From Ranitomeya imitator (taxonomy: Eukaryota): 64,000 nucleotides of DNA. Made by a program: the position numbers and the translations under genes. The first letter of the stretch is position 1, and each line of letters begins with the position of its first letter. The stretch lies in NCBI RefSeq assembly GCF_032444005.1, contig NC_091291.1:13578001-13642000 (forward strand), given 5' to 3'. Shown here piece after piece: positions 1-64,000 of the stretch. The notes under the pieces are model-generated. The model saw nothing but the letters and a program-made list of their open reading frames with translations. It made no database searches and was not told the origin of the DNA.

Positions 1-1132
1 TCACAAGCCATATGCGGCCACCAGTATGTCCTCGCCAGTAACTCAGATGTCCTTTTGGTACCAAAATGTCCACCCATCCTGGATGAGTGTGCCCAAGAGA
101 GAACCTCCGGTCGCAAACTGGATGGTACAAAAGTCTTGCCCGGAGGCACAGACTCTAGCGAAACCGGGGCCACAGTTCTCAAGCTCTCGGTGGGGACAAT
201 AAGCCGAGGCTCCTCCTCCTCCTCCGCAGATGACACAACGGAGCGAGAGAGAGCGTCGGCCCGAATGTTCTTCTCCCCAGAAAGAAAATGGAGGGTGAAA
301 TGAAACCGGGAGAAGAATAAGGACCATCTGGCCTGGCGAGAATTCAACCACTGGGCTGTCTGCAGGTACACCAAATTTTTATGGTCTGTGAAGACTTGGA
401 AGGGAAAACGTGCTCCCTCCAAGAGATGTCTCCACTCCGAGAAAGCCAACTTCATGGCTAGCAACTCCCTGTCCCCGATGGAATAATTCCTCTCTGCTGG
501 TGAGAAGGTCTTGGAGAAAAAGAAGCAAGGATGCTTCCGACCTTGAGCATCCTTTTGGAAGAGGACTGCTCCAGCACCAACAGAAGAGGCATCCACCTCC
601 ATGATAAATGGCTTATCAACATCAGGGCGATGTAGGATGGGAGCGCTAGCGAAGTGTGACTTTATAGAGTTAAAGGCCTTGGAGACCTCCTCAGACCACA
701 ATTTGGGATTCGCCCCCTTCTTGGTGAGGGCAACCAAGGGAGCTACCAAAGTTGAGAAGTGCGTAATGAACTGGCGATAATAATTAATGAACCCCATAAA
801 GCGCTGCACCGCTTTAAGAGAATGGGGTTCCTGCCAGTCCATCACAGCCTGTAGTTTGGCAGGATCCATAGCCAATCCCTGGGCAGAGATGATGTAGCCT
901 AGGAAAGGTAAGGACTCCTGCTCAAACATACACTTCTCCAACTTGGCATAGAGGGAGTTTGCCCGTAGGAGGTCGAAGACTTTGCAAACATCTCTCCGGT
1001 GGGAGTCAATATCTGGAGAGTAGATGAGAATATCATCCAGATAGACTACGACCGAGGTGGAAAGCATATCCCGGAAGATATCGTTCACAAAGTCTTGGAA
1101 AACGGCTGGGGCATTACAGAGCCCGAAGGGCA

Positions 1133-2974
1133 TCACCAGATATTCATAGTGCCCATCCCTGGTGTTAAAACCGTCTTCCATTCGTCCCCCTCACGGATGC
1201 GAATCAGGTTGTAAGCACCCCGCAGATCTAGTTTAGTAAATACCCTTGCTCCCCGAAGCCTATCGAAGAGCTCAGATATCAAGGGCAAAGGATACTTATT
1301 TTTAACGGTGATGGCGTTAAGACCCCTGTAGTCTATGCATGGACGCAATTCCCCATTCTTCTTCTGCACGAAGAAGAACCCTGCCCCAGCAGGTGACACT
1401 GACTTCCTAATGAATCCTCTTGCCAGATTTTCCTGGATGTACTGTGACATTGCCTCCGTCTCCGGGAGAGATAGCGGATAGACTCGACCCCGGGGAGGCT
1501 CAGCACCAGGCAAGAGATCAATAGGACAGTCATAGGGGCGATGGGGCGGAAGGATCTCCGCCGCCTTTTTGGAGAACACGTCTGCATAAGACCAATACTG
1601 CTTGGGGAGAGAGGAAAGATCTGCGGGTACCTCTGTAGTAGCAACCTGAACGCACTCCCTCTGACACCTACCCCCACAAGATTCGCCCCATCCCAGAATT
1701 CTGCCTGAGGACCACTCGATATGAGGAGAGTGGTACCGTTGCCAAGGTATTCCCAACAGGACCTCATCAATTCCCTCAGGAATGACGAGCAGAGATATAA
1801 TCTCCTGATGAGATGGCGACATGGACAGAGTAAAAGGGATGATCTGGTGTGTTATCTGTGAGGGCAGTGTCGACCCATTCACCACTTGTACCGTTACTGG
1901 TTGAGCTAGCATAACCAGGTGTATTGCGTGACGTTGGGCGAAGGCAGAAGACATAAAATTGCCCTCCGCCCCAGAATCCACGCAGAGCTCTACCGAGTGG
2001 GAGAATGAGCCTATAGTAATTGTCCCCTTAAAGGACAATTTAGAGGCAAACGTCGCCGTGTCTAGTGTACCTCCACCTACTACCACTAGACGCTGACGTT
2101 TCCTCGACCGCTGGGGACATCTGGTGGCTAGATGTCCTGACTGCTGGTAAACATGACAGACCTTGAGTGCACAAGCGGTCCGGGACTTAGATCCCGCTTG
2201 TGACACTTCCCTGGCCACATGTGAATCAGGAACCAGGACCGGAGATTCCAGAGGTTTGGCGAAGGTAGGAGCCAGCCGAAACCTCTGCCTACACTGGGCT
2301 CGCTCTAACCTCCGCTCGTTAAAACGGAGGTCAATTCGAGTGGAGACAGTTATTAACTCCTCCAGTGTGGCAGGAATCTCCCTAGTGGCCAGAGCGTCCT
2401 TAACGTGATCAGCCAGGCCCCTCCAAAATATGGGAATAAGAGCTTTATCCGACCAATCCAGCTCAGCAGCTAAAGTGCGAAATTGGACGGCAAAATGACT
2501 GACCAAGGACTCACCCTGAGTTAATGCCAGCAGTTGGAGAGCAGTATCATGGGTGACTTGAGGTCCTAAAAAGACCTGTTTCAGAGTGCTCAGAAACAGC
2601 GGAGCACTCTGCACCACATGATCGCCACGCTCCCACAGCGGCGTAGCCCATTCCAACGCCCTGTCCGACAAGAGAGACACTATAAATCCCACCTTAGCCC
2701 GCTCTGTGGGAAAACGTGCAGCCAGGAGCTCGAGGTGAATAGAGCATTGACTCACAAATCCCCTACAAAATTTGCTATCACCAGAAAATTTTTCTGGCAG
2801 CGGGAGGCGAGAAAATGTCGGAGCAAGGGTGGCAATGGACAGGGTTGCTGCAGCCACGCTAGCAGCCTGTACAGCAACTGCGGTAACATCCACAGCTGAG
2901 GTTGCGCTCTCAAGAGCCGCCAACCTACCCTCCAGCTGCTGGATATACCGCAAGGATTGCTGTTTGTCCGTCAT
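1133..2974 (-). pseudogene. gag-pro-pol polyprotein, N-terminal part; a 1-nt deletion at about 1170/1171 shifts the frame in RT, and pol continues open in another frame to position 1
   Basis: The 613-aa ORF ends EWKTVLTPGMG where EWKTAFNT is expected. The shifted frame reads FNTRDGHYEYLVMPFGLCNAP...YLDD...TDHKNL...YWWP with no stop to the window edge. The zinc knuckle is degenerate (CHVYQQSGHLATRC). Confidence 0.92.
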
Positions 2975-2990
2975 TACTAGCCAGACCCTG

Positions 2991-3001
2991 GCGCTAGTGT
3001 A
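2991..3001 (-). promoter_or_regulatory. Non-tRNA primer-binding site TACACTAGCGC (self-priming type)
   Basis: Directly after the LTR CA end; complementary to minus-strand LTR sequence GCGCTAGTGTA at 3581-3571; no TGG tRNA-type start. Confidence 0.85.
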
Positions 3002-3002
3002 A

Positions 3003-3980
3003 TGTTAGGGCTAGCGGAACGCACCAAATAATGATACAGATAGAGTATGGTGCGTTCGCAGCCCGGGGTCCACCGTGCAGAGATGGAACCTGCTGCCAAG
3101 TAATGATGGACTATATGGCGGTACTCATAAGTATACACACGTGGGTTAGACTTCACCCAACGTGAAGGAAGCAATCCTGTTGCGTCACAGGATCGCGGTA
3201 CCGCACATAGAGCGCGAGCAAGTAGTCAGCGAACTCAACCCCAACTAGGATTGAAGTCCGATTAGACCCTTGCTGGCACAACACCGCAACTGGGTGTGTA
3301 AGGAAAATAACAATATTTAGGGCACAAGAGTGCATGCGGTGCCGCACTGACGAACGCCACTAACCACCCAGGCTTGGGTAAGGAAAGCACAGAGGAAGTG
3401 CACGGCGCCGTACTGGCGGTCACAGCAACTGGACGCTGTAATGTGTGATTTGTGCTGTAGGATAAGTCGGGCGCTAGATAGCAACCATACACCTTCCGCG
3501 AACAGACATTCAATAGGGAAGGGGTATCCAAGGACGACTTGCACTCACAACAAACACACGTATGCAAATGTACACTAGCGCATGGCCGTGCGGTCATGCG
3601 CAGTTTATATAGTTGCAGCACAGGAAGTGGCCACAGAAACTTTGCCCTTCCAAGACCTGCCAAGAGGACCAATGGAATGTGCTGCAGGGCCTGAGCACAT
3701 GACCCTCGATCTCCAACGGGAGATCTTGCCCTGGGCATGCTCAGTGTGTGCAGACAAGGACTTAGTCCCAGAGAAGTCTGCTCGCTGCTGACCAGCACTG
3801 GCTTTAATGGCAGAAGCTGAAGAAGCAGCAGTAACTCTCTGTACAGAGTGAGACTGAGCAAGACGCTGGGACCGACGTCCCTGCTGAGCAGACTCCACTG
3901 TGGCTGGATAAGAATGGGAGACCGCAGCGGAGATGGCTCGAGATTCCCCCTGTGCAGAAGCTGGAACTCGAGACCTAACA
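3003..3980 (-). repeat. 5' LTR of family A Gypsy (978 bp)
   Basis: Termini TGTTAGG...CCTAACA form an inverted repeat; lies 29 nt upstream of the gag ATG; minus-strand TATATAAA at 3611-3604. Confidence 0.92.
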
Positions 3981-3981
3981 A

Positions 3982-4484
3982 TGTCAAGGGTTAACTTTGC
4001 TTTGCCTCATTCTGGGCTCAAGTTTGCTATTTAGCTCTCAGGTATCCTGCTGGTGGTGTCAGCTATAGTTATGTCTTCGGTGTGTGAACCTGACTCTGGT
4101 AACTCTTGATTTGTCCTACTGTGATCCCTGACTTGTCCCTTGTCTGTTTACTGCCTCTGTCTGCCCTTTTCCCATCGTTTCTCTGTTTTTCTGCTTGATT
4201 CTCCGATTCTGACCTCCTGGCTTGGCTATTGACTCAGTTACTGTTTGTCCCTATTCTACCGTATATTGCCCGTTCTGGTTTACTGATCTCTTGCTACGTC
4301 CTGACTATGCGTTCTGTCCAATCCTTTTGTACTGTCGTGCTATCTCGTGCTTTGACTCAGCTTGTCTGACCACTCTCTTGCCACTTGGTGGCATCTGTTC
4401 TGCTGCTCTCTGTGTGCAGTCTCAATTCCCTCTCAAGCTTCCCCTGGTGGAGGTTGCGCTGTACTGCATTGCAGCAGCATGACA
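3982..4484. mobile_element. Possible solo LTR or LTR-like remnant
   Basis: TGTCA...TGACA termini and a CT-rich strand like the other LTRs here; a TSD cannot be verified because the Gypsy LTR abuts its left end. Confidence 0.35.
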
Positions 4485-4785
4485 GCAACCCATAAAGTCT
4501 CTATTTACAACCTCTAGATCCAAAGTCATCATCTTCATGCTCAAACATGTAGAGCACTTGTAGAAACTGTCTGAATATTGATTCTTGGTAAAGCAGCAGC
4601 TGAAAGCAGCTTCTAAAGAGCATAAACTCAGCAGATAAAACAGCATTTTCAGCATGATGTATGGGAGAGAAGGAAGCAAAATAAGCTGATATCTTTGTTC
4701 TATATTTTCTACTTGATATCGCGTTTTATATTTTTGTGCTGTTTTTGTAGCAATGTAATAAAATATATACATCTTTTTCTTGTAG

Positions 4786-4833
4786 GGTTTACAGTTCAGA
4801 ACTGAGAATACATACGCAGAGCTCAAAACCTAA
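4786..4833 (+). CDS. Putative terminal coding exon GLQFRTENTYAELKT* (second half of an ITAM) of a convergent immune-receptor gene
   Basis: Polypyrimidine acceptor atctttttcttgtag; phase-0 frame GGT TTA CAG...ACC TAA; pattern (Yx)GL-x7-YAEL resembles the intron-split ITAM of the FcR gamma chain. Confidence 0.55.
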   Translation, partial: GLQFRTENTYAELKT

Positions 4834-6890
4834 TATAGTACTATTCACTGTGACACAAGAATATTTGTACTACAAGTCAATGATTCTAGGAAAACCAGAG
4901 CACAGACCAAATTCCACTCTAATCCTCATCTTCTTCCCAAGTCGTTCCTGCAGGGATTATTCTCTTCGTATATTTGTACAACAGCTCTATAATATGAGAA
5001 CCACATGCAACAACCTCCAGAATTTATGAAAAAGAAAGGATCTGATGACATTTACTCATTTTTTGAACATTACTAAAAGGATAAAGTATTTGGTAATCCA
5101 GTTGTATTTTGTTATACCAGGATGAAAATATCTAGGAGCTCCACAGAACCCTAGCTGGTGAATATACAGGTAATATTGTCACCAGTCCACTAAACCACAA
5201 GCCAAGCTAAGATTTACACTGGGATGATGGTGGTGGAAAAAAATATAGGCAATAGCAAAAACAAGTATTAATTTAGTCCAATGGAACATGGTGTTCACAA
5301 TCAGATTTCTCCTGGTATTGACTATATAGTCCTCTTTGGCTCAATCTGGTCCACCATGGTTCTAGGTCAACATGACAAGGACTAGTTGAGAAATGTCATT
5401 GGTCACTGTATACACAGGGTGCTGTAGATGTTCCAGCAGATGGACCTGTGTACACTATCAACTTGAGAGTCAAGACTGGAGACTGGAGGTTGGAGTAATT
5501 CATCTAAATTCCAGCAAGTCATCGTCCTTCTTACCCTCTCCGATTTCAGGAGAAGTCGGATGAGCAAATTCACAAACTTATCCAACTTTTTCCTGTGTCA
5601 GAATGTAATCACTTTGCAAGAAAAAAAAAAAAAAATTGACAAGCACCTCTTGGCAAAATGGATTAAATGGACAGGTGCAGAGCAATAAATGGCAGTGACT
5701 GCATTGGACTCTCTGAGCCCGCTGAGGCCTAGATGACCATTGAATAATTTCGAACCTCATTAATGCTACTTAGACTGAATATTTGTACGTGGCGCACAGT
5801 TTTATAATTGTGTGAGCTCATCTGCCGGTGACAAGGCGACATCCATGGATTTATAGTACTAATTTTCCTGTCAAAATTGATTTAAATGGTGGTAAAAATA
5901 TGCAAAACTGCCCAGTGTTCATACTCCAAGAAACTCAAATTAATAAAATTGTTATCATCCTATATATACCTTTTAAAAGTAATATAAGAATGGTTGTAAA
6001 ATAAGAAGATTAAGTTTTCGGTGGCAATTTAAATGTCACTCATAATAGAAATTTGTGTTTTACAAGGAAGGAAATCAAAAGGTTACGGTAAGTAATAAAG
6101 CGCTAAAGGGAGCAGTTAAGAGCCACCACTTACAGGCACAAAGTAGAGGCTTTGGGAGGACAGCATAAATTAGGATCTTCTGCTGGAGTTTTGGGATTGG
6201 AAGAAGTTAACTGTTTACTGAAGGGGCTTGAAACGGAAATTTGAGGGGAGTTGGTTTAGGGTCATGGAGGGAGTGGGCTCACCTTTTTATGTGAGTAGGA
6301 GGATTTCAGGAGAGGAGTTATGAGGAAGAAGACATCATGGGACATTCATCTTCAGCAGCAGACCGTTGAGTGCAAAGCTTAAAATTACTTGGAACCACTA
6401 TGGAAGAGGAGGTTGGGGGATTTTCTTCCTTTTGTCGTTCATTGGAAGCAGTTGGAATAAACGAAGGAGGTTGTTGAAAGATGTATTTCTTGGAAGTACA
6501 TCACAGGTATAACATAAGTATTTATATAAGAAGGCCCGTGCCTGTCTTAGATCACGGTGGCTCGTTTGTACGAGGAATCGGCAGCTGAGGTGCCCTCAAG
6601 TCTTTGGGGAAGGAATGAGGGCCGAATGAAAGAGTTGATGTTCAGAGCTATAAAGAAGAGATAATGGATCGTCATTTCTCTGCAAGTTGTGGCGCACGTG
6701 GAAAGGAAGTGCAAAAGAAGGTAAAGGTCCTGGCACTCACGTATTGAGGAATTTCTTTTTATTCAATGCACCAATCCAACTAGACATTTTAGCCCGTCCC
6801 ACGCTTTTTTCAATAGTGCACTTGAGATACAAAAATATACTTATATACAATCACATTAATGAAATGACATCATATGTTACACATGGGAAG

Positions 6891-7201
6891 TAGTGATGAG
6901 CCAGTGTGCTCGTTACTCGAGATTTCCGAGCATGCTCAGGTGGTCTCCGAGTATTTTGGGCATGCTCGTAGATTATGTTTGTGTTCCTGCAGCTGCATGA
7001 TTTGCGACTGCTAGACAGCCTGAAAACACGTGGGGATTCCCTAACAAACAGGCAATCCCTGCATGCGTTCAGGTTGTCTAGCACCTGCAAATCATGCAGC
7101 TGCGGAGACAAAAACATAATCTACGAGCACGCCCAAAATACTCGAAGACCACCCAAGCATGCTCGGAAATCTCGAGTAACGAGCACACTGGCTCGTCACT
7201 A
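6891..7201. mobile_element. hAT-type MITE
   Basis: TIR TAGTGATGAG.../...CTCGTCACTA; perfect 8-bp TSD ATGGGAAG (6883-6890, 7202-7209). Confidence 0.9.
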
Positions 7202-7720
7202 ATGGGAAGCAAACCCTGTTACAGAAATATAATTATAATCAATGTAAATTACACAATTCTTAAAAAAAAAGAAAGAATAAAATAATACAGGAATTATTTA
7301 TCATACACAAAATACAGAAATTAAAAAAAAAACAAAGGAAAGTAATTTTTTAAATTTATATACCATGTCCCATGATAAAAACACATCTATTTATCCAACG
7401 GAAGTGAATCGGATATATAGTGGATCAGTAAATAGATTCATTATTATTAAATCAAAATGTATAAATTTATATAGATTTATATATCTATATATTTTTTTTA
7501 TTTTTTAGCTATATTTCTTAGTATTTCATTTAAAACGTTTCTTTGCATATCATTTCTCGATCAATTTATCAGCTCCCAATCGATCCCGATCCACTCCCAA
7601 TCGATCCAGATTTCACATGCAGGGACTCATCAATGGGAATTAAGGTACAAGGGACGTCTAAAAAGGAAAAAGACAACATAAGAAAAGGGAAAACGAAATA
7701 ACCGATCTCACTTGATGCCA

Positions 7721-8795
7721 TTAATCTCTATTCAGACCATTTGGCGATAATGAATTGAGAGTGTGTATCCGAAATGCCTCTCTCCGGAGGAGGACTTTTA
7801 TTTTAATATACCACCTCTTTTCGGGATTGTGACTTGTTCTATTATTTGGAATTTTAATTGTGAAATTGTATGATTTTATCTTTAAAATGGGATAGAAGTT
7901 GTAACATAGTATCTCCACCTCTAATTGTCGATTTATGTTCATATATGAGTACCCCGACCTGTTGGGTTGTTTCCCCAATATAAATATATATGGACCAAGG
8001 AAAGACATGCCCACAGTCCGTTCCGAAGCACAAGCAGTCTGTCTCTCTGTCTCTATGATGAGGAACATGTTTGTTCTTTCCTTGGTCTCTCCTTGGTTTC
8101 TCTGGCTTAGAGCAGTAAGTTCAGACTCTGCCTACAGTCCGGCCCCGGATAACGGGCATCATAATAACTGAAAACTTCTAACATTGATTTCACAAGAACC
8201 ACAAGACCAATTTCTTCACCCCAGGAATAATTTTAATCAGTATTACAGCACCAACCTGACAATGCCTGTAGTTTACTTCTGACAGGTTCGCTTTAAACAA
8301 ACTTACATTCCATATTTCTTGGCAAAAATAAAGAATTGTCTAGATAACTTAATCTCACTTCCCATGTCCGTTCGAACCAATTTGTTTCTAACATTGAGTA
8401 ATTTTTTTATTACAAATTAATGGAGGATTTTTGATTCCCAAAATGTCTGGGTACGCTTGATGTAAAATGTGCCAGTGTTTTTTAACTATTTGAGCCACTT
8501 TAGTATTTATGAGGTGACATTCTCTAACTAAAGGGATCCTAATAAACGTCGTCTTAGATCAGCTTCTCTTAATTGCGGCATCCATTTCAGCTTTGTCCAA
8601 TAGGTGTATTGGAAAACCCCTTGTAAGAAAATTGTTTTTTTCATCTCGGTACGTCTGCATTCACAAAACGTGTTCAGAAACAATCCTATGAACCCTCAGA
8701 AACTGCGATCTCGAGATTGGCTTTCTTAACGAATAGGGATGTGCACTTTCAAAATGTAGTACACTGTTCTAATCTGTTTGGGTTTTTTTAAAGTT
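7721..8795 (-). mobile_element. Degenerate Penelope-like element: RT thumb and GIY-YIG endonuclease, interrupted by small insertions
   Basis: Minus-strand fragments across frames: NSVLHFESAHPYSLRKPISRSQFLRV, FLTRGFPIHLLD, IVKKHWHILHQAYP, NVRNKLVRTDMG, YIGETTQQV...EHKSTIR, LLRREAFRIHTLNSLSPNGLN. Confidence 0.85.
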
Positions 8796-9282
8796 GTAGA
8801 GCTAGACCTTCAAATGTCCCCTTTTTTATTTAATTTATATATGTAATGTTATAGTAATTATTGTTATATATTTTAATAAAGAGGCTCCTGAGGCGGTTAC
8901 ATCCTATATCCTATGGTCTTGTGTTTTTTTTATTCATAGGGAGGAGGAGCAGGACTTGTAAGTAATCAAAAAATGAAAGGAAGGGGCCAGAGATAGTCAA
9001 ATTCCAAAGTCATGGTGGGAGGGTGTGGATTGTAAAGAGGATGAAAATGAGAAAATCTGTATTCATTGATGAAGACATATTATACCTCTGAATTGAGATA
9101 TTTTTAGAATGAAAGATAAGTCTAGGGGGAGGAAGGAGCAGATTTCTCTAATTAGATATTTTACAAAATTTCTTATTTTCACATGTATTATTGATTTATG
9201 AAATAAAAAATGTAAATGACAGTTACTCTTTAGGTCAGTTTGTAAATACACTGATCATTTTTTACTTTCGTCATTTTACTCT

Positions 9283-11310
9283 ACAGCTGCACTCATTATT
9301 CTGCTGCTGGAGTCACTGCATACTTATATAACATTCCTGAGTTACATCCTGTATTATACTCCAGAGCTGCACTCTCTATTCTGCTGGTGCAGTCACTGTG
9401 TACATACATTACATTACTGATCCTGAGTTACATCCTGTATTATACCCCAGAGCTGCACTCACTATTCTGCTGGTGCAGTCACTGTGTACATACATTACAT
9501 TACTGATCCTGAGTTACATCCTGTATTATACCCCAGAGCTGCACTCACTATTCTGCTGGTGCAGTCACTGTGTACATACATTACATTACTGATCCTGAGT
9601 TACATCCTGTATTATACCCCAGAGCTGCACTCTCTATTCTGCTGGTGCAGTCACTGTGTACATACATTACATTACTGATCCTGAGTTACATCCTGTATTA
9701 TACCCCAGAGCTGCACTCACTATTCTGCTGGTGAAGTCACTGTGTACATACATTACATTACTGATCCTGAGTTACATCCTGTATTATACCCCAGAGCTGC
9801 ACTCACTATTCTGCTGGTGCAGTCACTGTGTACATACATTACATTACTGATCCTGAGTTACATCCTGTATTATACTCCAGAGCTGCACTCTCTATTCTGC
9901 TGGTGCAGTCACTGTGTACATACATACATTACATTACTGATCCTGAGTTACATCCTGTATTATACCCCAGAGCTGAACTCACTATTCTGCTGGTGCAGTC
10001 ACTGTGTACATACATTACTGATCCTGGGTTACATCCTGTATTATACCCCAGAGCTGCACTCACTATTCTGCTGGTGCAGTCACTGTGTACATACATTACA
10101 TTACTGATCCTGAGTTACATCCTGTATTATACCCCAGAGCTGCACTCACTATTTTGCTGCTGCAGTCACTGTGTACATACATTACTGATCCTGAGTTACA
10201 TCCTCTATTATACTCCAGAGCTGCACTCACTATTCTGCTGGTGCAGTCACTGAGTACATACATTACTGATCCTGAGTTACATCCTGTATTATACTCCAGA
10301 GCTGCACTCACTATTCTGCTGGTGCAGTCACTGTGTACATACATTACATTACTGATCCTGAGTTACATCCTGTATTATACTCCAGAGCTGCACTCACTAT
10401 TCTGCTGGTGCAGTCACTGTGTATATACATTACATTACTGATCCTGAGTTACATCCTGTATTATACTCCAGAGCTGCACTCACTATTCTGCTGGTGCAGT
10501 CACTATGTACATACATTATATTACTGATCCTGAGTTACATTCTGTATTATACTCCAGAGCTGCACTCACTATTCTGCTGGTGCAGTCACTGTGTACATAC
10601 ATTACATTACTGGTCCTGAGTTACATCCTGTATTATACCCCAGAGCTGCACTCACTATTCTGCTGGTGCAGTCACTGTGTACATACATTACATTACTGAT
10701 CCTGAGTTACATCCTGTATTATACTCCAGAGCTGCACTCACTATTCTGCTGGTGCAGTCACTGTGTACATACATTACATTACTGATCCTGAGTTACATCC
10801 TGTATTATACTCCAGAGCTGCACTCACTATTCTGCTGGTGCAGTCACTATGTACATACATTACATTACTGATCCTGAGTTACATTCTGTATTATACTCCA
10901 GAGCTGCACTCACTATTCTGCTGGTGCAGTCACTGTGTACATACATTACATTACTGGTCCTGAGTTACATCCTGTATTATACCCCAGAGCTGCACTCACT
11001 ATTCTGCTGGTGCAGTCACTGTGTACATACATTACATTACTGATCCTGAGTTACATCCTGTATTATACTCCAGAGCTGCACTCACTATTCTGCTGGTGCA
11101 GTCACTGTGTACATACATTACATTACTGATCATGGGTTACATCCTGTATTATACTCCAGAGCTGCACTCACTATTCTGCTGGTGCAGTCACTGTGTACAT
11201 ACATTACATTACTGATCCTGAGTTACATCCTGTATTATACCCAGAGCTGCACTCACTATTCTGCTGGTGCAGTCACTGTGTACATACATTACATTACTTA
11301 TCCTGTACTG
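9283..11310. repeat. 86-bp tandem repeat array (about 24 units, some 75-bp variants)
   Basis: Unit ctgatcctgagttacatcctgtattataccccagagctgcactcactattctgctggtgcagtcactgtgtacatacattacatta; repeated ORF starts are spaced by 86 bp. Confidence 0.98.
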
Positions 11311-12015
11311 ATCCAGAGTTTGAACTTTATCCATAACTTACCGGTGGTGTACACCAATGTGTAATTCTGTCTTTTGAGAATTGATCAATTATAAATAGTC
11401 CTGAGTTATATCCAGGTATTATACAACAGAGCGGCACTCACTGTTCTGCTGGTAGAGTGAAATACAGGATGTAAAACAATGTGGTGTGACCCCTATTTTT
11501 GAGAACCAGCCAAGGGAAAGCAAACAGCTGTGAGCTGTTTTTTTATCAGCTCACAGTTGTCTTCTTTGCCTTTGCTGGTTATTAAAATTAGAGGGGGGTC
11601 ATTTTTTTAAATTATTTATTTTACACTATTCCTCACTCGAGTAGTGTCCTGCCCCTATGCTAGTCAGGGCACAATTGCGGTGCCAACCATGATACAGCAT
11701 TTATACAGGCCAGGTCACATGTTGCGCCGGCGGGTACAGACATGCCAATACTTGATATGGCTGTGATGGGTCTAGAAGTGTTTATAGCCTAAATGCTCTG
11801 CTGCATCGTGTCAAAAAAACTAATCAGCACCTAACCCGAACAGTAAAACAGACTTTCTGCGAAAAAGTCCATGTTCGGTACACTAGCTATCCAATGTGAA
11901 AATCGAACTTTACTGTTCGGGTTCGCTCATCCCTACAAATTGTTTCACTTTTATATTTTTATAAAAATAATTTGGCAACTGGAAAGCAGTGTTCAATGGT
12001 GGACAAACCCTTTAA

Positions 12016-12640
12016 AGGGAACCTGTCACCCCCAAAATCGAAGGTGAGCTGAGCCCACCGGCATCAGGGGCTTATCTACAGCATTCTAGAATGCTGTAGA
12101 TAAGCCCCCGATGTATCCTGCAAGATGAGAAAAAGAGGCTAGCTTATACTCACCCAGTGGCGGTCCCGCTGCGGTCCGATCCGATGGGTGTCGCGGTACG
12201 GGGCCTCCCATCTTCTTACGAGGACGTCCTCTTCTTGTCTTCACGCTGCCGCTCCGGTGCAGGCGTACTTTATCTGCCCTGTTGAGGGCAGAGCAAAGTA
12301 CTGCAGTGCGCAGGCGCCGGGAAAGATCAGAGAGGCCCAGCGCCTGCGCACTGCAGTAGTTTGCTCTGCCCTCGACAGGGCAGATAAAGTACGCCTGCAC
12401 CGCAGCGTGAAGACAACAAGAGGACGTCATCGTAAGAAGATGGGAGGCCCTGGACCGGACTGCAACGCCCATGGGAACGGACCGCCCCTGGGTGAGTATA
12501 ATCTAACCTCTTTTTCTCATCTTTCAGGATACATCAGGGCTTATCTACAGCATTACAGAATGCATTCCAGAATGCTGTAGATAAGCCCCTGATGCCGGTG
12601 GGCTTAACTCACCTTCGATTTTGGGGGTGACAGGTTCCCT
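12016..12640. mobile_element. T2/Kolobok-type palindromic MITE
   Basis: TTAA TSD on both sides; TIR AGGGAACCTGTCACCCCCAAAATCGAAGGTGAG with an exact reverse complement at the right end; internal arms inverted. Confidence 0.93.
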
Positions 12641-12723
12641 TTAAGTAATGAAATTAGAAAATCTATAGAAAATGAGTGGCTAATAATGTGAAAGTGATTT
12701 TATTAGGATTACAAAGAACTCAC

Positions 12724-12755
12724 CATCTCTGAATGTCCACATTTTCAACATTTAA
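12724..12755 (-). CDS. CEACAM-like gene, second cytoplasmic exon (32 bp, LNVENVDIQR + TG)
   Basis: Acceptor ttttttttgctttgttttag, donor gtgagt; only phase 0 is open, matching the phase left by the previous exon. Confidence 0.72.
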
Positions 12756-12912
12756 CTAAAACAAAGCAAAAAAAAACAAAACAATGCATATATTATTCCT
12801 TCATGGTCTTTAAAGTATCTTGCAGGTTCAATCCATTGCTCTTTTATCATTTGATCAACGTATATATAGGTTTTCGCATAACACTATTTCTTCCTCCTTG
12901 TTTACTACTCAC

Positions 12913-12971
12913 CGCTGTGGAGTACCCGTGCTCATGTGATACAGCTGAGCCTTGCCTTTTATACAACGATC
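12913..12971 (-). CDS. CEACAM-like gene, first cytoplasmic exon (59 bp, (G)SLYKRQGSAVSHEHGYSTA)
   Basis: Acceptor gttttcttctcgctttag, donor gtgagt; phase 1 to 0, in frame with the TM exon. Confidence 0.75.
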
Positions 12972-13060
12972 CTAAAGCGAGAAGAAAACATTCTTAAACA
13001 TCCAATTTTCAATACGATCTGACTTTCTGTATACATTTGTACTTTTTCCCACAGTATTAA

Positions 13061-13405
13061 AGGGGATCTGTGGTAGATCTGAATCCTCTGTCACTCCAGC
13101 TCTATTTCGCAAACAGCATCTCCTTCTCCTATTTGAAAGACAGCCTCTGTGCTGAGTGATTTCAGGGAAAGGAGCTGTCTGTTGGGCATTAAAAGGTGGC
13201 CTTAGGAGGGGAATAGAGCTGGAGTGACAGAGGATTCAGAACTGCCATAGCTCTTCAGCCTCATCATCATATCAATTCAAAAGCTAATTTTTCAGTAGCG
13301 GAGAAATGGACTGACCATTAAAGGTATTGCTGTGGGCTTGTCTTTGAAAGAGCTACAAGTGCATATAAATAGTTAAGGGTATGAAATCCTGCTGACAGAT
13401 TCCCT
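13061..13405. mobile_element. T2/Kolobok-type MITE
   Basis: TTAA flanks; termini AGGGGATCTG...CAGATTCCCT. Confidence 0.75.
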
Positions 13406-14872
13406 TTAAGTTATTCAATGACCACTGCAACCCATCAACTACAATATAACAAGAGACGCTACACTTCAACCCTCCAGGGGCCTTTCACACAGCACTTTTA
13501 GAGTTTGGCAGTTTTTAGTTTTAGATCACATATATGCTATAATAAAGGGTTGATCCAAAAATAAAATTTATTTTTATCCAAAATACTTCTATTTTTAATG
13601 GCATAGTCTAATCTCTTTTCTAATATACTTTAATTAAAAACTCACTACCATTCCGTCACTATACTATCTTAATTATTCATTATTTTCCTTATACTTCCTC
13701 TTTGATGATGCTTTGTTTGAGAATCATAATGCATGCTGGGATACTAAAATGAAGTTTCATCAGAAGGCAGATGAAGTGGTCACTGCTGCAGCTTCTGCCC
13801 CCTTCCTGAAACAAAGCTTCAACAGTGACATCCATTTTAAGTGCTGGGCTACTCTTTGATCTTCTGAGTATGCGTCAATTGTCAATTACGACGTGTGCTC
13901 AGTAAATTCTTGTCGCTGTGCAATGCGCACAGTGACAGTGCGCTCTCTCGCCAGTTGTGATCAGAAGTAATGAGCGCACTGTCAGTGTTGTAAGAAGAAT
14001 ACCCGGTGTGCACAGAAATTCAAAACACCACTCTTTCGCCCCATTGAAAATAAAACTATTTAAAAAATCACATATTTGGTATTGCTGTTTTTAGAAACAT
14101 CTAATCTATCAAAATATAAAGTAAATTACCAGCAATCAAATTGGTAAAAGGCATAACGAGAAGAAAAATCCAAACCCCAAAATTATGTTTTTTTGCCCGC
14201 CTATAACATTGCAATAAAATTCAATAACGGGCGATCATAACATCATATCTACCCCAGATGATATCAGTAAAAACATCCTCTAAGGGCGCAAAAAAAAATC
14301 CATCGCCCATCCCCAGATACCAAAAAATGAAAACACTCTGGATTTCGAATAATGACAACAAAAGCAAAAACATTTTTTCAGAAAAATTTCTGATTTTTTT
14401 TTTTACTACTTAAATTAAGAAAAAAACGATACCTGTTTGGTATCTGCTCTACTAGTACTGACCTGGGAAATCATTTTCCGATGTCAGATTGCTATGAAGT
14501 GAATATTATTAATAGAAAAAGCAAAAAACATTTACAAAATTGCACTTTTTTTTTTCAATTTCACACCATTTGAATTTTTCCCCCCATTTTCCAGTGCATC
14601 ACGTGATAAAATGATCGTTGTCATTCATAAGTTCAACTAATCCAGCGAAAAAACAAACCTTCATGTAGGTATATTGAAGGAAAGATAAAAATGTCATGGC
14701 TCCTGGAAGAAGGGGAAGGAAAAAACACAATGAAAAAAAAAAAAGAAAATGGCTGGGGTGTGAAGCGGTTATGAAAATAGCTAAAAGTAATGCAACTTTT
14801 CAGGAGCGAAAGCAACAATCTAATTGGATTACTATAGGTTGAAGATGGCATAAACCATACTGGGCCGATTAC

Positions 14873-15022
14873 CTTCCATCTCTTTCCTCTCTCTCTCCGG
14901 TAGGATACACCTTTGGTGCAGCAGAAAAATGATTCCAAGTATCAGGACAATAACCACGACTGATCCAAAAAAGATTCCCACTATAATGGCACCAAAGTGA
15001 TCATGGGAACAATTCATGGTTT
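14873..15022 (-). CDS. CEACAM-like gene, transmembrane exon (E)TMNCSHDHFGAIIVGIFFGSVVVIVLILGIIFLLHQRCILPERERKEME(G)
   Basis: Acceptor ttctcttttcaatcccag, donor GAAG|gtaatc; 150 bp, phase 1-1; 25-residue hydrophobic stretch followed by charged juxtamembrane residues. Confidence 0.85.
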
Positions 15023-15213
15023 CTGGGATTGAAAAGAGAAAAAACAGGAACAAAGTTACAAGTAAAAGCAAAATGTGAAGGGATTCTGTCAGCTCGGAGG
15101 TTTCCCTTATGTACATTTTCACGTAGAGATAGCTGTCAATCAATGAACAAAGTATTCCACCGGGCAGGAGCACCCAGAAAGAGTATGGATTATAATACCT
15201 AAACTACAAGTTA

Positions 15214-16006
15214 GGCTCAGTCAGACGGCCGTACAAATCGGACCACGATCGGGCCGCAATGCTCGGACTGACCATGGCTCTCCCTACCAAAGCATGACAG
15301 CTAGGACTGGCCACAGCTCTCCTGACTCAAGTATGACAGCTAGGACTGGCCACGGCTCTCTCGACCCAAGCATGACAGCTTGGACTGGCCACTGCTCTCT
15401 CAACTCAAGTATGACAGCTAGGACTAGCCACAGCTCTTTCGACCCAAGCATGACAGCTTGGACTGGCCATAGCCCCCCAACCCAAGCAAGATAGCTAGGA
15501 CTGGCCACAGCTCTCCTGACAAAAGTATGACAGCTCTAACTGGCCATGGCTCTCCTGACTCAAGTATGACAGCTTGAACTGGCCACGGCTCTCTCAACCC
15601 AAGCATGACAGCTTGAACTGGCCATGGCTCCCCCAACCCACGCATGATAGCTAGGACTGGCCACTGCTCTCCTAACCCAAACATGACAGCTAGGACTAGC
15701 CACGGCTCTCCCGACCCAAGCATGACAGCTCAGACTGGCCACCACAGCTCTCCTAACCCGAGCATGATATCTTGGACTGGCCATGGCTCTCCTGACCGAG
15801 CATGACAGATGAGACTGGCCATGGCTCTTCCAACCTGAACATGACAGCTTGGACTGGCCACGGCTCTCCCGACCCAAGCATGACAGCTCAGTCTGGCCAC
15901 GGCTCTCCTGAGCCGAGCATGACAGGTCAGGTTGGGTAAACTGCCGGCCAGTCCATGCGTTGCGATTTGATCTCGGTTCAATTTATATGGTCGTCTGACT
16001 GCACCC
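15214..16006. mobile_element. PIF/Harbinger-type MITE carrying a 39-bp minisatellite
   Basis: TTA TSD on both sides; TIRs GGCTCAGTCAGACGGCC and (reverse complement) GGGTGCAGTCAGACGACC. Confidence 0.8.
15276..15922. repeat. 39-bp minisatellite (about 16 units)
   Basis: Unit ctcctgactcaagtatgacagctaggactggccacggct; 13-aa periodicity in ORF 15294-15494. Confidence 0.95.
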
Positions 16007-17144
16007 TTATATTTAGAAATTTCTCCAAAAAAATCTATACATTCATCTGTTCAACGCCTCCCGCTCTATAATATTCTGCTGTCAAATTGCACTGCATTTC
16101 CAACCTGATAGGTTCCCTTTAAGTTAAGTTAGCAATGCAAAAAGAAAAGTAACGTCGTAGGACATTTTTCAGTGTCCCTTTGTCAAATGGACTGGGAAAT
16201 CCTATACATTGGCTGCAATTCAACTGATGAGGCTGAAAAATACTGCATGGAATACATTTTTTTTGCATGGGAGCCTATTTAGTGCCATTTTTGGGGGGCA
16301 TCCTATACTTCTGACCAATACTGCAAAATATAATGTGGAAGCAGTTAAAAGCCTCATACATGTTCCTGCCGAGACATTCTACAAGCGATTTGGTGGCATT
16401 TGAAGGTCCTACTTTTATAGGCTGTAGTCGGTCCGTATGCCCCTGCATGGTGCCTCGACTCACAAAATCAAACATTAAAGAACAAGTAAATTGTAGTTTT
16501 TAAATGATTGATCTGTCTTTGTAAAATTTCAGAAATCTTTAAAATTTACTCCACAATCTTAATTTCTTCTCTTTTCTCTCACAAGCTGTTTAGCTGCCTT
16601 GTTCCTGCTCTTGGAGTTGCTGTTTTGGACTGCAGCTTAAGCAAATATCGGTACTTCTGGGTGAACGTATCTGTTCTTTTCCCCCACAGTTAGATAGTGA
16701 AAGTATTTGTAAGTAATATCTGAGCCCAGGGGTAGTAGAGAAAGTCACGCTGGTGTACGGATATTTGCTAGAAGTGCAGTTCAAAACAGCTACTCCAAAA
16801 TGATGAACCAGGCAGTTCATACAGCACTTTCAGCATGGAGTCTGACGGAGAAGGAAGCAAGATATGGTAATGGAGTATATTACAAAATTAAATTAAAAAA
16901 AAAATTGAGCTACTCTTTACTGTACATAGAATAGGTACAACAAAATGTATATAGAGTATAATTTCATCTATTGGTACTTTTTCATTGTCATGGCCCGTTT
17001 CGCTTAAATTGCGCATCCTCTAGTGTCTCAGGTCTATAGGTTATGTATTCAGACTTCAAGCTGGTCAGGTGATCAGTAAATGTTGGTGTGTCACAAAAAA
17101 GAGATACTGCCATGTAGAAGCTTTTAAAGTGGCGTTTCAACTGT

Positions 17145-18006
17145 ACATTCCTCAACCAAGAATCTGCAAAAACCCTAGTTCATGCCCTCATCATCTCTCG
17201 CCTTGACTACTGCAACCTCCTGCTCTGTGGCCTCCCCTCTAACACTCTCGCACCCCTCCAATCTATTCTAAACTCTGCTGCCCGACTAATCCACCTGTCC
17301 CCCCACTATTCCCCGGCCTCTCCCCTCTGTCAATCCCTTCACTGGCTCCCCATTACCCAGAGACTCCAGTACAAAACCCTAACCATGACGTACAAAGCCA
17401 TCCACAACCTGTCTCCTCCATACATCTGTGACCTCGTCTCCCGATACTTGCCTACACGCAACCTCCGATCCTCACAAGATCTCCTTCTCTACTCCCCTCT
17501 TATCTCCTCTTCCCACAATCGCATACAAGATTTCTCTCGCGTATCACCCCTACTCTGGAACCCTCTACCCCAACATATCAGACTCTCGCCTACCATCGAA
17601 ACCTTCAAAAAGAACCTGAAGACCCACCTCTTCCGACAAGCCTACAAACTGCAGTAACCACCGATCGACCAAACCACTGCACGACCAGCTCTATCCTTAC
17701 CTACTGTATCCTCACCCATCCCTTGTAGATTGTGAGCCTTCGCGGGCAGGGTCCTCTCTCCTCCTGTATCCTCACCCATCCCTTGTAGATTGTGAGCCCT
17801 CGCGGGCAGGGTCCTCACTCCTACTGTATTCTCACCCATCCCTTGTAGATTGTGAGCCTTCGCGGGCAGGGTACTCTCTCCTCCTGTACCAGTTGTGACT
17901 TGTATTGTTCAAGATTATTGTACCTGTTTTTATTATGTATACCCCTCCTCACATGTAAAGCGCCATGGAATAAATGGCGCTATAACAATAAATAATAATA
18001 ATAATA
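17145..18006 (+). mobile_element. L2-clade LINE, 5'-truncated 3' end
   Basis: Peptide LVHALIISRLDYCN...YKAIHNLSPPYI...FKKNLKTHLF; L2-type 3' UTR (ttgtagattgtgagcc...gggcagggtcc); terminal stem gcgccatggaataaatggcgc; (AAT)n tail. Confidence 0.92.
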
Positions 18007-19939
18007 CTTGGCAACGGCTTACAATAATGTTACATTGGGTCCCTATAGGGCTTATTTTAGGGATTGCACAGTCTCCACAGTGCTGGATTTATAGCTGCAC
18101 AGCCCAATATTGTTGATTTATTCCCTCCATGTCGATGCAGCTTATAAAATGCCGATGCAGATCCTAAAATGTCGATGCAGATTCTAAAATGCCGATGCAG
18201 CTGCTAAACTGTGCTACCTAGAGAAAAAAGAGCAGGAATGACTCTGTGGGTGCTGCGTATGAGAGGCATCATAACAACTAATCTCTACCCTCTAGCTCAG
18301 AGGCAACTAAAAATTAAAAAAATAGCCTGCAGAGGGAAAACTGGTGAAAAGTGCAAATCATAAAATGGCTAGAAATAGTGTTATTCCTCATTCTAAAAAT
18401 TTACCTGAAATTACAAATACACTTTAATCGCCTGAATCTCAGCCTCAACCAGGTTCGGCCACATACTGCTTTTCATACACATTGATCCATAAGTAGATTT
18501 TGCAACCTTAATATTGTGTGCATTTAAGTGGCACCACCCCACCGCATCACAGATGCTTGGATCAACTCTCAGAGACTAAATGTTAACTATGCGGTGGAAT
18601 TCTTCTTCAAGTTAATAAGGTCTCCTATTAGGCCTACATTCTTTTATGCTTTATAAAGGCAACACAATGTAATACATACTGTATATAACACGCACCCTAC
18701 TGTCTCTCGTCGGTCTTACCTTGTTGTGTCTGCTGAATAGGGAAGTGTTACTCCATCCACAAGATCAGTTCTGTTAGTTTCACATAGGAATGTGTAATAT
18801 ATGAAGTTAGGTCATATGTTAAAGGCTGGACATGATTTTGGTTTGACCCTTCTCATCATGTACACCTCCGATCCACTGGACACATGATATTGTAGCAGGG
18901 TATTATGGCCCCATACATTACGGCATTTTTGGCAGGACCCTACGGATTTTAAACTGTATGCTATTAAAGCTGCAAGACATTTGGATTTGGATTACCAACG
19001 ATATACATTAAGAAGAGGTGTGCAAACAATGGACGCTCAGTAAAGGGGGTTATACAAATGGCTTGACCATCAGCTATGGACCAGCCATTAACCCAATTGT
19101 TAAAATAGGCTGCTTGTGCTATTTCATGATATTTATTTTTATTAATATAAGATAATGTGTTACAATTCACCTTGGGAGGTTGATTTGTTAAGTCATGGTT
19201 CAAGGTGAGGAGCATGGACCTGAGGCATTGATTCAGTAGAGTTGGCTAGGCCAGGTGGCACAAAAAATAGCTAGTATCAGCAGAGCAGGATATGCTGAAC
19301 GTCATGTGGATCAACAAAGCAGGATATACCAGTTTGGATCAGGATTAATGGAGCTTGGAGATACTGACAGGCACTTTAGAATAGCAGAACTGAGGGTGTG
19401 GGCAGCTCGTTAGAGCAGCAATGCAAAGCATAATTATGCACTTTGGTATAGCAAAGCCGAGTACAGTGCGTGGACAGCACTTTTGAACAGTAGAGTCGTG
19501 TAGACAAACAAGTATCTTGATGCAGCAGAGCCAAAACAATTAGCAGACAGCACCTCGGAAGAACAGAATAGAGTAGACAGAGAAGTACCCTAGTGCAGCA
19601 AAGGTCACTGTACAAGAAGCACCTTAGAACATCATAGCTGAGAAGGCAGATGGGAATTTTGTTGTAGTAGAGCAGACAACACCCCATAGTGCTTGTTGAA
19701 AAGCAGCATTGCCCTCCCAAAAAATATATCCTCACCTACCCCAGTGGTCTTCAATGAGCAGACTAGCTGAGTCTTCTTCTTTTAGGTTCCCGATAGAGGT
19801 AGAGCGTTGCAGTGATGTCAACTGAAAAACTGAAGTCCTAGAAGCGCCCCCTTCATTTTGTAGGTTGAAAGAAACCTTCTGCAAACAAGATGGAGAAGGA
19901 AACCTATGGCTCTCTGCCCCACGACAGGTTTTACATATA

Positions 19940-20130
19940 TTAGTGTCTTATAGACACTGATACAGTGTTGGACTCCCGGACTGGAGACCCCTAATCTAAA
20001 GACTCTGTACACCTGGTTTGCTTCAGAGAGGGAAACATGGTGCAATGTCCTCTCCATGTATTTTGGCATCTCTTCTGGGATGAAACATTATTTCACAGCC
20101 AACTTCCCTGTTCAATGGTTTGGCATCTGT
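19940..20130 (-). mobile_element. Possible decayed piggyBac transposase C-terminal Cys-rich remnant
   Basis: Frame-broken fragments resembling HPQKRC and CPxCPSKPGLCxxCFRL; no catalytic motifs recognised. Confidence 0.3.
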
Positions 20131-21030
20131 TCACAAGACTTACAAGAAGTTACGACAGCATAACTGCCACTTGACGTTGCCCAATGTAGAGTTAGGATCA
20201 GTCTTCATTATCGTAAGATTACAGCGCACAGCAATCAAACATATTCATTGCTCTGAGGAGTCACAGTTTATGAGCCAGGATACAAGTGATACTGCTGGCT
20301 GACAGCTAACACACAGTCCTGGGAACCAAAGAGACAAGGTCATTGGCACTCAGTTGGAAATCTCCTGATTTAGAACTTAATGAAAGTTTTGTTTTAGAAA
20401 CAGCGTTAGAGCCTCTGGCAAGATTCCAGTGATATTGAAGATGCATATAAACCAATACATAGGCGACATAATGGCTGGATCGGCATAATTGCCAAAGTTG
20501 GGGTCCCTTGTCCACCATTTGAATATAGCAATGGTCGCTCGGTGCTGTTGCATCACTCACCGTCTTTGTGACTCAATCAACTATCATTGTTATTCCAAAA
20601 GATCTAACGGTTGTACACTTTATCTATATTTTACCAAATGTGTTGGGGACATATATAAGTGTACAGGTTCTCGTCCTCCTTATTCACACGCTGCACAGTT
20701 CTCCTCTTCCCAAAATGGCTACTGATGTACGAACATGTGACTAGTGTCTTGGCACCTAAGGTGTCACTGGCACTGCCTAGGGGGGCGCTATGAGGGGGCA
20801 CATGTATTAACGTAGGGAGTGCAGAAGGAAAGCACGCCAAGCTCAAGGACCTTAAACTAATGCAGTGAACAGGACCTGGCACAGAGCAGTCACGTGACCA
20901 GGGCACGGAGACACCGCAGGAGAGTGCAGGGAAGGACAGTAAACTCACAGAGTGCAGGACAAAGACATAAAATGTAGTCAAAGAGAGCCAAGAGTCAAAG
21001 CCAGGAGTGAGTGAAGTACGTAAGGACTTT

Positions 21031-21347
21031 CTAGGTTCACATTGCGTTAGGGCAATCCGTTTAGCGCATACGCTAATGGACTGCGCTAACGCAATGTCCC
21101 AAAAGGGATCGCGTTTGGCGATCCCGCTAGCACAGATGCCCGATCTGCGCTAGCGAGGAATGGACCTCGAATGCTGCAAGCAGCGTTCGAGGTCCGTCAG
21201 AAACTAACGGGACATCGCTAACGCATGCCAAAAATGCGTTAGTTACATTGCTGTCAATGGCAGCGCTAACGGACCCGTTACATTGCGTTAGTGGCGCTGT
21301 GTAACGGATCCCGTTAGGGTACTGCCACTAACGGAATGTGAACCTAG
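21031..21347. mobile_element. Harbinger-type palindromic MITE inside an LTR-like purine-rich stretch (about 20735-21545)
   Basis: TIR CTAGGTTCACATT...AATGTGAACCTAG; internal inverted repeats. Confidence 0.75.
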
Positions 21348-22418
21348 CCCAAGACAAAAAGTAAACAGGGACAAGCCAGTGGGTCCAATTATCAAGAGAG
21401 ACAGAACAGTACAAAACAGAATGCAAAGGCAGAAGTCAGGGCACAAAGCCAAGTCATACACAGCAAGGCACACGACCACAGAGGAACAACGTTTGCGGAC
21501 TAATAAACCTGGGTTAGCAACCACTAGCTGAGTAAACGGATGTATGGACGTATTTTACAGTTAGAGGCACATATTTAAAACATTTTAGGCAAAAAGCTAA
21601 AAACAGAACGTTGAGAATTTACTTTAATTCTGCATTTAGCTTTACAGATATATTCACATTACGGAAGCATAATTTATAGGACTAAATAAAACATAAAGAC
21701 GAGTGTAGCAAAGTGTTTACAAACTGATTTCACATTTTACATAGATCTTTATTAGGGAATGTTCCAAATTGTTGACCGGTTCCTTTTAAGGAAATAATAA
21801 GGAAATCCTCTTTTTCGTATTTCCTAAAACTTAGCGACAACACAAGTCGTTGCAGATCTGTTGAGTAAGAGGAAGGCGAAAGAAATCATTTGAGGCAATT
21901 ATCGGCATGTGTTCGGTCAACATCATGTTGCGTTTTTCTGCTTTCAGCATAAGGCTACGTGCACATCACGTCTTTTTCAGATAGATTTTGCAATGGAAAT
22001 CACCTAAAAAAACCTATTAGAAAATTCTCAAAATAATGAATATATGCATTTCGACTTGTTGTGCATTTGTTCAGACTTTTGTAAGCCAACGTCAAGATGA
22101 TAAAATAAGTGTCCGGTCAATTCTTCTGGTCTTTTCCACTTAGAAGACGCTCTGTATTTTACAATACAAGTCAATTGAAAAGATTTTGGAGCGTTTCGCC
22201 ATTGTTTTGCCAAAAAAAAATCCATTAGGGGTTTCTTCTTTATTCAATAGAGTGAAAGAAAAGTATAAAAAAAGGTCACAAAAAAATCATAAGAAACTAT
22301 CCAAATTACCACCGCTTGCCAAGACCATAGAAGAAAAAATGCTCAAGAAATGGCTGAAAATTTTCGCAAAAGATTCTTCAGAGTTTTCCTAAAGTGTCTT
22401 CTACTTGAATGTCATATG

Positions 22419-22701
22419 TAGAGATGAGCGAACCCAAACGTAAGAATTCAGGGTTCGTAACAGACAGTTAGTGTCCGGTGCTAAATGCCGAACTTCTCCA
22501 GGAAGTCTGCTGCAATGTTTGAAGTTCCGGGGAAAGCGAGAGAGAACATTTTCTGACTCAAAAGTTCAGCTCCTCATTGTTTTCAATAAGGTTTGGGTTC
22601 TGATTGACGTTCAGGTAAAGTTCTGGTACCAGAAAGGAACTTTGGAATAAAGTTTAGGTAGAGAACCAGAACCCAACCTTCCGCGAGTCCTTTCATCCTT
22701 A
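22419..22701. mobile_element. Degenerate hAT-type MITE
   Basis: Left end TAGAGATGAGCGAA, decayed right end TTTCATCCTTA; 8-bp flanks GTCATATG and GTTATTTG match 6/8. Confidence 0.6.
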
Positions 22702-23595
22702 GTTATTTGACAGTATTTGCAGAGTTTTTGGTATAAGTGCACACTGAGTTTCACAAGGAGTTTTTGGAGCAGAATCTGGCAATCTATTTTTTTCAGGTGG
22801 TTTCCGAAACATTGGAGCAGTTAAAGGAAGTATCATGTTCATCCTATTGGCGGATCTCTTACTAGAACATATGGACGCTTGAGAAATTGATGACAAAACC
22901 ACTGGTGGAGCCACTTCTGGAAAAGAGCGAAAAACTCCCCGTAGAATGAAAGATGCAGGGTGCACATAGCCACTGAGCGGAAACTCCAAGTTTTTGAGAC
23001 TTTTTTAGATATGGAGAAGAATTTGGACAGGTTCCGTTACCAAAACTCATTGGAAAAACCGGGTTTGCACATAGCCAATAACCGTCAGCTGCTGCACCAC
23101 CAAACATTTTCAACGTTGTCTTGCATTGAATGAAAAAGAAATGTATGCAAAAATGTAAAAAATAAAAAAAATTGCATTAACAACGGTCTCATAAAGACAA
23201 CTAATAGTAGCGAGATTATGAACGGTAATCTCATCACTTGATTTTATCGGATGATTATATTGTACACATTCTCCGATTTATACTGAAGATCCTAAAATAA
23301 AAAAACAAACAATACATTAATATAATATATAGGAAAGAATTATGCGCATAGTAATGTCTTCCCTGATCAGATATTCCGGATTATCAGTCACATTAATTTT
23401 TTTTTTTTTTTTTAAAAAGCGATTTTGCTTACTGTAGAGGACGAGCTTTAACCCTTTAACCGCCAGCAGGAAGGTTTGATTAATAGGCAAGTTAATGACT
23501 ATTTATTTTTAATTTTTTTTATTCTCACACTCAAACGGTCTTAACATTTTTTTATATACAGCATATATTTTTTTAGTTTTATTGCAAAATGTGTA

Positions 23596-23604
23596 ATATA
23601 TATA

Positions 23605-23678
<74 letters not shown>
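23596..23678. repeat. (TA)n microsatellite
   Basis: Seen directly. Confidence 0.98.
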
Positions 23679-23682
<4 letters not shown>

Positions 23683-24128
23683 TACGTCGGTTTAAATGTG
23701 AGGATAAAAATAAATAAAACTGGAAAATTTAGGCAAATATAATTTGTTGATTTTTTTTTTTTTAATACAATGATTGCTACGGAACGTGGCATTTAAAGGG
23801 TTAAGCTGCCAGCATTGGCCATAACTCCGGGGCCAGCACTTGTGGCTCAAGCCTGGCTCAGTGTTTAAGATAGCTTAATACACTTAATACAAGAAAATAA
23901 TCAGCACGGAATGTAAACCTAACTAGAACCTGATATTAACAAGTGGATAATCAATGTACGGAAGACGCTTCCACTAAAAAATCCTTGTGTCCCAGACCTT
24001 GGAGAAGACATAATGCACACATTCTCCATGATATACAGCAGTGTCCGCTTTGTCCAGAGTTCGCCCTTTAAAATAATAGAAACGTCATGTACATTTCTGG
24101 CCGTTTAGTGATGTCTGAGAATCCTCAC

Positions 24129-24152
24129 CGCGTAGAAGGAGTCATTCATCTT
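24129..24152 (-). other. Candidate 24-bp cassette exon of the CEACAM-like gene containing an in-frame TGA
   Basis: Strong acceptor cttcttttcttctcttctttatgtgcag and donor gtgagg; symmetric phase 1-1; reads (E)DE* after the last Ig exon. Confidence 0.4.
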
Positions 24153-24244
24153 CTGCACATAAAGAAGAGAAGAAAAGAAGAATCAGTCACAAACTTCATT
24201 AATGTAGCAAGAAGAAAACATGTCCTTTCATGTTCTATTTCATT

Positions 24245-24615
24245 CTTTCTCTCTCTATTATTTTCTTTCTCGCTTTTTTCTTGTATTTTTTCTACTTTTT
24301 CTTTCTTTCTTTTTTCTCTCTTTATTTCATTCCTTCTTTCTCTTTCCTGCCATATTTTATAATTTCTAACTTTCTTATTTAATTCTTTTTTCATTCCTAT
24401 ATTGATTTCTTTCTCTCTCTTTCCTTCTGTCTTTTCCTCTTTCTCACTTTCCTTCTTCCCTTTTTAATTTATTCTTCTTTCTTTCTTTCTCTCTATTTCT
24501 TTTTCTTTCTTTCTCTCTTTCTTTTTTATACTTTCTACCTTTTTCTTCATTCTTTTATTTTTTTCTTCTTATACTGCTTTCTCTCTCTCTCTTTCCTTCT
24601 GTAGTTTTCTTCCTT
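24245..24615. repeat. CT-rich low-complexity tract
   Basis: Seen directly; abuts an N run. Confidence 0.9.
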
Positions 24616-24776
24616 NNNNNNNNNNNNNNNNNNNNNNNNNNNNNNNNNNNNNNNNNNNNNNNNNNNNNNNNNNNNNNNNNNNNNNNNNNNNNNNNNNNNN
24701 NNNNNNNNNNNNNNNNNNNNNNNNNNNNNNNNNNNNNNNNNNNNNNNNNNNNNNNNNNNNNNNNNNNNNNNNNNNN

Positions 24777-25243
24777 TATAAGGACACACCTAAATGAAAT
24801 GGGAATGGTTGGTGATATCAACTTCCTGTTTGTGGGACATTAGTATATGGGAGGGGGGAATCCTTTTAAACCATTCAAGATGGGTTCTGACCATGGCGGC
24901 CAAAAGTGGGAGAAGACGGTTGCATTGACAATCCAACACAATGGGCAGCACTGTGAACACATTTTATAAGTGTTCATACACTTCTAAATAACTCATGAAA
25001 GAATAAAGTTAAGTTAAAACCAAGCACACCATTGGTTTTCTTGTGAAATTCTCCTTAAGTTTGATGTGTCACATGACCCTCTTCCCATTGGAAAAATTAA
25101 AGTTGGATCCAAAATGGCCGAGTTCAAAATGGCCGCCATGGTCACCATCCATCTTGAAAAGTTTTCCCCTCCCATATACTAATGTGCCACAAGCAGGAAG
25201 TTAATATCATCAACCATTCCCATTTTATTTAGGTGTATCCATA
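24777..25243. mobile_element. Palindromic MITE (Tc1/mariner-like by inference), both termini hidden in N runs
   Basis: About 75-bp inverted arms: ggacacacctaaatgaaatgggaatggttggtgatatcaacttcctg vs caggaagttaatatcatcaaccattcccattttatttaggtgtatcc. Confidence 0.75.
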
Positions 25244-26501
25244 NNNNNNNNNNNNNNNNNNNNNNNNNNNNNNNNNNNNNNNNNNNNNNNNNNNNNNNNN
25301 NNNNNNNNNNNNNNNNNNNNNNNNNNNNNNNNNNNNNNNNNNNNNNNNNNNNNNNNNNNNNNNNNNNNNNNNNNNNNNNNNNNNNNNNNNNNNNNNNNNN
25401 NNNNNNNNNNNNNNNNNNNNNNNNNNNNNNNNNNNNNNNNNNNNNNNNNNNNNNNNNNNNNNNNNNNNNNNNNNNNNNNNNNNNNNNNNNNNNNNNNNNN
25501 NNNNNNNNNNNNNNNNNNNNNNNNNNNNNNNNNNNNNNNNNNNNNNNNNNNNNNNNNNNNNNNNNNNNNNNNCTCACTGGTGGCAGGTCCGCCACATTCT
25601 CATATATTTCACTTTCGTCTTGTTTCCCTGCAGATAATAATAATAATAAAAAAGAACAGGCGGTAGAGAAACAGAATGACTAGAGAGACTATAGAAAAAG
25701 ACAGAAGGATTAGAACACACACAGTTTGCCCAAACAGCTTCATGCGTGTTGCTTGGACATGGGTCAACTCGTGATCTGTCAGCAAGTTTTTGCTATGTAA
25801 TTTGTGAGACGCATGCTACGGAGGATAAGACCCTGATTCCAGCCATTTATCATTTGCTGGGCTGCTTGATGTCATTTTGATACAATCAGTTTTCTCTGCT
25901 GCAGATCTAGCAAAACTCTGAATGCTGAGCTATGTATAACCCCGCCCACACCACCGATTGGCTGCTTTCTGTGTACACTGCATACTGACAAAAAGCTGCC
26001 AATCAGTGCTGGGGGTGCGGTTGGACCAGGAGAAACGAGACACCTAATCCTTTAGACATAATCTCCTGCTGATAAAACACTGATTTTTATTGAAACAACA
26101 ACATTCAGTCCAATAAGTGACAACAACATCTGCTCCGTGGCCCTAATGTGTGTTTGGGAAATGCACTTGTAACAGAGGAGAAAATTATTAATTACTATTG
26201 ATGTGCAGCACTATTATATAAAGAACGGGGGAATTATACATGTGCATTTAATGGATACAAGACCAAAACGGTGGACTTACCTCTCTGAGCCGCACCTAGG
26301 GGGGTAATATACATCTTGTTCAGCAGGTATGTGACACCAAGTATCACTACAATGCTCACAGCTGTCCCACACACAACTCCTGCAATTATAATAGGGCTCA
26401 ATCCAGAGGTGCCGACAGCGATATCTACGAGGCAACATAAAAAATGGTTATTTTGTAAGAATAGATCCTCGTAAGATAGATATCTACATAGATAATAGAT
26501 A

Positions 26502-26700
26502 CAGTTGTGTGAAAAACTGTTTGCCCCCTTCCTGATTTCCTATTTTTTTTGCATGTTTGTCACATGTAAATGTTTCACATCACCAAACAAATGCAAATAT
26601 TAGACAAAGATATCACAAGTAATCACAAAATGCAGTTTTTAAATGAAGGGCTTTATTATTAAGAAATCCAAACCTCCAGGCTCCTGTGTGAAAAAGTGAC
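26502..26700 (+). mobile_element. Tc1-like transposon terminal fragment
   Basis: TA followed by CAGTTGTGTGAAAAA; motif repeated internally (tgtgtgaaaaagtg), an IR/DR-type end. Confidence 0.65.
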
Positions 26701-27084
26701 TGATAGATTTCAATTACCGTATATACTCGAGTATAAGCCGAGGTTTTTAGCCCATTTTATTTAGGCTGAAAGTGCCACTTCTCGGCTTATACTCGAGTCA
26801 TGGTCCCCGGGGATCGTGGGGGAGGTGGAGCGGCAGCTGTCACATCATACTCACCTGCTCCCAGGAATAGAAGAACTGAAAATAGATGTGGTCTTCTGGT
26901 AGTTCATAGTTCATAAGGTTATTGATAGGAATACATGTTCCAATTATTGCCAGAAAAGTTGACCTGTGAGTTCTCAATTTTCCCATTTTGCAGTGTCCAC
27001 TGGTTACACAAGAAGTAGCTGGAATTGGACTCCAATATATAAGCCAGAGAAGCGTTGATGATGGAGGCATATAGCACATTTCTC

Positions 27085-27762
27085 TGTCACGCCGTTAATG
27101 GTGATAAAGGGGCAGGACGGGGTACTGGGACCTGCACCTGCACCTGTCCCTGCCACTATAATGGGGCCCTGGCTTTCCCTTATCTCAGGGGTACCTATAA
27201 TGGTTAGGAGGCCTGAGCCGCCAGCGTATCCCTGTCTCCTGTGCTGGCCCTATCAGTGGCCCCCTCTTCCCCCAAGGGAGGTGGACCGCACCAGTGTATA
27301 AATACAACAATTAAACAGGGTATACAGACAAGGTAACTAAAAGTCTCAAACTCACCAAATGCTCACACAACCACAGAGGAAACACAGAGAAGGGAAGAGA
27401 AGGAAAAAACTAGGAAGGAAAACAGGTTTAACATGCAACCAAAACAGCAGACACCAATCTCTGTAAATAAACCTCCAAGCTCCTAATACCACGCTTTTTC
27501 AACCTCCAAGCCAGGCAGCAGAACTGATCACTGACAACAGTTGTAGACAAAGCTGAGTCTATATAGGAGCGGAGATTACCAAAACCAAATCAGCAGAAAG
27601 ACATAGCTCTCAGCAACTTCAGTAACAAGGTTTAACTCCTGCCCTGCTGGCACAAGACAGCCAGGTCAGAATTCAGGAGGAGATCTTCTGTTCATCGTGT
27701 GTGAACAAGGCCCAGAGCTCTGCGGTTCTCTGGAACCTCTCTGTCGCGGTAGCCCCGTGACA
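27085..27762. mobile_element. Solo LTR (678 bp)
   Basis: Termini TGTCAC...GTGACA; 5-bp TSD TTCTC/GTCTC (one mismatch); the uninterrupted duplicate at 27891-27910 shows the empty site gcacat-GTCTC-gaagtg. Confidence 0.8.
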
Positions 27763-28642
27763 GTCTCGAAGTGTAAAGATCGGCTCCTCCACCACAGTTA
27801 GCAAAATGTACTCTAAAGTAGTGTGGTGCAGGTCGAAATTGTCCACTTGTGGACAATATATAAGCCAGAGAAGCTTTGATGATGGAGGCATATAGCACAT
27901 GTCTCGAAGTGTAAAGATCGGCTCCTCCACCACAGTTAGCAAAATGTATTCTAAAATAGTGTGGTGCAGGTCGAAATTGTCCACTTGTGGGGCTCCCTCC
28001 GGCTCCTCCCCACCCAGCCCATCTTGATAGACTGGTCTGCCCCTTATTATTTCTTTGCATTTTCATAAGGAGTCCCCTTTCACTAAGTAATCACAGTGGC
28101 ATCTAAGAAGGGATCAGAGAAGGGGAAAGCTGTCCTGTTCTTGTAGCCATAATATGGATGTCGAAATGTGACCATGTTTAAAATGTAATAGTCATTTGTC
28201 TTTTTACACCCATAACTCAACAGTATACATGAAAATAAGAAACTTGTAAGATATCTTATAAGAGGAATCTGCCCTTTTTTCTCCTCCTACTCTAATCTTT
28301 CATTTTTTTTGAATACTCATAAAATTGGTACTCAAAAAACATCTGTGCCTGCCTCCAGCTCCTCCCATCTCCATCTTATGAGCTCCGAGTTTCATCTTCT
28401 ATCTCAGTAAAGGGGATATGTGTCTTCACTGAAGTCATATTTTACAGATGTTATGCCTGAATTGAGAGCGAATGACCAGTCCAGGATAAGAAGGAAGCAG
28501 ATTTGTCTGATAATATATATTACAAAGTTATTTATTTTCATGTGTACTATTGATTTATGAAATTAAATAGAAAATGATTATCTGAAACTAGGAAATAATA
28601 TATTAATTAACTACTGATTAACCAATTACTTTACATCTTTAC

Positions 28643-28903
28643 CTGTAGTCACATTCACATACGCAGAGTCAATAGCAGTGCCGAGGGTCACCGGGTTCCT
28701 CACCACACACGTGTACAGTCCTTCATCCTCAGGTGCAGCATTACTAATAATATATTTGTTTGTTTTTTCTTTTAAGTCTGTTCCATTATGTTTCCACTGG
28801 TATTCAGGAGGTGGGACAGAATCAGCAGAACATATTAACGTGATGGAAGAACCAGGGTTCACATGTAATCTACCACTTGTTATATGTACCATATCTGGAC
28901 CAT
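28643..28903 (-). CDS. CEACAM-like gene, second IgC (B-like) exon
   Basis: (Y)GPDMVHITS...LICSADSVPPPEYQWKHNG...DEGLYTCVVRN...VNVTT; acceptor tttttgctttgcag, donor gtaaag; 261 bp, phase 1-1; the VAYGPD junction is CEACAM-typical. Confidence 0.93.
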
Positions 28904-29323
28904 CTGCAAAGCAAAAATAGACAGCAGACGCAATAAGTAATGGTGCCTATAAATCATGCATTTCAGCCAAGTATTATCTCAAGATACCAAAAAGAATTTC
29001 CCCAAATGTATCACACAGGTTTTTAGAAACCTCCAATTTATGATGTTGATAGTTATTGTTGTCATAAGACTAACATGTATGATACTATACTAGAGGTTAG
29101 GACAGCCCTGATTGGGTCACCTTGGCGCAGTTGGATGGCTTTTACGCTTTTTTTTAAAATGGAAAATAATGTTTACTAAATAGTCTATGTTATTTATATG
29201 TTGTATTGCCTTTTACTTACAGCAGGGTATATGTTCAATTTGAAATATAAACAAGTGGCGCAAGGTGTCAGGAGGCTAAATTTTCTGCTGCGAATAAACA
29301 ATTACCGCTGAAATAGTAATAAA

Positions 29324-30131
29324 ATATAAAATAAAGAAAAAATATTCGGGCTGAAGACAGCCAGTGAAAATAAATAACTTCCCTAAGGAAGCACCAAACT
29401 CGGTACGTATCGGTACGGGTATAGTGAGCCAATGGTGGAGGTACAGATATAACCCGCAGGTAACTTCCAGCAACTGGTATTGAACACATACGGTGACGAT
29501 GAACAGTCTGTATAATAAAATGAGTCAATTTCTTACCCGTAGCATGAAAACCGTAGAGGTTGATAGTTTCCCGATGCTCCAATGCGAGGTAGGTAAAATA
29601 GATGAAATCTTTGGAATCGTGCCGGAGAACCATCCTGGTCCTTACCGCGACCCGTACATGTTCTCAAGTCACGCGGGCGGTCACGTGATCCATTGGGTCA
29701 CGAAGGTCCTCCAGACGAGCCGCTTTCAATATTCGCACATCACGCAGCGTCTGGTCACTAGGACACAGGATCTCGCCTCCTACTGGAAGTTATGGACGGA
29801 ATAGCTGCCACCGGCCGGGGCAGGTCTCCGGCACGATTCCAAAGACTTCATCTATTTTATACCTACCTCACTTTGGAGCATCAGGAAACTATCAACCTCC
29901 ACGGTTTTCCTGCTGCGGGTAAGAAATTGACTCATTTTATTATACAGACTGTTCATCGTCAACGTATGTGTTCAACACCAGTTGCTAGAAGTTACCTGCG
30001 GGTTATATCTGTACCTCCACCATTGGCTCACTATAACCATACCGATACGTACTGAATCTGGTGTTTCGTGAGGGAAGTTATTTATTTTCACTGGCTGTCT
30101 TCAGCACAAATATTTTTTCTTTATTTTATAT
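29324..30131. mobile_element. Foldback element or long-TIR MITE with about 305-bp inverted arms
   Basis: About 29324-29629 is the reverse complement of about 29825-30131 at high but imperfect identity; about 195-bp GC-rich spacer. Confidence 0.85.
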
Positions 30132-30252
30132 GTTGAATTTGTTTCTATCTTAGGTTTTGTCTGTTTAATGGCCAGTGTGAACACGGTCCTACATGTTGTG
30201 TGTAAACCAACTTATACTCAAGTTAATTTATTTTGTTTTGTTATATATGATA

Positions 30253-30656
30253 AATAAAGAAAAAATAATCTCCAGCATGGATCTTCTAAAAAGTCAATTT
30301 ATTGGAAACACATTAAAATGCAAACATTTGCAAAAAAGAGATGGGGGTCCCAGGTGGTCAACGCCGACACGTTTCGACCATCAGGTCTTAGTGATGCCAT
30401 GACTAAGACCTGATGGTCGAAACGCGTCGGCGTTGACCACCTGGGAGCCCCATCTCTTTTTTGCAAATGTTTGCATTTTAATGTGTTTCCAATAAATTGA
30501 CTTTTTAGAAGATCCATGCTGGAGATTATTTTTTCTTTTTCATTGCTGGCTCTGGACTACGACCTTGACCAAGGCGGCTCCGTGCATGGACATCATTGCA
30601 CTGTTGAGGGATTGGTGAGCTGACTTATTTTCTTCCCATTTTTTCCTTTTTCCCTA
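30253..30656. mobile_element. Penelope pLTR-derived insertion: 283-bp near-perfect palindrome plus tail, 17-bp TSD
   Basis: Arms 30256-30396 and 30398-30538; TSD TTTTGTTATATATGATA at 30236-30252 and 30657-30673; CGAAACGCGT motif. Confidence 0.8.
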
Positions 30657-30752
30657 TTTTGTTATATATGATAGGAAGACCAGTCAGAGTATCGCCAAAG
30701 AGACTACATAGTCCATTACATCCTTACCAGTATAACTTTGATGGTTACTTAC

Positions 30753-31019
30753 AGGCCACAGTCACCGGGTACGGATCACTGGTACTGGCACTGACAAGGT
30801 TCTGAGCTTCACACCGGTATTCTCCTGCATCTCCTCTCTTAACATTAGGGAAGGTGAGAGTCCTGTTATCTCTAAATAATATGGATCCAGATGGGATGCC
30901 GGCACCATTCCTGGTCCACCTTATGGTCATAGCATGTTCAGTGGTACAAAGTAGGGTGAATACCTCATTTTCCTTGAGTTGGGTGGTAAAAGCTATGATT
31001 ATAGGTTTAGTAACTGATT
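30753..31019 (-). CDS. CEACAM-like gene, first IgC (A-like) exon
   Basis: (E)SVTKPII...LLCTTE...IRWTRNG...DNRTLTF...DAGEYRCEAQN...VTVA; acceptor catccatttacag, donor gtaagt; 267 bp, phase 1-1. Confidence 0.93.
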
Positions 31020-31425
31020 CTGTAAATGGATGAACACAGAGGACAATTATCAGCAAGTAATTCACTGTTTAGATCAATAGTAGAATTTGCCATCAAACAA
31101 CTAAAAGACTGTGATTCAGAATAACACAGCAGAACAGAATAATAGAGCAGAGTCCTCTATTCAGGGTCCACATCTAACATTCATAGTATTTTTAAAAATT
31201 ATTTCCCATTTTGTCCTGATGTTGCTAGGCTGAATCCACTGAATTGGGTGAAGAGTTTAGCTGACTGGACGGGTTGTTGAAGCATATGGCTATGGTAAAG
31301 AATATTGCCGTACAGGAGACAGCTGGGAGATCAATGCCTGTGTGTCAGTGACTGAAAAACTGTAACTGCATGAGAGGGCTGCAACATGTGAAATTGCCCA
31401 GACAAAACTAATACCTGAGAATGGA

Positions 31426-34400
31426 GAGATCAGTGCCTGAGTCTCAGTTAGATCAGTGCCTGATTGTCAGTTAGGAGATCAGTACCTGAGTGTCAGTTGG
31501 GAGATCAGTGCCTGAGTGTCAGTTGGGAGATCAGTGCCTGATTGTCAGTTGGGAGATCAGTGCCTGAGTGTCAGTTGGGAGATCAGTGCCTGAGTGTCAG
31601 TTGGGAGATCAGTGCCTGATTGTCAGTTGGGAGATCAGTACCTGAGTGTCAGTTGGGAGATCAGTGCCTGAGTGTCAGTTAGATCAGTGCCTGAGTGTCA
31701 GTTGGGAGATCAGTGCCTAAGTGTCAGTTGGGAGATCAGTGCCTGAGTGTCAGTTGGGAGATCAGTGCCTGAGTTTCAGTTGGGAGATCATTACCTGAGT
31801 GTCAGTTGGGAGATCAGTGCCTGAGTGTCAGTTGGGAGATCAGTGCCTGAGTGTGAGTTGGGAGTTCAGTGCCTGAGTTTCAGTTGGGAGATCATTACCC
31901 GAGTGTCAGTTGGGAGATCAGTGCCTGAGTGACAGTTGGGAGTTCAGTGCCTGAGTGTCAGTTGGGAGATCAGTGCCTGAGTTTCAGTTGGAAGTTCAGT
32001 GCCTGAGTGTTAGTTGGGAGATCAGTGCCTGAGTTTCAGTTGGAAGTTCAGTGCCTGAGTGTTAGTTGGGAGATCAGTGCCTGAGTTTCAGTTGGAAGTT
32101 CAGTGCCTGAGTGTCAGTTGGGAGATCAGTGCCTGAGTGTTAGTTGGGAGATCAGTGCCTGAGTTTCAGTTGGAAGTTCAGTGCCTGAGTTTCAGTTGGA
32201 AGTTCAGTGCCTGAGTGTCAGTTGGGAGATCAGTGCCTGAGTGTTAGTTGGGAGATCAGTGCCTGAGTGTCAGTTGGGAGATCAGTGCCTGATTGTCAGT
32301 TGGGAGATCAGTGCCTGAGTGTCAGTTGGGAGTTCAGTGCCTGATTGTCAGTTGGGAGATCAGTGCCTGAGTGTCAGTTGGGAGTTCAGTGCCTGAGTGT
32401 CAGTTGGGAGATCAGTGCCTGAGTTTCAGTTGGAAGTTCAGTGCCTGAGTGTTAGTTGGGAGATCAGTGCCTGAGTTTCAGTTGGAAGTTCAGTGCCTGA
32501 GTGTTAGTTGGGAGATCAGTGCCTGAGTTTCAGTTGGAAGTTCAGTGCCTGAGTGTCAGTTGGGAGATCAGTGCCTGATTGTCAGTTGGGAGATCAGTGC
32601 CTGAGTGTCAGTTGGGAGTTCAGTGCCTGATTGTCAGTTGGGAGATCAGTGCCTGAGTGTCAGTTGGGAGATCAGTGCCTGAGTGTCAGTTGGGAGATCA
32701 GTACCTGAGTGTCAGTTAGATCAGTGCCTGAGTGTCAGTTGGGAGATCAGTGCCTAAGTGTCATTTGGGAGATCAGTGCCTGAGTGTCAGTTGGGAGATC
32801 AGTGCCTGAGTGTCAGTTGGGAGATCAGTGCCTGAGTGTCAGTTGGGAGATCAGTGCCTGATTGTCAGTTGGGAGTTCAGTGTCTGAGTGTCAGTTGGGA
32901 GACCAGTGCCTGAGTGTTAGTTGGGAGATCAGTACCTGAGTGTCAGTTGGGAGATCAGTGCCTGAGTGTCAGTTGGGAGATCAGTGCCTGAGTTTCAGTT
33001 GGGAGATCATTACCTGAGTGTCAGTTGGGAGATCAGTGCCTGAGTGTGAGTTGGGAGTTCAGTGCCTGAGTTTCAGTTGGGAGATCATTACCCGAGTGTC
33101 AGTTGGGAGATCAGTGCCTGAGTGACAGTTGGGAGATCAGTGCCTGAGTGTCAGTTGGGAGTTCAGTGCCTGAGTGTCAGTTGGGAGATCAGTGCCTGAG
33201 TTTCAGTTGGAAGTTCAGTGCCTGAGTGTTAGTTGGGAGATCAGTGCCAGAGTTTCAGTTGGAAGTTCAGTGCCTGAGTGTCAGTTGGGAGATCAGTGCC
33301 TGAGTGTCAGTTGGGAGATCAGTGCCTGAGTGTCAGTTGGGAGATCAGTGCCTGAGTGTCAGTTGGGAGTTCAGTGCCTGAGTTTCAGTTGGGAGATCAG
33401 TGCCTGAGTGTCAGTTGGGAGATCAGTGCCTGAGTTTCAGTTGGAAGTTCAGTGCCTGAGTGTCAGTTGGGAGATCAGTGCCTGAGTTTCAGTTGGGAGA
33501 TCGGTGCCTGAGTGTCAGTTGGGAGATCAGTGCCTGAGTATCAGTTGGGAGATCAGTGCCTGAGTTTCTGTTGGGAGATCAGTGCCTGAGTTTCAGTTGG
33601 GAGTTCAGTGCCTGAGTGTCAGTTGGGAGATCAGTGCCTGAGTTTCAGTTGGGAGATCAGTGCCTGAGTTTCAGTTGGGAGATCAGTGCCTGAGTTTCAG
33701 TTGGGAGATCAGTGCCTGAGTGTCAGTTGGGAGATCAGTGCCTGAGTTTCAGTTGGGAGATCAGTGCCTGAGTGTCAGTTGGGAGATCAGTGCCTGAGTT
33801 TCATTTGGGAGTTCAGTGCCTGAGTGTCAGTTGGGAGTTCAGTGCCTGAGTTTCAGTTGGGAGATCAGTGCCTGAGTGTCAGTTGGGAGATCAGTGCCTG
33901 AATTTCAGTTGGGAGATCAGTGCCTGAGTTTCAGTTGGGAGATCAGTGCCTGAGTTTCAGTTGGTAGTTCAGTGCCTAAGTGTCATTTGGGAGACCAGTG
34001 CCTGAGTGTCAGTTGGGAGATCAGTGCCTGAGTTTCATTTGGGAGACCAGTGCCTGAGTGTCAGTTGGGAGTTCAGTGCCTGAGTGTCAGTTGGTAGTTC
34101 AGTGCCTAAGTGTCATTTGGGAGACCAGTGCCTGAGTGTCAGTTGGGAGATCAGTGCCTGAGTTTCAGTTGGGAGTTCAGTGCCTAAGTGTCATTTGGGA
34201 GATCAGTACCTGAGTTTCAGTTGGGAGATCAGTGCCTAAGTGTCATTTGGGAGTTCAGTGCCTGAGTTTCAGTTGGGAGTTCAGTGCCTGAGTGTCAGTT
34301 GGCAGATCAGTGCCTGAGTTTCACTTGGGAGATCAGTGCCTGAGTGTCAGTTGGGAGATCAGTGCCTGAGTTTCAGTTGGGAGTTCTGTGCCTAAGTGTC

Positions 34401-35328
34401 ATTTGGGAGATCAGTGCCTGAGTGTCAGTTGGGAGATCAGTGCCTGAGTGTCAGTTGGGAGATCAGTGCCTGAGTTTCAGTTGGGAGATCAGTGCCTGAG
34501 TGTCAGTTGGGAGATCAGTGAATGAGTTTTAGTTGGGAGATCAGTGCCTGAGTGTCAGTTGGGAGATCAGTTCCTGAGTGTCAGTTGGGAGATCAGTGCC
34601 TGAGTTTCAGTTGGGAGACCAGTGCCTGAGTGTCATTTGGGAGATCAGTGCCTGAGATTCAGTTGGGAGTTCAGTGCCTGAGTGTCAGTTGGGAGATCAG
34701 TGCCTGAGTTTCAGTTGGGAGACCAGTGCCTGAGTGTCAGTTGGGAGATCAGTGCCTGAGTTCCAGTTGGGAGACCAGTGCCTGAGTTTCAGTTGGGAGT
34801 TCAGTGCCTGAGTGTCAGTTGGGAGATCAGTGCCTGAGTTCCAGTTGGGAGACCAGTGCCTGAGTGTCATTTGGGAGATCAGTACCTGAGTTTCAGTTGG
34901 GAGATCAGTGCCTAAGTGTCATTTGGGAGTTCAGTGCCTGAGTTTCAGTTGGGAGTTCAGTGCCTGAGTGTCAGTTGGGAGATCAGTGCCTGAGTTTCAG
35001 TTGGGAGATCAGTGCCTGAGTGTCAGTTGGGAGATCAGTGCCTGAGTTTCAGTTGGGAGATCAGTGCCTGAGTGTCAGTTGGGAGATCAGTGCCTGAGTG
35101 TCAGTTGGGAGATCAGTGCCTGAGTTTCAGTTGGGAGATCAGTGCCTGAGTGTCAGTTGGGAGATCAGTGCCTGAGTTTAAGTTGGGAGATCAGTGCCTG
35201 AGTTTAAGTTGGGAGATCAGTGCCTGAGTTTCAGTTGGGAGACCAGTGCCTGAGTTTCAGTTGGGAGATCAGTGCCTGAGTGTCAGTTGGGAGTTCAGTG
35301 CCTGAGTTTCAGTTGGGAGATCAGTGCC
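31426..35328. repeat. 26-bp tandem satellite (about 150 units) in the N-A intron
   Basis: Unit tcagttgggagatcagtgcctgagtg with scattered variants. Confidence 0.98.
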
Positions 35329-36071
35329 GGACTATTATTTAGCAATGTTCAATGACTTTGATTTTACGACTGCTCTGAAATCATCAAGTTTACTGTGCCT
35401 TCCTGTACGTTTAAAACCAACAAGTTTCCTGTGTCGTAATGTAAACAAATACAGACTTCTATTGTTCTCGGAGACTATGATCATTTTAAAGTGGAATGTC
35501 TTATAGAGTAATAGGCCCAGGGTTAGGGTGCAATGATATCATGGAAGAATTAGGAAATCTTTAATCTACTTCCTAATGCAGAAGATATTTAAGGAATGGT
35601 GCCAATGAGCAAGGTGAATTGATAAGTCTGGTACTTTTTCTTTCAGTCACCATAAGATCTCAGAACAAATAAGATTAATATTATGGGATGTTAGGTAATA
35701 TTATAATAACTTATAGATATAATTATTACTATAACACAATGTTTGTGCGTCAGGGCAAACCAATTATTTTAAGAGTTAAATCAATGATATCTACTGTGCA
35801 GCCTTTTAGGTGCTTATTTCACATTTAATTATTGTGTAAAGAATATGATATAATATAATTCATTTTATATGTAGAATGTTATTTCATTGTCCCTTGTGTT
35901 GGGAAATTGTGGCCAATCGAAACCAGGACTAAAAAATATAAAACAGTTGTACATTTCTTTGGCAGGGATGTGACTATAGGGATTTCTTGATGGGTCGGAT
36001 CCTTTGTGGTTTTGTTTTTGTCTTCACTTCATGTATTGTACTGTATAATAGTAATAGTCGGTGATACTCAC

Positions 36072-36422
36072 CGTAGACGATCAGGGACACAGTTAGGTTC
36101 TCGAATGTTTTCTTTAATTGAACTGTATAATTTCCCCCATCTGTGGCACGAAGATCTTTAATGCGTAATGATCCGTTATTGAAAGCCGAGAACCGATCAT
36201 TGAACAGGGGTCCGCGTAATATTATGGGACTATTGGGATAAATAAAGCTCAGGATTCCATAGGGAATGTCTGGTTTTGATCCTTTATACCAGGTGAAATC
36301 CCCAATGTTTTCCATAATCCCCATAATATTTAATGTGACAGATCCATTAATAGTTGGATATTGAGGAACCAGCTGGAAGCTTGCTATTCCATAAACCATC
36401 TCTAGCCATAGGTACGGGAAAA
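36072..36422 (-). CDS. CEACAM-like gene, N-terminal IgV-like exon (end of signal peptide plus Cys-free N domain)
   Basis: FPYLWLEMVYG-IASFQLVPQYPTINGSVTL...FTWYKG...RFSAFNNGSLRIKDLRATDGGNYTV...LIVY; no Ig disulfide Cys; acceptor ctttttcttttcag, donor gtgagt; 351 bp, phase 1-1. Confidence 0.93.
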
Positions 36423-38355
36423 CTGAAAAGAAAAAGCAGAAATTAATGTAGTAGCGACTGATACAATAATGATTTATTGATTAATTCCTTCCACACAGCA
36501 TGCCGAGACCAAACAAGGCAAGTCTTTGTTGTCCAACAACCACAACCCCTTTGTATGAGAGACCAATGGCCAAACCCCATAACTTCCCTCTCCAAAATCT
36601 CTGAAGGGGAGCTTGCTCATCTTCTCTCCAAATCACACCTCACCACTTGTGCACTTGACCCCATCCCATCCCACCTCCTTCCCAACCTCACCACCACACT
36701 AATCCCATCCCTAACCCATCTCTTCAACCTTTCACTAACTTCTGGTACCTTCCCTTCTGCCTTCAAACATGCTACAATCACACCTATCCTCAAAAAGCCA
36801 TCCCTTGACCCAAGCTCTATGTCCAGCTATCGCCCCATATCTTTGCTCCCATTTGCTTCCCAACTCCTAGAGCAGCATGTCCATGCTGAACTTTCCTCTC
36901 ACTTTGCATCCAACTCTCTCTTCGACAACCTATAATCTGGCTTCCGTCCCCACCATTCCACTGAGACTGCCCTGACCAAAATTACTAACTACTTACTTAT
37001 AGCCAAAGCTAACAGACAATTCTCTATACTCCTCCTCCTAGACCTGTCCTCTGCCTTCGACACAGTTGACCACTGCCTCCTACTACAGATCCTCTCTTCC
37101 TTTGGGGTCAAAGACGTTGCCCTATCTTGAGTCTCCTCTTACCTTGCCAACCGCACATTTAGGGTTTCCTACTCCCATACTACCTCCTCATCTCGCCCCC
37201 TCTCTGTAGGAGTCCCCCAAGGCTCTGTCCTAGGACCCTTACTTTTCTCAATATATACACTCGGCCTGGGACAACTCATAAGGTCCTATGGCTTCTAGTA
37301 CCATCTATATGCCGATGACACTCAGATCTACCTCTCTGGCCCAGATGTCACCTCTCTGCTCTCCAGAATCCCAGAGTGTCTATCAGCCATATCCTCCTTC
37401 TTCTCCTCTCGCTTCCTCAAGCTCAATGTGGACAAATCTGAACTCATCATCTTTCCTCCATCACGAATATCTTCTCTACCTGATCTATCTATCAAAATAA
37501 ATGAAATCACACTTTCCCCTGTCCCCAAAATCCGCTGCCTCGGAGTAACCCTTGACTCCACCCTGTCCTTCAAACCACACATCCAAGCTCTCGCCACCTC
37601 CTGTCGCCTCCAGCTCAAAAATATTTCCAGAATCCGTCCTTTCCTCAACCCACATTCTACCAAAATGCTTGTGCATGCCCTAATCATCTCCTGCCTCGAC
37701 TACTGCAACATACTCCTCTGTGGCCTCCTGTTATGGCCGGCAATCAGGCAACACAGTGTGCAGTAATCAGCGCACATACAGAGATCTGGCAATAACCAAA
37801 AACAATAGGACGAGCTCTGAGACGTGGAATCTCTGTAGACTGCAGTACCTGATCTATCCTCACACAACTATAAGCAGCAGTGGATTGCGCCTATCACTAC
37901 CTATGCAACTCGGCACTGCCTGAGGAGCTGACTAGCCTGAAGATAGAAATACAAGCCTGACTTACCTCAGAGAAATACCCCAAAGGAATAGGCAGCCCCC
38001 CACATATAATGACTGTTAGCAAGATGAAAAGACAAACGTAGGAATGAAATAGATTCAGCAAAGTGAGGCCCGATATTCTAGACAGAGCGAGGATAGCAAA
38101 GAGAACTATGCAGTCTACAAAAAACCCTAAAACGAAAACCACGCAAAGGGGCAAAAAGACCCACCGTGCCGAACTAACAGCACGGCGGTGCACCCCTTTG
38201 CTTCTCAGAGCTTCCAGCAAAAGTTAATAGCAAGCTGGACAGAAAAAACAGAAAACAAACTAGAAGCACTTATCTAGCAGAGCAGCAGGCCCAAGGAAAG
38301 ATGCAGTAGCTCAGATCCAACACTGGAACATAGACAAGGAGCAAGGAAGACAGAC

Positions 38356-41300
38356 TCAGGTGGAGCTAAATAGCAAGGCAGCCAACGAGCTCACCAAAAC
38401 ACCTGAGGGAGGAAGCCCAGAGACTGCAATACCACTTGTGACCACAGAAGTGAATTCAGCCACAGAATTCACAACAGTACCCCCCCCTTGAGGAGGGGTC
38501 ACCGAACCCTCACCAGAACCCCCAGGCCGACCAGGATGAGCCACATGAAAGGCACGAACAAGATCTGGGGCATGGACATCAGAGGCAAAAACCCAGGAAT
38601 TATCTTCCTGAGCATAACCCTTCCATTTGACCAGATACTGGAGTTTCCGTCTAGAGACACGAGAATCCAAAATCTTCTCCACAATATACTCCAATTCCCC
38701 CTCCACCAAAACAGGGGCAGGAGGCTCCACAGATGGAACCATAGGTGCCACGTATCTCCTCAACAACGACCTATGGAATACATTATGTATGGAAAAGGAG
38801 TCTGGGAGGGTCAGACGAAAAGACACCGGATTGAGAATCTCAGAAATCCTATACGGACCAATAAAATGAGGTTTAAATTTAGGAGAGGAAACCTTCATAG
38901 GAATATGACGAGAAGATAACCAAACCAGATCCCCAACACGAAGTCGGGGTCCCACACGGCGTCTGCGATTAGCGAAAAGCTGAGCCTTCTCCTGGGACAA
39001 GGTCAAATTGTCCACTACCTGAGTCCAGATCTGCTGCAACCTGTCCACCACAGAATCCACACCAGGACAGTCCGAAGACTCAACCTGTCCTGAAGAGAAA
39101 CGAGGATGGAACCCAGAATTGCAGAAAAATGGAGAGACCAAGGTAGCCGAGCTGGCCCGATTATTAAGGGCGAACTCAGCCAACGGCAAAAATGACACCC
39201 AATCATCCTGGTCAGCGGAAACAAAACATCTCAGATATGTTTCCAAGGTCTGATTTGTTCGTTCGGTCTGGCCATTAGTCTGAGGATGGAAGGCCGAGGA
39301 GAAAGATAGGTCAATGCCCATCCTACCACAAAAGGCTCGCCAGAACCTCGAGACAAACTGGGAACCTCTGTCAGAAACAATATTCTCAGGAATGCCATGT
39401 AAACGAACCACATGCTGGAAGAACAAAGGCACCAAATCAGAGGAGGAAGGCAATTTAACCAAGGGCACCAGATGGACCATTTTAGAAAAGCGATAACAGA
39501 CCACCCAAATGACCGACATCTTTTGAGAAACGGGAAGGTCAGAAATGAAATCCATCGAAATATGTGTCCAAGGCCTCTTCGGGACCGGCAAGGGCAAAAG
39601 CAACCCACTGGCACGTGAACAGCAGGGCTTAGCCCTAGCACAAATTCCACAGGACTGCACAAAAGCACGCACATCCCGCGACAGAGACGGCCACCAGAAG
39701 GATCTAGCAACCAACTCCCTGGTACCAAAGATTCCTGGATGACCGGCCAGCACCGAACAATGAAGTTCAGAGATAACTTTACTAGTCCACCTATCAGGGA
39801 CGAACAGTTTCTCGGCCGGACAACGATCAGGTTTATTAGCCTGAAATTTCTGCAACACTCTCCGCAAATCAGGAGAGATGGCAGACACAATGACTCCTTC
39901 CTTGAGGATACTCGCCGGCTCAGATAACCCCGGAGAGTCGGGCACAAAACTCCTAGACAGAGCATCCGCCTTCACATTTTTAGAGCCCGGAAGGTATGAA
40001 ATCACAAAATCAAAACGAGCAAAAAATAACGACCAACGGGCCTGTCTAGGATTCAAGCGCTTGGCAGACTCAAGATAAGTAAGGTTCTTATGATCAGTCA
40101 AAACCACCACGCGATGCTTAGCACCCTCAAGCCAATGACGCCACTCCTCGAATGCCCACTTCATGGCCAGCAACTCTCGGTTGCCCACATCATAATTACG
40201 CTCAGCAGCAGAAAATTTCCTGGAAAAGAAAGCACATGGTTTGAACACTGAGCAACCAGAACCTCTCTGTGACAAAACCGCCCCTGCACCAATCTCAGAA
40301 GCATCAACCTCGACCTGGAACGGAAGAGAAACATCAGGTTGACACAACACAGGGGCACAGCAAAAACGACGCTTCAACTCCTGAAAAGCTTCCACGGCAG
40401 CAGAAGACCAATTAACCAAATCAGCACCCTTCTTGGTCAAATCGGTCAATGGTCTGGCAATGCTAGAAAAATTACAGATGAAGCGACGATAAAAATTAGC
40501 AAAGCCCAGGAATTTCTGCAGACTTTTTAGAGATGTCGGCTGGGTCCAATCCTGGATGGCCTGAACCTTAACCGGATCCATCTCGATAGTAGAAGGGGAA
40601 AAGATGAACCCCAAAAATGAAACTTTCTGCACACCGAAGAGACACTTTGATCCCTTCACGAACAAGGAATTAGCACGCAGTACCTGGAAAACCATTCTGA
40701 CTTGCTTCACATGAGACTCCCAATCATCTGAGAAGATCAAAATGTCATCCAAGTAAACAATCAAGAATTTATCCAGATACTCACGGAAAATGTCATGCAT
40801 AAAAGACTGAAAAACAGATGGAGCATTGGCAAGTCCGAACGGCATCACCAGATACTCAAAATGACCCTCGGGCGTATTAAATGCCGTTTTCCATTCATCT
40901 CCCTGCCTGATTCTCACCAGATTATACGCACCACGAAGATCAATCTTAGTAAACCAACTAGCCCCCTTAATCCGAGCAAACAAGTCAGAAATCAATGGCA
41001 AGGGATACTGAAACTTAACAGTGATCTTATTAAGAAGGCGGTAATCAATACACGGTCTTAGCGAACCATCCTTCTTGGCTACAAAAAAGAACCCTGCTCC
41101 CAATGGTGACGACGATGGGCGAATATGTCCCTTCTCCAGGGACTCCTTCACATAACTGCGCATAGCGGTGTGTTCAGGTACGGACAAATTAAATAAACGA
41201 CCCTTAGGGAATTTACTACCAGGAATCAAATCGATAGCACAATCACAATTCCTATGCGGAGGTAGGGCATCAGACTTGGACTCTTCAAATACATCCTGAA

Positions 41301-42807
41301 AGTCCGACAAGAACTCTGGGATGTCAGAAGGAATGGATGACGAAATAGACAAAAATGGAACATCACCATGTACCCCCTGACAACCCCAGCTGGTTACCGA
41401 CATAGAGTTCCAATCCAATACTGGATTATGGGTTTGTAGCCATGGCAACCCTAACACGACCACATCATGCAAATTATGCAGTACCAGAAAGCGAATAACT
41501 TCCTGATGTGCAGGAGCAATGCACATGGTCAGCTGGGCCCAGTACTGAGGCTTATTCTTGGCCAAAGGTGTAGCATCAATTCCTCTCAACGGAATAGGAC
41601 ACCGCAAAGGCTCCAAGAAAAATCCACAACGTTTAGCATAATCCAAATCCATCAGATTCAGGGCAGCGCCTGAATCCACAAACGCCATGACAGAATACGA
41701 TGACAAAGAGCACATTAAGGTAATGGACAAAAGGAATTTTGACTGTACAGTACCAATAACGGCAGAGCTATCGAACCGCCTAGTGCGTTTAGGACAATTA
41801 GAAATAGCATGAGTAGAATCACCACAATAGAAACACAGTCTGTTCAGACGTCTGTGTTCTTGCCGTTCTACTTTAGTCATAGTCCTGTCGCACTGCATAG
41901 GCTCAGGTTTACTCTCAGACAATACCGCCAGATGGTGCACAGATTTACGCTCGCGCAAGCGACGACCGATCTGAATGGCCAAGGACATAGACTCATTCAA
42001 ACCAGCAGGCATAGGAAATCCCACCATTACATCCTTAAGAGCTTCAGAGAGACCCTTTCTGAACAAAGCCGCTAGTGCAGATTCATTCCACAGAGTGAGT
42101 ACTGACCACTTCCTAAATTTCTGACAATATACTTTTACATCATCCTGACCCTGGCATAAAGCCAGCAGATTTTTCTCAGCCTGATCCACTGAATTAGGCT
42201 CATCGTAAAGCAATCCCAGCGCCTGGAAAAATGCATCAACATTACTCAATGCAGAATCTCCTGGTGCAAGAGAAAACGCCCAGTCCTGTGGGTCGCCGCG
42301 CAAAAAAGAAATAATAATCAAAACCTGTTGAATAGGATTACCAGAAGAATGAGGTTTCAAGGCCAAAAATAGCTTACAATTATTTCTGAAGCTCAAGAAC
42401 TTAGTTCTGTCACCAAAAAACAAATCAGGAATCGGAATTCTTGGTTCTAGCATCGATTTCTGATCAATAGTATCTTGAATCTTTTGTACATTTACAACGA
42501 GATTATCCATTGAGGAGCACAGAGCCTGAATATCCATGTCCACAGCTGTGTCCTGAAGCACTCTAATGTCTAGGGGAAAAAAAAGACTGAAGACAGAGCT
42601 AAGAAAAAAAAATGATGTCAGGATTTCTTTTTTCCCTCTATTGGGAATCATTGGTGGGCTCCTTGTACTGTTATGGCCGGCAATCAGGCAACACAGTGTG
42701 CAGTAATCAGCGCACATACAGAGATCTGGCAATAACCAAAAACAATAGGACGAGCTCTGAGACGTGGAATCTCTGTAGACTGCAGTATCTGATCTATCCT
42801 CACACAA
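38356..42807 (-). CDS. Single gag-pol polyprotein: gag, CCHC knuckle, protease, RT, RNase H, integrase, chromodomain (gag ATG probably 42537)
   Basis: 1483-aa uninterrupted ORF: CFYCGDSTHAISNC, FVDSGA, YLDD, EVDAS/TDHKNL, H-H-C-C, MDF/SDRG/ERTN, IGPY, EYIVEKILDSR...YLVKWKGY...NSW. Confidence 0.97.
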   Translation of the reverse strand: MCEDRSDTAVYRDSTSQSSSYCFWLLPDLCMCADYCTLCCLIAGHNSTRSPPMIPNRGKKEILTSFFFLSSVFSLFFPLDIRVLQDTAVDMDIQALCSSMDNLVVNVQKIQDTIDQKSMLEPRIPIPDLFFGDRTKFLSFRNNCKLFLALKPHSSGNPIQQVLIIISFLRGDPQDWAFSLAPGDSALSNVDAFFQALGLLYDEPNSVDQAEKNLLALCQGQDDVKVYCQKFRKWSVLTLWNESALAALFRKGLSEALKDVMVGFPMPAGLNESMSLAIQIGRRLRERKSVHHLAVLSESKPEPMQCDRTMTKVERQEHRRLNRLCFYCGDSTHAISNCPKRTRRFDSSAVIGTVQSKFLLSITLMCSLSSYSVMAFVDSGAALNLMDLDYAKRCGFFLEPLRCPIPLRGIDATPLAKNKPQYWAQLTMCIAPAHQEVIRFLVLHNLHDVVVLGLPWLQTHNPVLDWNSMSVTSWGCQGVHGDVPFLSISSSIPSDIPEFLSDFQDVFEESKSDALPPHRNCDCAIDLIPGSKFPKGRLFNLSVPEHTAMRSYVKESLEKGHIRPSSSPLGAGFFFVAKKDGSLRPCIDYRLLNKITVKFQYPLPLISDLFARIKGASWFTKIDLRGAYNLVRIRQGDEWKTAFNTPEGHFEYLVMPFGLANAPSVFQSFMHDIFREYLDKFLIVYLDDILIFSDDWESHVKQVRMVFQVLRANSLFVKGSKCLFGVQKVSFLGFIFSPSTIEMDPVKVQAIQDWTQPTSLKSLQKFLGFANFYRRFICNFSSIARPLTDLTKKGADLVNWSSAAVEAFQELKRRFCCAPVLCQPDVSLPFQVEVDASEIGAGAVLSQRGSGCSVFKPCAFFSRKFSAAERNYDVGNRELLAMKWAFEEWRHWLEGAKHRVVVLTDHKNLTYLESAKRLNPRQARWSLFFARFDFVISYLPGSKNVKADALSRSFVPDSPGLSEPASILKEGVIVSAISPDLRRVLQKFQANKPDRCPAEKLFVPDRWTSKVISELHCSVLAGHPGIFGTRELVARSFWWPSLSRDVRAFVQSCGICARAKPCCSRASGLLLPLPVPKRPWTHISMDFISDLPVSQKMSVIWVVCYRFSKMVHLVPLVKLPSSSDLVPLFFQHVVRLHGIPENIVSDRGSQFVSRFWRAFCGRMGIDLSFSSAFHPQTNGQTERTNQTLETYLRCFVSADQDDWVSFLPLAEFALNNRASSATLVSPFFCNSGFHPRFSSGQVESSDCPGVDSVVDRLQQIWTQVVDNLTLSQEKAQLFANRRRRVGPRLRVGDLVWLSSRHIPMKVSSPKFKPHFIGPYRISEILNPVSFRLTLPDSFSIHNVFHRSLLRRYVAPMVPSVEPPAPVLVEGELEYIVEKILDSRVSRRKLQYLVKWKGYAQEDNSWVFASDVHAPDLVRAFHVAHPGRPGGSGEGSVTPPQGGGTVVNSVAEFTSVVTSGIAVSGLPPSGVLVSSLAALLFSST
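38480..38489 (-). promoter_or_regulatory. Polypurine tract AAGGGGGGGG
   Basis: Directly upstream of the 3' LTR (GGGGGGGG-TAC-TG). Confidence 0.9.
42658..42666 (-). promoter_or_regulatory. Non-tRNA primer-binding site ACAAGGAGC (self-priming type)
   Basis: Follows LTR end CA + GT; complementary to minus-strand GCTCCTTGT at 43282-43274. Confidence 0.85.
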
Positions 42808-43306
42808 CTATAAGCAGCAGTGGATTGCGCCTATCACTACCTATGCAACTCGGCACTGCCTGAGGAGCTGACTAGCCTGAAGATAGAAATACAAGCCTGA
42901 CTTACCTCAGAGAAATACCCCAAAGGAATAGGCAGCCCCCCACATATAATGACTGTTAGCAAGATGAAAAGACAAACGTAGGAATGAAATAGATTCAGCA
43001 AAGTGAGGCCCGATATTCTAGACAGAGCGAGGATAGCAAAGAGAACTATGCAGTCTACAAAAAACCCTAAAACGAAAACCACGCAAAGGGGCAAAAAGAC
43101 CCACCGTGCCGAACTAACAGCACGGCGGTGCACCCCTTTGCTTCTCAGAGCTTCCAGCAAAAGTTAATAGCAAGCTGGACAGAAAAAACAGAAAACAAAC
43201 TAGAAGCACTTATCTAGCAGAGCAGCAGGCCCAAGGAAAGATGCAGTAGCTCAGATCCAACACTGGAACATAGACAAGGAGCAAGGAAGACAGACTCAGG
43301 TGGAGC

Positions 43307-43312
43307 TAAATA
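43307..43312 (-). promoter_or_regulatory. LTR TATA-like box TATTTA
   Basis: Its first base lies 30 nt upstream of the PBS-complementary sequence. Confidence 0.7.
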
Positions 43313-45784
43313 GCAAGGCAGCCAACGAGCTCACCAAAACACCTGAGGGAGGAAGCCCAGAGACTGCAATACCACTTGTGACCACAGAAGTGAATTCAGC
43401 CACAGAATTCACAACAGCCTCCCTTCTAACACTCACGCACCCCTCCAGTCCATCCTTAACTCTGCTGCCCAACTAATTAATCTCTCTCCTCGCTACACTC
43501 CTGCTTCAGCCCTTTGCAAATCCCTTCACTTCACTGGCTCCTAATTTCCCAGCGTATCCAGTTTAAATTACTAACACTGACCTACAAAGCCATCCACAAC
43601 CTTTCTCCTCCGTATATTTCCATACTAATCTCTCAATATCTTCCCTCACGAAATCTCAGGTCCTCCCAACACCTCCTCCTTTCCTCCACGCTTATTCGCT
43701 CCTCACTCAATCGCCTCCATAACTTCTCCCGAATATCACCCATCCTCTGGAATTCAGTGCCCCAACACATCCGGTTATCCACTACTTTTGGATCCTTCAA
43801 AAGAGACCTGAAAACCCGCCTCTTCAAGGAAGCTTACAGCCTGTAAAGACCACACGGCCACCTCAACACCACCGGAGCGCCTGCAACCCTCGACCTACTG
43901 TCTCCTTCCCCATAATCCTGTAGAATGTAAGCCCGCAAGGGAAGGTCCTCTTCCCTCTGTACCAGTCTGTCATTGTTAGTTTTGTAAGTAAGTGATATTT
44001 GTATTTTGATGTAACCCCTTCTCATGTACTGCACCATGGAATTAATGGTGCTATATAAATAAATAATAATAATAAAAATAATAATAATACCCTCCCCCGT
44101 GTCCAAAGCCGGAGGTTGGGCACCATCTGGTAACCCACAGTGCCTACACAGGGCCAGTTAAAGCTCCTGAAATTGCTTAACCCCTTTCTGACATGGGACG
44201 TACTATCCCGTCGAGGTGGGGTGGGCCCCTATGACCATGGACGGGATAGTACGTCCAGCGCGATCGGCGGCACTCACGGGGGGAGCGCCGCCGATCGCGG
44301 CCGGGTGTCAGCTGCCTATCGCAGCTGACATCCGGCACTATGTGCCAGGAGCGGTCGCGGACCGCCCCCGGTACATTAACCCCTGGCACACCGCGATCAA
44401 AGATGATCGCGATGTGCCGGCGGTGCAGGGAAGCATCGCGCAGGGAGGGGGCTACCTGCGGGCTTCCCTGAGCCCCCCGCAGCAACACGATGTGATCGCG
44501 TTGCTGCGAGGGTCTCCTCACCTCCCTCCCTGCTCGAGCCCCGGATCCAAGATGGCCGCGGATCTGGGTCCTGCAGGGAGGGAGGTGGCTTCACAGAGCC
44601 TGCTCAGAGCAGGCATTGTGAAGGCTGCAGCGCTGCATGTCAGATCAGTGATCTGACAGAGTGCTGTGCAAACTGTCAGATCACCGATCTGTGATGTCCC
44701 CCCCGGGACAAAGTAAAAAAGTAAAAAAAAAATTTTTCAAATGTGTAAAAAAAAAATAAAAAAAAATATTCCAAAATAATGAAAAAAAAAAAATATTATT
44801 CCCATAAATACATTTCTTTATCTAAATAAAAAAAACAAAACAATAAAAGAACATATATTTAGTATCGCCGCATCCGTAACGGCCCGACCTATAAAACTGG
44901 CCCACTAGTTAACCCTTTCAGTAAACACCGTAAGAAAAAAAAAAAAAAACGAGGCAAAAAACAACGCTTTATTATCATACTGCCGAACAAAAAGTGGAAT
45001 AACACGCGATCAAAAATACAGATATAAATAACCAGGGTACCTCTGAAAACGTCATCTTGTCCCGCAAAAAACAAGCCACCATACAACATCATCAGCAAAA
45101 AAATAAAAAAGTTATAGTCCTAAGAATAAAGCGATGCAAAAATAATTATTTTTTCTATAAAATAGTTTTTATCGTATAAAAGCGCCAAAACATAAAAAAA
45201 TGATATAAATGAGGTGTCGCTGTAATCGTACTGACCCGAAGAATAAAACTGCTTTATCAATTTTACCAAACGCGGAACGGAATAAACGCCTCCCCCAAAA
45301 GAAATTCATGAATAGCTGGTTTTTGGTCATTCTGCCTCACAAAAATCGGAATAAAAAGCGATTAAATAATGTCACGTGGCCGATAATGTTACCAATAAAA
45401 ACATCAACTCGTCCCGCAAAAAACAAGACCTTACATGACTCTGTGGACCAAAATATGGAAAAATTATAGCTCTCAAAATGTGGTAACGCAAAAAATATTT
45501 TTTGCAATAAAAAGCGTCTTTCAGTGTGTGACGGCTGCCAATCATAAAAATCCGCTAAAAAAACAGCTATAAAAGTAAATCAAACCCCCCTTCATCACCC
45601 CCTTAGTTAGGGAAAAATTAAAAAAATGTATTTATTTNNNNNNNNNNNNNNNNNNNNNNNNNNNNNNNNNNNNNNNNNNNNNNNNNNNNNNNNNNNNNNN
45701 NNNNNNNNNNNNNNNNNNNNNNNNNNNNNNNNNNNNNNNNNNNNNNNNNNNNNNNNNNNNNNNNNNNNNNNNNNNNNNNNNNNN

Positions 45785-46345
45785 CGCTACAGTTTGGGTT
45801 GGGGCTAAAGTTAGGGTTCGGGTGGGGGCTAAAGTTACAGTTAGGGTTTAGATTACATTTACAGTTGGGAATAGGGTTGGGATTAAATAAGCGTCTTTCA
45901 GTGTGTGACGGCTGCCAATCATAAAAATCCGCTAAAAAACCCACTCTAAAAGTAAATCAAACCCCCCTTCATCACCCCCTTAGTTAGGGAAAAATTAAAA
46001 AAATGTATTTATTTCCNNNNNNNNNNNNNNNNNNNNNNNNNNNNNNNNNNNNNNNNNNNNNNNNNNNNNNNNNNNNNNNNNNNNNNNNNNNNNNNNNNNN
46101 NNNNNNNNNNNNNNNNNNNNNNNNNNNNNNNNNNNNNNNNNNNNNNNNNNNNNNNNNNNNNNNNNNNGGCTACAGTTTGGGTTGGGGCTAAAGTTAGGGT
46201 TCGGGTTGGGGCTAAAGTTACAGTTAGGGTTTAGATTACATTTACAGTTGGGAATAGGGTTGGGATTAGGGTTAGGGGTGTGTCAGGGTTAGAGGTGTGG
46301 TTAGGGTTACTGTTGGGATTAAGGTTAGGGGTGTGTTTGGATTAG
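45785..46345 (+). repeat. Degenerate telomere-like (TTAGGG variant) tracts in a duplicated unit of about 378 bp
   Basis: ttagggtt/ttgggattagggttagggg motifs; 45511-45637 is repeated at 45889-46016. Confidence 0.8.
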
Positions 46346-46359
46346 GGTTTCAGTTATAA

Positions 46360-48720
46360 TTGTGGGGTTTCCACTGTTTAGGCACATCAGGGGCTCTCCA
46401 AACGCGACATGGCGTCCGATCTCAATTCCAGCCAATTCTGCGTTGAAAAAGTAAAACAGTGCTCCTTCCCTTCTGAGCTCTCCCGTGTGCCCAAACAGGG
46501 GTTTACCCCAACATATGGAGTATCAGCGTACTCAGGACAAATAGGACAACAACTTTTGGGGTCCAATTTCTCCTGTTACCCTTGGGAAAATACAAAACTG
46601 GGGGCTAAAAAATAATTTTTGTGGGAAAAAAAAAGATTTTTTTATTTTCACGGCTCTGCGTTATAAACTGTAGTGAAACACTTGGGGGTTCAAAGTTCTC
46701 ACAACACATCTAGATTAGTTCCCTGGGGGGTCTAGTTTCCAATATGGGGTCACTTGTGGGGGGTTTCTACTGTTTAGGTACATTAGGGGTTCTGCAAACG
46801 CAATGTGACGCCTGCAGACCATTCCATCTAAGTCTGCATTCCAAATGGCGCTCCTTCCCTTCCGAGCTCTACCATGCGCTCAAACCGTGGTTCCCCCCAA
46901 CATACGGGGTATCAGCGTACTCAGGACAAATTGGACAACAACTTCTGGGGTCGAATTTCTCCTCTTACCCACGGGAAAATACAAAACTGGGGGCTAAAAA
47001 ATAATTTTGGGGGGAAAGATTTTTTTTTTAAATTTTCACGGCTCTGCGTTACAAACTGTAGTGAAACACTTGGGGGTTCAAAGCTATCACAACACATCTA
47101 GATGAGTTCCTTAGGGTGTCTAGTTTCCAATATGGGGTCATTTGTGGGAGGTTTCTACTGTTTAGGTATATTAGGGGCTCTGCAAATGCAATGTGACACC
47201 TGCAGACCATTCCATCTAAGTCCTCATTCCAAATGGAGCTCCTTCCCTTCCGAGCCCTCCCATGCGCCCAAACAGTGGTTCCCCCCCACATATGGGGTAT
47301 CAGCGCACTCAGGACAAATTGGACAACAAATTGTGGGGTCCAATTCCTCCTGTTACCCTCGGGAAAATACAAAACTGGGGGCTAAAAAATAATTTTTGTG
47401 GGAAAAAATTTTTGTTTTATTTTTACGGCTCTCCATTATAAACTTCTGTGAAGCCCTTGGTGGGTCAAAGCGCTCAGCACACATCTCGATAAGTTCCTAA
47501 GGGGGTCTACTTTCCAAAATGGTCACTTGTGGGGGGTTTCTACTGTTTAGGTACATTAGGGGCTCTGCAAACGCAATGTGACACCTGCAGACCATTCCAT
47601 CTAAGTCTGCATTCAAATGGCACTCCTTCCCTTTCAAGCCCTCCCATGTGCCCAAACAGTGGTTCCCCCCACATATGGTGTATCATCGCACTCAGGACAA
47701 ATTGGACAACAAATTTTGGGGTCCAGTTTCTCCTGTTACCCTCGGGAAAATACAAAACTGGGGGCTAAAAAAATAATTTTTGTGGGAAAAAAATTTTGTT
47801 TTATTTTTACGGCTCTGCATTATAAACTTCTGTGAAGCTCTTGGTGGGTCAAAGTGCTCACCACACCTCTAGATAAGTTCTCCTTAGGGGGTCTACTTTC
47901 CAAAATGGTGTCATTTGTGGGGGGTTTCAATGTTTAGGCACATCAGTGGCTCTTCAAACGCAACATGGCGTCCCATCTCAATTCCTGTCAATTTTGCATT
48001 GAAAAGTCAATCGGCGCTCCTTCCCTTCCGAGCTCTCCCATCCGCCCAAACAGTGGTTTACCCCCACATATGGGCTATCAGCGTACTCAGGACAAATTGT
48101 ACAACAACTTTTGGGGTCCAATTTCTTCTCTTACCCTTGGGAAAATAAAAAATTGGTGGCGAAAAGATAATTTTTGTGAAAAAATATGATTTTTTATTTT
48201 TACGGATCTACATTATAAACTTCTGTGAAGCACTTGGTGGGTCAAAGTGCTCACCACACCTCTATATAAGTTCCTTAGGGGGTCTACTTTCCAAAATGGT
48301 GTCACTTGTGGGGGGTTTCAATGTTTAGGCACATCAGGGGCTCTCCAAACGAAACATGGCATCCCATCTCAATTCCAGTCAATTTTGCATTGAAAAGTCA
48401 AATGGCGCTCCTTCGCTTCCGAGCTCTGCCATGCGCCCAAACAGTGGTTTACCCCCACATGTGGGGTATTGGCGTACTCAGGACAAATTGTACAACAATG
48501 TTTGGGGTCCATTTTCTCCTGTTACCCTTGGTAAAATAAAACAAATTGGAGCTGAATTAAATTTTTTGTGAAAAAAAGTTAAATGTTCATTTTTATTTAA
48601 ACATTCAAAAAATTCCTGTGAAGCACCAGAAGGGTTAATAAACTTCTTGAATATGGTTTTGAGCACCTTGAGGGGTGTAGTTTTTAGAATGGTGTCACAC
48701 TTGGGTATTTTCTATCATAT
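46360..48720. repeat. Six tandem units of 383-395 bp
   Basis: Anchor motif caggacaaat with GG at 46535, 46924, 47312, 47695, 48090 and 48481. Confidence 0.9.
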
Positions 48721-49384
48721 AGACCCCTCAAAATGACTTCAAATGAGATGTGGTCCCTAAAAAAAAATGGTGTTGTAGAAATGAGAAATTGCTGGTCAAC
48801 TTTTAACCCTTATAACTCCCTAACAAAAAAAAATTTTGGTTCCAAAATTGTGCTGATGTAAAGTAGACATGTGGGAAATGTTGCTTATTAAGTATTTTGT
48901 GTGACATATCTCTGTGATTTAATTGCATAAAAATTCAAAGTTGGAAAATTGCGAAATTTTCATAATTTTCGCCAAATTTCCATTTTTTTCACAAATAAAC
49001 GCAGGTACTATCAAAGAATTTTTACCATTGTCATGAAGTACAATATGTCACAAGAAAACAATGTCAGAATCACTGGGATCCGTTGAAGCGTTCCAGAGTT
49101 ATAACCTCATAAAGGGACAGTGGTCAGAATTGTAAAAATTGGCCCGGTCATTAACGTGCAAGGGGGTAAAGGGGGTAAAATTCTCATGAATCCTACAGGG
49201 CTTTAAATACCCCCAAGTATTAGGCTTATGCTTGATGACACGAGGGTAAACTAGTAACTCCGACAACCTGCCCCTATTTTGTGTATTATTGCCCCACAAT
49301 ATCTCATCTCTTGTCATTCCTTTACTCACATGCTGATAACTTAGTATACTGTTTCTTGCTACTTATTTGTCTAGTATATCACCC

Positions 49385-49448
49385 CTGAAAAACCTTGTGA
49401 AGGGGAAACATGGTCTATCACCCCTGAAGAACCTTGTGAAGCAGAAAC
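49385..49448 (+). ncRNA. Tandem pair of minimal hammerhead-ribozyme-like motifs (degenerate)
   Basis: CTGAAAA-A-CCTT-GTG-AAGG-G-GAAAC, then 39 nt later CTGAAGA-A-CCTT-GTG-AAGC-A-GAAAC. Confidence 0.5.
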
Positions 49449-49984
49449 ACCTTGAGTTTTGTATTGGAGTTTGTTTACTTCTAGGCAAACACCTCTTATT
49501 GATATGTGTTGCTCTATCACTTAAGCAATTTGGGCTAACACTTGGTTTGTTTACCTATGAGGTTAGCAATTTTAGGCTGTCATTTTCTATTGATTTGTGC
49601 TGCTCTATTAATTAAACAATGCAGGCTGCCATCTCGCCTGTTTTCCTATGGGTTGAAAACCTCAAATTGCTCAGCGCTCCCCGCATTTTACTAGCAGTGA
49701 ATGCCGCAGCATCACACAAGCGCTGAGCTCCTAGCAGTCGCAAAACACTGCAATCCGTGTGCTGACCAAAACCTTTATTACCATTTTGGATTGCTCTTTC
49801 TAATAAACCTCACCATTGCACTTATCTGGAGTTCCAAAATCTTGTCTATTTGTGCTTCCAGTAACATGGATGTCCCCAATATTTCCATTGACAGATGATG
49901 GACCTGAGTGAGGACTTGATTTTTGAGTTGAAGCTTTCATTGGGAATATTTAACGTAACTTTTGGGATCACATTTATCCACTAC

Positions 49985-50318
49985 TCTACGCTGAGCACTT
50001 ACATGGGGGTTTCCATCTAAATCTCTGAATGATGTGATCCAGATGAAACCCCTGAGGAATTGAATCTCTATAATGAGGCAGCAGAGTTACTCTGGCCTCT
50101 GCTTAGAATTCTTCTTCTTTTCAGAGGTACACAAAACTGTGGACGACTCTGCTTTTATGCACAGTTAAAAAGATGGACACCGCCGGATAATAGACAGCCA
50201 AACTGCGGCCAGTGTCTCCATCTGCCTCATTATAGGGATTCTTCCATTGGGGATTGCTGTCTGAATCATGTATTTCAGAGATTTACATGGAAACCCAGGT
50301 GTAAGTGCTCAGCGTAGA
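49985..50318. mobile_element. Palindromic MITE
   Basis: Inverted ends ctctacgctgagcacttac / gtaagtgctcagcgtagag with further inverted sequence inside. Confidence 0.75.
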
Positions 50319-50776
50319 GCGCAGGATAAATCTAAGCCGATACATTTTATTATTTATAAATCACAAAACCAGATAGACAAAGCTATACGCGAAACAAGCA
50401 TTGGGCTACTGGGCAGTGTGGTTCAAATTACTATGGCACATGGTGTGTATTGTTATTGGTTCTAAATATATTCACATTGATTTACATATGGTTGCTCATT
50501 GTGAACAGGGGGACTGTGATTCTTGAGACGCATCAACAAATATTTCTGCTATCATGGCATAATCATCTTGACTCCTCTTTAAATGTATGTTTGTGACCCA
50601 GTGATAGTACTTTGACTACATTGCATAGTTATGTGATGTATTTTGTAATTTTTTTTTTCACTTATGCTGGTACTGTAAAATACACAATGGGCAATGTCAT
50701 ATGAATGCTTATTAATTTTGACTTTTGAACCACACAGCCCCAAACAGTTTCTAAAGGGTTTTAGGGGCTGGTTTAC

Positions 50777-51595
50777 TGTTATGACCTGGTGGTAAGGACA
50801 ATAATGGACCTGGTGGTTAAGAGCACACGGAATGACCTGATAGTTACTGATAATATAGGACGAGCTCTGAGACGTGGGAACTCTGCTGACCGCAATCCCT
50901 AATCCTATCACACACACTAGAAATAGCCGTGGATTGCTCCTAACGCTCCCTATGCAACTCGACACAGCCTAAGGAACTAGCTAGCCCTGAAGATAGAAAA
51001 ATAAACCTACCTTGCCTCAGAGAAATTCCCCAAAGGAAAAGGCAGCCCCCACATATAATGACTGTGAGTAAAGATGAAAATACAAACACAGAGATGAAAT
51101 AGATTTAGCAAAGTGAGGCCCGACTTACTGAACAGACTGAGGATAGGAAAGGTAACTTTGCGGTCAGCACAAAAAACTACAAAAAGACCACGCAGAGGGC
51201 GCAAAAGACCCTCCGCACCGACTCACGGTGCGGAGGTGCTCCCTCTGCGTCCCAGAGCTTCCAGCAAGCAAGACAAAAATCAAAATAGCAAGCTGGACAG
51301 AAGAATAGCAAACTAAAGAAAAACAAGCAGGAACTTAGCTTCTGCTGGGAAGACAGGTCACAAGAACGATCCAGGAGTGAACTAGACCAATACTGGAACA
51401 TTGACAGGTGGCATGGAGCAATGATCTAAGTGGAGTTAAATAGAGCAGCCAGCTAACGAATTAACCTCGTCACCTGTGGAAGGAACCTCAGAAGCAGCAG
51501 CTCCACCCACAACCACCAGAGGAAGCCCATGGACAGAACCAGCCGAAGTACCATTCATGACCACAGGAGGGAGCTTGACAACAGAATTCACAACA
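50777..51595 (-). mobile_element. Solo LTR, sister lineage of family B (819 bp)
   Basis: Plus-strand TGTTATG...CACAACA; 6-bp TSD GTTTAC; long blocks shared with the 37729 LTR (ataggacgagctctgagacgtgg, cctgaagatagaaa, aagtgaggcccga). Confidence 0.93.
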
Positions 51596-52436
51596 GTTTA
51601 CATTTTGTCTGTCTGGTTGTATGATTTACAAATAATAAAATTTATTGTTGTAATTGAAAACTGTTGTGTACGTATATACTTTTTTTTTTTACTACTCTAT
51701 AGATGGTGGTATTAGTGTGAACATGATCTAATATTGGGTACCTCCACATAAATTTATACTTTTGTAACTAATGGAAATGGGTCTGTATATCTTTACATTA
51801 ATAAAATTGCGCCAAACCTTACTGCGATCTTTGAGAGGCAGAATGAACAAATCAACAGCAGGTCAAGAATTGGTTTTATTTATTTTTTACGCTGTTCCTC
51901 ACGCCGTATAAGTGACTAGGCAACTTTATTCATTGGGTCTGTGTGATTACAGAGATGCCAAATTTATATTTGGTTTTTATGTTTGGCAGCTGTCACACAG
52001 TAAAACACGCTTTATTTTTGCACATTGCCTTATTTTAAGAGCTATACTTTTTCCATATTTCTGCCGACAGAGTCATGTGAGGGCTTGTTTATTGCAGGAC
52101 GAGCTGACATTTTTATTGGTACCATTTTTGGGCACATGACATTTTTTTGCCGCTTTTACAAAACAAAAACTAATTTGTAGAAAAAATAATTGTTTTTGCA
52201 TCACTATATTCTGAGAGCTGTAACTTTTTTATTTCTCTTCTGATGGAGCTGTATGGTGGCTTTTTGCAGAACAAGATGTTGTTTTCAGCTATACCATTTT
52301 TGTTTCCATTCAACTTTTTGATGCCGTTTTGTTCCACTTTTTGTTTGGCAGCATGACGAAAAACATAGTTTTTTGACATTTTTCTTATGGTGTTCACTGA
52401 AGGGGGTTAACTAGTGTGACAGTTTTATAAGGTGGG

Positions 52437-53356
52437 TGTTAGACACCAGGATTCTCCCGCAGCACAGGGTAGATTCCAAGCCTTGTCTGCCATTCAGGCT
52501 TGGCCACGGCAGGTGCTGCTCAGCATAGACGTTGGTTCCAGCGTCTATCTCAGGCTCGTGGTATATGGTTGGTTACTTCAGGCTCTCCAGCCAAGGCCTT
52601 TGTAACCAGTGTTATACAGGAGCAGTCTGACATTCTGGAGCCTAAGTCCAAAAATCACCTTACTGAGTATGTCCGTGAGGTGGCGTCTTCCCATTGGTGG
52701 ATGGACGTCAACTGCTCTGGTGATGTGGCAGATCTGGATTGGACCACGGGCAAGGTCCTGTCTGACTGGACATGAGTCTAGGGTACAAAAGGCTCTCAGG
52801 GGCCCACGCCAGTGCGCTAGTATCATTTATGTGTGGTTGTAGCCAGTGGATACGCTACCACTCTGTCTGTATGTGTTGTGTCTCTGTCTAGCCTTGGGAC
52901 TGTACATGTAGGCAGGTGGGGCAATTAGCTGCTTGGCTTAGCATATGTTACCTACATGTGTGCGGTAAGCACAGAAGAGTCTCAGAGCAAGCACAATCCT
53001 AGTCAGGGTATTAAGCTCAGAGTATCTGTTCCGTTTCTGTGTGCGAGTGACACAACTCAGTTGCAGAGCATCTCTTTCATTTCTGTGTGCGAGCGACTCA
53101 GCTCAGTTGCAGAGCATCTCTTTCGTTTCTGTGTGCGAGTGACACAGATCAGTTGCAGAGCATCTCTTTTGCTTCTGTGCGCGAGTGACACAGCTCAGTT
53201 GCAGAGCCTCTGTTTCATTTGTGTGTACGGGTGATCGTTCGCCGTGTGTTCCATCATTATTCACTAGCAGCAGTTTTCCATCTCTGCACGGTGGACCCCG
53301 GGTTGTGATTACGCTCTATTATTTATTTTATTTAGCGCAATCCGACAACCCCAACA
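52437..53356 (+). mobile_element. Solo LTR, sister lineage of family A (920 bp)
   Basis: TGTTAG...CCAACA; 5-bp TSD GTGGG; shares CCATCTCTGCACGGTGGACCCCGGG and GCTCAGCA..GACGT.GG..CCAGCGTCT with the 3003-3980 LTR. Confidence 0.9.
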
Positions 53357-53425
53357 GTGGGTCATTTCGGACACAGCCATACCAGATATGTTTACTTTGT
53401 ATATTTTTGCTTTTTACATAAATAT

Positions 53426-56400
53426 CAGTGATGGGTGAACGTGCTCGGCACTACTCGATACTTGATGGAGCATTTGGATGCTCGATTGAGTATCGAGCAG
53501 TGTCAAGTATCACGTAGTGCTCAAGTCACTGTAATAAGCTTATTTGAATAGTCTGAGCCCAGAGCAGCACTGAAACCAGGAACTCCTATGCTGGGAGCAC
53601 AGGGACTCCTCAGTCAGTCGGACTCTTTGTGAGGTCTCTCTCTCATATACAGTACATCACCCAAACGTACATACACCACTCTCTAGAGACCCTCCCTTGG
53701 CAGCACAGAGGATGTCAGAGGTCTTCCCATGGCAGCACAGAGGATGTCAGAGGTCTTCCCACAGCAGCACAGAGGAAGTCAGAGGCCCTGTCACAGCAGC
53801 ACGGAGGAAGTCAGAGGCCCTGTCACAGCAGCACAGAGGAAGTCAGAGGCTCTGTCACAGCAGCACAGAGGATGTCCGAGGCCCTCCCACAACAGCACAG
53901 AGGATGTCATAGGCCCTCCCACAACAGCACAGAGGATGTCATAGGCCCTCCCACAGCAGCACAGAGGAAGTCAGGGGCCCTGCCACAGCAGCACAGAGGA
54001 AGTCAGAGGCCCTGTCACAGCAGCACAGAGGAAGTCAGGGGCCCTGCCACAGCAGCACAGAGGATGTCAGAGGCCCTCCCACAACAGCACAGAGGATGTC
54101 ATAGGCCCTCCCACAACAGCACAGAGGATGTCATAGGCCCTCCCACAGCAGCACAGAGGAAGTCAGGGGCCCTGCCACAGCAGCACAGAGGAAGTCAGAG
54201 GCCCTGTCACAGCAGCACAGAGGAAGTCAGGGGCCCTGCCACAGCAGCACAGAGGATGTCAGAGGCCCTCCCACAACAGCACAGAGGATGTCATAGGCCC
54301 TCCCACAGCAGCACAGAGGAAGTCAGAGGCCCTGTCACAGCAGCACAGAGGATGTCCGAGGCCCTCCCACAGCAGCACAGAGGAAGTCAGAGGCTCTGCC
54401 ACAGCAGCACAGACGATGTCAGAGGCCCTGCCACAGCAGCACAGAGGAAGTCAGGGGCCCTGCCACAGCAGCACAGAGGAAGTCAGAGGCCCTGCCACAG
54501 CAGCACAGAGGAAGTCAGAGGCTCTGCCACAGCAGCACAGAGGATGTCAGAGGACCTCCTACAGCAGCACAGAGGATGTCATAGGCCCTCCCACAACAGC
54601 ACAGAGGATGTCATAGGCCCTCCCACAGCAGCACAGAGGAAGTCAGAGGCCCTGCCACAGCAGCACAGAGGAAGTCAGGGGCCCTGACACAGCAGCACAG
54701 AGGAAGTCAGAGGCCCTGCCACAGCAGCACAGAGGATGTCAGAGGCCCTCCCACAACAGCACAGAGGATGTCATAGGCCCTGCCACAGCAGCACAGAGGA
54801 AGTCAGAGGCCCTGTCACAGCAGCACAGAGGATGTCCGAGGCCCTCCCACAGCAGCACAGAGGAAGTCAGAGGCTCTGCCACAGCAGCACAGACGATGTC
54901 AGAGGCCCTGCCACAGCAGCACAGAGGAAGTCAGGGGCCCTGCCACAGCAGCACAGAGGAAGTCAGAGGCCCTGCCACAGCAGCACAGAGGAAGTCAGAG
55001 GCTCTGCCACAGCAGCACAGAGGATGTCAGAGGACCTCCTACAGCAGCACAGAGGATGTCATAGGCCCTCCCACAACCGCACAGAGGATGTCATAGGCCC
55101 TCCCACAGCAGCACAGAGGAAGTCAGAGGCCCTGCCACAGCAGCACAGAGGAAGTCAGGGGCCCTGCCACAGCAGCACAGAGGAAGTCAGGGGCCCTGCC
55201 ACAGCAGCACAGAGGATGTCAGAGGCCCTCCCACAACAGCACAGAGGATGTCATAGGCCCTGCCACAGCAGCACAGAGGAAGTCAGAGGCCCTGTCACAG
55301 CAGCACAGAGGAAGTCAGAGGCCCTGCCACAGCAGCACAGAGGAAGTCAGAGGCTCTGCCACAGCAGCACAGACAATGTCAGAGGCCCTGCCACAGCAGC
55401 ACAGAGGAAGTCAGGGGCCCTGCCACAGCAGCACAGAGGAAGTCAGAGGCCCTGTCACAGCAGCACAGAGGATGTCCGAGGCCCTCCCACAACAGCACAG
55501 AGGATGTCATAGGCCCTGCCACAGCAGCACAGAGGAAGTCAGAGGCCCTGTCACAGCAGCACAGAGGATGTCCGAGGACCTCCTACAGCAGCACAGAGGA
55601 TGTCAGAGGACCTCCTACAGCAGCACAGAGGATGTCAGAGGCCCTCCTACAGCAGCACAGAGAATGTCAGAGGCCCTGCCACAGCAGCACAGAGGAAGTC
55701 AGAGGACCTCCTACAGCAGCACAGAGAATGTCAGAGGACCTCCTACAGCAGCACAGAGAATGACAGAGGACCTCTTACAGCAGCACAGAGAATGTCAGAG
55801 GACCTCCTACAGCAGCACAGAGAATGACAGAGGCCCTCCTACAGCAGCGCAGAGAATGTCAGAGGACCTCCTACAGCAGCACAGAGAATGACAGAGGACC
55901 TCCTACAGCAGCACAGAGAATGACAGAGGCCCTCCTAAAGCAGCACAGAGAATGTCAGAGGCCCTCCTACAGCAGCGCAGAGAATGTCAGAGGACCTCCT
56001 ACAGCAGCACAGAGAATGACAGAGGACCTCCTACAGCAGCACAGAGAATGTCAGAGGCCCTCCTACAGCAGCACAGAGAATGACAGAGGACCTCCTACAG
56101 CAGCACAGAGAATGTCAGAGGACCTCCCACAGCAGCACAGAGAATGTCAGAGGCCCTCCTACAGCAGCACAGAGAATGACAGAGGACCTCTTACAGCAGC
56201 ACAGAGAATGTCAGAGGCCTTCCCACAGCAGCACAGAGAATGTCAGAGGACCTCCTACAGCAGCACAGAGAATGACAGAGGACCTCCTACAGCAGCACAG
56301 AGAATGTCAGAGGACCTCCTACAGCAGCACAGAGAATGACAGAGGACCTCCTACAGCAGCACAGAGAATGACAGAGGACCTCCTACAGCAGCACAGAGAA

Positions 56401-57787
56401 TGTCAGAGGCCCTCCTACAGCAGCACAGAGAATGACAGAGGACCTCGTACAGCAGCGCAGAGAATGTCAGAGGACCTCCTACAGCAGCACAGAGAATGTC
56501 AGAGGACCTCCTACAGCAGCACAGAGAATGTCAGAGGCCTTCCCACAGCAGCACAGAGAATGTCAGAGGACCTCCTACAGCAGCACAGAGAATGACAGAG
56601 GACCTCTTACAGCAGCACAGAGAATGTCAGAGGACCTCCTACAGCAGCACAGAGAATGTCAGAGGACCTCCTACAGCAGCACAGAGAATGTCAGAGGACC
56701 TCCTACAGCAGCACAGAGAATGACAGAGGACCTCCTACAGCAGCACAGAGAATGACAGAGGACCTCCTACAGCAGCACAGAGAATGTCAGAGGCCTTCCC
56801 ACAGCAGCACAGAGAATGTCAGAGGACCTCCTACAGCAGCACAGAGAATGACAGAGGACCTCCTACAGCAGCACAGAGAATGACAGAGGACCTCTTACAG
56901 CAGCACAGAGAATGACAGAGGACCTCCTACAGCAGCACAGAGAATGACAGAGGACCTCTTACAGCAGCACAGAGAATGACAGAGGACCTCCTACAGCAGC
57001 ACAGAGAATGTCAGAGGACCTCGTACAGCAGCACAGAGAATGTCAGAGGACCTCGTACAGCAGCACAGAGAATGTCAGAGGACCTCCTACAGCAGCACAG
57101 AGAATGTCAGAGGACCTCCTACAGCAGCACAGAGAATGTCAGAGGACCTCGTACAGCGGCACAGAGAATGTCAGAGGCCCTCCTACAGCAGCGCAGAGAA
57201 TGACAGAGGACCTCCTACAGCAGCACAGAGAATGTCAGAGGACCTCCTACAGCAGCACAGAGAATGACAGAGGACCTCCTACAGCAGCACAGAGAATGTC
57301 AGAGGACCTCCTACAGCAGCGCAGAGAATGTCAGAGGACCTCCTACAGCAGCACAGAGAATGTCAGAGGACCTCCTACAGCAGCGCAGAGAATGTCAGAG
57401 GACCTCCTACAGCAGCACAGAGAATGTCAGAGGACCTCGTACAGCGGCACAGAGGATGTCAGAGGACCTCGTACAGCGGCACAGAGGATGTCCGAGGCCT
57501 TCCCACAGCAGCTCATTTGAATCATCTGAGCTGCGCAGGACTGAAGTCTGGAATTCCGCTGCTGGGAGAGTCGGGATTCCTCTGTCAGCCAGACTCATTG
57601 TGAACTTTCTCTGTCTCTCTCTCTGTTTCTCCTCTCTCTCCTCGTCAATTACCGGTCTCCCGGAAAAATTCTCGAGTCCTTCATTGACTTACATCATGTT
57701 AGGCACTCAAGTTGAGCCGGTCCGAACATCCAACCTGCTCACTTCGAGTACCGAGCACTCGAGCAGCTTACTGCTCCCTCATCACTA
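53426..57787. mobile_element. Non-autonomous hAT-type element carrying a 3.8-kb satellite
   Basis: TIR CAGTGATGGG...CCTCATCACTA; 8-bp TSD ATAAATAT/ATAAATAG (7/8); ends resemble the 6891-7201 MITE family. Confidence 0.8.
53691..57512. repeat. 32-bp tandem satellite (about 119 units)
   Basis: Unit cacagcagcacagaggaagtcagaggccctgc, changing to tacagcagcacagagaatgtcagaggacctcc in the right half. Confidence 0.98.
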
Positions 57788-58424
57788 ATAAATAGACCTA
57801 TTGTAGTGCTATAATATTTTTATTTACTATTTCTTAATTTCCTTTTCATATTTTTAAATTTTTTTTTTACTTTTTAAAAACCTTTTTGCATAGTCACTTT
57901 AGTTATATTAATTTTTTATTACTCTGATTGCTGGCACTGCAATCCATCATACCTTGCAGCGCTGCACTGACAGGAAAATCTTATACCATGCTCCTCAGGT
58001 TGGGCCCATGTGTTGATGGGGCCCAAAAATGTTGTGATCCTGGGGCACGTAAGCTGAACTCCCGGCAGCAATGGAGAGGACATCACTCCGGTGCCATGAC
58101 GTACCTATACTTCATTGGTCGGGAATCCCTACCTGACCATGATGTACAGGCATGTTAAAGGTTGTGTGTAATGAATCAGGTTTATAATATAGCAATCGTG
58201 CTGTAAATGTACAAGGCAAAACAATTCACACGAATGAAAAACGTGATGTAGGAACACAAAACGTAATTTAGAAACCGAACAGCAGAATAAAAATGAATGA
58301 AAATCCCCAGAATTGAGAATGAACCACTTAATGAGCGTTCCTGGCACTATAGAGCAACACAGAAGCAAAAGTACCCATCACATAATAATTTGTGGACCAA
58401 GAATAAACCACACTGCCCATTACA

Positions 58425-58457
58425 CCCTCACGTGTTTCGCATATACCTTCATCAGGG
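58425..58457 (-). ncRNA. Minimal hammerhead-like motif in a Penelope pLTR remnant
   Basis: Minus strand CCCTGATGAAGGTATATGCGAAACACGTGAGGG: CTGATGA and GAAAC intact, cleavage triplet apparently degenerate. Confidence 0.55.
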
Positions 58458-59947
58458 AATCATTAGTTTGTAAAGTTTATTTAATAGATGTACAAAGCTT
58501 TGCATGACAGATATATCTTCTGCAAATAAATATTTATTGCACTACTTTTGATAGTAAAATTTGAAATTCTGAATTTGGCTTTAGACTAGATTTCCACATG
58601 CAGTTTTCTCAGTAGTTTTTTTTGTAGTTGCTTTATATGGCATTTTTTGGTTAAATTTTCAGTATTCAATTTTTACCCCTTGCATAAGAGTTTTAACCAT
58701 TTTTTAGGATATATATTTGACTCAGCATTTTTTGGCTTGCCATATTACATTTATAAAGTTTGAGTCAAATTTGCTAATGGTCAAGTGACATAAATTTGGT
58801 GCATGATCAACAAACGGGAGGAAGTGCCTTAAAGTCGACACAGAATGAGTTATTTAAAGTCACAACAAACGTATTTTTCCCACATTTCAGCTCTGAAAAA
58901 TGGTAAAGTTTAAAGTTTATCTACAATTCGAATTTCATAAGATTTGGATTTTAGGGTTAGGAAGTAAGTAGGTAATACCCAAAGTGGCACGCAGGATTAT
59001 ATTGGTCTGTAACATTATCAATATGTATAAAGTAGGGAGAAAATCAACCTTGATTATTTCAACACAAATTTTGAATAACATTACAAGATAGGAGTTTGGA
59101 ATCTGGACCCAGCAGAAGTTCCCACCATGTCTTCTTATGCCAAGATGAGTACTTATTGAATCCTATGCCACAAGTCATAGTGAAGCCACCCTCTACCTTG
59201 TCGAATGCCGCAGTATTTGCTTAGATCTTCCTTCTCCGCTAACACATGTCCCAGGTCATCTGAAAGGGACTTACTGTCCATACCTCATGCAGATCCCATG
59301 CACAAATGGTCTCCATCTGCTGTCATATATAACACTAGTGTATTTCCAAATGACAGAGTGATCCCGTTAAGCATCCCTGCCCTGAAACTCTACAAACTCT
59401 ATAGTTGCACCCCAAGAAATCCCAATCACGATTATGTAAATTACCTGAAATCAAACAGATCCACATTTTCAGGTTCTGTCTTGTTGCATCCAGCAAGAAA
59501 CACTATCATCCCAAAATAAAACCAGATTAAGGAAGTCACCGCTGAACAATGTCATCCATTCAATATAAAACTAGGGAGGGATCATGGCTAGTTATGTTTG
59601 GATTCATTCACATGGCATACCGTACATCACCAAAACCAAAACTAACAGGAATATACAAAGAACTTTTCTTTGCTGGAAGGAACAATGTAAAGAGGTATGA
59701 ATAAAAAATCTGGAAGTGCCTCGAGGGAGTAAAGGATACTCAATAGGAATATTATCAGCTGGTAAGTGAGTAACGGGAATAGACTTCTTGGTTTGGCATG
59801 ACCTGGCCATTAGAGAACAAGTCTAGGACAACCTTCATCTCTAATCAGACCAAAACCTCAGTGAAAAAGATGAAAGAATAACTCAAGTAGTAAGTAGAAA
59901 ATTCTTATATTCTATGTGATTTTGCCATTTTCAGAATCTCTGCTTAC

Positions 59948-60032
59948 CGTAATATTCACACAATGAGAATGATGATAGCTGAGCGAAGTTCTGGGGAGAA
60001 GTTTTTGAGTGACCACCTGGCCAAGAAAGCAT
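59948..60032 (-). CDS. Candidate leader exon of the CEACAM-like gene (MLSWPGGHSKTSPQNFAQLSSFSLCEYY)
   Basis: ATG to a gtaagc donor is 85 nt, phase 1, joining the N exon in frame; the donor may belong to an adjacent MITE and the peptide is only weakly signal-like. Confidence 0.25.
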
Positions 60033-61765
60033 CCTGGACTGGCAAAATACAGGTGAAACAACTACTTCTTGACCAAAAAAATCAAAGACCCAAGTAGATT
60101 ACAGCACAAATATCTGACACTAAAGGAGACAGAGACACAGTTTTCGCTGTTTCATTTTTTTTTATTACTGGGTTAGTAATTTGGGTGTCTGATACTGATA
60201 CCTCATCATTTGCTGCCACGCCAGCCCTCCTGTTAGGGTCTTCCAGAAAAATGGTTGAGTTTACCATTGACTACCATTATACTCATTACTCAAGTTGAGC
60301 CCATCCGAGCATCCGACCTGCACGATTCGAGTACCGAGCACTTAAACATTTTAGTGCTCACTCATCACGTTGACCTTCTTGTGACAAGACATTATTTATA
60401 TGTAATCTGTAGCTTTTCAGGTATTGATCATATTATACTTACAAACCCCCAAATTAAGAAATTTTATCCTAAAAGTCCGCTCTGTTGGGATTTTGCCAAG
60501 ATTCATGCTCTTTTTTTTTTAACACGTTAAAAAAATATGCAAAAGAAGGAAGGAACTGCTCGCGGGTGAACAAGTTTATGGGGTTGCATCTTGAGACTTG
60601 ACCAGTCATCGATAGTGAAAGTCTTAGTAAAGAACCTCTAGCATATAATTTGGAGCAGTTAAGAATTCAGGAAGAAAATAACTCAGCCATAGTGAAAAAT
60701 AGATTTGCTTTATTATCCAAAAATTATTAGAAATAAAACCATTTTGATACTTTGAAAGAGTTTTCTCATTTCAACTAGTTATAACATATTGCAAGGATAT
60801 TACTTCAATGGACATTATTAAAGTATTGAGCTTGTGTTTCACCAATATGTTTTCAGGGGAATGGCTGCCGTTTGTCAAGATGATATTTCCTATGATCATT
60901 CCATGAGACCTGAAGGTTACTAGACAGAAGACTACAATTCATTGGTGCCGCAGGCTCATTTCTGCAATTCAATGTATGTCCCTTCTGAAGCAAACTCAAG
61001 ACACTGTAGGAGATTAAAAAAAAAGTATTATTTTTAAATTTTTAATATGCATAAAATGGTCTGATTCAATGTCAAAAAGGGGTTTTCAGGTTGAGGCAAC
61101 AACCTTTACATGAATGAATTATTGATCTCACCATGTACAAAGGTTCATCTTTTGGCTCCAGACCCTGAAAAAAAAGTTAAAAATGGTTTAAAAAATAGAT
61201 ATAGAATATTACATGCAGTATGTTCTTATTGTTTAACTTAATTTATTGGGTTCTCTGCGAATAGAAAAAAGTTCAGTTTTTCCCAGAAACAGCACAACTT
61301 TTGTCATTGGCATGGCATGTCATTGGCATCACCACCCATTCAGAAAAAAAAAACAGTTCAACTCAGTGTTGTGTTAGACCACACAGACTGCCAACACAGT
61401 GAGGAGTCAGGTTACATCTCTCATTTTTCTGCAGAGATGGGAAGGAAGACACAGATTGGGAACAGACGGAGGATCAGAAAGATTCTACTGAGCTCTCTAA
61501 CAAGTCTTTTATCTCAACTCAGAACTTGATTCCTATCTACACTGCTCAGTATTGCTGTGAAATGGCCTCCATGGTGTTGCTTCTTTGGTGGGTTAACTAA
61601 GGACAGAGAATACTTCATGTTCATGCGTGCTGTGCATTGGAGACAATGCTGTGCATTGGAGACAACATAGCAGCAGGTAAAACGTTTTATTATTTGTCAA
61701 TTATTCTGGAATATTTGGCAATCTTTGCACCTGCCAAAAATGTAAACTTTTTTTTAATGGTTTTA

Positions 61766-62223
61766 GCTGGTAAACTGGAGCAAGTTCAGAGAAGAGCTAT
61801 CAGGATGGTGAGCTGCCTGCAAAGTACGTCCTACGCAGAACTGTTATAGGATCAAAGAATGTTTATCTTGAAAAAAAGAAGGCCGAGAGGAGACTTAATG
61901 GCTGTCTACAAATATCTGAGGAGCTGTCACAGTGTAGAGGGATCATCACAGTTCTCATTTGCTCATGGAAACACGAGAAGCAATGGAAGGAAACTGAAAG
62001 GGAGAAAACATAGATGAGATATTAAAAAAACATTTTGACAAGGTGATCAAGGAGTGGAACAGGCGGCCATGAGAGGTGGTGAGTTCTCGTTTAATGGAAG
62101 GCTTCAAACAGAGGCTGGACAGAGATCTGTCTGAGATGGTTTAGGGACTCCTGCATTGAGCGGGGGGTTGGACCAGATTACCCTTTAGGTCCCTTCCAAC
62201 TCTAACATTCTAAGATTCTATGA
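61766..62223 (+). mobile_element. CR1 LINE 3' fragment
   Basis: KLEQVQRRAIRMV...LEKRR.RGDLMAVYKYL; 3' end ggtcccttccaactctaacattctaagattctatga. Confidence 0.92.
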
Positions 62224-62528
62224 TGTGAACAAGACTGATCCAATTATGACTAACGTCCATTTGTAATTCTATGTATTTAGGTTAGGCTGAAGAATTTTTG
62301 CGCTGTGAATGTTGCAGATTTCAGCTTTAAGTAGAATCGTTCAGCACTCACACATTGTGGGATAATGAACTGTTTCACTTGGGACATACGGCAACTGTTA
62401 TCTTCGTGATCTCAGCATGGAGGATACAGGAAAATAATTGCCCCAAACAAAAAACCGAGAGGTCACACAATACAGTCTAAGCAAACAGATCCATCTGCTA
62501 TCTGCTTAACCAGCTGCTTTCAGGATAA

Positions 62529-63339
62529 AGGTACCTTCACACATAACAATTTCGTTAACGATATCGTTGCATTGTCACGCTTTTTGTGACGTAGCAACGA
62601 TCCCGCTAACGATCTCATTATGTGTGACAGCGACCAACGGTCAGGCCCCTGCTGGGAGATCGTTGGTCGCTGGGGAATGATCAAGACCTTTTTTTGGTCA
62701 CTGATCACCCGCTGTCAATGCTGGATCGGCGTGTGTGACGCCAATCCAGCGATGTGTTCACTGGTAACCAGGGTAAATATTGGGTTACTAAGCGCAGGGC
62801 CGCGCTTAGTAACCCGATATTTACCCTGGTTACCATTGTAAAAGTTAAAAAAAAAAAACACTACATACTCACATTCCGATGTCTATCACGTCCCCCAGCG
62901 TCAGCTTCCCTGCACTGACTGTCAGCGCTAGGCCATAAAGCAGAGCACAGCGGTGACGTCACCACTGTGCTCTGCTTTACGGCCGGCGCTGACACAGTCA
63001 GTGCAGGGAAGCTGACGCCGGGGGACGTGACAGACATCGGAATGTGAGTATGTAGTGGTTTTTTTTTTTAAACTTTTACAATGGTAACCAAGGTAAATAT
63101 CGGCTTACTAAGCGCGGCCCTGCGCTTAATAACCCGACATTTACCCTGGTTACCCGGGGACTTCGGCATCGTTGAAGACAGTTTCAACGATGCCGAAGTC
63201 TTTCCCCTGATCGTTGGTCACTGGAGAGAGCTGTCTGTGTGACAGCTCCCCAGCGACCACACAACGACTTACCAACGATCACGGCCAGGTCGTATCGCTG
63301 GTCGTGATCGTTGGTAAGTCATTTAGTGTAACGGTATCT
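62529..63339. mobile_element. PIF/Harbinger-type palindromic MITE
   Basis: TAA TSD on both sides; termini AGGTACCTTCACAC...GTGTAACGGTATCT; long internal inverted repeat centred near 62950. Confidence 0.85.
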
Positions 63340-63736
63340 TAAGTCTGCAATTATTGCCATTACTCCAACAATAGGGTCTTACAACTCAAGTTCTTATGTA
63401 TCACTCACTGTTGCTGGGTCCAGTATGTTGTTATATATGGCATATTGTCCTGGTCCATCTATTGGTGGTCCTAATTAATTTGAAAATAAATAAGTGATAA
63501 TTATAAACTTGTAAAGTAATTGGGCATTACCAATTATGAACGTTTTACTAGTGATCTGAGAAATGAGAAAGTCATTTTGTTGGTCAAGCTTGATGTCTGT
63601 GTAAAGAACGTATGTTTCCGAATAGTCATAGCTATTAATACGTCCTTACCATATAGTGCTGAGATTATCGGGGCAATTTTTCACACCAAGCCTATACAGA
63701 TAAACTGATATGGGATATGGGAAGTTGACCCCTTAA

Positions 63737-64000
63737 AGGGAATTTGTCAGCAGGTTTATGCTGATTAAGCTGAGAGCAGCATAAATTAGGGGCAAAGACT
63801 CTGATTCCAGGGATGTGTCATTTGCTGGTTTGCATCCTGTAGTTTCAATACAATCAGTGCTTTATCAGCCAGAGATAATCACATGCCAAGCAGTTCCACT
63901 ACTCTTTACAACCACACCCCCATCACTGATTGGCAATGTGTTGACAATGTACAGTATACACCGAAAACTCTCACTCAATGGTGTGGGCGGGGTTATACAG
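63737..64000. mobile_element. T2/Kolobok-type MITE, left part (runs off the window)
   Basis: TTAA-AGGGAATTTGTCAGCAGG; related to the copy at about 25750-26110. Confidence 0.7.

What the first reader, a model, noticed from the sequence alone, without database searches (positions are those of the whole stretch)
42658..43312. Independent second case of self-priming: family B PBS also pairs with the TATA+30 sequence
Seen: the LTR end CA-GT is followed by ACAAGGAGC; its complement GCTCCTTGT starts at 43282, exactly 30 nt after the first T of TATTTA (43312). The primer sequence differs from family A but the geometry is the same. The 2-nt spacer GT mirrors AC before the 3' LTR TG, predicting cDNA ends AC-TG...CA-GT. 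Two families with matched but different PBS/5'-end pairs is natural covariation supporting a Tf1-like mechanism, here with a predicted 9-nt primer.
Basis: partly seen in the sequence, partly recalled or inferred. Interest (0 to 1): 0.75.

Follow-up and report, generated by a model that had tools for sequence, protein, structure and literature searches.

The report
Self-priming frog Gypsy retrotransposon, confirmed
An intact jumping gene in a poison-frog genome almost certainly starts copying itself with the first nine bases of its own RNA instead of a borrowed tRNA; this trick is already known from yeast Tf1 and fish sushi elements, so the case is well supported but ordinary.

Summary
On the minus strand, the 5' LTR (43416-42669) ends in CA. 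It is followed by GT and then ACAAGGAGC (42666-42658). The complement, GCTCCTTGT, lies at 43282-43274, 30 nt after the first T of the only TATA-like box (43312).

For this element alone the match is only suggestive: 1.8% of dinucleotide shuffles of the LTR contain the 9-mer. Relatives settle it.
- Seven subfamilies in Ranitomeya imitator contigs carry seven different 9-mers at the homologous LTR position. Each is matched exactly by its own PBS.
- Family A in the window and three distant relatives (43-54% protein identity) show the same geometry.
- RNAalifold finds the helix unaided. All 72 cells are Watson-Crick, with no G-U.
- The PBS predicted from the window's solo LTR was found in full-length sister copies.

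The element is an intact, young chromodomain Ty3/gypsy element with one gag-pol ORF, LTRs that differ at one base, and a 6-bp target duplication. I place it in the vertebrate Tf1/sushi (V-clade) group, where self-priming is already described. It is therefore a new member of a known kind.

The scan noted the same signature on other DNA of this genome, and follow-up s1-294759 reached the same verdict. The transcription start and the RNase H cut remain untested.

The parts
42669..43416 (-). 5' LTR of element B (748 nt, TG...CA)
   Evidence: Self-BLAST pair with 37729-38476, with 1 mismatch in 748 nt.
43307..43312 (-). TATTTA, the only TATA-like hexamer in the LTR (LTR position 105)
   Evidence: Motif scan. 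It is conserved as TATTTA[AG] in the sister LTRs.
43274..43282 (-). GCTCCTTGT, the predicted first 9 nt of the transcript and self-primer
   Evidence: Exact complement of the PBS, 30 nt after the TATA-like box, with T/G at -1/+1. It covaries with the PBS in relatives.
42667..42668 (-). GT spacer between the LTR CA and the PBS
   Evidence: Read directly. It is identical in all B-lineage copies.
42658..42666 (-). Primer-binding site ACAAGGAGC
   Evidence: It closes the predicted leader fold in both the single-sequence MFE and the centroid structure.
38356..42537 (-). Single intact gag-pol ORF (1393 aa): gag with CCHC, protease, RT, RNase H, integrase, SH3_Tf2-1 and chromodomain
   Evidence: Translation and Pfam hits.
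38480..38489 (-). Polypurine tract AAGGGGGGGG, followed by TAC and then the 3' LTR TG
   Evidence: The ...GGGTAC|TG junction is conserved at eight 3' LTR junctions; one copy (L007) has TTC instead.
37729..38476 (-). 3' LTR of element B; it carries a second copy of the 9-mer at 38342-38334
43417..43422 (-). Target-site duplication GGAGGC, upstream copy
37723..37728 (-). Target-site duplication GGAGGC, downstream copy
   Evidence: Four more full-length copies in the fetched loci, and the solo LTR in the window, also have 6-bp duplications.
43143..43151 (-). 5' arm of a long-range leader helix (GCTCTGAGA), pairing with 42762-42754
   Evidence: It lies in the RNAalifold consensus; pair 195/583 shows one compensatory change (UA in one copy), and copy L002_12394 has matching arms AGCTCTGGGATG / CATCCCAGAGCT.
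43049..43059 (-). 5' arm of a nested leader helix (TGTAGACTGCA), pairing with 42784-42774
   Evidence: The sister copies carry TGCTGACCGCAA / TTGCGGTCAGCA at the same place, which is compensatory.
50777..51595 (-). Solo LTR of a sister subfamily. It has TATTTAA at 51442-51436 and GCCACCTGT at 51412-51404 (+30), and a GTAAAC target duplication.
   Evidence: The PBS it predicts, ACAGGTGGC, was found after the homologous LTR in three full-length sister copies in L001 and L003.
2991..3611 (-). Family A 5' LTR region: TATATAAA 3611-3604, GCGCTAGTGT 3581-3572, CA-TT-PBS ACACTAGCGC 3000-2991
   Evidence: Family A is a related chromovirus lineage with 35-50% protein identity to B.

Best explanation
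Element B (window 43416-37729, minus strand) is an intact, recently inserted chromodomain Ty3/gypsy retrotransposon of the vertebrate Tf1/sushi (V-clade, Amn/Sushi-like) group. I propose that it primes its own reverse transcription in the following steps. (1) RNA polymerase II starts about 30 nt after the TATTTA box, at the G of GCUCCUUGU (inferred). (2) The 640-nt R-U5 leader folds into nested long-range helices. The outermost stem pairs transcript nt 1-9 with the PBS, which lies 2 nt past the LTR (the pairing is shown by covariation; the fold is predicted). (3) The element's RNase H cuts after nt 9 and frees a 3'-OH (inferred from Tf1). (4) Reverse transcriptase extends this primer through GU and U5-R, so the linear cDNA ends read AC-TG...CA-GT, and integrase trims them to CA (inferred). 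(5) Plus-strand synthesis copies the primer, so the PBS is rewritten as its exact complement in every cycle (inferred). Step 5 would explain why the pair drifts quickly between subfamilies yet stays strictly Watson-Crick.
For: Anatomy: the LTRs differ at 1 of 748 nt, there is a 6-bp target duplication, and one 1393-aa gag-pol ORF carries every domain plus SH3_Tf2-1 and Chromo. Geometry: the PBS starts at CA+2 and its complement at TATA+30. Covariation: the B lineage has seven pair types in five Ranitomeya imitator loci. The 5' 9-mers are GCTCCTTGT, GCCACCTGT, GCTTCCAGT, GCCAGCTGT, GCCAGTTGT, GCTTCCTGT and GCCACTTGT, and each faces its exact complement after CA-GT. By my count, linking the seven types needs at least eight substitutions, each compensated in the PBS. 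Family A and relatives L005, L004 and L008 (54, 51 and 43% protein identity) have other pairs in the same geometry. RNAalifold on eight leaders recovers the helix unaided (columns 1-9 with 696-704): 5 of 9 pairs have changes on both sides and none is broken. The pair count gives 100% paired cells, 0 of 500 shuffles reach the observed percentage paired or covariation score, and slid registers drop to 26-50% paired. The helix is 72/72 Watson-Crick. The other predicted helices hold 117 G-U and 39 unpaired cells among 864. The MFE and centroid folds of the B leader alone close with the same 9 bp, with z = -3.5. T/G at -1/+1 in 13 of 14 copies fits a pyrimidine-purine initiator. Literature: self-priming is the common feature of Tf1/sushi elements (PMC6317226; 10.1101/2022.12.06.519325). 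In Tf1 the first 11 nt pair with the PBS and RNase H cuts between nt 11 and 12 (PMC7175516).
Against: No transcript, cDNA or biochemical data were available, so the start site at 43282, the cut after nt 9 and the priming itself are inferred. For element B alone, the 9-mer match arises by chance in about 2% of shuffled LTRs. Of the three-duplex 'pretzel' structure described for Tf1, only the central duplex is supported here. A 4-bp UGUU/AACA duplex next to it is predicted but invariant, and a third duplex was not found. The leader between primer and PBS is about 605 nt, much longer than I recall for Tf1 (from memory, not checked). The LTR has no AATAAA or ATTAAA hexamer, so the extent of R is undefined. 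Placement beside Tf1 and sushi-ichi rests on domain architecture and literature, not on a tree made here.
Confidence: 0.85

Rival explanations
1. The 9-bp pairing is real RNA structure but serves another purpose, such as leader cyclisation for packaging, dimerisation or translation control. Minus-strand synthesis would then be primed by something else.
For: The helix is the closing stem of a large covarying leader fold with 27 compensatory pairs, so it could be one structural helix among many. No priming data exist.
Against: The 3' arm sits exactly where a primer must anneal, 2 nt past the LTR CA, in every lineage. No other primer site is visible: there is no TGG-type PBS. The helix has no G-U and no mismatch, unlike every other helix of the fold. 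That fits templated copying of the primer rather than selection on RNA folding alone. The 5' arm always begins at TATA+30/31, as expected for an RNA 5' end.
Confidence: 0.06
2. A host tRNA, tRNA fragment or other host small RNA primes at this PBS, and the LTR complement is incidental.
For: Most LTR elements use tRNAs, and some use internal tRNA segments. I had no frog tRNA set to compare: ARAGORN found no tRNA genes in the window or the loci.
Against: The PBS never begins with TGG. It differs at up to four of its five variable positions between subfamilies living in the same genome, and each time the element's own LTR changes in step. A fixed host RNA cannot follow seven different sequences.
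Confidence: 0.03
3. The complementarity is a chance match in a pyrimidine-rich LTR.
For: 1.8% of dinucleotide-preserving shuffles of the LTR contain the 9-mer, and 4.9% do if seven PBS offsets are allowed.
Against: Twelve independent pair types share the same geometry. 0 of 500 column shuffles reach the observed pairing. The PBS predicted from the solo LTR was found in sister copies.
Confidence: 0.01

Closest known systems
Tf1 and Tf2 of Schizosaccharomyces pombe (founding self-priming elements, Tf1/sushi group)
   Same: Chromodomain Ty3/gypsy element with a single gag-pol ORF. There is no tRNA-type PBS. The first bases of its own transcript are complementary to a PBS just past the 5' LTR, and that central duplex sits within a folded 5' leader (PMC7175516; 10.1101/2022.12.06.519325).
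   Different: The predicted primer is 9 nt, against 11 nt in Tf1. About 605 nt separate primer and PBS, so the helix closes a large multi-helix leader rather than a compact 'pretzel', and the two flanking pretzel duplexes are not demonstrated. The target duplication is 6 bp; I recall 5 bp for Tf1 (from memory). Nothing has been tested experimentally here.
Vertebrate Tf1/sushi elements: sushi-ichi of Takifugu and the Amn-ichi/ni/san 'V-clade' chromoviruses of fish, amphibians and reptiles (Butler et al. 2001; Llorens et al. 2009)
   Same: Same host range and architecture. Amn-san-like chromodomain elements are the most abundant and most transcribed LTR elements in frogs (PMC4131045). Self-priming has been described for the vertebrate members (PMC6317226, citing Butler 2001). 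The fish-like relative L008 fetched here has the same geometry.
   Different: These are Ranitomeya imitator families, and I found no published description of them. The Butler 2001 paper is not in the library, so I could not compare primer lengths or sequences with sushi-ichi. No phylogeny against the reference elements was made.
Tcn1-clade chromoviruses of fungi and non-seed plants, and TAR-lineage Ty1/copia elements of plants (predicted self-primers)
   Same: Self-priming there is also predicted from complementarity between the PBS and the transcript 5' end (PMC6317226).
   Different: Different lineages and hosts. The comparison rests on the literature only.
tRNA-primed retroviruses and LTR elements (for example HIV-1 and Ty3)
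   Same: The PBS lies 2 nt past the LTR CA, there is a polypurine tract, and the predicted linear cDNA ends are AC-TG...CA-GT. Ty3 is the closest solved structure for RT and integrase (7q5b, E = 3e-139).
   Different: The primer is the element's own RNA rather than a host tRNA, so the PBS is free to drift, and it does.

Membership tests
Tf1/sushi group (V-clade) chromoviruses, Ty3/gypsy | LTR element with pol domains in the order PR-RT-RNase H-IN | tested here: met
   Pfam hits in the order gag, protease, RVT_1, RT_RNaseH, Integrase_H2C2, rve. TG...CA LTRs and a 6-bp target duplication.
Tf1/sushi group (V-clade) chromoviruses, Ty3/gypsy | Chromodomain at the C-terminus of integrase | tested here: met
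   PF00385 Chromo at residues 1300-1347 (E = 3.4e-13), preceded by PF24626 SH3_Tf2-1.
Tf1/sushi group (V-clade) chromoviruses, Ty3/gypsy | gag and pol in a single ORF | tested here: met
   One uninterrupted 1393-aa ORF from ATG 42537 to the stop codon at 38358-38356.
Tf1/sushi group (V-clade) chromoviruses, Ty3/gypsy | PBS complementary to the 5' end of the element's own transcript and not to a tRNA 3' end | tested here: met
   A 9-nt exact complement at TATA+30 that covaries in 12 pair types, with no TGG start. That the complement is the true RNA 5' end is inferred, not measured.
Tf1/sushi group (V-clade) chromoviruses, Ty3/gypsy | Three-duplex 'pretzel' leader structure around the PBS | tested here: inconclusive
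   The central duplex is well supported. A 4-bp duplex between nt 13-16 and the last 4 nt of U5 is predicted but invariant. A third duplex was not recovered in cofolds of 11 elements.
Tf1/sushi group (V-clade) chromoviruses, Ty3/gypsy | RNase H cleavage of the RNA duplex releases the primer, and the primer is extended into strong-stop cDNA | not testable with these tools
   This needs biochemistry or sequencing of cDNA intermediates.
Tf1/sushi group (V-clade) chromoviruses, Ty3/gypsy | Phylogenetic grouping of RT-IN with Tf1, sushi-ichi and Amn elements | not tested
The indirect evidence is that full-length relatives are frog and fish proteins, some of which sources name 'Transposon Tf2-x polyprotein', and that chromodomain Gypsy elements of frogs are classed as Amn-san / V-clade (PMC4131045, PMC2774666).
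tRNA-primed LTR retroelements | PBS complementary to the 3' end (…CCA) of a host tRNA, and therefore starting with TGG and conserved within a host | tested here: not met
   The PBS starts with AC, and it differs among seven subfamilies of one genome.

The most novel reading that the evidence does not exclude
The primer/PBS pair may act as a fast-drifting, self-correcting 'address'. If the PBS is rewritten from the primer in every replication cycle, a single change at the transcript 5' end becomes fixed as a perfect new pair. The different pairs carried by subfamilies in one genome would then limit priming across subfamilies when RNAs are co-packaged. On this reading the diversity of pairs would be a mechanism of lineage isolation and not only neutral drift.
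Probability: 0.15. Interest if true: 0.5.

Novelty: new member of a known kind. Interest (0 to 1): 0.3.

Why it matters
The mechanism is established for Tf1 in fission yeast, but to my knowledge (not checked against the literature) it has only been predicted from sequence in vertebrates. This frog genome offers an unusually clean natural data set. Many young subfamilies carry different, always perfect primer/PBS pairs at homologous positions. One copy is intact and very recent. The long, covarying leader fold differs from the compact Tf1 structure. Together these make vertebrate self-priming easy to test with transcript-start mapping and cDNA-end sequencing. The result also has a practical use for annotation. 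In amphibian genomes these very abundant elements lack a tRNA-type PBS, so pipelines that require one will miss or misclassify them. The TATA+30/PBS rule predicts the PBS from a solo LTR, as shown here.

Tried and rejected
- A plain direct-repeat search was swamped by tandem arrays. I replaced it with a self-BLAST.
- A chance match was considered and quantified: 1.8% for this LTR alone. It was rejected on covariation.
- A tRNA primer could not be compared directly, because ARAGORN found no tRNA genes in the window or in five frog loci. It was rejected on PBS variability and the lack of a TGG start.
- Rfam gave no match in 42400-43500 at E <= 1.
- A search for a polyadenylation signal in R-U5 found no AATAAA or ATTAAA, and no shared hexamer within one mismatch of AATAAA, in eight B-lineage leaders. 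The R/U5 boundary stays unknown.
- The 'pretzel' flanking duplexes were not convincingly recovered.
- The apparent LTR-internal-LTR runs in L001 and L002 looked at first like Tf1-style tandem insertions. Judging from the BLAST layout and one junction, they are more likely nested and truncated insertions. I did not pursue this.
- Lin & Levin 1997 and Atwood-Moore 2006 are not held in the library, and Butler 2001 could only be cited through papers that cite it.
- The circular Logan unitig L005 cannot reveal a transcript start, because the LTR is collapsed in the assembly.
The consensus line that the alignment tool prints was ignored.
Full report
**Observation**

- The 5' LTR ends ...CCGGCCATAACA, with the final CA at 42670-42669.
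- It is followed by GT (42668-42667) and ACAAGGAGC (42666-42658).
- The reverse complement, GCTCCTTGT, lies at 43282-43274.
- TATTTA lies at 43312-43307, so the 9-mer begins 30 nt after the first T.
- The 9-mer has three matches in the 64-kb window, counting both strands: one in each LTR, and the PBS read on the opposite strand.
- The bases flanking the pairing would be T:C and C:T, so the helix is exactly 9 bp.
- The 3' LTR is preceded by AAGGGGGGGG-TAC, so AC before its TG mirrors GT after the 5' LTR CA.

**The element**

Self-BLAST and direct reading give two 748-nt LTRs, 43416-42669 and 38476-37729. They differ at one position and are flanked by a 6-bp target duplication, GGAGGC.

Between the LTRs runs one uninterrupted gag-pol ORF of 1393 aa, from the ATG at 42537 to the stop codon at 38358-38356. 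Pfam finds Retrotrans_gag, an aspartic protease, RVT_1, RT_RNaseH, Integrase_H2C2, rve, SH3_Tf2-1 and a C-terminal chromodomain. The usual catalytic motifs are readable in the translation.

The element is therefore an intact, very young chromovirus of the Ty3/gypsy superfamily. Protein hits place the window in the mimic poison frog Ranitomeya imitator. Ty3 is the closest solved structure.

**Chance for this element alone**

The LTR is pyrimidine-rich and the 9-mer is built from common dinucleotides.
- 362 of 20000 dinucleotide-preserving shuffles of the LTR contain the 9-mer somewhere (1.8%).
- 4.9% contain a match if any of seven PBS offsets is allowed.

TATTTA is the only TATA-like hexamer in the LTR. 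Requiring the match at TATA+30 makes chance much less likely. Even so, a single element is only suggestive.

**Covariation, the decisive test**

I fetched five Ranitomeya contig stretches that carry diverged relatives of the polyprotein and aligned the LTR-to-gag regions.

At the position homologous to 43282-43274, the sister LTRs carry other 9-mers. After the conserved CATAACA-GT, each copy carries the exact complement of its own 9-mer.

| 5' 9-mer | PBS |
|---|---|
| GCTCCTTGT | ACAAGGAGC |
| GCCACCTGT | ACAGGTGGC |
| GCTTCCAGT | ACTGGAAGC |
| GCCAGCTGT | ACAGCTGGC |
| GCCAGTTGT | ACAACTGGC |
| GCTTCCTGT | ACAGGAAGC |
| GCCACTTGT | ACAAGTGGC |

The first two and the last two bases are invariant, and the middle five vary. 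By my count, linking the seven types needs at least eight substitutions, each compensated in the PBS.

The solo LTR in the window (51595-50777) has GCCACCTGT at TATA+30. That predicts the PBS ACAGGTGGC, and this PBS was found in three full-length sister copies. A prediction made from this window is thus confirmed on other DNA.

The same geometry holds outside the B lineage.

| Element | Protein identity to B | TATA-like box | 5' partner | Spacer and PBS |
|---|---|---|---|---|
| Family A (window) | 35-50% | TATATAAA | GCGCTAGTGT | TT-ACACTAGCGC |
| L005 (Logan contig) | 54% | TATTTAAA | GCCTGTTAT | GA-ATAACAGGC |
| L004 (ENA contig) | 51% | TTTAAAT | GCGGTTTAT | TT-ATAAACCGC |
| L008 (fish-like) | 43% | CATAAAAG | GCGAAGTC (8 nt) | GAA-GACTTCGC |

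In all of them the 5' partner begins 30 or 31 nt after the TATA-like box. T/G sits at -1/+1 in 13 of 14 copies, which fits a pyrimidine-purine initiator.

**Formal counts**

I aligned eight B-lineage leaders from the predicted start to just past the PBS (A1).
- RNAalifold recovered the helix between columns 1-9 and 696-704 without being told. Every sequence is paired at all nine positions, and five pairs have changes on both sides.
- Counting that helix alone gives 100% paired cells and 13 cells changed on both sides. 0 of 500 column shuffles reach the observed percentage paired or the covariation score. Sliding the 3' arm by 1-3 columns drops pairing to 26-50%.

**The leader fold**

The same RNAalifold run predicts 121 pairs, of which 27 have compensatory changes. 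They form nested long-range helices inside the primer/PBS stem. Two examples are 43151-43143 with 42762-42754, and 43059-43049 with 42784-42774.

Folding the B leader alone gives MFE and centroid structures that both close with the same 9 bp. The z-score is -3.5 against 20 shuffles.

So the roughly 605 nt between primer and PBS appear to be drawn together by a structured R-U5.

**Watson-Crick only**

The primer/PBS helix has 72 of 72 Watson-Crick cells. The other predicted helices hold 708 Watson-Crick, 117 G-U and 39 unpaired cells. Restricted to variable pairs, the contrast is 40/40 against 332/432. Fisher's test gives p of about 7e-5, although the cells are not independent.

Selection on RNA folding alone tolerates G-U. 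A helix that never shows G-U while drifting quickly fits a PBS that is recopied from the primer in each cycle. This is my inference. It agrees with the report that much Tf1 cDNA carries a reverse-transcribed PBS copy at its 3' end (PMC11042837).

**Rival explanations**
- A host tRNA or other fixed host RNA cannot follow seven PBS variants within one genome, and no PBS starts with TGG.
- A purely structural role is less likely. The 3' arm lies exactly at CA+2, where a primer must sit. The 5' arm always starts at the expected RNA 5' end. The helix also behaves differently from every other helix of the fold.
- Chance is excluded.

**Comparison with what is known**

Self-priming was discovered in Tf1. 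Its first 11 nt pair with the PBS, and RNase H cuts between nt 11 and 12 (PMC7175516). It is described as the common feature of the Tf1/sushi group, vertebrate members included, and comes with a three-duplex 'pretzel' structure (10.1101/2022.12.06.519325; PMC6317226, both citing Butler et al. 2001).

Chromodomain Gypsy elements of frogs are classed as Amn-san / V-clade, which is part of that group (PMC2774666, PMC4131045).

The frog element meets the architectural criteria and the complementarity criterion. The differences I could see are these.
- The predicted primer is 9 nt (10 nt in family A, 8 nt in L008).
- The leader is much longer and has many helices.
- The target duplication is 6 bp.
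- Only the central pretzel duplex is supported.

I made no tree with the reference elements.

**Verdict**

It is strengthened well beyond the two-family argument. However, this is a new member of a known kind and not a new mechanism.

The scan had already noted the same signature on other pieces of this genome, and one follow-up (s1-294759) reached the same conclusion.

The open points are the real transcription start, the cleavage site, and the extent of R. No canonical polyadenylation hexamer exists anywhere in these LTRs.

Noticed in passing
window 42669-43416 and the aligned sister leaders (A1): The B-lineage LTRs contain no AATAAA or ATTAAA, and no shared hexamer within one mismatch of AATAAA, anywhere in U3, R or U5. 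The fish-like relative L008 does have AATAAA about 45 nt before its LTR end. How and where these frog transcripts are polyadenylated is unexplained.
   Followed up: partly
window 43282-42658 (the R-U5 leader): The leader is predicted to form a large nested fold: 121 consensus pairs, 27 of them with compensatory changes across eight subfamily copies. The primer/PBS helix is its closing stem. This is far larger than the compact structure described for Tf1.
   Followed up: partly
window 43100-43130, minus strand: An 11-bp hairpin (CACCGCCGTGC ... GCACGGTGGG) sits inside a longer stem and is followed by TCTTTTTGC. It covaries in the sister LTRs, where the arms are CCTCCGCACC / GGTGCGGAGG. Its function is unknown.
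   Followed up: partly
window 42651-42649, minus strand: An upstream ATG lies 7 nt after the PBS and is in frame with gag in this copy. The motif AATG is conserved at this place in the sister copies. A T-run of variable length lies between it and the gag ATG at 42537, so it is probably a short upstream ORF rather than the real start.
   Followed up: no
L002:7592-7901: A B-lineage copy has only 167 nt between its self-primer (GCCAGTTGT) and its PBS, against about 610-650 nt in the others. If this copy is functional, most of the long leader is dispensable.
   Followed up: no
L007:31884: At the 3' LTR junction of this copy the bases before TG are TTC, not the TAC seen at eight other junctions. 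Its PBS spacer is still GT, so the AC/GT end symmetry is not perfect in every copy.
   Followed up: no
window 43417-43825 and 17230-17633: The DNA immediately upstream of element B is 74% identical to another stretch of the window. Element B therefore appears to have landed inside an older repeat.
   Followed up: no
window 31320-35100, 53591-57400, 9250-11305, 46361-48577, 15261-15930: There are several long tandem arrays. The first two have periods of 26 nt and 32 nt, with about 145 and about 117 registers. The 32-nt array gives spurious ORFs of 352 and 258 aa.
   Followed up: no
L005 (Logan SRR32659494 contig, 4900 nt): The two ends of the contig overlap by 30 nt. It is therefore a circular unitig with the two LTRs collapsed into one, not a circular molecule.
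   Followed up: yes
L001:19100-29100 and L002:8000-18000: These stretches hold runs of LTR-internal-LTR-internal made of different B subfamilies. From the BLAST layout and one junction they look like nested and truncated insertions, not tandem elements that share an LTR. The junctions were not examined one by one.
   Followed up: partly
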